64,000 bases of DNA from Mustelus asterias (Eukaryota): contig NC_135807.1 in the NCBI RefSeq assembly GCF_964213995.1, positions 61,628,001-61,692,000 of the forward strand. The letters are read 5' to 3'. Positions 1-64,000 of the stretch are shown in pieces. Position 1 is the first letter of the stretch. The number at the start of each line of letters is the position of its first letter. The translations under genes and the position numbers were made by a program. The notes below the pieces were generated by a model. It saw nothing but the letters and a program-made list of their open reading frames with translations, made no database searches and was not told the DNA's origin.

Positions 1-695
1 TTGGTTTGCAGGTGCAGCAGGTAATTAAGAAAGCAAATGGAATTTTGTCCTTCATTGCTAGAGGGATGGCGTTTAAAAACAGCGAGGTTATGTTGCAGCT
101 GTATAAGGTGTTGGTGGGGCCACACCTGGAGTACTGTGTACAGTTTTGTCTCCTTACTTGAGAAAGGATATACTGGCACTGGAGGGGTGCAGAGGAGATT
201 CATTAGATTGATTCTGGAGTTGAGAGGGTTGGCTTATGAGAAGAGACTGAGTAGACTGGGGCTACACTCATTGGAATTCAGAAGAATGAGGGGGGATCTT
301 ATAGAAACATATAAGATTATGAAGGGAATAGATAAGATAGAAGCATGGAGGTTGTTTCCACTGGCAGGTGAAACTAGGACTAGGGGGCATAGCCTCAAAA
401 TAAGGGGGAGCAGATTTAGGACTGAGTTGAGGAGGAACTTCTTCACCCAAAGGGTTGTGAATCTGTGAAATTCCCTGCCCAGTGAAGCAGTTGATGCTAT
501 CTAATTGAATGTTTATAAGGCAAGGATAGATACATTTTTGAACAGTAAAGGAAGTAAGGGTTATGGTGAGCGGGTGGGTAAGTGGAGCTGAGTCCACAAA
601 AAGATCAGCCATGATCTTATTGAATGGCGGAGCAGGTCCGAGGGGTTAGCTGGCCTACTCCTGCTCCTAGTTCTTATGTTCTTTTGTTTTTATGT
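1..695 (+). mobile_element. CR1-clade LINE (HER1-like) 3' end, truncated by window edge
   Basis: Translation ...GVQRRFIRLI...RRMRGDLIETYKIMKG...TRGHSLKI...RRNFFTQRVVNL is the CR1 ORF2 C-terminus; typical tail GGCCTACTCCTGCTCCTAGTTCTTATGTTC. Confidence 0.9.
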
Positions 696-873
696 TCAAT
701 TATGGGATGCAGCATTTATTGGCCTTCCCTAATGACCCTTGAGAAGGTGGTGGTTGTGAGCAGCCTTCTTGAACCACTGCAGTCCCTGAGGTGAAGATAC
801 ACCCACAGTGATATTAGGGAGGGAATTCTAGGATTTTGATCCAGTGACAGTGAAGGAAAAGTGTTATAAGTGT

Positions 874-955
874 GGTAGCGTGGTCGAGTGGTCTAAGGTG
901 CTAGATTAAGGCTCCAGTCTTTGCGGAGGCTTGGGTTCGAGTCCCACCACTGCCA
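874..955 (+). tRNA. tRNA-Leu(AAG), probably a retroposed pseudogene
   Basis: 82 nt GGTAGCGTGGTCGAGTGG...GATTAAGGC...GGTTCGAGTCCCACCACTGCCA; anticodon AAG 908-910; about 9 substitutions (several CpG transitions) versus canonical vertebrate tRNA-Leu(AAG) as recalled; TTTT at 969-972. Confidence 0.85.
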
Positions 956-984
956 GAATAGATTTGAGTTTTGATTCTAGTCTC

Positions 985-1124
985 AATTGCCCTTTAGTGG
1001 CCTGGGATGTGTAGGTTAGTGGAGTAAGTATGTGGTTTTACGGGGATAGGGCCTAGATAGGATTGTTGTTGGTGCAGACTCGATGGGCCAAATGGCCTTT
1101 TTCTGTACCATAAGGTTCCTATGA
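985..1124 (+). mobile_element. HE1 SINE 3' half fused behind tRNA-Leu
   Basis: AATTGCCCTTTAGT...GGGGATAGGGCCT...GCAGACTCGATGGGCC...CTATGA aligns with the HE1 3' half at 48948-49110. Confidence 0.8.
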
Positions 1125-2409
1125 TATTTCCAAATCAGGATGGTGAGTGACTTGGAGGGGAACCTCCAGGTGATGGTGTACCCAGGTAACTGCTGCTCTT
1201 GCCCTTCTAGCTTGTAGTGGTCATGGGTTTGGAAAGTGCTGCCTAAGGAACCTTGGTGAGTTCTTGCAGTGCATCTTGTAGATGGTACACATGGTTGCCA
1301 CTGTTTGTCGGTGGTGGAAGGATTGAATGTTTGTGGAAGGGATAGAAATCAAGTGGGCTACCTTGTCCTGGATGGTGTCAAGCTTCTTGAGTGTTGTCGG
1401 AGCTGCACTCATCCAGGTAAGTGCAAGAATGTATTGCATTACATTCTTGACTTGTGCCTTGTAGATGGTGGACAGACTTTGTGGAGTCAGGTGGTGAGTT
1501 ACTTGCCACAGAATTCCTAGCCTTTGACCTGTTCTGATAGTCACATCTTTTATATGACTAGTCCAGTTCAGTTTCTGGTCAATGGCAATCCCCTGGATGT
1601 TGATAGTGGAGGATTCGGCGATGGTAATGCCATTGAATGTCAAGGGCAAGCCAACTTCACTATACACATTTTCACATGAAGAGAACCGATTTAAATAAAA
1701 GGGTTTCCTAAATTGTAGGGGAGAACAGCTCAATCTGAGGAAATCAGGGCGTCTCAGTTTATTTGAGCTATTGGAAAGCAGCAATAGTGTCTCCCAGTAA
1801 TAGGAGACACTTTATTGATTTAGCAAGCTGGAGAATGTGCTCATAGGGTTGAGTAGATGAGTATCTGAGAAAAGCATCATTTGAAGTGAAGGAAAAGATC
1901 TAAAGGCAATCGAGTGAGATAAAGCTGCCAATGGAAAAGAAAATGACAAGGAAATCCATCTGAAATGTTTCCTTCAGAAATCTCTGTGGATGTCAAATCT
2001 ACTATGAAACATAACAAGTGTTCATGCCAGTTGGGTAACTGCCTGGACAAACAAGGCAGCTGCAAACGGATACTATAACTACCAATCTGAAATTACTCCC
2101 TGTCTGCACACTGCTCTATTTTATTTTACACTGGATTCAAACCAGCGGAATTATGAGTGGTGTGAATCCAAATCTAAATGCATCTGGGAGTTAGTTCCTA
2201 GTAGCGCATCAACTAATAAATTCTTCGTTGTTTGATTTTGGTGTGAGTGCAGAATAGATTAAAAACCTAACCTTCTCCCAAAAGGCAAAGACAGTCTCTT
2301 TATTGTTCAAATTCACACTAATGTGGATTTTCTCCCTATAGTTGATATACAAGAGCGTATTTTCCATATTACCCATTTCCAGTCCATATTGGAAAATTGC
2401 AGGAACACA

Positions 2410-2565
2410 GTTAATCAGTCTTGACTCAGTTGATAGCACTTCTGCCTGTGGATCCATGATCTAAACTGAAACTTCAATGCAATATTGAGTGAATACCTCA
2501 TTGTTAGAATTGTTTTCAAATGAGACATTAAACTGAGACTCTGTCTGCTGTCTCAGATAGATATA
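2410..2565 (+). mobile_element. Degenerate Deu-type SINE (SacSINE1/AmnSINE-like) 5' fragment
   Basis: TTGACTCAGTTGATAGCACT head and AATGAGACATTAAACTGAG motif homologous to 23630-24038. Confidence 0.5.
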
Positions 2566-2692
2566 GGGCAGGATTTTCCGGCTGCGCTCACCGTGAAACC
2601 AGAAAATCCTGCCCGAGATCAACGGACTTTTCCATGGTCCATCCCTCGCCTGCTACAATTCCCATGGTGGGTGGAATGGGAAAATTTGCCCC
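2566..2692. mobile_element. Short MITE (~130 bp), probably PIF/Harbinger-like
   Basis: Imperfect TIRs GGGCAGGATTTTCC ... GGAAAATTTGCCC; similar elements at 48609-48733 and 49455-49580. Confidence 0.55.
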
Positions 2693-2699
2693 ATAAAAT

Positions 2700-3850
2700 C
2701 CATGGTGGGAATTCTTGGGGTGAACATGGCCAGAGAATCCCACCCCATATCCTTTGGGATCCTTTAGCACTTTTATTGCTGATGGATTCAGCCTGTCTAT
2801 CCCTCAATTCCCATTTGCTCGGCATATATTTATGGCTTGCTTGTCTGGTTCAGACACACCTGAATCAAGAAACCACAGCTCTGTATGCTGTTCAAACATT
2901 TTGAATTCAGATAGTAGATCAACTGCATCCCAATTCAAACTGGGCAATTTTGTGGACATTTTGACACTATCCATTTGACCTTCCACCTTGTTTTATTTAA
3001 TTTATTATTTAGCAACTCCCAAAGCCACCTGTTATAATCGTGGCCTTCTCTGGCCCATTTCTATGATGGCTTTGTTTGTTTTTTTCTTTGTTTGACTCTC
3101 CTTCTCTTACTATCGATTGGCCAAGCCTCAGTCCCTCGCCTTACCTGACAGAGCTAACCCGATGCTGGTTCTCTCGATGCCCTGTCCCACTTATGGAACT
3201 GCCAGGTTATATGCTGCAATCTCACCATGAAGGGTTTGTTCGCTTACCAGCTTTCTATTTACTATATCTTCAAGGTTTTTCTGTGCAGTCAGCACACTGC
3301 ACCTTCAACAGTCACAATTTAGCAACTTCACAACCTCAGGCTAAAGGGACGATCCTTTAAAACAGAGATGAGGAGGAATTTCTTCAGCCAGAGAGTGATG
3401 AATCTGTGGAACTCTTTGCCGCGGAAGGCTGCGGAGGCCAGGTCATTGAGTGTCTTTAAGACAGAGATAGATAGGTTCCTGATTAATAAGGGGATCACGG
3501 GTTATGGGGAAAAGGCAGGAGAATGGGGATGAGAAAAATATCAGCCATGATTGAATGGCGGAGCAGACTCGATGGGCCGAGTGGCCTAATTCTGCTCTTA
3601 TGTCTTATGGTCTTCACTGCGTTCTGACTAAAATGTCAAAGGTCACATCATGCCATCTAATGCTGATCTAAGGCTGTTCACCATGTCAGAACCTGTACTT
3701 AAATCTTGCCGCCATGCTGCTTACCCACTGCTGAACACCATGTCGTGTTTTTATGGTGATGTAGAGGCACCAATCACTCATAAGGGATTATGTAAACAGG
3801 TTCTTTTATTTAAAATAGGCACGTGAGAACAGATACACATGGAGAGAAAA
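2700..3850 (-). mobile_element. Gypsy-type LTR retrotransposon relic (LTR part, PBS, leader, gag N-terminus), split by a CR1 insertion
   Basis: Minus ORF 2804-2986 (LPSLNWDAVDLLSEFKMFEQHTELWFLDSGVSEP) homologous to 15870-16030; LTR/PBS junction ...CA|TGGTG at 3741/3740; LTR part matches 17920-18030. Confidence 0.65.
3352..3614 (+). mobile_element. HER1/CR1 3' terminal fragment
   Basis: GATGAGGAGGAATTTCTTCAGCCAGAG... ending GGCCTAATTCTGCTCTTATGTCTTATGG. Confidence 0.85.
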
Positions 3851-3854
3851 AACC

Positions 3855-4130
3855 CCAGAAATTTCTCGAAAATCTCAGCAGGTCTGACAGCATCTGTGGG
3901 GAGAGAACAGAGCCAATGTTTCGAGTCTAGATGACCCTTCGTCAGAGCTGAGAGCAAAGAGAATCAGTGGAGATTTATACTATGAGGGTTGGGGGGGTGG
4001 TTGGAAAGGGAATGTAAATGAGGATACAGAAGGCTGAGAAGGTACTAAAAGTGTCCATTAAATGATCAGAATGCATGAATGGCAGAACAGAGGTACAGAT
4101 TGTTAAAGGACTGCCTGAGGATAGAAAACA
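3855..4130 (-). mobile_element. Penelope-like element terminal-repeat fragment with minimal hammerhead motif
   Basis: Minus strand 3950-3909 reads CAGCTCTGACGAAGGGTCATCTAGACTCGAAACATTGGCTCT: CUGANGA core, stem II GGGTC/GACTC, GAAA. Confidence 0.65.
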
Positions 4131-4289
4131 TGAAGACGTCAACACAGAGCCATGTGTGCTGCGTTCTGCTCACAAGCGACTGGATCATATGACACACTTC
4201 TCTTTTACCATGCTGCTATCACTCAAAGGCATACTACAAAGAAATTACGATCAAATGGCACTGACACAGCGATAACTTGCTCACTGATA

Positions 4290-5695
4290 CTCAGTTTCAT
4301 TCTGCTAGGGTCACTCAGACCTGATCTCATTCCATCCTTGGTCCTAACATGGATAAAGAAAGATCTGAACTCAGGAAAGGAGGTGAGGGTGACTGCCCTG
4401 GACATCAAATTAGCATTTGACCAAATGTGGCACCATGGAGCCCTGGCAAAATTGAAGTAATTGGGATTCAGGGGAAAACTCTCCACTGGATGTAGTCGTA
4501 CCTAGCACAAAGGAAGATGGATATGGTTCTTGGAAGCCAATCGTTTCAGTCCCATGACATTGCTGCAGGAATTCTGCAGGGTAGTGTCTTGGGCCCAACC
4601 ATCTTCAGCTGTTCCATGAATGACCTCCCCTCCATCATAAAGTCAGAATTGGTGATGTTCATTAATGTTTGCATAACGTTCAGCGCCGTTCATAATTCCT
4701 CAGATACTGAAGCAGTCCATGTCCACATGCAGTAAGACCTGGACAACATTCAGTCTAGGGCTAAAAAATAGGAAATAACATTCAAGCCACACCAAATGCC
4801 AGATAATGATCATCTTCAACAATAGAGAATCTAACCATCCCCCCTTGACATTCAATTGCATTACCATAGCTGAATCTCCCACTTTCGATATACTGGGTGT
4901 TACCCTTGATCAGAAAGGTTCTGTTCACCATCTACAAGGCATAAGTCAGGAATGTGATGGAATACTCTCCACTTCCACAGCACCCCATCCATCATCTTAA
5001 ACTTTCACTCCATCCACAACTGACGCACAGTGGCAGCTGCGTGTACTCAGTGCAAGATGCACTGCAGGAGCTCACCAAGGTACCTTAGGCAACACCTTCC
5101 AAACCCATGACCTCTACCACCTAGAAGGATAACAGCAGATGCATGAGTACACCACCATTTGGAAGTTCTCTCCAAACTATACACCACCCTGAAGTGCCAG
5201 GGCCGAAATCATAGAAATCATAGAAACCCTACAGTGCAGAAGGAGGCCATTCGGCCCATCGAGTCTGCACCGACCACAATCCCACCCAGGCCCTACCCCC
5301 ACATATTTACCCGCTAATCCCTCTAACCTACGCATCTCAGGGGCAATTTTAACCTGGCCAATCAACCTAACCCGCACATCTTTGGACTGTGGGAGGAAAC
5401 TGGAGCACCCGGAGGAAACCCACGCAAACACGAGGAGAATGTGCAAACTCCACACAGACAGTGACCCGAGCCAGGAATCGAACCCGGGACCCTGGAGCTG
5501 TGAAGCAGCAGTGCTAACCACTGTGCTACCGTGCCGCCAATCCTGGCACTTCCTCATTAACAGCACTGTGGGTGTACCTGCACCAGAGGGACTGCAACGG
5601 TTCAATAAGCTAGCTACCACCTTTTTAAGGGCAATTAGGGATGAGCAACAAATGTTGGCTTCGCCAGTGACATCCACATCCCATGAAATAATTTT
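4290..5695 (+). mobile_element. CR1-group LINE family B, RT and 3' end, interrupted by HE1
   Basis: RT motifs VTALDIKLAFDQMWH and ILQGSVLGPTIFSCSMNDLP; tail GGGCAATTAGGGATGAGCAACAAATG...CATCCCATGAA. Confidence 0.85.
5206..5538 (-). mobile_element. HE1 (V-SINE), full length
   Basis: Minus strand: tRNA-like head GGCGGCACGGTAGCACAGTGGTTAGCAC, B box GGTTCGATTCC, V-domain, (TTCTATGA)n tail. Confidence 0.92.
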
Positions 5696-5739
5696 TTTAA
5701 AGGACTAAATTTTGGACAAGTAGTCTGGCATTGCAGAGG

Positions 5740-6170
5740 CTATTTATGGGTGAAAGAAATTGAGCTGGTTGTCATTAGTGTAGACATGGAAGCTGACCTC
5801 ATATCTGCAGACATTGTCATCAAGGAGCAGTATATGTAAGTGAGGAAATGAAGATGGGATTATCACCTATGTATGATGATGGACATGCTGCGAATCCAAT
5901 CCATTCATTTTGCTGATGGTTGAAGAGACCAATTGGAGAGGAGCAGGTTCTGCTATAACTTGTTCTTGTATTGGCACCTGTTACCATGTCACTGGGGAGG
6001 TTTTAAAAGAGGATGGTGTGCTCACTATGTATAAAGCTGTGAAGTTGAGGAGGATGAGGAAGACTAGTGTTTCAAGATCATAGTCACAAAGGATGTACTC
6101 ATGTAGAACACAAGGTGTTTTGTAAAAGGCAAAAGCTGAACCAATGAGTTACAAGAGAGTGGTGCACAGA
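5740..6170 (-). mobile_element. Ancient L2-type LINE fragment
   Basis: Minus translation VSFHVYTNDNQ resembles the L2 RT motif SFHxYADDTQ; heavily decayed. Confidence 0.4.
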
Positions 6171-6185
6171 TTGAGAGGTGAAAAA

Positions 6186-6532
6186 AATCATAGAATCATA
6201 GAAACCCTACAGTGCAGAAAGAGGCCATTTGGCCCATCGAGTCTACACCGACCACAATCCCACCCAGGCCCTACACCCATATCCCTACACATTTACCCGC
6301 TTATCCCTCTAACCTACGCATCTCAGGGCACTAAAGGGCAATTTTAGCATGGCCAATCAACCTAACCTGCACATCTTTGGATGTGGGAGGAAACCGGAGC
6401 GCCCAGAGGAAACCCACGCAGACACGGGGAGAATGTGCAAACTCCACACAGACAGTGACCCAAGCTGGGAATCAAACCCAGGTCCCTGGAGCTGTGAAGC
6501 CACAGTGCTAACCACTGTGCTACCGTGCCGCC
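6186..6532 (-). mobile_element. HE1 (V-SINE), full length
   Basis: Colinear and highly similar to 5206-5538. Confidence 0.92.
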
Positions 6533-7557
6533 CTGTACAAAATGTACAACAATATTTGGGAAGAAAGGAAGATAGCTGATAGGGTAGTAATGGCAGTAAC
6601 TAATGAAAGTGGAAGGTACATGAACGAATTTTTAGGCGAGGGTAATAATGACAGTTTTGAGTGACAGGAGGACTGTGCTTCAGGGGATGGAAACATTGAT
6701 TATGATTTCCTTGATCGGCAGACTCATTTGATTTTTGTGGTGGTTGAATTTAACAGTTCATAATAGCAATTGTCCTGGGATGGTGCAACACAGCTTTCAC
6801 TCTCAACATTGTAAAAACACATTAATAACAAACGACATATATATAGCATAATGGCAGGGAAAATTAGAGCACTATGAAAGGATCGCTTGATGAGTACAAT
6901 GGAATATTTGATTTCTGCACAAAATCTGTCAAAAGAACCAGACGTTTTTATTTTCCATTTTTGGCTCCAATGGTTTCTACCCACTTGCCAGTATTTAATT
7001 ATGGCTGCATCCCAAGTATTCATAGTTCCTCTGTACAAATTGTTCAATGCACAGGGAGTAGAAAGGTGTTGGCCGTAAACTGCAACTATTTAAGTTTTAC
7101 AAAGGAAAAATTAATGTGGGAAATACTTTAGGCCACATTGATACCAACATTGCCTTGAAATAGCAATAGTAATTGAGACTGCACAGTACCTCAGAATTCT
7201 GGCTCTTTAAGGCATTTTGAGGGAGCTGCACCCACAAGAACTGCGCATCAGAAATTTTGATGCGTGATTTTCCAACCATTTAAAATTAATTGTCGGAAAG
7301 GATGCCTGGATTCCCAATATGTGGTCTGGGTGGGTGAGGTTCCCTTCCCTGCCAACAGTATGAAGTTTGATTATTATTCTTTATTTGCCACTGCCACTCC
7401 CAACCTATCCTTTTCAAGTCAATTCATACAGTCACTGGAATCTGCCTTCATGGAATTTATGATTCAGTTTTGGTAATAGTATTCATAAAATGTCTGTGTT
7501 TTATGAAATATAAGTTATGTGCAGATAATCCGATAAGACAGTCAATGGTTAAAGACA

Positions 7558-7738
7558 AACATATGAACATACAAACATATGAATTAGGAGCAGGAATAGG
7601 CCACTTGGCCCCTCCGCCATTCGATAAGACCATGGCTGATTTGATTGTAACTTCTACCCCACATTCCAAACTGTCCCCGATAACCTTTCACCCTCTTATT
7701 AATCAAGAATCTATCTAGTTCTGCCTTAAAAATATTAA
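7558..7738 (-). mobile_element. HER1/CR1 3' tail
   Basis: GAATTAGGAGCAGGAATAGGCCA...; minus translation NIFKAELDRFL. Confidence 0.8.
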
Positions 7739-9732
7739 TTTGGGGTAGGAATATGTAATGACACTGGGAGGAGGGGGGTGTAGGGAATGTCATTGTCCAG
7801 ACTTGAGCTGCTCTTACTCTTGGGGTGCTTATAGAGGTGATGGGGAAGAGAAGGATCTCCCTCTCCCAACTCATCAATTAAAACTTCTGAGAATGAGACT
7901 GGGAGAGGGGATGCGGGCAGCTCTTCTATTCAACTTGTTCACTGTCTGTATCTTCCTGACTGGTGCTGCAGTGCAGGGAAAGACCAGCAAAATTAGGTTA
8001 CCCAGCAATATAACAAGCAGGGATACAACCTCACTTTCAGAGGTGCATTCCTTCTTTCAATGCTGTTCAGAAGGTTTACTCTTAAGTGGCATGTGAGAGT
8101 CTGACAGGCTGTATGATTCATGCCTGGATTGGGAGGCAGCCTGCCATGTGTATTTAATTGAGAGCCAAGTGTTAAAATGGCTCAAGCATCATGTTGGCAG
8201 CACAGGCCATTGTTAAGCTCAACCTGCCAGGTGCAAGTCAAAATTGTGGCTTTTGATTAATTATTACTGACAATTTTCATGCAAGTCACTACTAAATTTT
8301 GTCAATATGATACTATACTAATTGCAGTCAATTTTATGGTGTCTGGAAGTGGAAAGGAGCAAGCTTGCAGTTTCCCTCGTGTCCCTGACTATGCTAGCCC
8401 TGTGCCGTGTGTGAGCCGCTAATGTTCTTTCAGCATGTAGCAGAGTTCTGCCACTACATCAATCTAGAGATAGTGGAACTAGTTTCACATGGCGGTAGCA
8501 GATATGTGCACCAATGCCTGTGAAAATGATTGTTGAACTATTGACGCATTGATGCGTGCAACTAGTCAGGCTCAACATTTTATTAATCACCGCTAGTCTT
8601 CTTTCACATAAAAAACAGAGCATTGATTGGCAACATCTATATAGAAGAGAGCTCACTTTCTAAAAGAGGGAGGAACGAACATATGCCAGAATTTTATGTT
8701 GAACATGTGAGTGTGCACCTGACCCGGAGCTACATGAGAAGACATGGGGCATGTGTCCCAGTGTCATTGTACTCACGTGCAACATTACTTTTGGTGGCCA
8801 CGCAGAGGAGTCCGAGCATGTCCACCAACAATTAAATGGGCAATTAAGCCCAGTAAGGAGCCAATTCTCAGTGATTTTACATGGCCTGTCCACGTTTACT
8901 GTTGGTGAATGGGTCAATTGTCCAGGCAGCCTTCACATTTTCGCGACTAACTCCGTCCAGGATGAGATTAAATGTCGGGTGTTAAGTGAAATGAAAGAAG
9001 ATGTTTGCGGGGTGAGGCGATAGGTGGTCTGCTGTCAAGTGCTTCAATTTGCAGTATTGGCACAGTTTGCAGCATTTCTTTGAGCTAATTTCATTTATAC
9101 AATACTGCAGCTCCCTGAGGCAGCTCCACAGCAGCTGGCAGCCCTCAGGGAGTGCCGCCTGAACCCTCACTTCTCTCAGCTCCCACTCTCTTCTCACCAA
9201 CTCCCGGTAGTGCAGAGCCTTTCCCAGTTAACGGTCAAGCAGTGTGAAATCACAGCTGGGGGCCGATTGCAGCCAAAATGCAAGCTATGCTTTCTTATTA
9301 ATTCTGCTGTCTAGTTCTATCTGTGAATTCTCTGTCCAGGCAGGGAGCATGGCTCCCTTCCTGAAATCCACCACAACACTTCCTCACTCAAATATCAGAA
9401 ACCAGTTGATTGCATTGCGTTTCTTTCCTTTGTTTTCCATCCTGTTATTACAATAGAAAATTTATATTTTCATGCACTTGAACTAGATTGTGATAGGTTG
9501 CATTAAAAGATTATGTAGTCAATAACTTTAGTCTTCCCAAGATTGATTATTCATATCGCAAGGTAGGAATGGGTAAAATTTGAAATGTCACGTATCCGCA
9601 TTATAACAACCACAGTAAACCTCCAAGCTTCTACTTTTCAGTAACAGAATTAATTAAAACGCCAATTATTGTCAGAGCTTTTTAAAAAAAACTGGTCCCT
9701 TGCAATATAAAGGACCAGGGGATATTGGGTAT

Positions 9733-10178
9733 AGAGTCATAGAGGTTTACAGCATGGAAACAGGCCCTTCGGCCCAACTTGTCCATGCCGCCCTTTGTTT
9801 AAAACCCCTAAGCTAATCCCGATTACCCGCATTTGGCCCATATCCCTCTATATCCATCGTACCCATGGAACTATCTAAATGCTTTTTAAAAGACAAAACT
9901 GTACCCGCCTCTACTACTACCTCTGGCAGCTTGTTCCAGACACTCACCACCCTCTGTGTGAAAAAATTGCCCCTCTGGACACTTTTGTATCTCTCCCCTC
10001 TCACCTTAAACCTATGCCCTCTAGTTTTAGACTCCCCTACCTTTGGGAAAAGATATTGACTATCTACCTTGTCTATGCCCCTCATTATTTTATAGACCTC
10101 TATAAGGTCACCCCTACGCTCCAGAGAAAAAAGTCCCAGTCTATTCAGCCTCTCCTTATAACTCAATCCATCAAGTCC
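9733..10178 (-). mobile_element. CR1 LINE 3' end
   Basis: ORF 9813-10166 SYKERLNRLGLFSLE...TRGHRFKV...FFTQRVVSVWNKLP. Confidence 0.9.
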
Positions 10179-11639
10179 TTGACTCTTGCAATCAGAGTTA
10201 AAATCCAGCTCAAACTGATGAAATGAAAGTTCCCTTTGTCTGTTGGCTCCAAAGGGACCTGTGTGAAATAATAAAATGAGGTTGCTCAGCTTCCATCAAC
10301 TATTTAAATACATGGGAATTACAGCACAAACAATTCCTTAATTGGCACTAATTGACAATCTCACTCTGAGAGACTCGAAGCTGGTTTGTAATTGGTTCAA
10401 CTCAAAATAGTACAGGCTGGTTTATGTGGGAATTGAAAAAAGTGTCATGTGTCGAAAGGGGTGACCTTTCACATTTGGTTTTGGGAAATGATGCTGGGAC
10501 ATGGGTAGAGGAAGCTTTTTCCCTTGTCTGGTTATGCCATACTTGATTTAGAGAGTGTTTGGTGGTGCCACTGGGGTATCTGAAATGGAAAGAGTTCCAT
10601 TCCTTTGCCATAACTTTCTTCATCAAGTTGAGCAAGCAGCAATCTCGTTGTTTTAATAATGCCTTGAATGCACTATGTTAACATATTTAAAATTACTGTG
10701 TGATTTTTAATCTCACTCTCACATCCAGCCAATGTGTCAAGCTACCAATTATTTGAATGTACAACTTAGACTAAATGCTGAAACCCACAACAGGATTGCA
10801 GGCTTCATCTAATTATGTTGCTGAATCCCACAGCGATATAGAATGTTTAACTTAATTGGAGTAAAAATTGTTAAAACCTTAAGTGCAAGCAGAGACAAAC
10901 CACCAAGACTAACATCACTAGACAGTTCTCAGTCATCCATAAATAAGCAGTATGAAAACAGCCTAATTTCTTCAACTATGTCAGTGAACTAGACAAAATC
11001 AGCCACTGTGTAAACTATCAAATACCTCTCATAACCAAAGCCAGTAATGTAAAAGAAACAAGTTTGCCATTTATTCACTATTGGTACAATAATACCAACT
11101 GCAGCAAAGTTTGGGCTGAACTTATTTATTCAAAGCTCAATGGCCCATCATGATAATATAAAATCAGTTTATAGTAAGGCTAATTTAACATGAATACCAT
11201 CCAGAGCAAATTGCTTTCAGTCCAGACAAGGGATAAACAAGGTTCACCACATATTTCTTCCTGAATGTCTCTATTGTTACTGGTGTGCATTAACAATGCA
11301 GAAAACATGTAGGTTTTTAGTAAGCCAAAATAATTCTCAATGTTTATTTTAATTGATTAAAAGGGCAATGCTGCCCTTTGTTATGTAAAATATTTTTATA
11401 AGGTTAACAAAACATTACCCAGGTCTTCCAGTCTTCAGAGCATCAGAGGCTCCCCCTTGACTCCCTCTCCCATTCCCAGATATCCTCCGCACTGACCAGA
11501 CTTGTCTAGCTCATGACCTGACAACCCCTCCCAACCTGATCCATGATCCACCTACCCACTCACCACCCTACGTGTCTATTCACCTTGCTTACTTGCTACC
11601 CTAGCACCTCACCCACATGCCACCCTGCTCTACTGCCAC

Positions 11640-12560
11640 ACTGTCCACCCAGTTTGTTCCCGAGTCAGATTTGAAATGGTCAAAATGAGAATGTAACTTG
11701 CTCCCAGTGACTAACTCAGCAGGTGTGATACTGACATTGAGGTGAGGTGCCTTACGGTAATGAAAAGGAAATGCAGCTAATTGCTGATGCATGGTGCAAG
11801 GATCTTGCAACACCTTCTTCAGAAATAGCTCAGTTGGGAGAGCGTTCGACTGAAGATCTAAAAGTCCCTGGTTCAATCCCGGGTTTCGGCAGGACTCCCT
11901 TGCTGGCTTTCTGTGCTGTCTACTAATTGGCACTTTGAAAGGATGTACAGTCCTTTCAATTTTTCCTTTGGACTGCCAGTGTCCAGATGGAGAGGTAATA
12001 TGAGATACACCGTTCTTATTCAAGAATTGAGAAAAATCATTCACACCTTGAATACATTGGAGCCACTTTCAGTAGGGAAAGATTTTCACGTCTTCAGCCA
12101 GACAGAATCAACAGGGATATGCTGCCATGATTTTGTTGGCCATTGCCAAGTACTAGTTTCCTCAGGAATTACAGGTAAATTGATCTGAAAGACTTGATGC
12201 TCATGAATGGCATCTTCTGTGTTACAATGTAGAGAAGGTTACCACATGTATTTTCTAGCCAATCCATTGATTCTTACTACGGCAGGATAGGTGGTATGTA
12301 TTTCCCATGTCAAAGTGTTTTCAACTTTAGTTGGAATAACAACATAAAGTTCACAAGGCAAACATCCATCTTTGATCAAAGAATTATCTCTATTTCTGCC
12401 TTGAAATGGTAGTTCTGTTGGCAAAATGGCATCATTAGGCCAGCTAATCACCATGTACTGCAAAGCGGGATAGTACAGGGGTCATGCTCTGTACAATTAC
12501 TTATGTCACTGGTCATGATGAGAAGTGAGTCCACCTTCTCGGTAAACATTTTTCTGATGG
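11640..12560 (-). mobile_element. Gypsy-type integrase fossil interrupted by tRNA-Phe copy
   Basis: EIHTTYPAVVRINGLARKYMW (decayed LHxxHPGxxRMKxLARxYVW zinc-binding motif), NGVSHITSP...SKGKIERTV...FHYRKAPH...TPAELVTG (integrase core end). Confidence 0.75.
11822..11891 (+). tRNA. tRNA-Phe(GAA) pseudogene lacking the first 3 nt
   Basis: GAAATAGCTCAGTTGGGAGAGCGTTCGACTGAAGATCTAAAAGTCCCTGGTTCAATCCCGGGTTTCGGCA; anticodon GAA 11852-11854; 3 substitutions versus canonical as recalled; 5' GCC replaced by TCA, breaking the acceptor stem. Confidence 0.85.
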
Positions 12561-13104
12561 TGAAGTCCATACGTGAACCTGAGTGAAGCAGGACAAAAAA
12601 ATTCTGAATTGGCATTTAATTTTGATGGTTATTCTTGATGTCAAACTGAAAAATTGAATAGATCATTGTTGAATTTTCACCCAATTTAAAAACAGTTCTT
12701 AGAAAATATGAAGGGTAAAAGCTTATGAACAAAAAGGACACCTGAGTAGGTGTATGTATTAAATTTCATCATTTCAAATATAACATCACATACTATTTGT
12801 GAATAATTGATCTCAGTAGAAGAAAGAGTACAGGAGGTAAATGCTATAGTTCATTCAGAAAACAAAATGAGAAATCCTTGTTTTTATATGCATTTGATAC
12901 AGTTTAACTGATAAGATTAGCAACAAATTAGGGTCATAATGTTCCAATAATGGTGCACTTGCTATTAAAGCCATTAGCCTTTGGCCCAGAACTCCCATAA
13001 AGTGGCAATCACTGTCAGATTGCTGTTCTACTCCTTACTTATCCAAGAGCTGCACATAATTTGCCTGGACTTCTGACCCGGGTCTGGTGAGAAAAATATA
13101 GCGC

Positions 13105-13700
13105 AATGAGTGGGAGAGGGAATAAGTGTTGTGCGTGGAGAAAGAGTGAATTAGTGTGTTGGAGAGAGCGAATGTGGGAGAGAGAGAGAGAGGGAGAGGG
13201 AGTTTGGGGTGTAGGGGACATAGGTGGTGAGGGTGTGGGAGTGACAGAGTAAGTGAGGGAGTGAGTGAGTGTGTGGGAGAGAGAGAGTGAGGGTGTGAGT
13301 GTGAATATGGGAGAGAGTGTGAGTGAAGGAATGAGAATGTGTGGGAGAGATTGAGTGAGGGAGTGAGTAAGTGTGTGGGAGAGAGAGTGATTGAAGGAGT
13401 GAGAGAGGGTGTGGGAGAAGGGGATTTTATGTGTGAGGGAGAGAATGGGTGAGTGTGGGAGTGAGTATGTGCGAGAGAGAGAATGAGTGAATGTGTGGGA
13501 CAGTGTGAGTGAGGGAGTGAATGTGTGGGAGATAGATAAAGCGATTAAAGGAGTAAGAGAGTGTGTAGGTGAGAGAGCGAGGGTGTGTAGTTATGGAAGA
13601 GTGAGCAAAGATGTTTGTGTGTGCCTGGCTTACTCTCAGTCTCAGGATTCTCAGTCTGAGCACACAGATGGGGAGTGAGCCAGACACATACACTTTCACT
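13105..13700. repeat. GT/GA-rich low-complexity repeat, related to interior of hAT element 48531-50091
   Basis: Degenerate GTGTGGGAGAGA units; CAGTCTCAGGATTC and GTGAGCCAG motifs shared in inverted orientation with 49140-49270. Confidence 0.6.
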
Positions 13701-13834
13701 AATGAACATTTTTATTAATTACTAGTTTTTAAAAAATATCAATTTATTGCCTTGACATTGTTTTATTTTTGCCTCGCAAATTGTGTCTTCATCATTTCCA
13801 ACATTTCTTGTGAAATTCACATATCTTTCATATA

Positions 13835-14605
13835 CATATCTTCCAGTACAAGCAATTGCACCAAAGTGCGAACCTGACTAACAACCTTAAATTGGTTGTC
13901 AGCACAGTTCTTAGCAATTGTTGTCTAATTGCAGAATCATATTTAAAGTTACATATATTAATACACAAGGTCCTATTCTTTGTAGCTAGAAGAGCTTGGA
14001 CACACATTGCACCTATTTCAGCTAAACAAAATAAGTGGCAGCCATTTGCTGATTAATTCTCCCGGGCAATGTCATGACCAATCAGGGTCAAGCGGTCTGG
14101 TTTGAATTTCAAACAATGCTTGGCATTTATCTGTCAATTACCAACAACTGGTGCATTCTCCATGGTGACACCTATATCAACAACACAACTTGTCAAGTTA
14201 ACTTGCCATCCAATCAGCATTCTCTTCTCATTGTTTGCTTCTCTTCCCACACCTAGTGGTGCATAAGACAAACTTTCATCTGTTCCCACAGCAAGGCTTT
14301 TCTTGGAACAGGTCGCTGACCTGTCTCTAGAGGCTTATAGTCTGGGGGGCATGGCTGACCAGAAGTCTCCTGATCTTACCAGCTTCTACTGACCTGTTGG
14401 CCATGTTGTGAATGCACCTTCCTTGGCCATGAAGTCCTGGGGTGGGACTCAAACCCAGAGCTTCTGGCTCAGAGGCAGGGACACTATCCATTGCGCCACA
14501 AGGCTTCTTAATAAATTATCATTTTCCCATTATATTGGTATTCTTGCAAAGTGCCATGAGTGCAAGATGAAAAGCTTTGACATGTCTCTTTTTTCAACAA
14601 TATTA
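13835..14605. mobile_element. Penelope-like element relic with inverted arrangement (GIY-YIG C-terminus, 3' region, decayed hammerhead)
   Basis: Minus 13940-13835: DSAIRQQLL/ADNQFKVVSQVRTLVQLLVLE; plus from 13941: TYINTQGPILC; decayed hammerhead-like CATGAGTGCAAGATGAAAAGCTTTGAC near 14555-14581. Confidence 0.55.
14233..14505 (-). mobile_element. tRNA-derived SINE (non-HE1) inserted in the Penelope relic
   Basis: Minus strand head with A box TGGCGCAATGG and B box GGTTTGAGTCC. Confidence 0.6.
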
Positions 14606-14862
14606 TCTTCATGTGTGACTGATGAAGTTGTTGAAAAATATCAGCTCACAAAGATTCTGATGTGATGACATTTATATTTTCCAGTAGATTGATGGTGTGA
14701 ACCATGTATTTACCGCTCAATGTCTTGTTATGCACATCATCATCATCATCTTCTGGTTCATGAGTCACTTTATGTATATGTTTCTGATGGGATAGCGACA
14801 GTCTTTCTCATTGCTTGAAGGTACCTATTGTTTATAGTCTGTTTAGATCAGTGCATGGCTCT

Positions 14863-15213
14863 TTAGAATAGAATAGAATAGAATAGAAACCCTACAGTGC
14901 AGAAGGAGGCCATTCGGCCCATCGAGTCTGCACCGACCACAATCCCACCCAGGCCCTACCCCCACATATTTACCCACTAATCCCTCTAACCTACGCATTT
15001 TTTAGGATTCTAAGGGGCAATTTTTAACCTGGCCAATCAACCTAACCCGCACATCTTTGGACTGTGAGAGGAAACCGGAGCACCCGGAGGAAACCCACGC
15101 AGACACGAGGAGAAAGTGCAAACTCCACACAGACAGTGACCCGAGCCGGGAATCGAACCCGGGACCCTGGAGCGGTGAAGCAGCAGTGCTAACCACTGTG
15201 CTACCGTGCAGCC
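14863..15213 (-). mobile_element. HE1 (V-SINE), full length with (TAGAA)n tail; duplicate at 27768-28118
   Basis: Colinear with 5206-5538. Confidence 0.92.
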
Positions 15214-16600
15214 CTTTGTAGCTGCATTGGCCTTTACTCTAGTGCACTGCTGCTGTCAATGGCCCTTTCTGCCACATGCCTTGCAGAATTGATGGAAAGC
15301 TGGGCATTGCAGAAGATCACACCTCCTATGTGGCTTGCTAGGCTTAGGTGTTCTAGTGAATGTGCTGACAATTGGTTTGTGCTTAGGGTCTGTAAGCTTT
15401 GGTAATCTGCGAGGATCGCTTCACACTTCCATGAGTCGCTCCTCGATGCAGTACGTTTTAGGCCTGTCTAGCAGATCTTTCTAGAAAGCTTCCATGGAAG
15501 TGGATGTGATTACCAGCTCAACAATTCTGCCTGCTTTTTCAGCATTTGAAAAATCACAGTACATACCCTTTTCTCTGCACTTGTTGACGAAGTGGTCTGT
15601 GGATTCTGTAGGCTGCTGTTAAAATGACTTGAACTCTTGTTAATGAATGAGGAAATTTATGTTGATTTTGAAATGGACTTCCAAAGTAGTCCATATCTTT
15701 TGGGGAACCTTAGCTCTCCTTCCGTTATAGGTCTTAGAGTCACAGACCTTTACAGCATGGAAACAGGCCCTTCAGCTCAACTCGTCCATGCCGCCCAGTT
15801 TTTACCACTAAGCTAGTCCCAATTGCCTGTATTTGGCCCATATCTCTCTATACCCATCTTACCTGTTAACATGTTCAACCTGTGTATATTTCCATTCCCA
15901 ACTGCTAAGCAAATTTTTAGGCCTTCCATGTCTTGTTCGGATACACCTGAATCAGGAAGCCATAGCTTTGTACGCTGCTTAAACATTTTGAATTTGCTTT
16001 GTAGATCAGCTGCATTCTAAATCATTCTGACAATATCCCTTTGACCTTCCTTTTTCTGGACCAGCCTCGGATGTGTGTTGCTGTAGTTGCTTTTGCATGC
16101 TTGTCTGTAGCTCCGACCACGAAGGCAAGTTGTGGATGGAATACACCGCAGAGTAATAGAGTCTCTGCTTTTTATTCAATTCTCTGTTCAGTAACTCCCA
16201 AAGCCGCCTCTTATAATTGTGATCTTCTCTGGCCTGATTTTTATGACTGTTACTTTGTCTTTTGTTTTGTTTGACTTTCCCTTGCTCAATGTCAATCTGG
16301 CCCACATCCTGGTCACTCACCTTTCTCCACTGAGCTAACCTTGTGCTGGTCCTCGCGATGTGTTGTTCTATTCGAGGATCTGACAGGCTATGAGCTGCAA
16401 TCTCACCACAAGAGATTCATCTGCTTGCCAGCTCTTTATTTGAGCATTAGCTTGCTGATGTGTTTCCAAAGCTTGTCTTGACAGTGTTCACACTGCATTT
16501 TCAGTACACTCCAATGCTGCATCTTCAGATCAAGTCTGAGCAAAATAACAAAGGTCATCTCGTGTCATGTTGCACAATCTAAGGCTGTTCGCCGTGTTGT
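15214..16600 (-). mobile_element. Gypsy-type gag and leader relic (short CR1 tail inserted ~15727-15862); duplicate at 28119-29505
   Basis: Minus translation QQPTESTDHFVNKCREKGMYCDFS and zinc knuckle CPAFHQFCKACGRKGH*QQQC. Confidence 0.7.
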
Positions 16601-17870
16601 TTTTTTAATGCGTTCACAGGATGTGGACATCACTGGCTAGGCCATCCTGAGTTGCCCTTGAGAAAATGGTAGTGAGCTGCCTTCTTGAACTACTGCAGTC
16701 CCTGAGGTCTAGGTACACACATAGCGCTGTTACGGAGGGAATGCCAGGATTTCCACCCAGCGACAATAAAGGGATGGTGATATATTTACAAGTCAGGATG
16801 GTGAGTGACTTGGAGGGGACCTCCAGGTACTGGTGTTCCCAGATTTCACCTGCTCTTGTCCTTCTAGTTGGTAATGGTCGTGGGTTTGGAAGATGGTGTC
16901 TAATGAACTTTGGTAAGTTGCTGCAGTACATCTTGTGGATGGTACACATAGTTGCCATTGTTCGCCAGTGGTGGAGGGAGTGAACGTTTGTGTAAGGGGT
17001 ACCAATCAAGCAGGCTGCTTTGTCCTGGATGGTGTCAAGCTTCTTGAGCATTGTTGAAGCTGCATTCATCCAGACAAGGGGAGAGTATTATATTACACAG
17101 CTGACTTGTGCCTTGTAGATGGTGTACAGACTTTCGGGAGTAAGGATGGGAGTTACTCACCACAAATTCCTAGCCTTTTGCCTGCTCTTGTACTCAAAGT
17201 ATTTATGTGGCTAGTCCAGTTCAATTTCTGGTCAATGGTAACCCCCAGGATGTTGATAGTGTTGGATTCAGTGATGGTAATGCCATTGAATGTCAAGGGA
17301 TGATGGTTAGATTTTCTCTTGTTGGAGATGGTGATTGCCTGGTACTTGTGTGGCACAAATATTTTTTGCCACATGTCAGCCCAAGTCTGAATATTGTCCA
17401 GGTCTTGCTGTATTTGGACATGGACTGCTTCAGTATCTGAGGAGTCACAAATGGTGCTGAACATTGTACAGTCATCAGTGAGCATCCTCACTTCTGACCT
17501 TATGATGGAAGAAAGATCATTTATGAAGCAGCTGAAGATTGTTGGGCCTAGGACATTACCCTGAGGAACTCCTGCAGTGATGTCCTGGAGCTAAGATGAC
17601 TGACTTCCAACTATCACAACCATCTTACTTTGTGCCAGGTAGGACTCCAACCAGCAGAGAGTTTCCCCCGATTCACATTGACTCCAGTTTTGCTAGGGCT
17701 CCTTGATGCCACACTTGGTTGACAGCTACCTTGATGTCAAGGGCAGTTACTCTCACCTCACCACTGGAGTTCACCTCTTTTGTACATGTTTGAACCAAGG
17801 CTGTAATGAAGTCAGGAGCTGAACAACCCTTGCAGAATCCAATCTTAGCATCACTGAGGAGGTGATATTG
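16600..17870 (-). mobile_element. CR1-group LINE family B RT/3' end nested in the LTR element; duplicate at 29505-30775
   Basis: VTALDIKVAVNQVWHQGAL, LTDDCTMFS, LGVTIDQKLNWTSHI, LKKLDTIQDKAACLIG. Confidence 0.88.
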
Positions 17871-17904
17871 TACCTGTACTTCATCTTGCTGCCACATGTT
17901 TTAC

Positions 17905-18180
17905 CACAGCTGATCACCATGTTGTGTTATTATAATAACATAATACCTTGGACTAATTCACTCTACAAGTCAAAAGACAAACAATCACTCATAAGGGATT
18001 GGGTAAACACGCTTGGCTTCATTTTTTTAAAGACTAAGTGCATGCGAACAGTTATACATATGTATAAAGCTTGAAGACATCAGAGGTGTGTGTGCTCTGC
18101 TCAAAGCAAAAGTGAAACTAAGACTGGATCACACAACACATTTCCATTCTAGTGATGCCATGCCTTAAAAGCATATTCCA
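17905..18180 (-). mobile_element. 5' LTR and PBS of the gypsy relic; duplicate at 30810-31085
   Basis: Minus-strand junction ...CAACA|TGGTGATCAGC at 17920/17919; shares CAATCACTCATAAGGGATT with 3771-3789. Confidence 0.55.
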
Positions 18181-19030
18181 CCCATCCCCACTGTCCGGGG
18201 AAAGAAGATCTAGGTCCTTGTCTTTAGACTAAGCAAGACCAATCAGATTCTAATTCAATGTGCAGGGTATGCGGGTGGCTGGTAACACTCAGTGTAACTG
18301 AACTGAGCACCATAACTGATTCTCCCATTCACCATCCCTGACTACCCAACTATCCCCCCGATCTGACTCTACTAGCCCTCCCCAACCCACCCCAATTTTC
18401 CAATGACACCCCCAACCACCTGAATACAAACCACCTCACCGACCCATCCACTTTACGGAGTCACTCACTCTCTCACTTACCTGTTCACTTACTCAGTCAC
18501 TTAGACTTGGACCTTTCAAAACTTACCTGTGCATGGCAACTACTGTGGTGAAAAGGAGGTGTGTCCTCCCTTCTACTGTCTCTTGTTATACCTGACAATC
18601 TTCTCCAGCATGCTGACACATCAATGCTTCAACCAGTATTGGAAAGCCACGCTGGAAAATTGTAAGAAATAAATATTTGCTGACAGCATCAATGCATTCA
18701 GCATCAAAACTGACTGGAAGCTCTGGGCCATTGTCATGTTTTGCAATTGCCGCTCATGTACTGCATAGTGCACATGGATAATTTGAAACCCAATCTAGTC
18801 GATAGTTACTTACAAATGTCACAAAGTTGCTTTTATCTAAATGAGTTGAAAGAATACAAATGCTCCTACTATGTGCTGGAGCCAAGCTGAAGTTAAGCTA
18901 TTCTGATGGTTTCAGATTTCTGGTTCCTCTGAATAGACAATAGCCACATGTGGGGGGGGGGGGGGTAGAGAAAACTCCCATGACTACAAGATTGCGTAAT
19001 TATACCTGACTTCCTTCTTCATTTTCACAG

Positions 19031-19210
19031 GCTGAATTTAGAATTGTTTACAGCGAAAGATGTCATGGAGCGTCAAGTAAAGGTCCTTCACCTGAGGGAA
19101 AAGGTCTCTTCCCTGGCTGCACTTCTTCTGGAGACTAACCATGGTGGATTCCCTGTTATTTATCAACTAGAACAAGCCCATGAGGAAGTATTTATAGGAA
19201 GCATCACCAG
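19031..19210 (+). CDS. CLC chloride channel/transporter (ClC-6/7-like) exon, CBS1 domain, copy 1
   Basis: TTCTTCATTTTCACAG| ... |GTGAAC; 180 bp, phase 2-2; LNLELFTAKDVMERQVKVLHLREKVSSLAALLLETNHGGFPVIYQLEQAHEEVFIGSITR has the TAxDVM, HxGFPV and GxIxR CBS1 motifs. Confidence 0.88.
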
Positions 19211-19586
19211 GTGAACAATTTATGTGCTAGAACCCCACTGGTGTTGTCACTTAATGTTATGAATGAATGTTGATGTATTGTATCGGCCTGATGGTTTGCA
19301 CCTTTGAACAATAAAGAACCACTGAGCAGCTGGTAGTAGTAACCATCATGTCAGGAGTGTTGAAACAAACAGTTTTATAATGATGCATGAGCAAATCTAA
19401 ATCCGAACCACATTGGTTGGGAAAGAATGATTTCAATTTAACTCCTAGTTGTCCAAAGGAACTTTTGATTTAAAAAATGCATGTGATATTAAATGAAATG
19501 AAAAGAATTCACAGGAAACAGTCACATCTAATGGTTTTTATAGCAGTTGGCATTAATTGTTAACAAAATATTTCGCAGAACTTTGC

Positions 19587-19901
19587 CTATAGAATCTCTA
19601 CAGTGCAGAAGGAGGCCCATTGAGCCTTTGCCGACAACAATCCCACCCAGGCCCCATTCCCGTAACCCCATGTATTTACTCTGCTGGTCCTCCTGACACT
19701 AAGGGGCAATTTAGCATGGCCAATCAACCTAGCGTGCACATCTTTGGACTGTGGGAGGAAACTGGAGTACCCGGAGGAAACCCACACAGACATGGGGAGA
19801 ACGTGTAAACTCTACACAGATACTGACCCAAGCCAGGAATCGAACTTGGGTCCCTGGCGCTGTGAGGCAGCAGTGCTAACCACAGTGCCATTGTGCCGCC
19901 C
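19587..19901 (-). mobile_element. HE1 (V-SINE), older copy; duplicate at 32502-32816
   Basis: Colinear with other HE1 copies, more diverged. Confidence 0.9.
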
Positions 19902-20589
19902 AAAGCTTTAGCCTCTGAATCAAAGTGAGAAACCACATTCTCACTGATATATATATATATGTAAGGTGCTGGCCAGTTTGCTCTCAGTATTTTGCATAAA
20001 ATTCCTCAAGTGGGTGTGAAGATAAACGGAAATTGCATTCTGCTTATTCTGAAATAAGAAAGCGCCTTTCTGTTGCTCAGTATTTGGTGTGTTGTTTGTT
20101 TGAAAACTCTAGAAATATATCAGAGGTCTTTGCCAGCTGGACAAGAATGGTGTAAGACAATCCAACAAAAAAAGTAAAGCACTAAAAACAAATAATTAAG
20201 ATGTATTATGGGACACTGGTCACAAAACTCCCAGCTGTGTTTGAAAACAAAATCTATTTTAATTTATGTAGTTACACTGTGCAGTTGATACAAGAACAGA
20301 TAAGCTAGCAGTGGATACTCTACCACAGCCATGTGGTCTAACTGACAATCTGACAACAGTTTCTGTATTTTTGAAGTGCTTTCTTAGTGTTACTCCTCAT
20401 TCCTTTCTGTTATTTACTAACTTTAGCTGAGAGAGTAGGTGAGTAACCTTCTTGCAAACATCTGTGAATGTCATCAAGAGATACATAAGTTTGAGAACGA
20501 TTCTCCCCTCGGAAAAATTGAGATGCTCATATTTATGCAACACTTGTTATGCCACCTAAATGTCTCAGATTACTTCCACAATAAATTCC

Positions 20590-20810
20590 TTTTTGTTTAG
20601 AAGTATTGTTTAGAAGTATAAGATTGTTGTTCATTGGGGGAAAACAGCAGTCATTCTGTCTGAACAATTCCCTAATAACTAACATCAATAAGATGAATGC
20701 TGCTACTTAGTGAAGGTTAAACGCTAGCCAGGATACCAGAAGAACTCCCACTATTCAAGTAATGTCCGCGGGATCTTTTAATGTTTAGATAGAGAGGTCA
20801 TCGGTCTCTT
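20590..20810 (-). mobile_element. Degenerate Deu-type SINE; duplicate at ~33505-33725
   Basis: AGCCAGGATACC...GGGATCTTTTA is the reverse complement of the Deu-domain motifs seen at 23775-23835. Confidence 0.45.
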
Positions 20811-20977
20811 CCAAAGATTTTCCTCCTCTTCTAGAGTCAGATACAAGTGAAATACAGAATTAACGGGGGGTATATTATGGAGGTGGCGGGGTCTCAGCTA
20901 CCAGCTGGATGCTTGGTGAGAAACCCATGTTTTCTTCTTCGGAGCCGGCCCATTGAAATATGAGCCAATCAGGCCAT

Positions 20978-22494
20978 CAAGAACAAAGAACAAAGAACAA
21001 AGAACAATACAGCACAGGAACAGGCCCTTCGGCCCTCCAAGCCCGCGCCGCTCCCCGGTCCAGGATTGAATCCTGAATCCAGGGTCCCCGCCCAATTTTC
21101 TAGCCTATCTACATACTAATATCCTATCCCCGAGATGTCCCTCACAGCTATGATGCTTTGTTCATCACAACCTATTAACTCACCCCTACCCCCCCATTCC
21201 AGACCATGTGATCTCCAGGGAGAGGCGAAAACCCAGAGTGAAAACCCCAGGGCCAATAAGGGGAAAAAAAATCTGGGAAATTCCTCTCCGACCCCCTGAG
21301 GCGATCGAAACGAGTCCAGGAGATCACACTGGCCCTGATCGGAAAATGCTTCCCAACCCTATTCATTTCCACTTCCACGAACACCATATGAATTCCCTGC
21401 CCCCGAGACAGGTTCCCAACTATCCGCAGTCTCGCTCTGTACTGGCACCAGCAAGATGATCATAGAATGAAGCCTTGAAATGAGAAACAAAGAACAATTA
21501 GCCCGCGCCGCTCCCTGGTCCAAACTAGACCACTCTTTTGTATCCCTCCATTGCCACTCCGTTCATATAGCTGTCTAGATAAGTCTTAAACGTTCCCAGT
21601 GTGTCCGCCTCCACCACCTTGCCCGGCAACCCATTCCAGGCCCCCACGACCCTCTGTGTAAAATATGTCCTTCTGATATCTGTGTTAAACCTCCCCCCCT
21701 TCACCTTGAACCTATGACCCCTCGTGAACGTCACCACCGACCCGGGGAAAAGCTTCCCACCGTTCACCCTATCTATGCCTTTCATAATTTTATGCACCTC
21801 TATTAAGTCTCCCTCATCCTCCGTCTTTCCAAGGAGAACAACCCCAGTTTCCCCAATCTCTCCTCATAACCAAGCCCCTCCATACCAGGCAACATCCTGG
21901 TAAACCTCCTCTGTACTCTCTCCAAAGCCTCCACGTCCTTCTGGTAGTGTGGCGACCAGAACTGGACGCAGTATTCCAAATGCGGCCGAACCAACGTTCT
22001 ATACATCTGCAACATCAGACCCCAACTTTTATACTCTATGCCCCGTCCTATAAAGGCAAGCATGCCATATGCCTTCTTCACCACCTTCTCCACCTGTGAC
22101 GTCACCTTCAAAGATCTGTGGACTTGCACACCCAGGTCCCTCTGCGTCTCTACACCCTTTATGGTTCTTCCATTTATCGTGTATCTCCTCCCTACATTAT
22201 TCCCACCAAAATGCATCACTTCGCATTTTTATCAGGATTGAACTCCATCTGCCATTTCTTTGCCCAAATTTCCAGCCTATCTATATCCTTCTGTAGCCTC
22301 TGACAATGTTCCTCACTATCTGCAAGTCCTGCCAGTTTTGTGTCGTCCGCAAACTTACTGATCACCCCAGTTACACCTTCTTCCAGATCATTTATATAAA
22401 TCACAAACAGCAGAGGTCCCAATACAGAGCCCTGCGGTACACCACTAGTCACAGGCCTCCAGCCGGAAAAAGACCCTTCCACTACCACCCTCTG
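20978..22494 (-). mobile_element. Young 5'-truncated CR1 LINE with long 3' UTR and (TTCTTTG)n tail; duplicate at 33893-35407
   Basis: [51 protein letters not shown]; the two copies have frameshifts at different places. Confidence 0.93.
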
Positions 22495-22999
22495 GTAGGC
22501 CTTACCTGGGATCAAGGACCGTGGGGGCAAGAAGTCCTGCCTGAGAGCTGCCAGCAAATCAGAGGCTGGCAGCTCTTTTGCTCAGCAGTGCCACTGAGGA
22601 GGTGGTGGCTGCTATTGGAACAATCTTTAGCCCGATGCTCAGGATTGCAAAGTGACCCCGGTTGGAGGTAAATGATAGAGGAGGGGGCTTCATGGAGTTG
22701 GAGATCCTGGGGCAGAGGGGTGAGGGGGATTAGCAGCAAAGGCAGGGGCAGGGGCTGGGTCTTAACAACCCCCTTTCCCAACGCCATGTGCCTCATTCAG
22801 GCACTGAATTCCCTTACATGAGAACTCCCTGCCTGGAAAATGATAAGCAACATGCACAGGTTTGTTTGTCACGCTCCCTGCGTGGCGAGACCCCCCCAAC
22901 AGCCACTGGGTTAATACCAGTGGCAGCAGGCTAATGCCCTTATGGGTTTTTTTTTGCTACATAAAAGCCTCAGTTGGCAGAGAAGCAGGGAGGCCATCC

Positions 23000-23183
23000 A
23001 TTTAGCATGGCCAATCAACCTAGCGTGCACATCTTTGGACTGTGGGAGGAAACCGGAGTACCCGGAGGAAACCCACACAGACATGGGGAGAACGTGTAAA
23101 CTCCAGACAGATACTGACCCAAGCCAGGAATCAAACTTGGGTCCCTGGCACTGTGAGGCAGCAGTGCTAACCACGGTGCCATT
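23000..23183 (-). mobile_element. HE1 5' half; duplicate at 35913-36096
   Basis: Very similar to 19710-19893. Confidence 0.85.
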
Positions 23184-23629
23184 GAGCTGGAGTCGGGAAT
23201 GTGGTGGGACCCCCACATACCACCATCCTAACTAATTAAATGCCACCAACACCTCCAAACTTGTCACCAAAGGGTGAGGGGGGAAGGAGTGGGGAGGGGG
23301 GAACAGAGGTATAAAATACTAACCCTAAAGTCATCATGGGGAGTAATGTAGCTGTATCAAATGTTGGCATTTGTCTGTGTATTGATTCCACATCACTAAC
23401 TGGGAAATCATGAAGGCATTGTGGAAGCGGGTTGACTAAATATATTCTTCGACAAATTTAGGTTGTGGATTCTTTGCTGAATAGCATTAGCTATTTGTCA
23501 TAAAATTAAAGCTGAATCGCCTTTGTAAAATTTATTTTTCATTTGCTTTTCATAAAAATGAATGAATATAAATCATTTTAGAATATTGTAGATTTGTTCT
23601 TTTCTCACTTGAGTCCAGTTAGAGTGACA

Positions 23630-24038
23630 ACCATGGCTCAGTTGGTAGGACTTTCACCTCTGAGTAACAATGTTCTGAGCTCCAATGCATTACTGAGGGA
23701 GTACTGCACAGGCAGAGGTGCCATCTTTCAGATGAGACTTTGGACCCAGGTCGCATCTGCTCACTTGGATGGTTGTAAAAGATCCATGACACTATTTTGA
23801 AGAAGAATAGGGAAGTTATTCCTGATGTCCTGGCCTAAATTTACCAGTCAATCAATATAATAAAAAGAATTAGCAAGTCATTATCCCATTGCCATCTGTG
23901 GGGGTTTGCTGTGCATAGATTGCCATGTTTCCAACGCCATTAGAGTGACGACACTTCAAAAAGTACCTAATTAGCTATAAAGTTCTTTGAGACATGCTTT
24001 AGAAAGGTGCTAGATAAATGCATGTCTTTCTTTTCTTT
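23630..24038 (+). mobile_element. Deu-type SINE (SacSINE1/AmnSINE1-like); duplicate at 36543-36951
   Basis: TGGCTCAGTTGGTAG head, TACTGAGGGAGTACTGCAC, GATGAGAC, AAAGATCCATGACACTATTT, L2-like tail GCTAGATAAATGCATGTCTTTC. Confidence 0.75.
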
Positions 24039-24041
24039 TAG

Positions 24042-24203
24042 GAAAGGGAAAATTAGGAGATGATATGAGTGCAGTTTTCAAAATTCTAAAGCAACAAGAT
24101 AGTGTAGACTATGTTAATGTACTTCACCTTGTCCAGAACAGTCGAACCAGAGGACACAGCCTGAGCTTGAAGGGGGGCCAATTCAAAACCACTCTACAAA
24201 ACA
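24042..24203 (+). mobile_element. Short CR1 fragment; duplicate at 36955-37116
   Basis: Translation SRTRGHSLSLKGGQFKT. Confidence 0.6.
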
Positions 24204-25590
24204 ATGGGCTGGATTTTGCAGTGATAATAACAGTGAAACCCTCAGTGTTTGTTGTCATTACTCCACCCAAAACTGGCAGCAACTTCAGAAGTCGGTATAT
24301 GCGCAGAATATCATAGAAATCCAATATTTGCTGTCAGTGACTCTACTCTGCTTCAGTGGGGGCGCTACTGAGGTTCTCCCAGGCTACATCCTGAAGTAAT
24401 CTGTGAATAGATAAAACCATCCATTTTTATGCTATTAATCTCATGGTTAAAAACCTCGGCAAAGCTACATCTTATTGAATGATGTGTAACTAACTTTATA
24501 ATTACACAGCCAAGCATCCTCACTGGTCCTGAAAAGCAAATCTAAAATTTGTGGAATGTCAAATTTCTCCATTGTGATAAAATTCAACATATTTTAAAAA
24601 TAATGTTTTTTAAAAAGAAAATGCGATAAACGATCCGGCAGTATCTGTAGACAGAGAAACAGAGTTAACAGCTGGAAATTTAAGGGACCATTTGGAACAG
24701 GTTTGGAGTTGGTGATGCACGTGGTGGCTTAAAATCAGAACAGAAAACATGAGGCCCAAAGTGCAACATTTTCACATTGTTTCCACACTTCACAGTGACA
24801 TGGAGGCAGCCTTTGCACATCAACAAAGGGGGAAGTAATTAAGCTACTGAATAGGCCCATTGACTGCAATTATATGGTGCTTTTTAAATTTTACTAATGG
24901 AGCATGTTAAATGTAGGGCTTCAGAAAGGAGGTGGAGATTAAGGGGGAGCTCAGTTCTGTCTCTCTCTCACTGAATTGTACAGGAGGGTGGAGCAACATG
25001 GGCACTGGCAACTGAAGGCAGGCGTGGGCATAAGGTGTCAGTTCTGTGAGGGCCAGTTGCCAAGTTATCATTGAGGCAATGGAATTTGCTCCAAAAAAGA
25101 GTGAGGGAAAGTTGAGGATGTCTGCAAATAATGTCTTGCACCAAGAGAGAGGCCACCTAGCTCATCCATGCACCTCATCCACCCAGGCTTCAGGGCCCCA
25201 TTGAGGAGGAGCTGCAGAGAAAGGCAGAGCTTCAGGCACTAGCAGCAGCAATCCCAGTGTCAGAAGGTTTCTGGACACTAAGGGAATCATTGGGTGGGAA
25301 TGTGAAGTTGATGTAGATGTGATTCGTGGAAAAAGGCTCAATAGGCCATATGACCAACATCTGCTTCCATCTCTGGTGTCCTTGGCCTGAATTTTACGCT
25401 CCCCCACTGACAGATTTGGAGATGGGAAGTAAGTGCAAAATTCCTCAGATGGGCTACCCACTGGGTTACCACCTTCCCACATCCCTCAGCAATTTTATGC
25501 TTTGGGCAAGGTCCTGTCCTTACCCCAATTAAGGCCCTTAATTGGCCAATTATTGACCACTTAAAGGCTGTTTGCCGCTCAGCCTCAATT

Positions 25591-26787
25591 GGAGGGGTGG
25601 AGGGAGGGGGGGGGTGGAGGGGGGGAGGGGGGGGTGGAGGGGGGAGGGGGGTGGAGGGGGGGGGGTGGAGGGGGGGGAGGTGGAGGGGGGGGGGTGGTGG
25701 AGGGGGGGTGGAGGGGGGGGGGTGGAGGGGGGGGGGTGGAGGGGGGGGGGGGTGGAGGGGGGGGGGGTGGAGGGGGGGGGTGGAGGGGGGGGTGGGAGGG
25801 GGGGGGGTGGAGGGGGGGGGGGTGGAGGGGGGGGGGTGGAGGGGGGGGGTGGTGGAGGGGGGGGGGTGAGGGGGGGGGGGTGGGGGGGGGTGGGAGGGGG
25901 GGGGGGGTGGAGGGGGGGGGGTGGAGGGGGGGGGGTGGAGGGGGGGGGGTGGAGGGGGGGGGGGTGGAGGGGGGGGGGGGTGGAGGGGGGGGGGGGGGTG
26001 GAGGGGGGGGGGGTGGAGGGGGGGGGGGTGGAGGGGGGGGGGGTGGAGGGGGGGGGGGGGTGGAGGGGGGGGGGGTGGAGGGGGGGGGGTGGAGGGGGGG
26101 GGGTGGAGGGGGGGGGGTGGAGGGGGGGGGGTGGAGGGGGGGGGGGTGGAGGGGGGGGGGGTGGAGGGGGGGGGGGGTGGAGGGGGGGGGGGGTGGAGGG
26201 GGGGGGGTGGAGGGGGGGGGGGGTGGAGGGGGGGGGGGGTGGAGGGGGGGGGGGGTGGAGGGGGGGGGGGTGGAGGGGGGGGGGTGGAGGGGGGGGGGTG
26301 GGGGGGGGGGGGTGGAGGGGGGGGGGTGGAGGGGGGGGGGGGGTGGTGGAGGGGGGGGGGGGGTGGGGGGGGGGGGGGGTGGAGGGGGGGTGGAGGGGGG
26401 GGGGGGAGGGGGGGGGTGGAGGGGGGGGGGGAGGGGGGGGTTGAGGGGGGGGGGGGGGGGGGGTGGAGGGGGGGGGGTGGGGGGGGTGGAGGGGGGGGGG
26501 AGGGGGGGGTGTGGGGGGGGGGGTGGAGGGGGGGGGTGGAGGGGGGGGGTGGAGGGGGGGGGGGTGGAGGGTGGGGGGTGGAGGGGGGGGAGGGGGGAGG
26601 GGGGGTGGAGGAGGGGGGGTGGAGGGGGGTGGAGGGGGGGGGGGTGGAGGGGGGTGGGGGGGGGGGTGGAGGGGGGGGGGAGGGGGGGGTGGAGGTGGAG
26701 GTGGAGGAGGGGGGGAGGAGGGGGGGGAGGAGGGGGGGAGGGGGGGGGGGGGGAGGAGGGGGGGGAGGGGGGGGAGGGGGGGGGGGG
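25591..26787 (+). repeat. ~1.2 kb G-rich simple repeat (GGA-Gn-T units), potential G-quadruplex tract
   Basis: Repeated TGGA+Gn units, nearly pure G on the + strand. Confidence 0.95.
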
Positions 26788-27083
26788 CACCTCTATCCGC
26801 AGTGCCCTTTTATCTTGGGTGCCACCGCCCACTCAAAGTCTGGTAACACAGGACCTCCTTCCACCCCACCCTCTGCCTGGCCTCTCCTCCGACACCCCAA
26901 TCTTCCACTGTCCACCTCACAGGCCTCCCTACCACCTCTGCCCTCAGCTTTCCAAAAATGACCACTTTCTGGAATCCACAGCCCTGGGGACTGTGTGCAG
27001 TTCTAGTCCTGTCTCCCTCTGCGGGGCAGGAGAGCTGCCGGCCAATCACATTGGTTGACCGTTCTCTAAGGCAGGACTTCCTC

Positions 27084-27283
27084 NNNNNNNNNNNNNNNNN
27101 NNNNNNNNNNNNNNNNNNNNNNNNNNNNNNNNNNNNNNNNNNNNNNNNNNNNNNNNNNNNNNNNNNNNNNNNNNNNNNNNNNNNNNNNNNNNNNNNNNNN
27201 NNNNNNNNNNNNNNNNNNNNNNNNNNNNNNNNNNNNNNNNNNNNNNNNNNNNNNNNNNNNNNNNNNNNNNNNNNNNNNNNNNN
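27084..27283. other. Assembly gap (200 N)
   Basis: Run of exactly 200 N. Confidence 1.
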
Positions 27284-30200
27284 CCAGCTTCTACTGACCT
27301 GTTGGCCATGTTGTGAATGCACCTTCCTTGGCCATGAAGTCCTGGGGTGGGACTCAAACCCAGAGCTTCTGGCTCAGAGGCAGGGACACTATCCATTGCG
27401 CCACAAGGCTTCTTAATAAATTATCATTTTCCCATTATATTGGTATTCTTGCAAAGTGCCATGAGTGCAAGATGAAAAGCTTTGACATGTCTCTTTTTTC
27501 AACAATATTATCTTCATGTGTGACTGATGAAGTTGTTGAAAAATATCAGCTCACAAAGATTCTGATGTGATGACATTTATATTTTCCAGTAGATTGATGG
27601 TGTGAACCATGTATTTACCGCTCAATGTCTTGTTATGCACATCATCATCATCATCTTCTGGTTCATGAGTCACTTTATGTATATGTTTCTGATGGGATAG
27701 CGACAGTCTTTCTCATTGCTTGAAGGTACCTATTGTTTATAGTCTGTTTAGATCAGTGCATGGCTCTTTAGAATAGAATAGAATAGAATAGAAACCCTAC
27801 AGTGCAGAAGGAGGCCATTCGGCCCATCGAGTCTGCACCGACCACAATCCCACCCAGGCCCTACCCCCACATATTTACCCACTAATCCCTCTAACCTACG
27901 CATTTTTTAGGATTCTAAGGGGCAATTTTTAACCTGGCCAATCAACCTAACCCGCACATCTTTGGACTGTGAGAGGAAACCGGAGCACCCGGAGGAAACC
28001 CACGCAGACACGAGGAGAAAGTGCAAACTCCACACAGACAGTGACCCGAGCCGGGAATCGAACCCGGGACCCTGGAGCGGTGAAGCAGCAGTGCTAACCA
28101 CTGTGCTACCGTGCCGCCCTTTGTAGCTGCATTGGCCTTTACTCTAGTGCACTGCTGCTGTCAATGGCCCTTTCTGCCACATGCCTTGCAGAATTGATGG
28201 AAAGCTGGGCATTGCAGAAGATCACACCTCCTATGTGGCTTGCTAGGCTTAGGTGTTCTAGTGAATGTGCTGACAATTGGTTTGTGCTTAGGGTCTGTAA
28301 GCTTTGGTAATCTGCGAGGATCGCTTCACACTTCCATGAGTCGCTCCTCGATGCAGTACGTTTTAGGCCTGTCTAGCAGATCTTTCTAGAAAGCTTCCAT
28401 GGAAGTGGATGTGATTACCAGCTCAACAATTCTGCCTGCTTTTTCAGCATTTGAAAAATCACAGTACATACCCTTTTCTCTGCACTTGTTGACGAAGTGG
28501 TCTGTGGATTCTGTAGGCTGCTGTTAAAATGACTTGAACTCTTGTTAATGAATGAGGAAATTTATGTTGATTTTGAAATGGACTTCCAAAGTAGTCCATA
28601 TCTTTTGGGGAACCTTAGCTCTCCTTCCGTTATAGGTCTTAGAGTCACAGACCTTTACAGCATGGAAACAGGCCCTTCAGCTCAACTCGTCCATGCCGCC
28701 CAGTTTTTACCACTAAGCTAGTCCCAATTGCCTGTATTTGGCCCATATCTCTCTATACTCATCTTACCTGTTAACATGTTCAACCTGTGTATATTTCCAT
28801 TCCCAACTGCTAAGCAAATTTTTAGGCCTTCCATGTCTTGTTCGGATACACCTGAATCAGGAAGCCATAGCTTTGTACGCTGCTTAAACATTTTGAATTT
28901 GCTTTGTAGATCAGCTGCATTCTAAATCATTCTGACAATATCCCTTTGACCTTCCTTTTTCTGGACCAGCCTCGGATGTGTGTTGCTGTAGTTGCTTTTG
29001 CATGCTTGTCTGTAGCTCCGACCACGAAGGCAAGTTGTGGATGGAATACACCGCAGAGTAATAGAGTCTCTGCTTTTTATTCAATTCTCTGTTCAGTAAC
29101 TCCCAAAGCCGCCTCTTATAATTGTGATCTTCTCTGGCCTGATTTTTATGACTGTTACTTTGTCTTTTGTTTTGTTTGACTTTCCCTTGCTCAATGTCAA
29201 TCTGGCCCACATCCTGGTCACTCACCTTTCTCCACTGAGCTAACCTTGTGCTGGTCCTCGCGATGTGTTGTTCTATTCGAGGATCTGACAGGCTATGAGC
29301 TGCAATCTCACCACAAGAGATTCATCTGCTTGCCAGCTCTTTATTTGAGCATTAGCTTGCTGATGTGTTTCCAAAGCTTGTCTTGACAGTGTTCACACTG
29401 CATTTTCAGTACACTCCAATGCTGCATCTTCAGATCAAGTCTGAGCAAAATAACAAAGGTCATCTCGTGTCATGTTGCACAATCTAAGGCTGTTCGCCGT
29501 GTTGTTTTTTTAATGCGTTCACAGGATGTGGACATCACTGGCTAGGCCATCCTGAGTTGCCCTTGAGAAAATGGTAGTGAGCTGCCTTCTTGAACTACTG
29601 CAGTCCCTGAGGTCTAGGTACACACATAGCGCTGTTACGGAGGGAATGCCAGGATTTCCACCCAGCGACAATAAAGGGATGGTGATATATTTACAAGTCA
29701 GGATGGTGAGTGACTTGGAGGGGACCTCCAGGTACTGGTGTTCCCAGATTTCACCTGCTCTTGTCCTTCTAGTTGGTAATGGTCGTGGGTTTGGAAGATG
29801 GTGTCTAATGAACTTTGGTAAGTTGCTGCAGTACATCTTGTGGATGGTACACATAGTTGCCATTGTTCGCCAGTGGTGGAGGGAGTGAACGTTTGTGTAA
29901 GGGGTACCAATCAAGCAGGCTGCTTTGTCCTGGATGGTGTCAAGCTTCTTGAGCATTGTTGAAGCTGCATTCATCCAGACAAGGGGAGAGTATTATATTA
30001 CACAGCTGACTTGTGCCTTGTAGATGGTGTACAGACTTTCGGGAGTAAGGATGGGAGTTACTCACCACAAATTCCTAGCCTTTTGCCTGCTCTTGTACTC
30101 AAAGTATTTATGTGGCTAGTCCAGTTCAATTTCTGGTCAATGGTAACCCCCAGGATGTTGATAGTGTTGGATTCAGTGATGGTAATGCCATTGAATGTCA

Positions 30201-31945
30201 AGGGATGATGGTTAGATTTTCTCTTGTTGGAGATGGTGATTGCCTGGTACTTGTGTGGCACAAATATTTTTTGCCACATGTCAGCCCAAGTCTGAATATT
30301 GTCCAGGTCTTGCTGTATTTGGACATGGACTGCTTCAGTATCTGAGGAGTCACAAATGGTGCTGAACATTGTACAGTCATCAGTGAGCATCCTCACTTCT
30401 GACCTTATGATGGAAGAAAGATCATTTATGAAGCAGCTGAAGATTGTTGGGCCTAGGACATTACCCTGAGGAACTCCTGCAGTGATGTCCTGGAGCTAAG
30501 ATGACTGACTTCCAACTATCACAACCATCTTACTTTGTGCCAGGTAGGACTCCAACCAGCAGAGAGTTTCCCCCGATTCACATTGACTCCAGTTTTGCTA
30601 GGGCTCCTTGATGCCACACTTGGTTGACAGCTACCTTGATGTCAAGGGCAGTTACTCTCACCTCACCACTGGAGTTCACCTCTTTTGTACATGTTTGAAC
30701 CAAGGCTGTAATGAAGTCAGGAGCTGAACAACCCTTGCAGAATCCAAACTTAGCATCACTGAGGAGGTGATATTGTACCTGTACTTCATCTTGCTGCCAC
30801 ATGTTTTACCACAGCTGATCACCATGTTGTGTTATTATAATAACATAATACCTTGGACTAATTCACTCTACAAGTCAAAAGACAAACAATCACTCATAAG
30901 GGATTGGGTAAACACGCTTGGCTTCATTTTTTTAAAGACTAAGTGCATGCGAACAGTTATACATATGTATAAAGCTTGAAGACATCAGAGGTGTGTGTGC
31001 TCTGCTCAAAGCAAAAGTGAAACTAAGACTGGATCACACAACACATTTCCATTCTAGTGATGCCATGCCTTAAAAGCATATTCCACCCATCCCCACTGTC
31101 CAGGGAAAGAAGATCTAGGTCCTTGTCTTTAGGCTAAGCAAGACCAATCAGATTCTAATTCAATGTGCAGGGTATGCGGGTGGCTGGTAACACTCAGTGT
31201 AACTGAACTGAGCACCATAACTGATTCTCCCATTCACCATCCCTGACTACCCAACTATCCCCCCGATCTGACTCTACTAGCCCTCCCCAACCCACCCCAA
31301 TTTTCCAATGACACCCCCAACCACCTGAATACAAACCACCTCACCGACCCATCCACTTTACGGAGTCACTCACTCTCTCACTTACCTGTTCACTTACTCA
31401 GTCACTTAGACTTGGACCTTTCAAAACTTACCTGTGCATGGCAACTACTGTGGTGAAAAGGAGGTGTGTCCTCCCTTCTACTGTCTCTTGTTATACCTGA
31501 CAATCTTCTCCAGCATGCTGACACATCAATGCTTCAACCAGTATTGGAAAGCCACGCTGGAAAATTGTAAGAAATAAATATTTGCTGACAGCATCAATGC
31601 ATTCAGCATCAAAACTGACTGGAAGCTCTGGGCCATTGTCATGTTTTGCAATTGCCGCTCATGTACTGCATAGTGCACATGGATAATTTGAAACCCAATC
31701 TAGTCGATAGTTACTTACAAATGTCACAAAGTTGCTTTTATCTAAATGAGTTGAAAGAATACAAATGCTCCTACTATGTGCTGGAGCCAAGCTGAAGTTA
31801 AGCTATTCTGATGGTTTCAGATTTCTGGTTCCTCTGAATAGACAATAGCCACATGTGGGGGGGGGGGGGGGGGGGGGGGGTAGAGAAAACTCCCATGACT
31901 ACAAGATTGCGTAATTATACCTGACTTCCTTCTTCATTTTCACAG

Positions 31946-32125
31946 GCTGAATTTAGAATTGTTTACAGCGAAAGATGTCATGGAGCGTCAAGTAAAGGTC
32001 CTTCACCTGAGGGAAAAGGTCTCTTCCCTGGCTGCACTTCTTCTGGAGACTAACCATGGTGGATTCCCTGTTATTTATCAACTAGAACAAGCCCATGAGG
32101 AAGTATTTATAGGAAGCATCACCAG
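31946..32125 (+). CDS. CLC chloride channel/transporter exon, CBS1 domain, copy 2
   Basis: No differences seen from 19031-19210, splice sites included. Confidence 0.88.
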
Positions 32126-35100
32126 GTGAACAATTTATGTGCTAGAACCCCACTGGTGTTGTCACTTAATGTTATGAATGAATGTTGATGTATTGTATCG
32201 GCCTGATGGTTTGCACCTTTGAACAATAAAGAACCACTGAGCAGCTGGTAGTAGTAACCATCATGTCAGGAGTGTTGAAACAAACAGTTTTATAATGATG
32301 CATGAGCAAATCTAAATCCGAACCACATTGGTTGGGAAAGAATGATTTCAATTTAACTCCTAGTTGTCCAAAGGAACTTTTGATTTAAAAAATGCATGTG
32401 ATATTAAATGAAATGAAAAGAATTCACAGGAAACAGTCACATCTAATGGTTTTTATAGCAGTTGGCATTAATTGTTAACAAAATATTTCGCAGAACTTTG
32501 CCTATAGAATCTCTACAGTGCAGAAGGAGGCCCATTGAGCCTTTGCCGACAACAATCCCACCCAGGCCCCATTCCCGTAACCCCATGTATTTACTCTGCT
32601 GGTCCTCCTGACACTAAGGGGCAATTTAGCATGGCCAATCAACCTAGCGTGCACATCTTTGGACTGTGGGAGGAAACTGGAGTACCCGGAGGAAACCCAC
32701 ACAGACATGGGGAGAACGTGTAAACTCTACACAGATACTGACCCAAGCCAGGAATCGAACTTGGGTCCCTGGCGCTGTGAGGCAGCAGTGCTAACCACAG
32801 TGCCATTGTGCCGCCCAAAGCTTTAGCCTCTGAATCAAAGTGAGAAACCACATTCTCACTGATATATATATATATGTAAGGTGCTGGCCAGTTTGCTCTC
32901 AGTATTTTGCATAAAATTCCTCAAGTGGGTGTGAAGATAAACGGAAATTGCATTCTGCTTATTCTGAAATAAGAAAGCGCCTTTCTGTTGCTCAGTATTT
33001 GGTGTGTTGTTTGTTTGAAAACTCTAGAAATATATCAGAGGTCTTTGCCAGCTGGACAAGAATGGTGTAAGACAATCCAACAAAAAAAGTAAAGCAGTAA
33101 AAACAAATAATTAAGATGTATTATGGGACACTGGTCACAAAACTCCCAGCTGTGTTTGAAAACAAAATCTATTTTAATTTATGTAGTTACACTGTGCAGT
33201 TGATACAAGAACAGATAAGCTAGCAGTGGATACTCTACCACAGCCATGTGGTCTAACTGACAATCTGACAACAGTTTCTGTATTTTTGAAGTGCTTTCTT
33301 AGTGTTACTCCTCATTCCTTTCTGTTATTTACTAACTTTAGCTGAGAGAGTAGGTGAGTAACCTTCTTGCAAACATCTGTGAATGTCATCAAGAGATACA
33401 TAAGTTTGAGAACGATTCTCCCCTCGGAAAAATTGAGATGCTCATATTTATGCAACACTTGTTATGCCACCTAAATGTCTCAGATTACTTCCACAATAAA
33501 TTCCTTTTTGTTTAGAAGTATTGTTTAGAAGTATAAGATTGTTGTTCATTGGGGGAAAACAGCAGTCATTCTGTCTGAACAATTCCCTAATAACTAACAT
33601 CAATAAGATGAATGCTGCTACTTAGTGAAGGTTAAACGCTAGCCAGGATACCAGAAGAACTCCCACTATTCAAGTAATGTCCGCGGGATCTTTTAATGTT
33701 TAGATAGAGAGGTCATCGGTCTCTTCCAAAGATTTTCCTCCTCTTCTAGAGTCAGATACAAGTGAAATACAGAATTAACGGGGGGTATATTATGGAGGTG
33801 GCGGGGTCTCAGCTACCAGCTGGATGCTTGGTGAGAAACCCATGTTTTCTTCTTCGGAGCCGGCCCATTGAAATATGAGCCAATCAGGCCATCAAGAACA
33901 AAGAACAAAGAACAAAGAACAATACAGCACAGGAACAGGCCCTTCGGCCCTCCAAGCCCGCGCCGCTCCCCGGTCCAGGATTGAATCCTGAATCCAGGAT
34001 CCCCGCCCAATTTTCTAGCCTATCTACATACTAATATCCTATCCCCGAGATGTCCCTCACAGCTATGATGCTTTGTTCATCACAACCTATTAACTCACCC
34101 CTACCCCCCCATTCCAGACCATGTGATCTCCAGGGAGAGGCGAAAACCCAGAGTGAAAACCCCAGGGCCAATATGGGGAAAAAAAATCTGGGAAATTCCT
34201 CTCCGACCCCCTGAGGCGATTGAAACGAGTCCAGGAGATCACACTGGCCCTGATCGGAAAATGCTTCCCAACCCTATTCATTTCCACTTCCACGAACACC
34301 ATATGAATTCCCTGCCCCCGAGACAGGTTCCCAACTATCCGCAGTCTCGCTCTGTACTGGCACCAGCAAGATGATCATAGAATGAAGCCTTGAAACGAGA
34401 AACAAAGAACAATTAGCCCGCGCCGCTCCCTGGTCCAAACTAGACCACTCTTTTGTATCCCTCCATTGCCACTCCGTTCATATAGCTGTCTAGATAAGTC
34501 TTAAACGTTCCCAGTGTGTCCGCCTCCACCACCTTGCCCGGCAACCCATTCCAGGCCCCCACGACCCTCTGTGTAAAATATGTCCTTCTGATATCTGTGT
34601 TAAACCTCCCCCCCTTCACCTTGAACCTATGACCCCTCGTGAACGTCACCACCGACCCGGGGAAAAGCTTCCCACCGTTCACCCTATCTATGCCTTTCAT
34701 AATTTTATGCACCTCTATTAAGTCTCCCCTCATCCTCCGTCTTTCCAAGGAGAACAACCCCAGTTTCCCCAATCTCTCCTCATAACCAAGCCCCTCCATA
34801 CCAGGCAACATCCTGGTAAACCTCCTCTGTACTCTCTCCAAAGCCTCCACGTCCTTCTGGTAGTGTGGCGACCAGAACTGGACGCAGTATTCCAAATGCG
34901 GCCGAACCAACGTTCTATACATCTGCAAATCAGACCCCAACTTTTATACTCTATGCCCCGTCCTATAAAGGCAAGCATGCCATATGCCTTCTTCACCACC
35001 TTCTCCACCTGTGACGTCACCTTCAAAGATCTGTGGACTTGCACACCCAGGTCCCTCTGCGTCTCTACACCCTTTATGGTTCTTCCATTTATCGTGTATC

Positions 35101-37152
35101 TCCTCCCTACATTATTCCCACCAAAATGCATCACTTCGCATTTATCAGGATTGAACTCCATCTGCCATTTCTTTGCCCAAATTTCCAGCCTATCTATATC
35201 CTTCTGTAGCCTCTGACAATGTTCCTCACTATCTGCAAGTCCTGCCAGTTTTGTGTCGTCCGCAAACTTACTGATCACCCCAGTTACTCCTTCTTCCAGA
35301 TCATTTATATAAATCACAAAAAGCAGAGGTCCCAATACAGAGCCCTGCGGTACACCACTAGTCACAGGCCTCCAGCCGGAAAAAGACCCTTCCACTACCA
35401 CCCTCTGGTAGGCCTTACCCGGGATCAAGGACCGTGGGGGCAAGAAGTCCTGCCTGAGAGCTGCCAGCAAATCAGAGGCTGGCAGCTCTTTTGCTCAGCA
35501 GTGCCACTGAGGAGGTGGTGGCTGCTATTGGAACAATCTTTAGCCCGATGCTCAGGATTGCAAAGTGACCCCGGTTGGAGGTAAATGATAGAGGAGGGGG
35601 CTTCATGGAGTTGGAGATCCTGGGGCAGAGGGGTGAGGGGGATTAGCAGCAAAGGCAGGGGCAGGGGCTGGGTCTTAACAACCCCCTTTCCCAACGCCAT
35701 GTGCCTCATTCAGGCACTGAATTCCCTTACATGAGAACTCCCTGCCTGGAAAATGATAAGCAACATGCACAGGTTTGTTTGTCACGCTCCCTGCGTGGCG
35801 AGACCCCCCCAACAGCCACTGGGTTAATACCAGTGGCAGCAGGCTAATGCCCTTATGGGTTTTTTTTTGCTACATAAAAGCCTCAGTTGGCAGAGAAGCA
35901 GGGAGGCCATCCATTTAGCATGGCCAATCAACCTAGCGTGCACATCTTTGGACTGTGGGAGGAAACCGGAGTACCCGGAGGAAACCCACACAGACATGGG
36001 GAGAACGTGTAAACTCCAGACAGATACTGACCCAAGCCAGGAATCAAACTTGGGTCCCTGGCACTGTGAGGCAGCAGTGCTAACCACGGTGCCATTGAGC
36101 TGGAGTCGGGAATGTGGTGGGACCCCCACATACCACCATCCTAACTAATTAAATGCCACCAACACCTCCAAACTTGTCACCAAAGGGTGAGGGGGGAAGG
36201 AGTGGGGAGGGGGGAACAGAGGTATAAAATACTAACCCTAAAGTCATCATGGGGAGTAATGTAGCTGTATCAAATGTTGGCATTTGTCTGTGTATTGACT
36301 CCACATCACTAACTGGGAAATCATGAAGGCATTGTGGAAGCGGGTTGACTAAATATATTCTTCGACAAATTTAGGTTGTGGATTCTTTGCTGAATAGCAT
36401 TAGCTATTTGTCATAAAATTAAAGCTGAATCGCCTTTGTAAAATTTATTTTTCATTTGCTTTTCATAAAAATGAATGAATATAAATCATTTTAGAATATT
36501 GTAGATTTGTTCTTTTCTCACTTGAGTCCAGTTAGAGTGACAACCATGGCTCAGTTGGTAGGACTTTCACCTCTGAGTAACAATGTTCTGAGCTCCAATG
36601 CATTACTGAGGGAGTACTGCACAGGCAGAGGTGCCATCTTTCAGATGAGACTTTGGACCCAGGTCGCATCTGCTCACTTGGATGGTTGTAAAAGATCCAT
36701 GACACTATTTTGAAGAAGAATAGGGAAGTTATCCCTGATGTCCTGGCCTAAATTTACCAGTCAATCAATATAATAAAAAGAATTAGCAAGTCATTATCCC
36801 ATTGCCATCTGTGGGGGTTTGCTGTGCATAGATTGCCATGTTTCCAACGCCATTAGAGTGACGACACTTCAAAAAGTACCTAATTAGCTATAAAGTTCTT
36901 TGAGACATGCATTAGAAAGGTGCTAGATAAATGCATGTCTTTCTTTTCTTTTAGGAAAGGGAAAATTAGGAGATGATATGAGTGCAGTTTTCAAAATTCT
37001 AAAGCAACAAGATAGTGTAGACTATGTTAATGTACTTCACCTTGTCCAGAACAGTCGAACCAGAGGACACAGCCTGAGCTTGAAGGGGGGCCAATTCAAA
37101 ACCACTCTACAAAACAATGGGCATGGATTTTGCAGTGATAATAACAGTGAAA

Positions 37153-37562
37153 GGGGGGGTGGAGGGGGGGGGGTGGAGGGGGGGGGGGTGGAGGGGGGGG
37201 GGTGGAGGGGGGGGGGTGGGGGGGTGTGGAGGGGGGGGGTGTGGAGGGGGGGGTGTGGAGGGGGGGGGTGTGGAGGGGGGTGGGGTGGAGGGGGGGGGTG
37301 GGGGGGGGTGGTGGAGGGGGGGGGGTGGAGGGGGGGGTGGAGGGGGGGGGTGGAGGGGGGGGGGTGGGGGGGGGGGGTGGGGGGGGGGGGGTGGAGGGGG
37401 GGGTGGAGGTGGGGGGGGTGGAGGGGGGGGGGTGGAGGGGGGGGGTGGAGGGGGGGGGGTGGAGGGGGGGGTGGAGGGGGGGGGTGGAGGGGGGGGGTGG
37501 AGGGGGGGGGTGGAGGGGGGGGGTGGAGGGGGGTGGAGGTGGAGGTGGAGGAGGGGGGGGGG
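37153..37562 (+). repeat. G-rich simple repeat, shorter version (~410 bp)
   Basis: Same unit and same right flank as 25591-26787. Confidence 0.95.
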
Positions 37563-38205
37563 CACCTCTATCCGCAGTGCCCTTTTATCTTTGGGTGCCA
37601 CCGCCCACTCAAAGTCTGGTAACACAGGACCTCCTTCCACCCCACCCTCTGCCTGGCCTCTCCTCCGACACCCCAATCTTCCACTGTCCACCTCACAGGC
37701 CTCCCTACCACCTCTGCCCTCAGCTTTCCAAAAATGACCACTTTCTGGAATCCACAGCCCTGGGGACTGTGTGCAGTTCTAGTCCTGTCTCCCTCTGCAG
37801 GGCAGGAGAGCTGCCGGCCAATCACATTGGTTGACCGTTCTCTAAGGCAGGACTTCCTCCCGAGTGAAGGGCGGTAGCCCTGCCTGCAGCCAATTACTCC
37901 TTAAATCATGGTGGGGCAGACAGTGTTGGTGGGAATGTGTTCTCCGGATGGTGGGAAGGGAAAACCTGGCCTTTATGTTCTTAACAGCTGGTCCCATGTA
38001 TATCCAGTTTGCTGTTATGAGGACTCAGGGTAAAGGTGTTCCCACTGTTGCAGCAGGGCATGGGGTGGTTTACTCTTTAGCAACTTTTACAGTACTGGAT
38101 ATAGGGGTGCTTGGTGCGAACACTGCATGCAAATAAAGGGAGAGTCGGGGAATCTTCCATTTTGCGTTAGTGATATTCTTTCAATTGGTGAGAAAAATAA
38201 ACAGA

Positions 38206-38304
38206 AATTCTGATGCAAGATCTACTCCAGAATCATTAACCCATCTTATCTCTTTACAGGTGTCAATAGACCTGCTATGTATTTCAAGCATTTTCTGTTT
38301 GTAT
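38206..38304 (+). mobile_element. Decayed Penelope-type terminal repeat
   Basis: TTCTGATGCAAG...CATTAAC...AGACCTGCT...AGCATTTTCTG aligns with the reverse complement of 3855-3950. Confidence 0.5.
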
Positions 38305-38360
38305 GAACATCTTCTAATTGTTGAATTCTCAATTTTACTTCTAATTTATTTTGGGAGTAG

Positions 38361-38454
38361 GTTGGAACTTTGTCGAATCTTGGAAAATGAAATGCTTTTT
38401 GAAACCCAAAATGAGGGGAATTACAAACAACATGTTCAGATTAACTACAATGAG
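38361..38454 (+). CDS. CLC exon, end of CBS1 and linker
   Basis: TTTATTTTGGGAGTAG| ... |GTGAGG; 94 bp, phase 2-0; (R)LELCRILENEMLFETQNEGNYKQHVQINYNE continues GSITR in frame. Confidence 0.75.
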
Positions 38455-38464
38455 GTGAGGATTG

Positions 38465-38552
38465 CCTTGATCAGCTGTGATCACATTGAATGGTGGTGCA
38501 GGCTCGAAGGCCCCAGTGGCCAACTCCTGCACCCACTTTCTATGTTTCTGTG
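38465..38552 (+). mobile_element. CR1/HER1 3' tail just after the donor site
   Basis: GATCACATTGAATGGTGGTGCAGGCTCGAAGG...GGCCAACTCCTGC...TTCTATGTTTCT. Confidence 0.7.
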
Positions 38553-40238
38553 AATGATCACAGAAAGTAATAATATTCATCTTCTCCAGTGCCCACTTGC
38601 CTTATGAACTCAACTTCTCGGTGCCTTAATTTTTATTCCTCATTTAGATCTTGCTCGCCAAGATTCCCACTTGTTCCGGGCAGCAAGTGGCAAAATATCA
38701 TATCGCCCAAATGCTACCCGCTGACATCAGAACTGTGTTGGGAATGCATCCAGCCATTGTGCAGGGTTTTCTTGGGAATTTGGGATGCTATGGGGAAAGG
38801 AGGGGTGTGTGGAACATACTGCTGCGGGTGAAACCTACACTATAATACTTCCCAGTTTTGTAGATGTGCTAGCTGGCATAAACCATAGGGGTGAACTGTA
38901 CACCTTTTGTGTTACTGTACATCCCTGGCAGCCCTTCTCTGCCATTGCTCTCTATCAAGCTAAGTACTTGGGGAGGATTGAAAATTGTCATCAGATTTCC
39001 AACAGAGAAACCCAGCTTGCATCTGAACCTCAACATCCCAGGTAACAACTTGTCTCAGCTACAGCATATTTTTTTATAAGAACAGTTGGAGGCATGAAGA
39101 TTACAATTTGCCACACTAATCCTCTAATGAACAATTCCACAGGAACTGACAAAAACAAGAGTCATATATGCCTTCAGTGACACATAATGCCCTCAATGTG
39201 GAAACTTATGAGAAGCGATTATAACAATAGCTAGGCACTATTGCAAATCTGCTGGTGGCATGAAGGGGTCTGCTGATAGCAATTTCTAGGCTACTGCATT
39301 GAAATGCTCTTAAAATTAAGCATGTTTTCAATAGCAATTGAATTCATATGCTGCAGGATAAATTATTGGGTCCATAACCATAACTATATTCTTAAATGAC
39401 TTAACAGTTGCATTGAACTGTGACTTACATCACATACTTTTTATTACTCTGACCTAAATGGCTAGAAGGGTATGAGACAGGATGGTTACCATTAAGGGCA
39501 GTGTGTAGACCAACACAAGAGAGTTATTTATTTAATCTGTACACATGAACTACAGGAAACATGATAGCAACCCTTGGGCATTAGGCCCATTCCCTCACTA
39601 ATATTACCTAATGGATACCGTATGTATTCTGTATTTGAATGTGATTCTGATTTTTGTTTCAAATATCAATGCCCAGTGTTCAGACTGTGCATCTGCAGAT
39701 ACTGGGGCTGAAAGTCTGCAATGTTGTTTGTGCTGCAATAATTCCACCAGATCAACACTTCTGCCCACTCATGAATTAAACTTCTATCCTGTCAAAATTC
39801 ACAGGATTGGCTCATTTTCATCAACCAAAAGTGTATCCCTCATGTAACCTGGTAATGAATTACTGGGAAGGGGAGGGGGGGGGGGGGAAGGAAACTTGTT
39901 GCAGGATTTAAAAGCTGGAGTGAACCTACAGACCACATGCAGCACATTTATATTTCACTTTAGAAGACTCTAGGTTGCAAAAATGTCTGGAGTGACATTT
40001 CAAATCTCTGAATTTATCATACCCTGTTCATGTTCCCAGTTAAGTGGATTCTGCCATTGTTATTAGCATAGGAGAGGCTCATGCATGAGGACTGCGGGAG
40101 TGTATAATGGAAAGGATGTGGAGATGCTGGGGTTGGATTGGGGTGGGCACAGTAAGAAGTCTCACAACAGCAGGTTGAAGTCCAACAGGTTTATTTGGAA
40201 TTACAAGATTTCGGAGTGCTGCTCCTTCATCAGGTGAG

Positions 40239-40367
40239 TGCTTTTCGAAACCCAAAATGAGGGGAACTACAAGCAACATGCTCAGATTAACTACAATGTG
40301 GTGAGAATTGCCATGATCAGCCGTGATCACATTGAATGGTGGTACAGGCTCGAAGGGCCGAATGGCC
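40239..40367 (+). pseudogene. Captured copy of CLC exon 3' part, donor site and intron start (source 38393-38521)
   Basis: Ungapped 129-bp alignment with ~12 mismatches. Confidence 0.9.
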
Positions 40368-40368
40368 C

Positions 40369-40405
40369 TCACCTGATGAAGGCGCAGCGCTCTGAAAGCT
40401 CGTGA
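40369..40405 (+). ncRNA. Minimal type I hammerhead ribozyme motif, partly decayed; mirror copy on minus strand at 40201-40237
   Basis: TCAC-CTGATGA-A-GGCGC-AGC-GCTCT-GAAA-GC-TC-GTGA: stem I TCAC/GTGA, both core boxes, palindromic AGCT helix III, one stem II mismatch. Confidence 0.65.
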
Positions 40406-41544
40406 TTCCAAATAAACCTGTTGGACTTTAACCTGGTATTGTGAGATTTCTTACAATGGAAAGGATGACAGGCAAAGTAGACAAGTCATTCTCCAGTGCT
40501 GGTTGTCTATTCAGAGCAGGGCCAACGTATGTGCTTTTTCTCCATATTTCCATAGAAAATATTCACTGATCTAAGGAAAGAATAGTTCACATATATATTA
40601 TTGTAGTCAGACATGTATTTATTTTTGATTTTTAAGCAGTCTTGTAACAATTTCCTGTCTTACATATTTGCCTTTATATGCCACTTAGAATTTCTGATGT
40701 TCTAAACTTTCCCCATACATGCACCAACCCACAAGTTGTTACCTTCGAGCTGAATTCTAAATTATGTTTAAGTTGTGTGGTTGTGTCGAAGCAAATAAAG
40801 AAACAGCACTACTGCTCTATGCTGCTGGACCTAACAAATTCAATGCCATAGTTAAGGATAGTGCTACAAATTCCATGAACTCACCAGGTGTCAAAGATAG
40901 GAGAGCATGAGACCAAGGAGGTTCTGAGCAAAGAGTTCAGCAGGGGGTTCTGAGTTCAAAGTTTGACTGACAGTTTAAAGAGTTTAGTAAAGGATTAGCT
41001 AACCTTGATGTGAATTCCAAATAGAAGTTTGTTTGTATAAGAAAATAACCACTAAGGAGATTTAAAAGCTTTGACTAGGCTTTATGAATGGGAGATGTGT
41101 TTCACTATCAAGTATGTAGGAGTGAGAACTGCATAAGATTGTTAGAAGTTTATTTTTTTACTTCTCCTGTGGTCTGTCCATGGTGGATACTGGGTGAGTG
41201 ACTATGGAGTTGGAAGGTATAATGGGCCACTGGGACATGAGTTGGTATTGAGTTGGCATTGATGAGCTGTGGGGTTGTGGGGGGGGGTTATGAAATGGTA
41301 TTGAGATGATATGGGGGGTATGAGGGACAATAGGAGTGAATGGGATTCAGGAGTTGGCATTGTTGGCATGGAGGGTATGAGGGTCCAGGATAGTGGTTGG
41401 AGGGTGGATGTTGAAGTGAGGGAGTGAGGGGTCAGGGCTAAAAGGCTTAAAATTCTATTACTGAGTGAGTCGGGATATTTCCCAACTTGTGCTACCTGCC
41501 TTGGTAGCCAAAATCAGTCCCCTGGTGTTTGTTTCTACGTGTGC

Positions 41545-42732
41545 ATTGATGAGCTTTACCTCACTGTCAACTCTCTAACCCTTTGAAAGTCTCTAAGTGA
41601 TCAGACTGCTTGTCCAACATCCAATACTGGACGAGCAGAATATTCCTCCAACTAAATATTGGGAAGAACAAAGCCAATGTCCCTGCCACAAATGTTATTC
41701 CCTGGCGACTGACTGAATCTGTCTCTCTGGCAAATGTCTGATGGCAACCTTGTTATCATACATGATCCTGAGATGAGCTTCTGAGTTCATACCCATCCCA
41801 TCACTCGGACCATCTAATTCCACTTCCATAATGTCACCAGAGTCTGCCCCTGATTCAGTGCAGCTGCTGTTGAAACCCTCTTTCATGCCTCTAGACTGAA
41901 CTATTTCAATGCACTCCTGGCTCACCTCCTATATTTTGCCCTCCTTAAACGTGAACGTATTCAAAATCTGCTGCCCTTGTCCTAACCAGCACCATGTCAC
42001 ATTCACCAATCACTCCTGTGTTCACTGACTTATAATGGCTCCCAGATAAGCAGCAGCATTAGAACATAGAACAGTACAGCACAGAACAGGCCCTTCGGCC
42101 CACGATGTTGTGCCGAGCTTTATCTGAAACCAAGATCAAGCTATCCCACTCCCTATCATCCTGGTGTGCTCCATGTGCCTATCCAATAACCGCTTAAATG
42201 TTCCTAAAGTGTCTGACTCCACTATCACTGCAGGCAGTCCATTCCACACCCCAACCACTCTCTGCGTAAAGAACCTACCTCTGATATCCTTCCTATATCT
42301 CCCACCATGAACCCTATAGTTATGTCCCCTTGTAATAGCTCCATCCACCCGAGGAAATAGTCTTTGAGCATTGTTTTAAAATTCCCATCTCTGTTTTCAA
42401 ATTCCACAGAGAACTCACCTCATCCTATCTCTGTAACCTTCTCCAGCCCTACAACTCTCTGAAGTACCTGCACTCATGCAATTCCGACCTCTTGTGCGTT
42501 GTCCAACTGTGCCTTCAACAGCCAAGGTCCTAAGTTCTGGAATTTCCTCCTCAAATCTCTCTGCCTCTTCATCTCTCTTTCTGGCTTGAAGGCATTTCTT
42601 AAAACTTTAGCTTCGGTCATGTCCTAAACAGTTTTATTCTGGCTCAATGTCAAATTTTGTTTGACAGTGCTCATGTGAAGTGTCTTGGGATATTTTACTA
42701 TGTTAAAAGCTCTATATAAATCTGAGCTGTTT
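41545..42732 (+). mobile_element. L2-clade LINE 3' part, interrupted by CR1 tail
   Basis: DCLSNIQYWTSRIFLQLNIGK and ETLFHASRLNYFNALLA match L2 RT motifs; tail GTGAAGTGTCTTGGGA...CTATATAAAT. Confidence 0.75.
42060..42367 (-). mobile_element. CR1 3' end
   Basis: ORF 42136-42348 TRGHNYRV...FFTQRVVGVWNGLP. Confidence 0.88.
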
Positions 42733-42772
42733 TTTAAAATTCTGAGTCTTGTTCTTTGTAATTTATGAATAG

Positions 42773-42865
42773 ATATCAGTCAAGTTGCTGAACTCAACAA
42801 AGATAAATCTTCTCCTGAATAAGTACAGAACTGACAACCGATATAAGGACTACTATGTCAATCTG
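42773..42865 (+). CDS. CLC exon, CBS1-CBS2 linker
   Basis: TCTTGTTCTTTGTAATTTATGAATAG| ... |GTAAGC; 93 bp, phase 0-0; ISVKLLNSTKINLLLNKYRTDNRYKDYYVNL joins KPYINQS to give the CLC motif (I/V)xLxPYxNxS. Confidence 0.8.
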
Positions 42866-43524
42866 GTAAGCAGTGAGCCAATTGTACAAAAATCTGCAAT
42901 CAGAGTGTTGACTCTATGTCATTATTTACTGAGCATTTTTGTATGAGCAATAGGGTTTTACATAGACAGTAATTGAATCATTTGTCTGTTGTTTTGTAAT
43001 GGGTTTTGTTAGTCCATAACAGTCTTGTGAAGTTTAAGAGTCTACCTTTATTAGTTATTATACTTCAAACAGAAGACTATCTTGAATACGAAGCTCTAAC
43101 CTTTTTGTTCATTAATGTTGAAAATCTAACTGGTGTAGTTCTTTCAGGAACACGTAACATGTTTATAGTAAATTCCCGCATTCTCCACAAGACTGAGCAT
43201 CACTTATTTCAGTCTATTATGTGATAGTAAATCATTCTGATATTATTATCATTCATGTTCTCTGAACTGTCTACAGTTTGCTCCCTCAATTTTCTTTCGA
43301 CTCTTTGGAGTTTATAATACACACTAAGCACAGTATAATTTCCCTATTGATTTCTTAATTCTATTTATAAGGATTCAATATTGTTATAACCCATTAGATA
43401 TCCTTACTTTCTAAGGCTGTTATGGAATTTTTTATTAATGTAACCATTCCCACAGCTCCCCTACCCACCACTCCCCAATCATATTTCTCTCTTTCTCCTG
43501 AAAATGTTACAGCTATGAATATTA

Positions 43525-43710
43525 ACATAAGACACAACATAAGAACTAGGAGCAGGAGTAGGCAATTTAGCCCTTCGAGCTTGCTCCACCATTTAATACG
43601 ATCGTGGCTGATCTCATCTCAGACTCAACTCCACTTTCCTGCCCACTCACCATAGCCCTTCAAACCCTTACTTATTAAAAATCAGTTCACCTCTTCTTAA
43701 ATTTAATCAC
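43525..43710 (-). mobile_element. HER1/CR1 3' tail
   Basis: ACATAAGAACTAGGAGCAGGAGTAGGC... Confidence 0.8.
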
Positions 43711-43851
43711 TTCATTCCCCATGCCTATTATGAGATACATATGTAATCATAGTTTTGGTTATAAACCTTTCACTGATAAGTATTTTTCTTTGCTGTTAGT
43801 TCTTCTGTCATTAGCTTTCTCATCCAAGATTTTACTTCAGTAATGCACAAT

Positions 43852-44140
43852 ACTATGAACCATAGAACAATTGAAAGATTACACTGTAGAAGGAGGCCAT
43901 TCAGCCTGTTGTGTCTGCGCCAGCCAACAAATGGATAAAAAGAAACTAGCTGCTTATTTTAATTCCCATTTTCCACCACGTTACAGATCCAGATCCAGAT
44001 CCAGGTACTTGTTAAATGAGTTGAGCATTTCAGCCTCAACCATCAGCTTAGGCAGTGAGTTCCAGACGCCCATCTCCCTCTGGGTGAAAAAGGTTTTCCT
44101 CATGCCCGCTCTAATCCTTCTTTCATTCATCCTACATCCA
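43852..44140 (-). mobile_element. Old CR1 3' fragment
   Basis: GAAGGAGGCCATTCAGCC, GGCAGTGAGTTCCAGA...CTCTGGGTGAAAAAG. Confidence 0.65.
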
Positions 44141-44944
44141 TAAAGTTATCACAATTCAACAGAAAAGAGAAAAAAGAACTTTCAGTCGTTATGGCTAATG
44201 TTTAGTCGGCAAATTATCCCTTTCTACAGTTTCTTCAACAGTTTTTCCTGTCTTTTGTGTCTGCTGATGTATAATTACTTCTTAATGTTTTGATTCTGAA
44301 TCTTGGATCTTAATTAGCTTTAACAAGCATAATGTCAATTAGGTAGCAGTCTCCAGTTATATTTAATTGCTTTCCAGAAAGCTTGAGAAAATCCCTCATG
44401 TTTGATCCATCTTATCGGACTTCTGGAGTTCTGATCACACATTCTTGTAGTGTTCTGCTGAACCTAGGTCGCTTATGTTAAGGTGGTGGAATTGGGCTCC
44501 GTAATGCCAGTATTTGGGTGTTACACAGCTCCCCGAAGTATCGGAAATTGCATTTTTGTCACACGCATCACTTCTGATGGGAAATGCAGCAGATAGCACC
44601 TTTATAAAAGTGTTTACACACATGTACCCAATGTCCATCAGCAGCACGCAGAACAGGCAGATCATGACAATCGTCAGTGTCCCACACTGATTTGACATTA
44701 GTGCTGCAGTTTTGAGTTCCACTCTCCAGACCATCCCCTCATACAGCTGAACACGTTGTTAAATAACATGAAGGTCCTACCACCAGTATTATTTAAAGGG
44801 ATCATCAACTACTTGCAAGTTAGTTGGCAGGAGCTGCAATTCTATGCATTTTGGATGATTCTCCTAGTTGGAGAAGGAGGTGGAGAAATGTGCTCAGCAG
44901 AAGAAAGATGGCACTTATGGAGCAATTCTCATAACTGAACTATT

Positions 44945-45360
44945 TCCTGCACTCCATCCCTGTACTTGGAGTTATACTCTTGACATTGATATCTGTGGCT
45001 ATCTCTTGACTGTGCCACATAAGCAAGTGCCTGGAGGACCCTGAGGATACAAGCCACATCTCCTTCTTTCCAATTCTTCATTAAAGACTTTCAGTGCGGT
45101 GACCAAACATCTGCACACTCCCGTAGTTAGCCATTGTTGATTGTAAAGTAATTCCTAATGATCTCAGCACCTTGCGCAATCACAATGCACTTACCTTTAA
45201 GGGATGCAGACTAGTTTTAAGTAGTGCTAGACATTCAAGATATTGCCCCTCCTCCTGCTGCTGGGTGCAACTAATGAACAACGTGAGGATCACTGGTTGC
45301 ACATGGAGATCATGGCAATGCATAGGCAACTCTAAATTGGCATCCTACCTCAATTGTTCA
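44945..45360 (+). mobile_element. Possible ancient Ingi/Vingi-like LINE fragment
   Basis: YLELYS/LGVIL then LVLSSA...YCP...VQLMNNVRITGC loosely resembles LALVYSxAEYC...LNxxMRIITG. Confidence 0.3.
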
Positions 45361-45399
45361 TGGTGTGCATCATTACAACATATTACAACATATTTACAT

Positions 45400-47035
45400 C
45401 AGTGAAACAAGTCTTTTGTCTCAACTAGCCTATGGCTCCTCCCCCTCCTCCATCTAAATCCATCAATTTTTTTTCTTTCACATGCTTATTTAATTTCCTC
45501 TTGAATGCATCTATTACTCATCTCAACTGTTTACTGTGATGATGAGCTCTACATTCTAACTATTTCCTGAGAAGTCCCTCCTGAATTTCCTATTGAACTT
45601 ATTAGTAACCACATTATATTTATAGCAACTGGATTGTTCTGCTCTCCCTACAAGTGGAAACATTGCCGCGATTCTCACAAAAGCGCTGAATTGGCGGGAA
45701 AACAGCAGTGGCGATTCCCCCCACCCCCTCACCCCAGCAGACCTCCCCCACTGACTCTCCCCCCAACCAGGGTCAGATCCCCCCCCCCACCCCCTGGGAA
45801 GGCAGGCCCCTCCCCCCAGCAGACCACTCCTTCGCCCACCCCAATCGCTGCCCTCCCTCCATCCCAGACTGATCCCCATGCAGAGTGGAAGCGGGACCCC
45901 CTTACCTTCACCAATTGCCGCTATGCCGTGCCCACAATAGGCCCCATTCCCTTGGCACTGCCCGATGCCCAATGGGCAGTGCCAGAGTGTCCCCAGGCAT
46001 GGGCACTTTGCCCCTTGGGCAGTGTTGGGGACACAGGCTGGCACTGCCAAGGTTCCCATGCCCAGGGGGCACCACCCCCCGGCGCCCGACTCTCTGGGGG
46101 GCCCCGATTGCCCCCCTTTCATTCCAGCGGGGTCTCCCGCTAGTTCCCCGAACGTGGGGAGCTACTCTAAACCCTGCCGAAATGAAGTACTCCTGGCGGG
46201 GTGGGAGATTCAATCGGGACCAGTAGGTTCCTGATAATTAGACTTAAAAGACATTTAAAACATATTAAAAACAGATTCAAATGACTTACCTGCCTTCCCG
46301 CCACTTTGCAGCGTGGTCTGACTGGCAACTGTTCTCTGACTCTGGGAGATGCGCATGTGTTCCCGGCTCATGTGCAAATCCCTGTTCAAGGCTGTCGACG
46401 CGCATCTCCTACTCCGACTCGCCAGAAAAGTTGTGGATCGTGATGGGAGAATTGTGGCCATGGAGTTGGGGGGAGGGGGGGGGGGGGTGGGCGGGCTAGA
46501 CATCGGGGTGCTCTGGAGCAGGGGGGTCAGGGCTGGCCCATCAGTTGTTGTGGGGGCCGCGATCGGGCCATGGGGGGGCTGGAGGGGCAGCACTGTGGGG
46601 GTCCCAGGCTGGCCAGCGATCATGCGCAGTGTTCCAGGACCGTCAGACTCCGGTGCAAAAAGCACCCCCCTCCCCGGGTTTGTGATGAGATTCATGATAG
46701 GGACTTCTGCAGTGCACAGAGTGGGGAAATTCGGGTGAGAAGTTGAACTGACAAAACAGTTGGGATCTAGAGCAGTTTTCTCGCCAGTTCAGCGCTTTTG
46801 GGAGAATCGCAGCCATTGTCTCTACATCTATCCTATCAAAATCCTTTCATAATCTGGAGATTTCTATTTGGTAACCACTCAGCCTTCCTTCTTTGGAGAG
46901 AAGAACTGTAGCCAAATTAATCTTTTCTGATTGAATTAACCTCACAGTCCTGGTGTAATCCTAGTCATTTTTTTGCAACTTTGCCAGTGACTCCATAGCC
47001 ATTTTGTAATATGGAGGCTAAAACTGCTCACAGTC
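45400..47035 (-). mobile_element. Old CR1 fragment split by a TIR element
   Basis: ACAAGTGGAAACATT | GTCTCTACATCTATCCTATCAAAATCCTTTCATAAT rejoin into a continuous CR1 segment. Confidence 0.6.
45665..46813. mobile_element. GC-rich non-autonomous DNA transposon (~1.15 kb), probably PIF/Harbinger-like
   Basis: ~38-bp imperfect TIRs GCCGCGATTCTCACAAAAGCGCTGAATTGGCGGGAAAAC / GTTTTCTCGCCAGTTCAGCGCTTTTGGGAGAATCGCAGC; flanked by CATT on both sides. Confidence 0.8.
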
Positions 47036-47286
47036 GAAGGACATGGGATTCTTTATGGACTTTATATACTGTTTTGTTTAACTGTGCTGATTTTGGAAAT
47101 CTTTGATCTGATATTATCTGCACACGGATTCAATTATACGGCGAACTACCTCTTTAAGGCTGCCATTAACTATTGTTTCCAGTTTGATAAATTGTCTAGA
47201 TAATTTATGTTACCTGAAGATACCTGTCTTTTGTTGAGAACAGCTATTAGTCAGTCTTCCTCAGCTCTTTTGTCTATTGCCTGTAG

Positions 47287-47505
47287 AAACCATACATCAA
47301 CCAATCAGCAATGACAGTCCATGCTCATTTTTCTCTCCAACGAACTTATATCATTTTCCGAACACTGGGACTCCGACACTTGACTGTTGTTGACTTGAGA
47401 AACCGTGTCCTTGGCATCATTACACGGAAAGATCTGATGGCATTCCGACTTGAAGAGAAATTGCTTCAATCTGAGAATTTGGAATCAGACAATGATAGAA
47501 GATAA
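47287..47505 (+). CDS. CLC chloride channel/transporter terminal coding exon, CBS2 domain
   Basis: CTCTTTTGTCTATTGCCTGTAG|; KPYINQSAMTVHAHFSLQRTYIIFRTLGLRHLTVVDLRNRVLGIITRKDL...DRR*; FRxLGLRHLxVV and GIITRKDL are ClC-6/7-type CBS2 motifs. Confidence 0.93.
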   Translation, partial: KPYINQSAMTVHAHFSLQRTYIIFRTLGLRHLTVVDLRNRVLGIITRKDLMAFRLEEKLLQSENLESDNDRR

Positions 47506-47678
47506 AAAGTTTCTGGTGGAAATCTGTGTCGACCACAATCCTCATTAAGAGGGGAAAGTAACTTAAATGTATGAATTGTTTATGATAAGTTGTTCATAGA
47601 ACATCCTCACAGCTTTGAACCTCTGCTTTTCAATTTTGCTTTGTAATAATCTCCATTTTCAGCTTTCTCCAGACAGCC

Positions 47679-48014
47679 CTAGAATCATAGATCATAGAAT
47701 CCTACAGTGCAGAAGGAGGCCATTCAGCCCATCGAGTCTGCACCAACTACAATCCCATCCAGGCCCTATCCCCTTAACCCCATCTATTTACCCTGTTAGT
47801 CCCCCCTGACATTAAGGGGCAATTTAGCATGGCCAATCCACCTAACCCACACATCTTTGGAGCGTGGGAGGAAACTGGAACACCCAGAGGAAGCCCACAC
47901 AGACACGGGGAGAGTGTGCACACTCCACAGAGACAGTGACCTAAGGCCGGAATTGAATCCAGATCCCTGGCGCCGTGAGGCAGCAGTGCTAACCACTGTG
48001 CTATTGTGCCGCCC
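47679..48014 (-). mobile_element. HE1 (V-SINE) in the presumptive 3' UTR
   Basis: Colinear with other HE1 copies. Confidence 0.9.
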
Positions 48015-48530
48015 TCAAGGGGGTGATGTCACTTAGGGAGAACACCTTCTTCAGAGATATTCAACAGTAAGGGATGTCTCTTTACCAGTCTCATAAAGAA
48101 GAATCAATTTTCTGTGTGTTAAAGTTTTTCGCAAGTGTTGACTATATAAATTCAATTAATGGCCATCATCCTACATATATTAATTCACATTTATACACCT
48201 CATTTCTTGATTGCAGTGGATTGCAACTTACATAAATGTGTGGGAGTGTGGTTTGCTGCAGATTAGCAATGAGTTTCAAGTTTTTTGGGGAAACAAAAAC
48301 AGCCTGGACAGTGCTCACATTCTTAGTCCTCAGGGTTTCTATAATTGTTGTACAATTATCTGGGATAAGTACTGAACAAGGCTTTAGTGCAAGAAATTAT
48401 TTTACATAGGAATATTTTGCCTTAGATATCAAAAAAAGCATTCTAAAATCAGAAACGACCTGAATCATGCACATTTTAGTGTGATCTTTCCTTTCTAATT
48501 TATTAAATTTACATGTTGCTATGGCTTAAA

Positions 48531-50091
48531 CAGGCTTGTCCAACCCTTTCACTTGGGAGAGGGGGCACGTTTCATTAAGGGGCTGATGAGCAAATTTTGG
48601 AAAAATAAGGGCTGGAATTTTCCAGCCGTTGTTGCTGCCAGCGAGGACGGAGAACTTGGCGCTCAGCCAAATCTTCGTTCACTGCAGCGGGACCAAGAAT
48701 TCCACTGGCATGAATGGCCGGAGAATTCCGGCCACGGTTTGACACAGCACTGAACATAAATTTCAAAATGGAGTTGTGGTATGAAGAAGAGAAACAACTT
48801 TCTCAAAAATAAAGCGATGCCAAGTCAATAAATTGGTAATTTAAAAAGAATAATTAATAAAGGTCACCATGAGTGAAATTTACTCACCATCACCACTTTT
48901 CCTCCCACAGTCCAAAGATGTGCGGGCCACATTGATTGGCCATTCTAAATTGCCCCTTAGTGTCCCGGGATGCATAGGTTAGAGGGGTTAGTGGGTAAAT
49001 ATGTAGGGATATGGGGATAGGGCCTGGGTGGGATTGTGGTCGATGCAGACTCGATGAGCCGAATGGCCTCTTTCTGCACTGTAGGGTTTCTATGATTTCT
49101 ATGATTCTATGAGAGTGTGAAAGGGGCAGACTCTGCTTGACTGGCTCACTCTAATTTATTGATGCTCATTCACTCACCCACACCCACTGTGTGAGTGGGT
49201 GTTATTGTGTGTTGCTGTATGGGAGCAAGGGTGAGTAGGAATCCTGAGACTGTGAGCAAGTCAGAGAACTGCACACATTCTCACAATCACTCGCTCTGTC
49301 TCTCACACACTCGCTCAATCACTTTCTGTCTCTCCCATAGTCTCTATCCCACACTCACTCACTCTCCCTCTCACACATTTTCTCTCTCTCATTCTCCCAC
49401 ACACACACTCTCTCTTCCACACATTCATTCTCTCTCAGTCTCTCCCACACATTAACTGGGATTTTCTGGCCCTGTCATAACGGAAACTGCCGCATGGGAT
49501 TCAGCGGCCCAGTCAAAAGTCCATTGATTTTTGGAAGGACTGGACGATTCCAGCGGCAGGCGAGGCTGGAAAAGCCTGCTCATTCTCTCTCTCTCTTTCC
49601 AAAGCACTCTCTCTCTCTCCTACACCCCCAGTCAGTCAGTCACTTCATCCTCACCCCGCTACCTTGGCTGTCCTCACCATCGCCTCCAGTCTCTTCCAGC
49701 AGGGTGTTCAGCCTCCTCCCTCTGGCCTGGTCCGACATGGCCCGGCAATCAGCCTCCTCCCCAGGCCTAGCCCGTCATGGCCTGGCAGTCAGCCTCCTCC
49801 CCAGGCCTGGCCCAGCCTGGCACGGCACAGCCGCGAGTCTGGTCAGTTATGGTAGCCAGCTGTCTCCCTGGCCTGGTAGCCACTCTCTCTCTTACCTACA
49901 CCACTTCTCCAGGTTGCTTCTCTTCCACATGTCTGCAGCAAACACAAGAGAGGAGTGACCTATGATTGGAGCAGCAGTTGCTTTCAATATCTTCCACTTC
50001 ACTTGCCAGCATTTTAAAAACTGCCTCCGGGGTCACAATGGGGGCTTTGAGGGTCACATGTGGCCCATGGGCTGCATGTTGGACAAGCCTG
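48531..50091. mobile_element. Non-autonomous hAT (Charlie-like) element with nested MITEs and HE1
   Basis: Perfect 14-bp TIR CAGGCTTGTCCAAC / GTTGGACAAGCCTG; subterminal CATGTGGCCCATGGGCTGCATG; TSD degenerate. Confidence 0.75.
48895..49112 (+). mobile_element. HE1 3' half
   Basis: TTCCTCCCACAGTCCAAAGATGTGCGGG...CTGTAGGGTTTCTATGATTTCTATGA. Confidence 0.9.
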
Positions 50092-51464
50092 GTGTAAAAG
50101 ATATAAAACAAAATCCCCGCATAATGGTAATCAAGTTTTAAATATATGCAGTTTGTTCCATTCTGAAACATCTATGCTTTATAATCTGCTTTGCTCTTTT
50201 CCACTGACTTTTATTAATATGCTTCATTTTATTTAATATCATTTTTGTTAAATTATAAAAATTGGAAGTAATATGAAATTGTACTTAATTTTTAATGTGA
50301 AAATATAGTAAGGAATTAATACAAATATTTCTTTTGTTGCTTAAGAAAGGCAGTTTGGGTTTAGCTCTTGGGGGAGAGCTGGTAGGAATTTGTGCAAATG
50401 ATTAAAATGATGACTTGTTTTGAATACTTTGTGCGCAGTATATTGCTGTATTAACAATATCCCTGTAATCTTGGTCCTTGGGCAGGGTGAAAGGATGGAA
50501 GAGATGTAGGTTGTTAATGTGTGTAGGAAAGGGATTGTTCAGTGAACCACTTTTACTGCCAAACTGCTCTGGCAGGATAGGTTGATGTTAGTGCCTCTCA
50601 CATCCTCACTGTTTTTAGTCTTATCTGTGGCATCTTCGCCATCTTGTTGAAGGTCATGACCCAATAATGGATCCATTTATTGTCTCTGCTGAAAATCAAA
50701 GTTAGGCAGTATGCAGCAAATCACAATGATACGGCACACACACTGCTGGGCTGTAATTGGAGGAATCAATGGCCCAGATTTTACATTTTCTGGATCGTTG
50801 GAGATGGACGTATGACCCAAGATGTGCATTGGAGTCCTGCTGAAGTCCCGAAATTCTGACCTCTTTGGGAAATGCCCAGGAGGCTTCAACATTTGATGGG
50901 CAATTCCCCTCCACAAATGTCCCCGGCTCTGAGTTAGAGTCTGAGACTTAAACAGTTCTGTGGGACTTAGTGAATGGTTACCTAGGAAAAGTTAAACACA
51001 AAAAGTCTTTGTTTAACTCCTAGGCAACTACTCAACTGAGCACCCAATCCTCACACTGACAAACCCCTAATCCCCCTTGCCACCCCTGACTTCCCTCTTG
51101 GTCTGCCTGACCTCCCAACTAACCCTCTGACCCCGAGTACCTTCTGATCACCCCTCCCATCCAACTGATTTACCCTCCACCAACACCCGTACTGGCCCCA
51201 ACTTGTCCCAACTTGACTGACGTGACTCCACCCCATATCATCTGAAAGCCCCCCTTGCCCCAAGACTGCACAATGAAAATTTGACGACTTGATTTGCTGA
51301 TGTGAAATCAGATTCACTGAATGGGGGAATATTCAAAGTAAACCAGCAAAGATCTGAAATTTAAAAAAAAAAATCACTCCAGGAAAGTATTTTGCCACTG
51401 GCACACATCACTGAAAGGAAATGAGCAGATTAGCCCTCTAAAGCATTGAATATCTTTTGAAACC

Positions 51465-53510
51465 TGCAGTTCTGCCACATCCAGCCATGAATGGTGGTGG
51501 ACAATTAAGCAGCTCACTGGAGGAGGAGGCTCCACAAATATCCCCATCCTCACTGACAGCAGGATACCCAGCACTTAAGTGCAAAGGACAAAACTGAAGC
51601 ACAGGCAAGCAATTTCAGCCAGGAGTGTTGAGTGGATAATCCATCTCGGCTTCCTCCTGAGGTTCTCAGCATCACAGGTGCCAGTCTTCAGTCAATTTGA
51701 TTCACTCCATTTGAAAGGCGGAAGGCACTTAATATTGTAAAATCTATGGACAACATCTCGACAATAGTATTGGCGCCTTGTGCTCCAGAACTAGAACATA
51801 CCCCTAGCTAAACTGTTCCAGGACAGCTACAATACTGGCACCTATACGACAATGTGGAAATTTCCGAGCTATGTTCTGTCCACAACAAATAGGACAACCC
51901 TAATCTGGTCAGTTACCAACCCATCAGCTTTCACTTGATCATCAATAAAGTGATGTAAAGTGTCATCAACAGTGCTCTTAAGTCACACTTACACTTCAAA
52001 ATCCATTCACTGATTCTCAGTTTGTGAGGTGAGGTGAGAAAGATTACTCTTGATATCAAGGTAGCAGTTGATCAAGTCTGACATCAAGCAGCCCTGGCAA
52101 AATATAAGAATCGAGAAAAACTCTTTAGAGTTAGGGCTGTAGCTAGCATAAAGGAAGATGGCTGCGATTGATGGAGGCCAATCATCTCAGTCGCAGCACA
52201 TTCCTGCAAGAGTTCCTAAAGAGTTCTAGGCTGAACCATCTTCAGCTGCTTCATCAATGACCTTCCCTCCATCATAAGGTCAGAAGTGGGAATGTTCGCT
52301 GATGATTGCACAATGTTCAGTGTCATTCACAACTCCTCAGATACTGAATTTGTCCATGTCCATATTGTTACAATCCCCGTAGAGACCGGTAACCTTAAAA
52401 AAGAACTTCAAATTTCCAGTTATTAGCTGAATGGATGACACAAGATTCCATGTTTTAAGACATTTATATAACAAGCAGACTAAAAACACTGTTGACTATT
52501 TTTACAGGTATCTTATACTTTAAATAAGTTTTAACACCACCAAAAAACCTACTATCAGGTATACACAACACTGTCCTTTAAGTAGATATTCAATGCTCCA
52601 AGAATCAGTCCAAAATGATTTGCAGCTTCCAAGGGTTTACTTCTGAAATTTCCTTGCCCAGCTTGGAAACTCTAAACTTCAGAATTTTCTTTCATGGTGC
52701 AAGTTTTCCTTGAAACTTCTCCCTCTAGCTAAAGCTAGGCAAATTTTCCACCCTCAATAAATCATTTTGGTCTTTCCTGTCTGAGCTTGAGCTCCTCCTG
52801 TATTCCTATTCACCAAAACAGGTCGACTTTTGGCTTTTAGCTGCTCCCTCACCCTGGCAGAAAAACTGTGTTGTGACTTTTTAGGGATATCTCAATAATG
52901 TTTATGTTCTCAAAGCCCATTTCCATGGCAATATGAATCACATTGGTGTTGCATTGAGGAAGTAATGCTGAATAGTTCCCTTGAAAGTCAACTCTCTTTT
53001 ATCTTGGAAGCAAATAGACAGTTTAAAACTGTTTTCACCTTAACATTCTCATCGCTTTTCTGACACTCTGTAGATTCTTGGTCTACTCACTGATAGCACA
53101 TTGGCTGCTGCCATTGTGCTCCCCTTAATCTCTAACAATCAAACCACCCAGCCTTGCTGTTAGGTAGACTCAGATGAGGTCACATGACTCCCTTCATTTT
53201 GCCTTAAATTAGAGACACAGTCCCAAAACATAACAATCTTATACACCTCATAAATGTAACAATATGCAGCAAGACTTGGCAAAATTCAGGCATGGGCTGA
53301 TCAATGAAAATTAACAATCCTGCCACACAAGTGCCAGGCATGACCATTTTTAACGAGAGATTCTAACTAACTCCCCTTGACATTCAAAGGCATTACCATT
53401 GCTGAATTTCCCACTGTCAACACCCTGGGAGTTACCATTGACCAGAAACTGAATTGGACCAGCTATATATAAGAGAAGGTCAAAGACTGGAAATTCTGAG
53501 GTGACTACCA
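51465..53510 (+). mobile_element. CR1-group LINE family B, split by solo LTR
   Basis: IFSCFINDLPSIIRSEVGMFADDCTMFS; GTCCATAT|GCAGCAAGAC rejoins across the insertion. Confidence 0.8.
52366..53261. mobile_element. Solo LTR (896 bp), gypsy-type
   Basis: Termini TGTTACA...TGTAACA, 4-bp TSD ATAT (52362-52365, 53262-53265). Confidence 0.85.
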
Positions 53511-54635
53511 CCTGTGATTTGTGTGTGGGTGTAAGAAGCAGTGCTGACTCATGTGGAAATATCCTTTGGGTCCTAAAGATGTCATCAGACTGTGATTTAA
53601 ATATATTCATTAGTCCTTTTTCCAGCAAGGGAGTTGGTACCCAAAATTGAGGGCCACACAAAATTTGTCTGAGATGGTAACTTGGCTAGATTTTAAAGTA
53701 TGTTTTTTTTATCAAATTGCCACCCTGTTCATGTTAAAATATTCGGCTGATGGGAGTTGAATATTGCTCCTTTTTATCTGCAGAGGGCTTGATATGGCAT
53801 TATTTAAAGATCTTTTTCAATAGATGTATTACATTGTGAAACACTTCTGAACTGCTCTCTTACATGCAGTTTTTCCCATGGTAGATTCATTGACTTACCG
53901 GTAAGTTTACCACCAAATATTTGAGAGAGTTTTACCTATTGTTAATGGCTGCTACTGTGCAGCACATTATTTCCAGCAAGACAAATGCTTACAGTTATCA
54001 GTTACCACCAAAAAAGCTGAATGATGTAATTGTGGGAACGATGGAAAATTAACCATCCTATTTCAGTTTTTCCCTTTTACAAATACAAGAGATCAACTTT
54101 ACCCTTGATTCCAAGTTTTTTGATTAGAAAGAATATATACTGCTAAAATCTTGGGTACTCTTGGAACAGGTTGGGAATCAATCTTGTCCTTGGTTACCCA
54201 GGACTCCAATGAAGTACTTTTCAATCTTTAGGAGTAGGAACATAGCCAGAGGAAAAGGAATTTCACTTGTTGAAACCCAGCCGCTACCCAGCCCTTTCAC
54301 CATCTCTCTCTACTGTACGTGGCCAGGTTTCTTGCTAGAACATGACTGGGCAGCTGTCCAATTCACTGACAGGAAGGGAAAATAAGGAAACAGTAGGTAA
54401 GTATATTTGCCACTCAAAGTAGCTGTTGATACCTACCAGAGGAAAATCTGCACCCGAGTGCTGAACATTTCACCTTAGGACTGTATTAACCTTTTAACTA
54501 TTGGCTCCCAAATAATGACAAGGGAACCTTATTTCATTCCCAGGAGCTTAGCTTTAAAACCTTCTAGGTCTTCTGTTCAGATCACTTTAAAATAAATTCA
54601 CATTCTGTAATGCTTAAACAGGCACTTATGTTACA

Positions 54636-55328
54636 AAACATAAGAACATAAGAACATAAGAAATAGGAGCAGGAGTAGGCCATCTAGCCCCTCGAGCCTG
54701 CCCTGCCATTCAATAAGATCATGGCTGATCTGACGTGGATCAGTACCACTTACCCGCCTGATCCCCATAACCCTTAATTCCCTTACCGATCAGGAATCCA
54801 TCCATCCGCGCTTTAAACATATTCAGCGAGGTAGCCTCCACCACCTCAGTGGGCAGAGAATTCCAGAGATTCACCACCCTCTGGGAGAAGACGTTCCTCC
54901 TCAACTCTGTCTTAAATCGACCCCCCTTTATTTTGAGGCTGTGTCCTCTAGTTTTAACTTCCTTACTAAGTGGAAAGAATCTCTCCGCCTCCACCCTATC
55001 CAGCCCCCGCATTATCTTATAAGTCTCCATAAGATCCCCCCTCATCCTTCTAAACTCCAACGAGTACAAACCCAATCTCCTCAGCCTCTCCTCATAATCC
55101 AAACCCCTCATCTCCGGTATCAACCTGGTGAACCTTCTCTGCACTCCCTCCAATGCCAAAATATCCTTCCTCATATAAGGGGACCAATACTGCACACAGT
55201 ATTCCAGCTGCGGCCTCACCAATGCCCTGTACAGGTGCATCAAGACATCCCTGCTTTTATATTCTATCCCCCTCGTGATATAGGCCAACATCCCATTTGC
55301 CTTCTTGATCACCTGTTGTACCTGCAGA
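54636..55328 (-). mobile_element. Young HER1/CR1 3' end with (TTCTTATG)n tail
   Basis: Uninterrupted 190-aa ORF 54740-55312 with LVRPQLEYCVQYWSP, RRMRGDL, TRGHSLKI. Confidence 0.93.
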
Positions 55329-55389
55329 CTGTTGCTGGTTCTTTAAACAATTGCTATTTAAAGAACCAGAGAGAATATATAATATATTA

Positions 55390-56050
55390 TGGGGAGACAG
55401 TAGCGCAGTGGTATTATTGCTGGAACAAATAATCCAAAGACCCAGGTTAATGCTCTGGGGACCTGTGTTTGAATCCCACCATGGCAGGCGGTGGAATTTA
55501 AACTCAATAAAACATCTGGAATTAAAAGTCTAATGATGACCATGAAACTATTGTCGATTGTCATTAAAATCCATCTGGTTCACTAATGTCCTTTAGGGAA
55601 GGAAACCTGCTGTCCTGGTCTGGCCTACATGTGACTCCAGATCCACAGCAATGTGGCTGACTCTTAAATGCCCTCTGAAATGTCCTAGCAAATCACTCAG
55701 TTGTATTCAACTGCTGTGAAGAAAACACAAAGTAATGAAACTGGATGGACCATCCAGCATCGACCTAGGCACCGGAAATGACAGCAGCAAACCCAGCCTT
55801 GTCAACCCTGCAAGGTCCTCCTTCCCACCATTTAGAAGGACAAGAGTAGCAGATGCTTGGCAACACCACCACCTGGAGGTTTCCCTCCAAACCACTCACC
55901 ATCCTGATTTAGTGCCTTCATTGTTACTGGGAGTGTACCTACACGTCAGTAACTGTAACGGTTCAAGGGGGCAGCTCACCACCACAAGGATGGGCAACGA
56001 ATGCTGGCCTAGCCAGTGATGCCCACAAACTACAAAATGAATTTTAAAAA
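55390..56050 (+). mobile_element. tRNA-headed retroposon ending in LINE family B 3' sequence
   Basis: A box TAGCGCAGTGG and B-box-like TGTTTGAATCC; 55823-56045 matches family B 3' ends at 5115-5180 and 5600-5690. Confidence 0.65.
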
Positions 56051-56093
56051 AAATCTATGTATCCATAGATAGAAAACTCTTGCAAAATTTTTT

Positions 56094-57201
56094 GGGGGCG
56101 ATTCTCCCATCCCGCTGCATTGATTTATTAGCGCAGCGGGCCAGGAGAATCATGTACAGGGTGATTCATGGGGTTCCTGTGAACATTCACACCGTGCTAG
56201 CCACTATCCCAGCGCCGGATTTCTGATGCAGTCTGTTCCGTGCCGGAAATTGGTGGGGAGGCGGGGCTAGTATTTAAATGATGTTTTAAATATCATTCAA
56301 TGCTATTAGTGGGCAAGGGACTGAATTCTTCAGGCCCGCTAGCCTCTCCCACCCTGCCAGAGTGTTTCACTCCGGTGGTGTTTAGAGTAGCTTCAACTTT
56401 CGGGGAGCTGGTGGCCTGATCCCCCTGGAGGGAAGGGGGGCAATCAGGTCTCCCCAGGGGTCAGGTGGCAGGGGTTGGTGCCCCCGGGCATGGGCACCTG
56501 GGCAGTGCCAGCCTGGGCCCCCTGGCACTGCCCAAGGGGCAAAGTGCCCATGCCCAAGGGACACCTTGGCACTGTCCATGGGGCAGCGTCAAGGATGTAG
56601 GGCATATGGAAAGTGGGGCCAAGGGGACGATCAGTGGGGATGGGGGTCCCACTGCCACTCTGCAAATAGGTCGGATGGGGGCAGAAGGGAGCCAGTGATC
56701 AGGGCAGGTTGGGTGGGTATCTGCCGGGGGTGGGGTCTGCGGGAGAGGGGGGTCTGCCTACAGGGGTGTGTGCACTGCAAGGGGTGGGGAGGATTGGCAT
56801 TCTGGGGGGGGGGGGGAGGGGGGCGCGGGGGGGAGTGGGGGCTGGAGATCGGGGCGGTCCGGGACAGGGGGGGCTGTCGAGGCTGGCCCAGGAATTGTCG
56901 GGGGGGGGTCCACGATCGGGCTGTCATGGAATTGGGGAGGCAGCACTGTGGGGGTCCCAGGCTGGCCAGCGGTCGAGCTGGCCAGCAAACAGGAGGCTGA
57001 CAGTTCGGGAGTTCCGGAACTGTTAGCCTCCCGGGCGGGAATAGGTCCCGCCCCCTGAAATTTAATGATATTCGCGCTGGTGGCCTCTGCAGTGCACAGC
57101 GTGTGGGAGATTCTAGTGTGAACTCCCACTGAAAAAAAACAGCTTCAATTACTCCAATTTTCCCACAAATTCGACGCTTAGAATTTTTTGGGGAGAATTC
57201 T
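56094..57201. mobile_element. GC-rich non-autonomous TIR element related to 45665-46813
   Basis: Ends GGGGCGATTCTCCC / GGGAGAATTC; shares CAGCACTGTGGGGGTCCCAGGCTGGCCAGCG and CTGCAGTGCACAG with 46588-46720. Confidence 0.7.
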
Positions 57202-57271
57202 GTCCTTTGTAATGAAAATTTAAAAATCATATTTTGGCTTGTGTTTCTCTTTCCTTCCCATTCTTTTTTTC

Positions 57272-60250
57272 TTCCACCACCTCCTCTGGCAGCGTGTTCC
57301 AGGCACCCACCACTCTCTGCATGAAAAACGTCCCTCGCACTTCCTTCCTTGGAAAAAGCCTCCCAGCTATCAACCCTGTCTATGCCTCTCATAATTTTGT
57401 CGACCTCTATCAGGTTTCCCCTCAGCCTCCGTCTTTCCAGTGAAAACGATCCTAGTTTATTCAACTTCTCCTCATTGCCAATGCTTTTGAGACCAGGCAA
57501 CATCCTGGTGAATCTTCTTTGCACTCTCTCCAAAGCTTCCACGTCATTCTGGTAGTGTGGTGACCAGAACTGCACACAATACTCCAAATGTGGCCTAATC
57601 AAGGTTTTGTCTAGCTGCAACATGACATATGGTTTCTTAATCACCTTGATTACCTGTGTTGCCACTTTTAGGGAACTGTGGACTTACATGTCCAGATCCT
57701 GCTGTATGTAAATGTTCCTAACGGTTCTGGCATTTACAATAGAATTCACACCTAAATTTGATCCTCCAAAATGCCTCACCTCGCATTTGTTCATATTAAA
57801 CTCTATCTGCTATTTCTGTGCCCATGTCTCCAATCTATCTATATCCTGTAGTATCCTTTGACAATCGCTGGCACTATTGGCAACTCCACCAATCTTTATG
57901 TCATTTGCAAACTTACTAATCAGACCTCCCACACTTTCCTCCAGATCATTTACAAACAACAGAGGTCCCAGCACTGATCCCTGCGGAACACCATTGGCTA
58001 CAGATCTCCATTCTGAAAGCACCCTTTCACCGCTACTCATTGTCTCCTATGACCAAAATGCACCACAATTCTGTATTTATCTAGCCAGCCCACCCCAAAT
58101 CCCGTGATTTTAGTTTTGGTATCAATCTGCCATGTGGGACCTTGTCAAACACCTTACTAAAGTCCATATAAACTACATCCACAGCCCTTCCCTCATCAAT
58201 TATCTTTGTCACCTCTTCAAAAAACTCAATCAAGTTGGTGAGACATGACCTTCCCCGGACAAAACCATTCCGCCTGTCACTTACGAGTCCATTTTCTTCC
58301 AATTGTGCAAATATCCTGTCTCTCGTTACATTCGCCAAAATCTTCCTCACCACTTGTGTCAGGCTCACTGGCCTACAATTTCCTGAATTATCCCCGCTTC
58401 CTTTCTTAAACAAGGGAACAACATTGGCTATTCTCCAGTCCAGGAACCTCACCTGTGGTCAAAGAGGATATGAAGATATCTGTGAAGGCCCAGCTATTTC
58501 TCCCCTTGCCTCCCGAAGTAACCTGGGATAGATCCCATCTGGCCCCGCGACTTGTCTACCTTAATGCAATTTAGAATACTCAAGACTTCCTCCTTCGATA
58601 TATTGACATTCTCCAGAGCGTTCACACACCTATTCCTGACCTCAATATCCGTCATGTCCTTCTCCTTAGAAAATAGTACTAAGGCTCTCAATCACTTCCT
58701 GTGGCTCCACACATAACCTCCCTCCATTGTCCTTGAGTGGGCCTACTCTTTCTGTTGCTACCCTCTTGCTCCTAATATATGCATAAGAAGCCTTGCGATT
58801 CTCCTTGATCTTGTTTGCTAAAGACATTTTATGGCCCCTTTTAGCTCCCTAAATCCACATTTAAGTTCCTTCCTACTTTCACTGTACTCTTCAAGAGCTT
58901 CGTCAGTTTTTAGATGCCTCGACCTATCATATGCTTCCTTTTTCCTTTTGACTAAGCTTACAATTTCCCTTGTCATCCATAGTTCCTGAATCCTGCCATT
59001 TCTACCCTTCATTTTTACGGGGACATTCTTGTCCTGCACTTCAATCAGCTGGCCTTTAAAAGCCTCCCCCATGCCGGACGTGGATTTGCCTTCAAACAGC
59101 TGCTCCCAATCCAAATTCACCGGTTCCCATCTAATTTGGATGTAATTGGCCCTCGCCCAATTTAGCACTCTCACCCGAGGGCCACTCTTATCCTTATCCA
59201 TGACTACCCAAAATTTTATGGAATTATGGTTGCTATCCCAAAATCCTCCCCCACTGAAACATTGATCACCTGGCCTGGCTCATTCCCCAATACCAAGTCT
59301 AGTATTGCTCCCTCCCTGGTTGTCTTGTCAACATACTGTCTCAAAAAGCCCTCCTGGACACATCTAACAAATTGCTTTCCATCTGAGCCCCTGGTTGTAA
59401 GGGAGTCCCAGTCAATATGGAAGAAGTTAAAGTCACCCACCACAACTACCCTGCTTTTATCAGACCTTTTCAGTATCTGACTACACAACTGCTCCTCTGT
59501 CTCCTGTGGGCTATTGGGAGGTCTATAGTACACTCCCAACATTGTGATTTCACCCTTCTTATTCTTGAGCTCCACCCATAATGCCTCACTACAAGATCCC
59601 TCCAATGTCTCCTCCCTCAACACAGCTGTGATGTGTTCCCTAATCAGCTATACAATCCCATGCCCCTTTTGTTTCCCCTTCTGTTCTTTCTAAATCGACA
59701 ATATCCTGGAATGTTAAGCTGCCAGTGCTGTCCCTCCTTTGACCATGTTTCCGTAATTGCGATAACATCGTAATTCCATGCAGTAATCCAGGCTCTCAGT
59801 TCATCTGTCTTACCTGTCATACTTCTTGCATTGAAACAAATGCACTCCAGAACTCCAGTCCCACCGAGCCCCGCGGCTCCCCTCTGCCTGCACTTACTCT
59901 CTGTTATGTTTATCTCAGTCTCACTTTTTTCCCCAGTCCCTACACTTATTGGCCTGCTGTTCCGGTTCTTACTCCCCTGCCACACTAGTTTAAACCCTCC
60001 CGAACAGCATTGGCAAACCTCCCGCCCAGGATATTGGTGCCCCTCCAGTTCAGGTGCAACCCCTCCTTCTTTACAGGTCCAGCCTTCCCCAGAAAACATC
60101 CCAGCGATCCATATATCTAAAGCACTCCCTCCGACACCAGCTCTTTAGCCATGTGTTCAACATTACCATCTCCCTGTTCCAAGCCTCACTAGCACGTGGC
60201 ATGTGGAGTAATCCTGAGATCACTATGCTAGAGGTCCTGCTTTTTAGCTC
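57272..60250 (-). mobile_element. ~3 kb decayed CR1 LINE: ORF1 esterase C-terminus plus ORF2 endonuclease and RT
   Basis: LHLNWRGTNILGGRF (ORF1), CFNARS...IAITETW, GVYYRPP, VGDFNF, ILDLVL (APE), [35 protein letters not shown] (RT); many frameshifts. Confidence 0.92.
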
Positions 60251-60849
60251 CTGAGAGCAGTGTGCCTAAATTGAAGACAGTTGGAGATTGTCTAAAAAGA
60301 AATAGAAGACACAGTTGGAAAGTGTCTAAATAAAAAACTGCATTATAGATGTGGAGGCTGAAGGACTCTACCGGGACATGAGGATGTTCATTGGCAGACC
60401 TGATCGAACGCAGAGTCAAGGAACCGAGCTAGATCAAAAAGGCTGTTCAAAATTCAAAACAGGAGAAAAAGGTTGAAAGGCAGCAAACAAATTCACTGTG
60501 CAGATGGAAAGCCAGGCCTGATTGGATGTGGAGGCAAATTCAAAGGAGTTAACCAAATCACAATAGTCGAATAAAAAAGAAAAAAGGGCGAAAATATAGA
60601 ATAATCCACTGTGCAGATGAAAAGAAGACCGTACATAAAAGCAGAGTCAAGAGACTTAGCCAAATCACAGTAGGGTGAGCAAAGAAAATACAATTAAAAA
60701 ACTACTTTTTAAAATAGACAACCATCTGGATCAATGCATCCAGAGTGCAGCTGGAGTGAGGGTCTCAGCTGACACTGTAATGCAACGAAGCTGAGCTGAA
60801 TTGAAATAAGAAATTTAAAAATCAGAAGGCAGAAAAAAAATCTCTTTCC

Positions 60850-63450
60850 AGCATATTTCTCTGCTTTAAGAATCAAACAGGTGTCACACCCACTGTTTAG
60901 GAATTTCTGGCGCAGTTAATAAGTTTTAAAAGAGAAAGAATAGGCCCACAAACGCACCGAAACTGACAAAGTATGGGAAGAAGCACAGAAAGGAAAAGAA
61001 AACTGCTGCTGTGGACCAATCTTGAAAAAAAATGATTAAAAACGTACTCACCTGTTACAAAAAATATCCACGGATAGAAAATTAAAGCTAAAACTTTTAG
61101 ACTTAGTCAAGGGCCAAAGCAGACCCAAAATCGTGAGTCTCGGAGAAGAAAATTCTTAGATTACAGAAGTACCTCAGTATTAAGAAATCAAAAGAAGCAC
61201 AAATTAATCCATTTTTATACTTGTTGTTGTAATTGCAGGTGAAGTAATCCCAAAACAAAGATGAATCCTCAACCATCTTTGGTGAGGGTATTAAAAGTCC
61301 TTGATAAAAATTTTAATATCAAAGCCATGGAGAGTGCAGACCTTAAAAGAACGTCTAGAACACTCCCAATAAAGTACCATGGGAGACAGAAGACCTCAGA
61401 TCAAGAGAGACAAAATACCTCCGGGCGAGAGAAACTGGATACCCTGGGGCTAGGGGTGACAGAATCATGCAATCCAGAAGATAATCACAGACCATGTAAG
61501 CATAATGATGTGCGTGAACTGAAGAATTTAGTGCAGAAGCAGTCAAAAGGCTTAAATATAGCGTTTGTTAAAACGGCTGACACGTTACTCAAATTGCAAC
61601 AGCAGGTGGCAGTGTGGAGCTGGCTGTGAATAAAAGAAAGTTACTTGAGATAACCCAAAGGAAACAAAACCTGCAAAAAGAAAATTAAGCTATTTGACAG
61701 AAAAACATTTGTATCAAAGCTAAGTTGATGGAACACAGCCAAAAGTACAGCAAAGCACAACAGCAGCCAGAGAAGATACTCAAAGATGTCACTGCCATGA
61801 AAGAGTCTTTGAAGAATCAAAACATAGCTCTGGATCAGTATGAGGAGCTAAAAAGATGTTGAATTCTACTTCAGCAAAAACAGCATTTGAGCTATCAGTA
61901 GCAACAAAGCAATGCACTGAAGTGCAATGTGGATTGGCAAGAGGGCAGCAAGAAAATAAACAGTTGAAAGAACAGCTGATTGTCCTTTAAGATCAAATGC
62001 AAACAAGTGCATAACCCTTCAGCAGCATAAAAAGATGAAGACTTGTGAACATCAGAATGCGGAAGAACAGCAGAAGAAACTTAAGGAAACTTGGTTGAAA
62101 TAGAATAAAATTAAAGATGAAGCAATTGAGCTTTGCAAAGAAAAGGAAAAAATGTTGAAGATTCCGCTAGGTCTAAGCTTGCTCCTCAGGAAATTTTCAG
62201 AGAGAAGCAAAATGAATTTAATGTCACCCTAAACAGACTGAAGAACCAGTTGGCAGAGAAGACTCAGCAATATTCAGAAATTCAGGAGGAAGGCAAGAGG
62301 TACAAGAAAGAAACTGAAGAGCTCAAGAACCAACTGAATGGAAAAGAGGAGGCATTGAAAGGAAAAGTTATAGAATGTTTGAAGCTGCGAGTGGATAATG
62401 AAATCATGGGTAGCACAAAGACAGAACTGAAACAAGTTTAGATTTTGCTGGAGACAAGAATGGCCAACAGTGAAACCAAAATGAAGAACAAGTGCAAACT
62501 TTACCATCACGTTGCGCCTGTTTTTGGTCAGTCTCTTGCTGGAAGTGGGTGAGAGGCAGGTTAATGTATTGAAATTTATTTACAGAAGCATTTACATGTC
62601 ATTAGTGAGCCTGGCGCTCAATCGTCCGGGCTCGCCTGCCTTTATGACCTCAGTGGGAAAGGTTCTTGCCGGCGAGGAATAGATATGGTCCCCATGAGGA
62701 GTCAACTTGGCCTCGCTGGTGGAACGGGAGGCCATTGAGGACCCCTGGGGAGGCCAAGGGCAAGGGGGGTGTCTCTTGGGCAGTGCCAGACCAGCAGTGC
62801 CACCCTGGCTCCTGGGCAGTGCCCACCAGGCTTTTGGGTGCATTAAGCCCCGCCCACAGGCTTCTGCAGTGAGCAATAGTCTTGCTCGAAATTTTGTATG
62901 CAGAGTGTGCATGGGGGGGGGGGCTAAAAATACATCCAAAATCCGGATCTGAAACTCTCCCAGTTTCAGGTCCGCCCGGCACTTAGACAAAAAATGGTAA
63001 AATACCGCCCAGAGAAAGAAAAGACAGAAAGGAGGATCAGAAAATGTAACTTTGACGCTGAACCTCAAGGAACTAGAAGAAAAAGCACAGGATGCCTCCA
63101 ACATACTGAAAACCATTGAGTTGTTGGCTGAAGTTGAAATGAAGATTCCATTTTTGAAATGTCAACTTCCAGGAAGAACATGATGGACCCCACGGAAAAG
63201 GAAAATTTATGTCCACCCCAGGAATGAATGGTGTGCACATTCCCTTTGGATAGAACGGAACAAACACACAGGGTCCAAACAAAGCAGACACGATGTTAGT
63301 AATAAAGATAGGCACAATCCTAAGGAATACACAAGTGAATCAAATGGAAATAACCAAGTGCCAGAAACACACAGAATACGACAACGTCAACATCAAACCA
63401 ACAGTCAACTCAGAGCAATTCCTACAAATGTGACAGAATGAGATCTGGAA
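60850..63450 (+). pseudogene. Decayed A-rich coiled-coil coding relic, possibly retroelement gag-like
   Basis: ORF pieces 61261-61629 and 62133-62441 are K/E/Q/L-rich with heptad character, broken by stops and a TIR element; no family motif recognised. Confidence 0.35.
62535..63010. mobile_element. Partial GC-rich TIR element of the same group as 45665-46813
   Basis: GGGCAGTGCC/GGCACTGCC motifs and terminus GGTAAAATACCGCCC. Confidence 0.55.
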
Positions 63451-64000
63451 GAATTATCATATCTTCAGACCGTTCTGAATGTATAAAGTCAGAGACTTGA
63501 GTGGGAGCGGGGCACAGATAGCAAGTAAAGATTGTATTGTAAATGTATTTGGGTAGAGGCCTGGAGGGGATGGAGGATAAAGATGTTGAGCAGAGTAAAG
63601 TTTAATATGAGACTGGAGAACAACGCCCTCCACATAGGGGTGTAGAGAGTCACAAAATAGCAGACGGTCTGTGGGGTAGAGTTTGGAAGGAGCTAGCATG
63701 GTGACAGCACCCAGGCATGGCAGTACCTTGGATATGTACATAGTTGTGGATTAACAATAAATGGTTTATGTTCAACCATACAAACCTCCAGAACTCTCCA
63801 TGAAGCATCAAACAACCTTTGCAACGTTGGTTTCAATCTGTCTCCTGCTCCTCAGGGTGATATGTTCAGCTTCCTGATTGTAGTTCTGTCTGCTCAGGAT
63901 CAGGGTTGGGACAGGCCTGGGCCCAGGCTAGGGGTAGCCGGACAATAGGACTTTAGATTTGTTGGAGTGGCTCTGGATCTTTATTGTGCTAGATGATGGG

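Follow-up and report, generated by a model that had tools for sequence, protein, structure and literature searches.

The window, a 64,000-nucleotide stretch of the Mustelus asterias genome, contains an insertion at 40106-40467 in which two inverted arms of a Penelope-like element enclose a copy of an exon end from the same gene. With somewhat better than even confidence, we read it as an old head-to-head insertion whose apex was patched from 1.8 kb away, with nearby chromosomal DNA copied during the joining of two run-off cDNA ends. Templated insertion is a known and rare kind of event; the new part is that fillers from the same locus recur between inverted Penelope-like arms.

The features of the insertion and of its source are collected in Table 1. 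The TSD copies are identical to each other in a within-window comparison, the inverted arms agree at 77 of 87 positions, and the spacer between them aligns without gaps to its source at 117 of 129 positions (E 2e-47 within the window), with an offset of 1,846 nt. A preliminary description of the window had reported the TSD, the 33-nt extension, the arms, and the ungapped spacer copy, and all of them were recovered at the positions given there, as was the local template about 1.8 kb upstream; arm 1 extends 2 nt beyond the end assigned to it, through a TG at 40239-40240 that is common to the source. The last 4 nt of the left TSD, GATG, are common to the 3' end of the element, and this overlap likely represents priming microhomology. 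In longer copies of the element, the tail leads into the ORF start codon. The short-arm boundary together with the tail (40119-40160, minus strand) looks like a branch point and 3' splice site before the ORF start, a resemblance only, similar to the arrangement at the 5' UTR intron of Drosophila Penelope.

Table 1. Positions of the insertion, its parts, and its source in the window
Feature	Positions	Strand	Remarks
Coding exon of CLC chloride channel C-like gene	38362..38454	+	Protein mapping; next exon near 42770
Filler source: exon end, GT donor, intron start	38393..38521	+	117/129 match to spacer
Left TSD	40106..40118	+	13/13 vs right TSD
33-nt tail	40119..40151	-	One arm only
Long arm (pLTR 5' part) with decayed minimal hammerhead	40152..40240	-	Likely transcription start ~40239
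Copy of last 62 nt of CLC exon	40239..40300	+	57/62 identical to source
Copy of donor site and intron start	40301..40367	+	60/67 identical to source
Short inverted arm	40368..40454	+	Core of hammerhead at 40368-40405 with mutated stem II; cut predicted after 40401
Right TSD	40455..40467	+	13/13 vs left TSD

About half of the spacer, from ~40314 onward, is the tail of a multicopy dispersed repeat with matches at 24 other loci examined, which we take to be HE1/HER1-like. The exon part had no match at any other locus examined. Because the rest of the spacer is repeat tail, unique sequence is confined to the exon part and the exon-repeat junction, and it is this junction that fixes the source of the spacer despite the repeat half. 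The match between spacer and source is not due to chance, given its E value within the window and an exon part that matches no other locus examined. The refuting condition of a widespread-repeat spacer, set in the preliminary description, therefore applies to the sequence from ~40314, but not to the exon part and the junction.

The identification of the source as the last 62 nt of a CLC exon with its GT donor and the start of the intron was confirmed by protein mapping. CLC domain matches were found just upstream of the source on the same strand in a profile search of the window, and a Mustelus asterias protein labelled chloride channel protein C-like is identical to the window's exons, 38362-38454 included. 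Five additional proteins of shark, ray, and turtle origin were mapped as well, and this exon shows conservation in the tested shark and ray proteins. The copied exon piece has neither an acceptor nor the first third of the exon and is out of frame. An AG at 40232-40233 in the arm would create a cryptic exon of 67 nt (40234-40300) that stops at codon 9, and 40234-40300 does not form the whole in-frame exon with both splice sites expected of a functional exon duplication. The annotated CLC protein skips the copied piece. The involvement of the host gene looks incidental, and the window copy, which in its letters bears no apparent sign of function, is probably without one; the suggestion of exon capture was overstated.

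Contigs from four public runs, no run being recorded as RNA, were aligned to 38200-43000. In the three runs from other samples, which are ~2% and ~5% diverged, contigs cross from the flank into the element. Joints in the contigs cluster at 40237-40242 in all four runs, and contig ends pile up at 40115, also in four of four. In the ~5% diverged relative (X10), one contig covers 40213-40416 and thus includes the complete spacer with the arm 1 end on one side and arm 2 on the other, which is not the separate arrival of arms and spacer that would have spoken against a single event. No empty site for the insertion was seen in the contigs of the four runs over 38200-43000; such sites are detectable in the relatives, since a younger repeat insertion at 42060-42367 is cleanly absent from the X8 and X10 contigs. 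The filler has a G at the position matching 38426, as does the exon of the relatives, and encodes Ala where the source now encodes Val, so that the copy retains the source allele of the relatives. The insertion is old and fixed across species. An assembly artefact was considered as its origin and ruled out, as the junctions are present in three other runs.

The arm is abundant in the genome (23,231 exact 16-mer matches with one further, last base constrained) and in longer copies runs on into the GIY-YIG end. One truncated copy of 2.2 kb, L190, lies between the same inverted arms and contains RT and GIY-YIG pieces whose identity is 76-81% to RVT_1-bearing shark proteins (E 5e-9 to 4e-6); the GIY-YIG match of these related proteins is weak (E 8e-4, below Pfam's cut-off), and a Pfam search of the decayed L190 frames gave no RT or GIY-YIG match. 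The arm forms the terminal repeat of an EN+ Penelope-like element linked to RT plus GIY-YIG at the C-terminus, and the inverted pLTRs, the tail of 30-40 nt on one end, and the TSD are those of EN+ Penelope-like elements. The Penelope-like family, its minimal type I hammerhead motif, the tail, and the inverted structure were correctly anticipated. All element copies examined were truncated, with the ORF start visible after the tail. A CX2-5CxxC linker before the GIY-YIG together with a CCHH motif, the definition given for Neptune and Nematis in the available text of PMC8557442, is present in the proteins P0124 and P0126 and decayed in L190; the linker in close proteins has the form CX4CxxC. By this motif, which Nematis also has, the element appears to be Neptune-like. 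Pieces similar to the element protein are also contained in P0133, P0134, and P0138, labelled DnaJ B13, NOXP20-like, and IFIT5-like, and in these host gene models they are probably annotation read-through. Among 59 unselected arms there were 28 TSD-bounded insertion rows, 19 of them inverted, two of which are the same insertion, leaving 18 distinct ones; TSDs measured 10-16 bp in 15 of the 18 other hairpins scored.

The hammerhead conforms to the minimal type I of PMC4209133, with a CUGAUGA and GAAA core, a short stem I, an extra base before stem II, and the palindromic positions 15.2-16.2. Both copies in the window have stem mutations, and self-cleavage is at best predicted for them. An Rfam search of 38000-41500 returned no hammerhead, and monomer folds of the hammerhead were unremarkable (z between -1.25 and 0.71).

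The point at which the arms stop is shared by many copies. Counted by eye, 45 of 100 unselected arms exit the element within ~10 nt of the same point. In 100 rows with a non-G base after the stop point, 14 arms continue as mutated element and 86 exit, adding C in 67 cases, A in 11, and T in 8 (by eye); ~40 of the 67 extra C's, again by eye, cannot be the start of the inverted arm, and many of the others can be so read. Of the 38 copies bearing a TATA motif, 35 have it 30-33 nt upstream, and 26 of the 64 copies examined are without the motif. Because of the stop hotspot, the TATA spacing, and the extra C, the arm end is likely the transcription start of the element RNA, and the extra C may be what copying of the cap would leave. 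A cap-derived base at an L1 junction has been described (PMC11702581), as has an initiator-like site in a pLTR (PMC3846280).

The recurrence of local fillers was assessed in other hairpins of the same element. Exact patterns gave 663 hairpins with a gap of 40-300 nt, and three narrower patterns were enriched for arms stopping at the hotspot; hairpins were chosen by these exact patterns and by eye, and the wide-flank candidates were picked by eye. The search covered flanks of 1.5-5 kb per side, fillers of up to 400 nt, and sources within 3-5 kb. In the 107 distinct hairpins examined, the apex was element only in 60, and 47 had at least 28 nt of foreign filler, 28 of which passed as low repeat (matches at no more than four other loci). 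A match of at least 50 bits in the hairpin's own flank was found for 17 of these 28 fillers, or 15 of 28 after L094 and L098 were dropped, compared with 10 of 244 random 100-nt flank pieces put through the same filter (p 4e-11 vs 15/28). The genome-wide check for nearby-derived spacers proposed in the preliminary description was thereby positive.

Several candidates were rejected: in L094 the whole hairpin is duplicated in inverted orientation 0.6 kb away, in L098 and L183 the filler is adjacent flank folded back, and in L085 and L090 the flank match is below 50 bits. The repeat filter is weak, as L086 passed it although its filler is a dispersed repeat (765 candidates), and this case was also dropped. 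The L174 filler had no second match in a genome search.

Adding four part-repeat fillers (window, L092, L100, and L176), with repeat-only fillers not counted, gave 19 cases. Their sources lie 177-3153 nt from the apex, with a median of 898 and 15 of 19 within 1.3 kb, and these short distances are partly built in by the 1.5-5 kb of flank searched per side. Sources are found to the left of the long arm in 10 cases and to the right in 9, in the same orientation in 11 and the opposite one in 8. The aligned templates span 38-207 nt, with filler-source identity of 81-96%; mean identity is 91.0% between arms and 90.3% between filler and source, with no correlation between the two from locus to locus (rho -0.12, n 19). 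Most junctions have 0-3 nt of microhomology. In L171 and L172, the two arms have identical non-element linkers (palindromes of 21 and 12 nt), and in the L101 apex foreign or untemplated sequence is likewise mirrored on both arms; the mirrored apex sequence of these three points to fold-back synthesis. In the double-segment cases L087 and L171, the template, judged from orientation, would be the strand that resection removes, not the one that it exposes. Fillers in L050 (5033-5100) and L192 (1501-1567) have an 88% match to a long open frame on another chromosome (C8), the only match found; from its motifs, this frame presumably encodes a FAM111-type protease. Local-filler cases numbered 0 of 28 in the unselected TSD-bounded rows and 3 in the first 50 of the 663 hairpins, 9 of which were checked with 5-kb flanks. 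By a very rough inference, scaled for exact-seed loss, local fillers would occur in 0.3-0.5% of insertions.

In the mechanism proposed here, the element protein would nick both target strands 13 nt apart and prime cDNA on both, and two start sites 33 nt apart would yield the long arm with the tail and the short arm without it. The two-arm structure is observed in the window; the mechanism of twin priming has been shown in vitro for an anole element, which nicks and extends both strands with two start sites that bracket the tail (PMC11167929), and would apply to the shark element by analogy. Synthesis of both cDNAs would then end ~120 nt upstream, at the capped 5' terminus of the element RNA, as the hotspot, the TATA, and the extra C suggest. 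Their noncomplementary 3' ends would usually be joined directly, by fold-back, which has been proposed from apex palindromes (PMC3846280), or through a further piece of element RNA. In rare cases, one cDNA end would copy 40-200 nt of DNA within a few kilobases of the break and then be joined. The recurrence of local fillers is observed; a DNA template and copying at the time of joining are proposed. A DNA template is favoured because sources are symmetric in side and orientation and because insertion donors at human breaks are often 0-2 kb away (10.1101/2022.09.30.509517). The small microhomology and the template strand in L087 and L171 argue against a DNA patch made by plain annealing to resected DNA.

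Jumps of the RT onto RNA probably occur, since 60 of 107 apexes are element derived and one filler is a distant coding sequence. The same enzyme could have jumped from the capped RNA end onto nearby nascent RNA, so that unspliced CLC pre-mRNA would have been the template of the short-arm cDNA in the window. This would suit a window filler that is unspliced and, relative to the direction of the gene, comes from upstream, and also the repeat fillers that have better nonlocal matches (e.g., L173, L178, L182, and L186), the small junction microhomology, and the double segments of L087 and L171, which agree with a template that is not the strand exposed by resection. However, an even split of sources between the two sides, mostly at distances within 1.3 kb, is not obviously expected of the RNA of long genes, and no spliced filler was seen among the cases, gene context being known for 1 of the 19 (the window); we consider nascent RNA a rather unlikely template. 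It is more improbable that the fillers arose in two steps, a tight hairpin forming first and its palindrome being broken later and mended by locally templated repair unrelated to retrotransposition. Palindromes are fragile, tight hairpins are the commonest product (the 18 distinct inverted insertions in the 28 TSD-bounded rows), and a per-locus correlation between arm and filler age is absent, all of which would fit such a history. Yet the mean ages of arms and fillers match, the ~5% diverged relative already has the filler, arms beside fillers often reach the inferred RNA start without loss (though the patterns selected for that), and the identical nontemplated linkers shared by the two arms in L171 and L172 point to synthesis during insertion.

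The preliminary description had itself proposed two ribozyme-delimited ends and a route for local exon capture, here taken as ribozyme cleavage setting both ends and functional capture of host exons. Both arms do stop just outside the conserved core of a motif with minimal type I features, but the predicted cut lies ~34 nt inside the arm, which retains the entire uncut core, so that the arm ends (40368 and 40454) are not at the predicted cleavage site, and the arms stop instead at the likely transcription start. Cleavage is also dispensable for insertion, as cleavage mutants insert normally in vitro (Frangieh 2024, PMC11167929), and the copied exon piece is partial, out of frame, and skipped by the annotated protein. 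Ribozyme-set ends with functional exon capture are very improbable, and in the favoured sequence of run-off cDNA synthesis and DNA-templated patching the ribozyme is proposed to be a passenger.

EN+ Neptune-type Penelope-like elements (PMC8557442, PMC3846280, and PMC11167929) share the RT with C-terminal GIY-YIG, the minimal-hammerhead pLTR with TATA and initiator-like site, the head-to-head arms, the one-arm tail (30-40 bp), and the TSD; the available text of these reports maps no apex fillers near the insertion site and ties no arm end to a cap-derived base. Captures between pLTRs in Adineta vaga (PMC3846280) likewise involve unrelated TSD-bounded sequence, an intron-containing host copy, and palindromes at the inverted junction. 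There, a whole gene was moved in trans between direct pLTRs, and the few other captures are noncoding, with no local source given in the available text, whereas the shark fillers are 40-200 nt from the same locus and are backed by a control. Templated insertions of L1, which typically measure <250 bp and have their template within 15 bp, were reported in 22 of 3,598 insertions (10.1101/2024.08.27.596794), with three cases in PMC11702581. They are similar in that a short genomic segment is duplicated at the joining step, in their rough rarity, and in the cap-derived base at the junction, and the shark templates fall under the same 250-bp size. L1 templates are mostly within 15 bp and somatic, whereas those of the shark lie 177-3153 nt away (median ~0.9 kb; adjacent fold-backs L098 and L183 set aside), are germline and fixed across species, and stand between twin run-off cDNAs; Supplementary Fig. 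4d of 10.1101/2024.08.27.596794 and Fig. S10 of PMC11702581 bear on this comparison of distance. Templated insertions at double-strand breaks (10.1101/2022.09.30.509517) resemble the shark fillers in donors at 0-2 kb, short microhomology, and links to resection and R-loops, and differ in arising at enzyme-made breaks in human cells, with donors at other breaks and no retroelement arms. Neither for Penelope-like insertions nor for sharks was a description of locally templated fillers found in the literature searched, which mostly excluded subscription papers, and the pattern is not described in the available text of PMC2377424, PMC9977147, PMC13174262, 10.1101/2024.12.14.628481, and 10.64898/2026.07.22.740005.

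The completion of Penelope-like insertions has been called unvalidated (PMC11167929). The tens of thousands of shark copies form a natural record of the cap-like stop site, the apex fold-back, and mappable fillers, and the joining step can therefore be tested with the in vitro system already at hand as well as in annotated genomes. The fillers also represent a route to small local duplications that is distinct from L1 in distance. A broader and tentative proposal, which falls well short of likely, is that Penelope-like RT, once past the capped RNA end, jumps onto 5'-ended single strands that are set free or made by transcription at the break; hundreds of shark fossil insertions would then record germline break processing at base resolution and would scatter kilobase-range microduplications, including exon ends with splice donors.

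Elsewhere in the window, 14379-24238 and 27284-37152 form a 9.87-kb direct duplication (99.7%) across a 200-N gap at 27084-27283. It adjoins a G-rich satellite, doubles a CLC exon (19032-19211 and 31947-32126), and is likely an assembly artefact.
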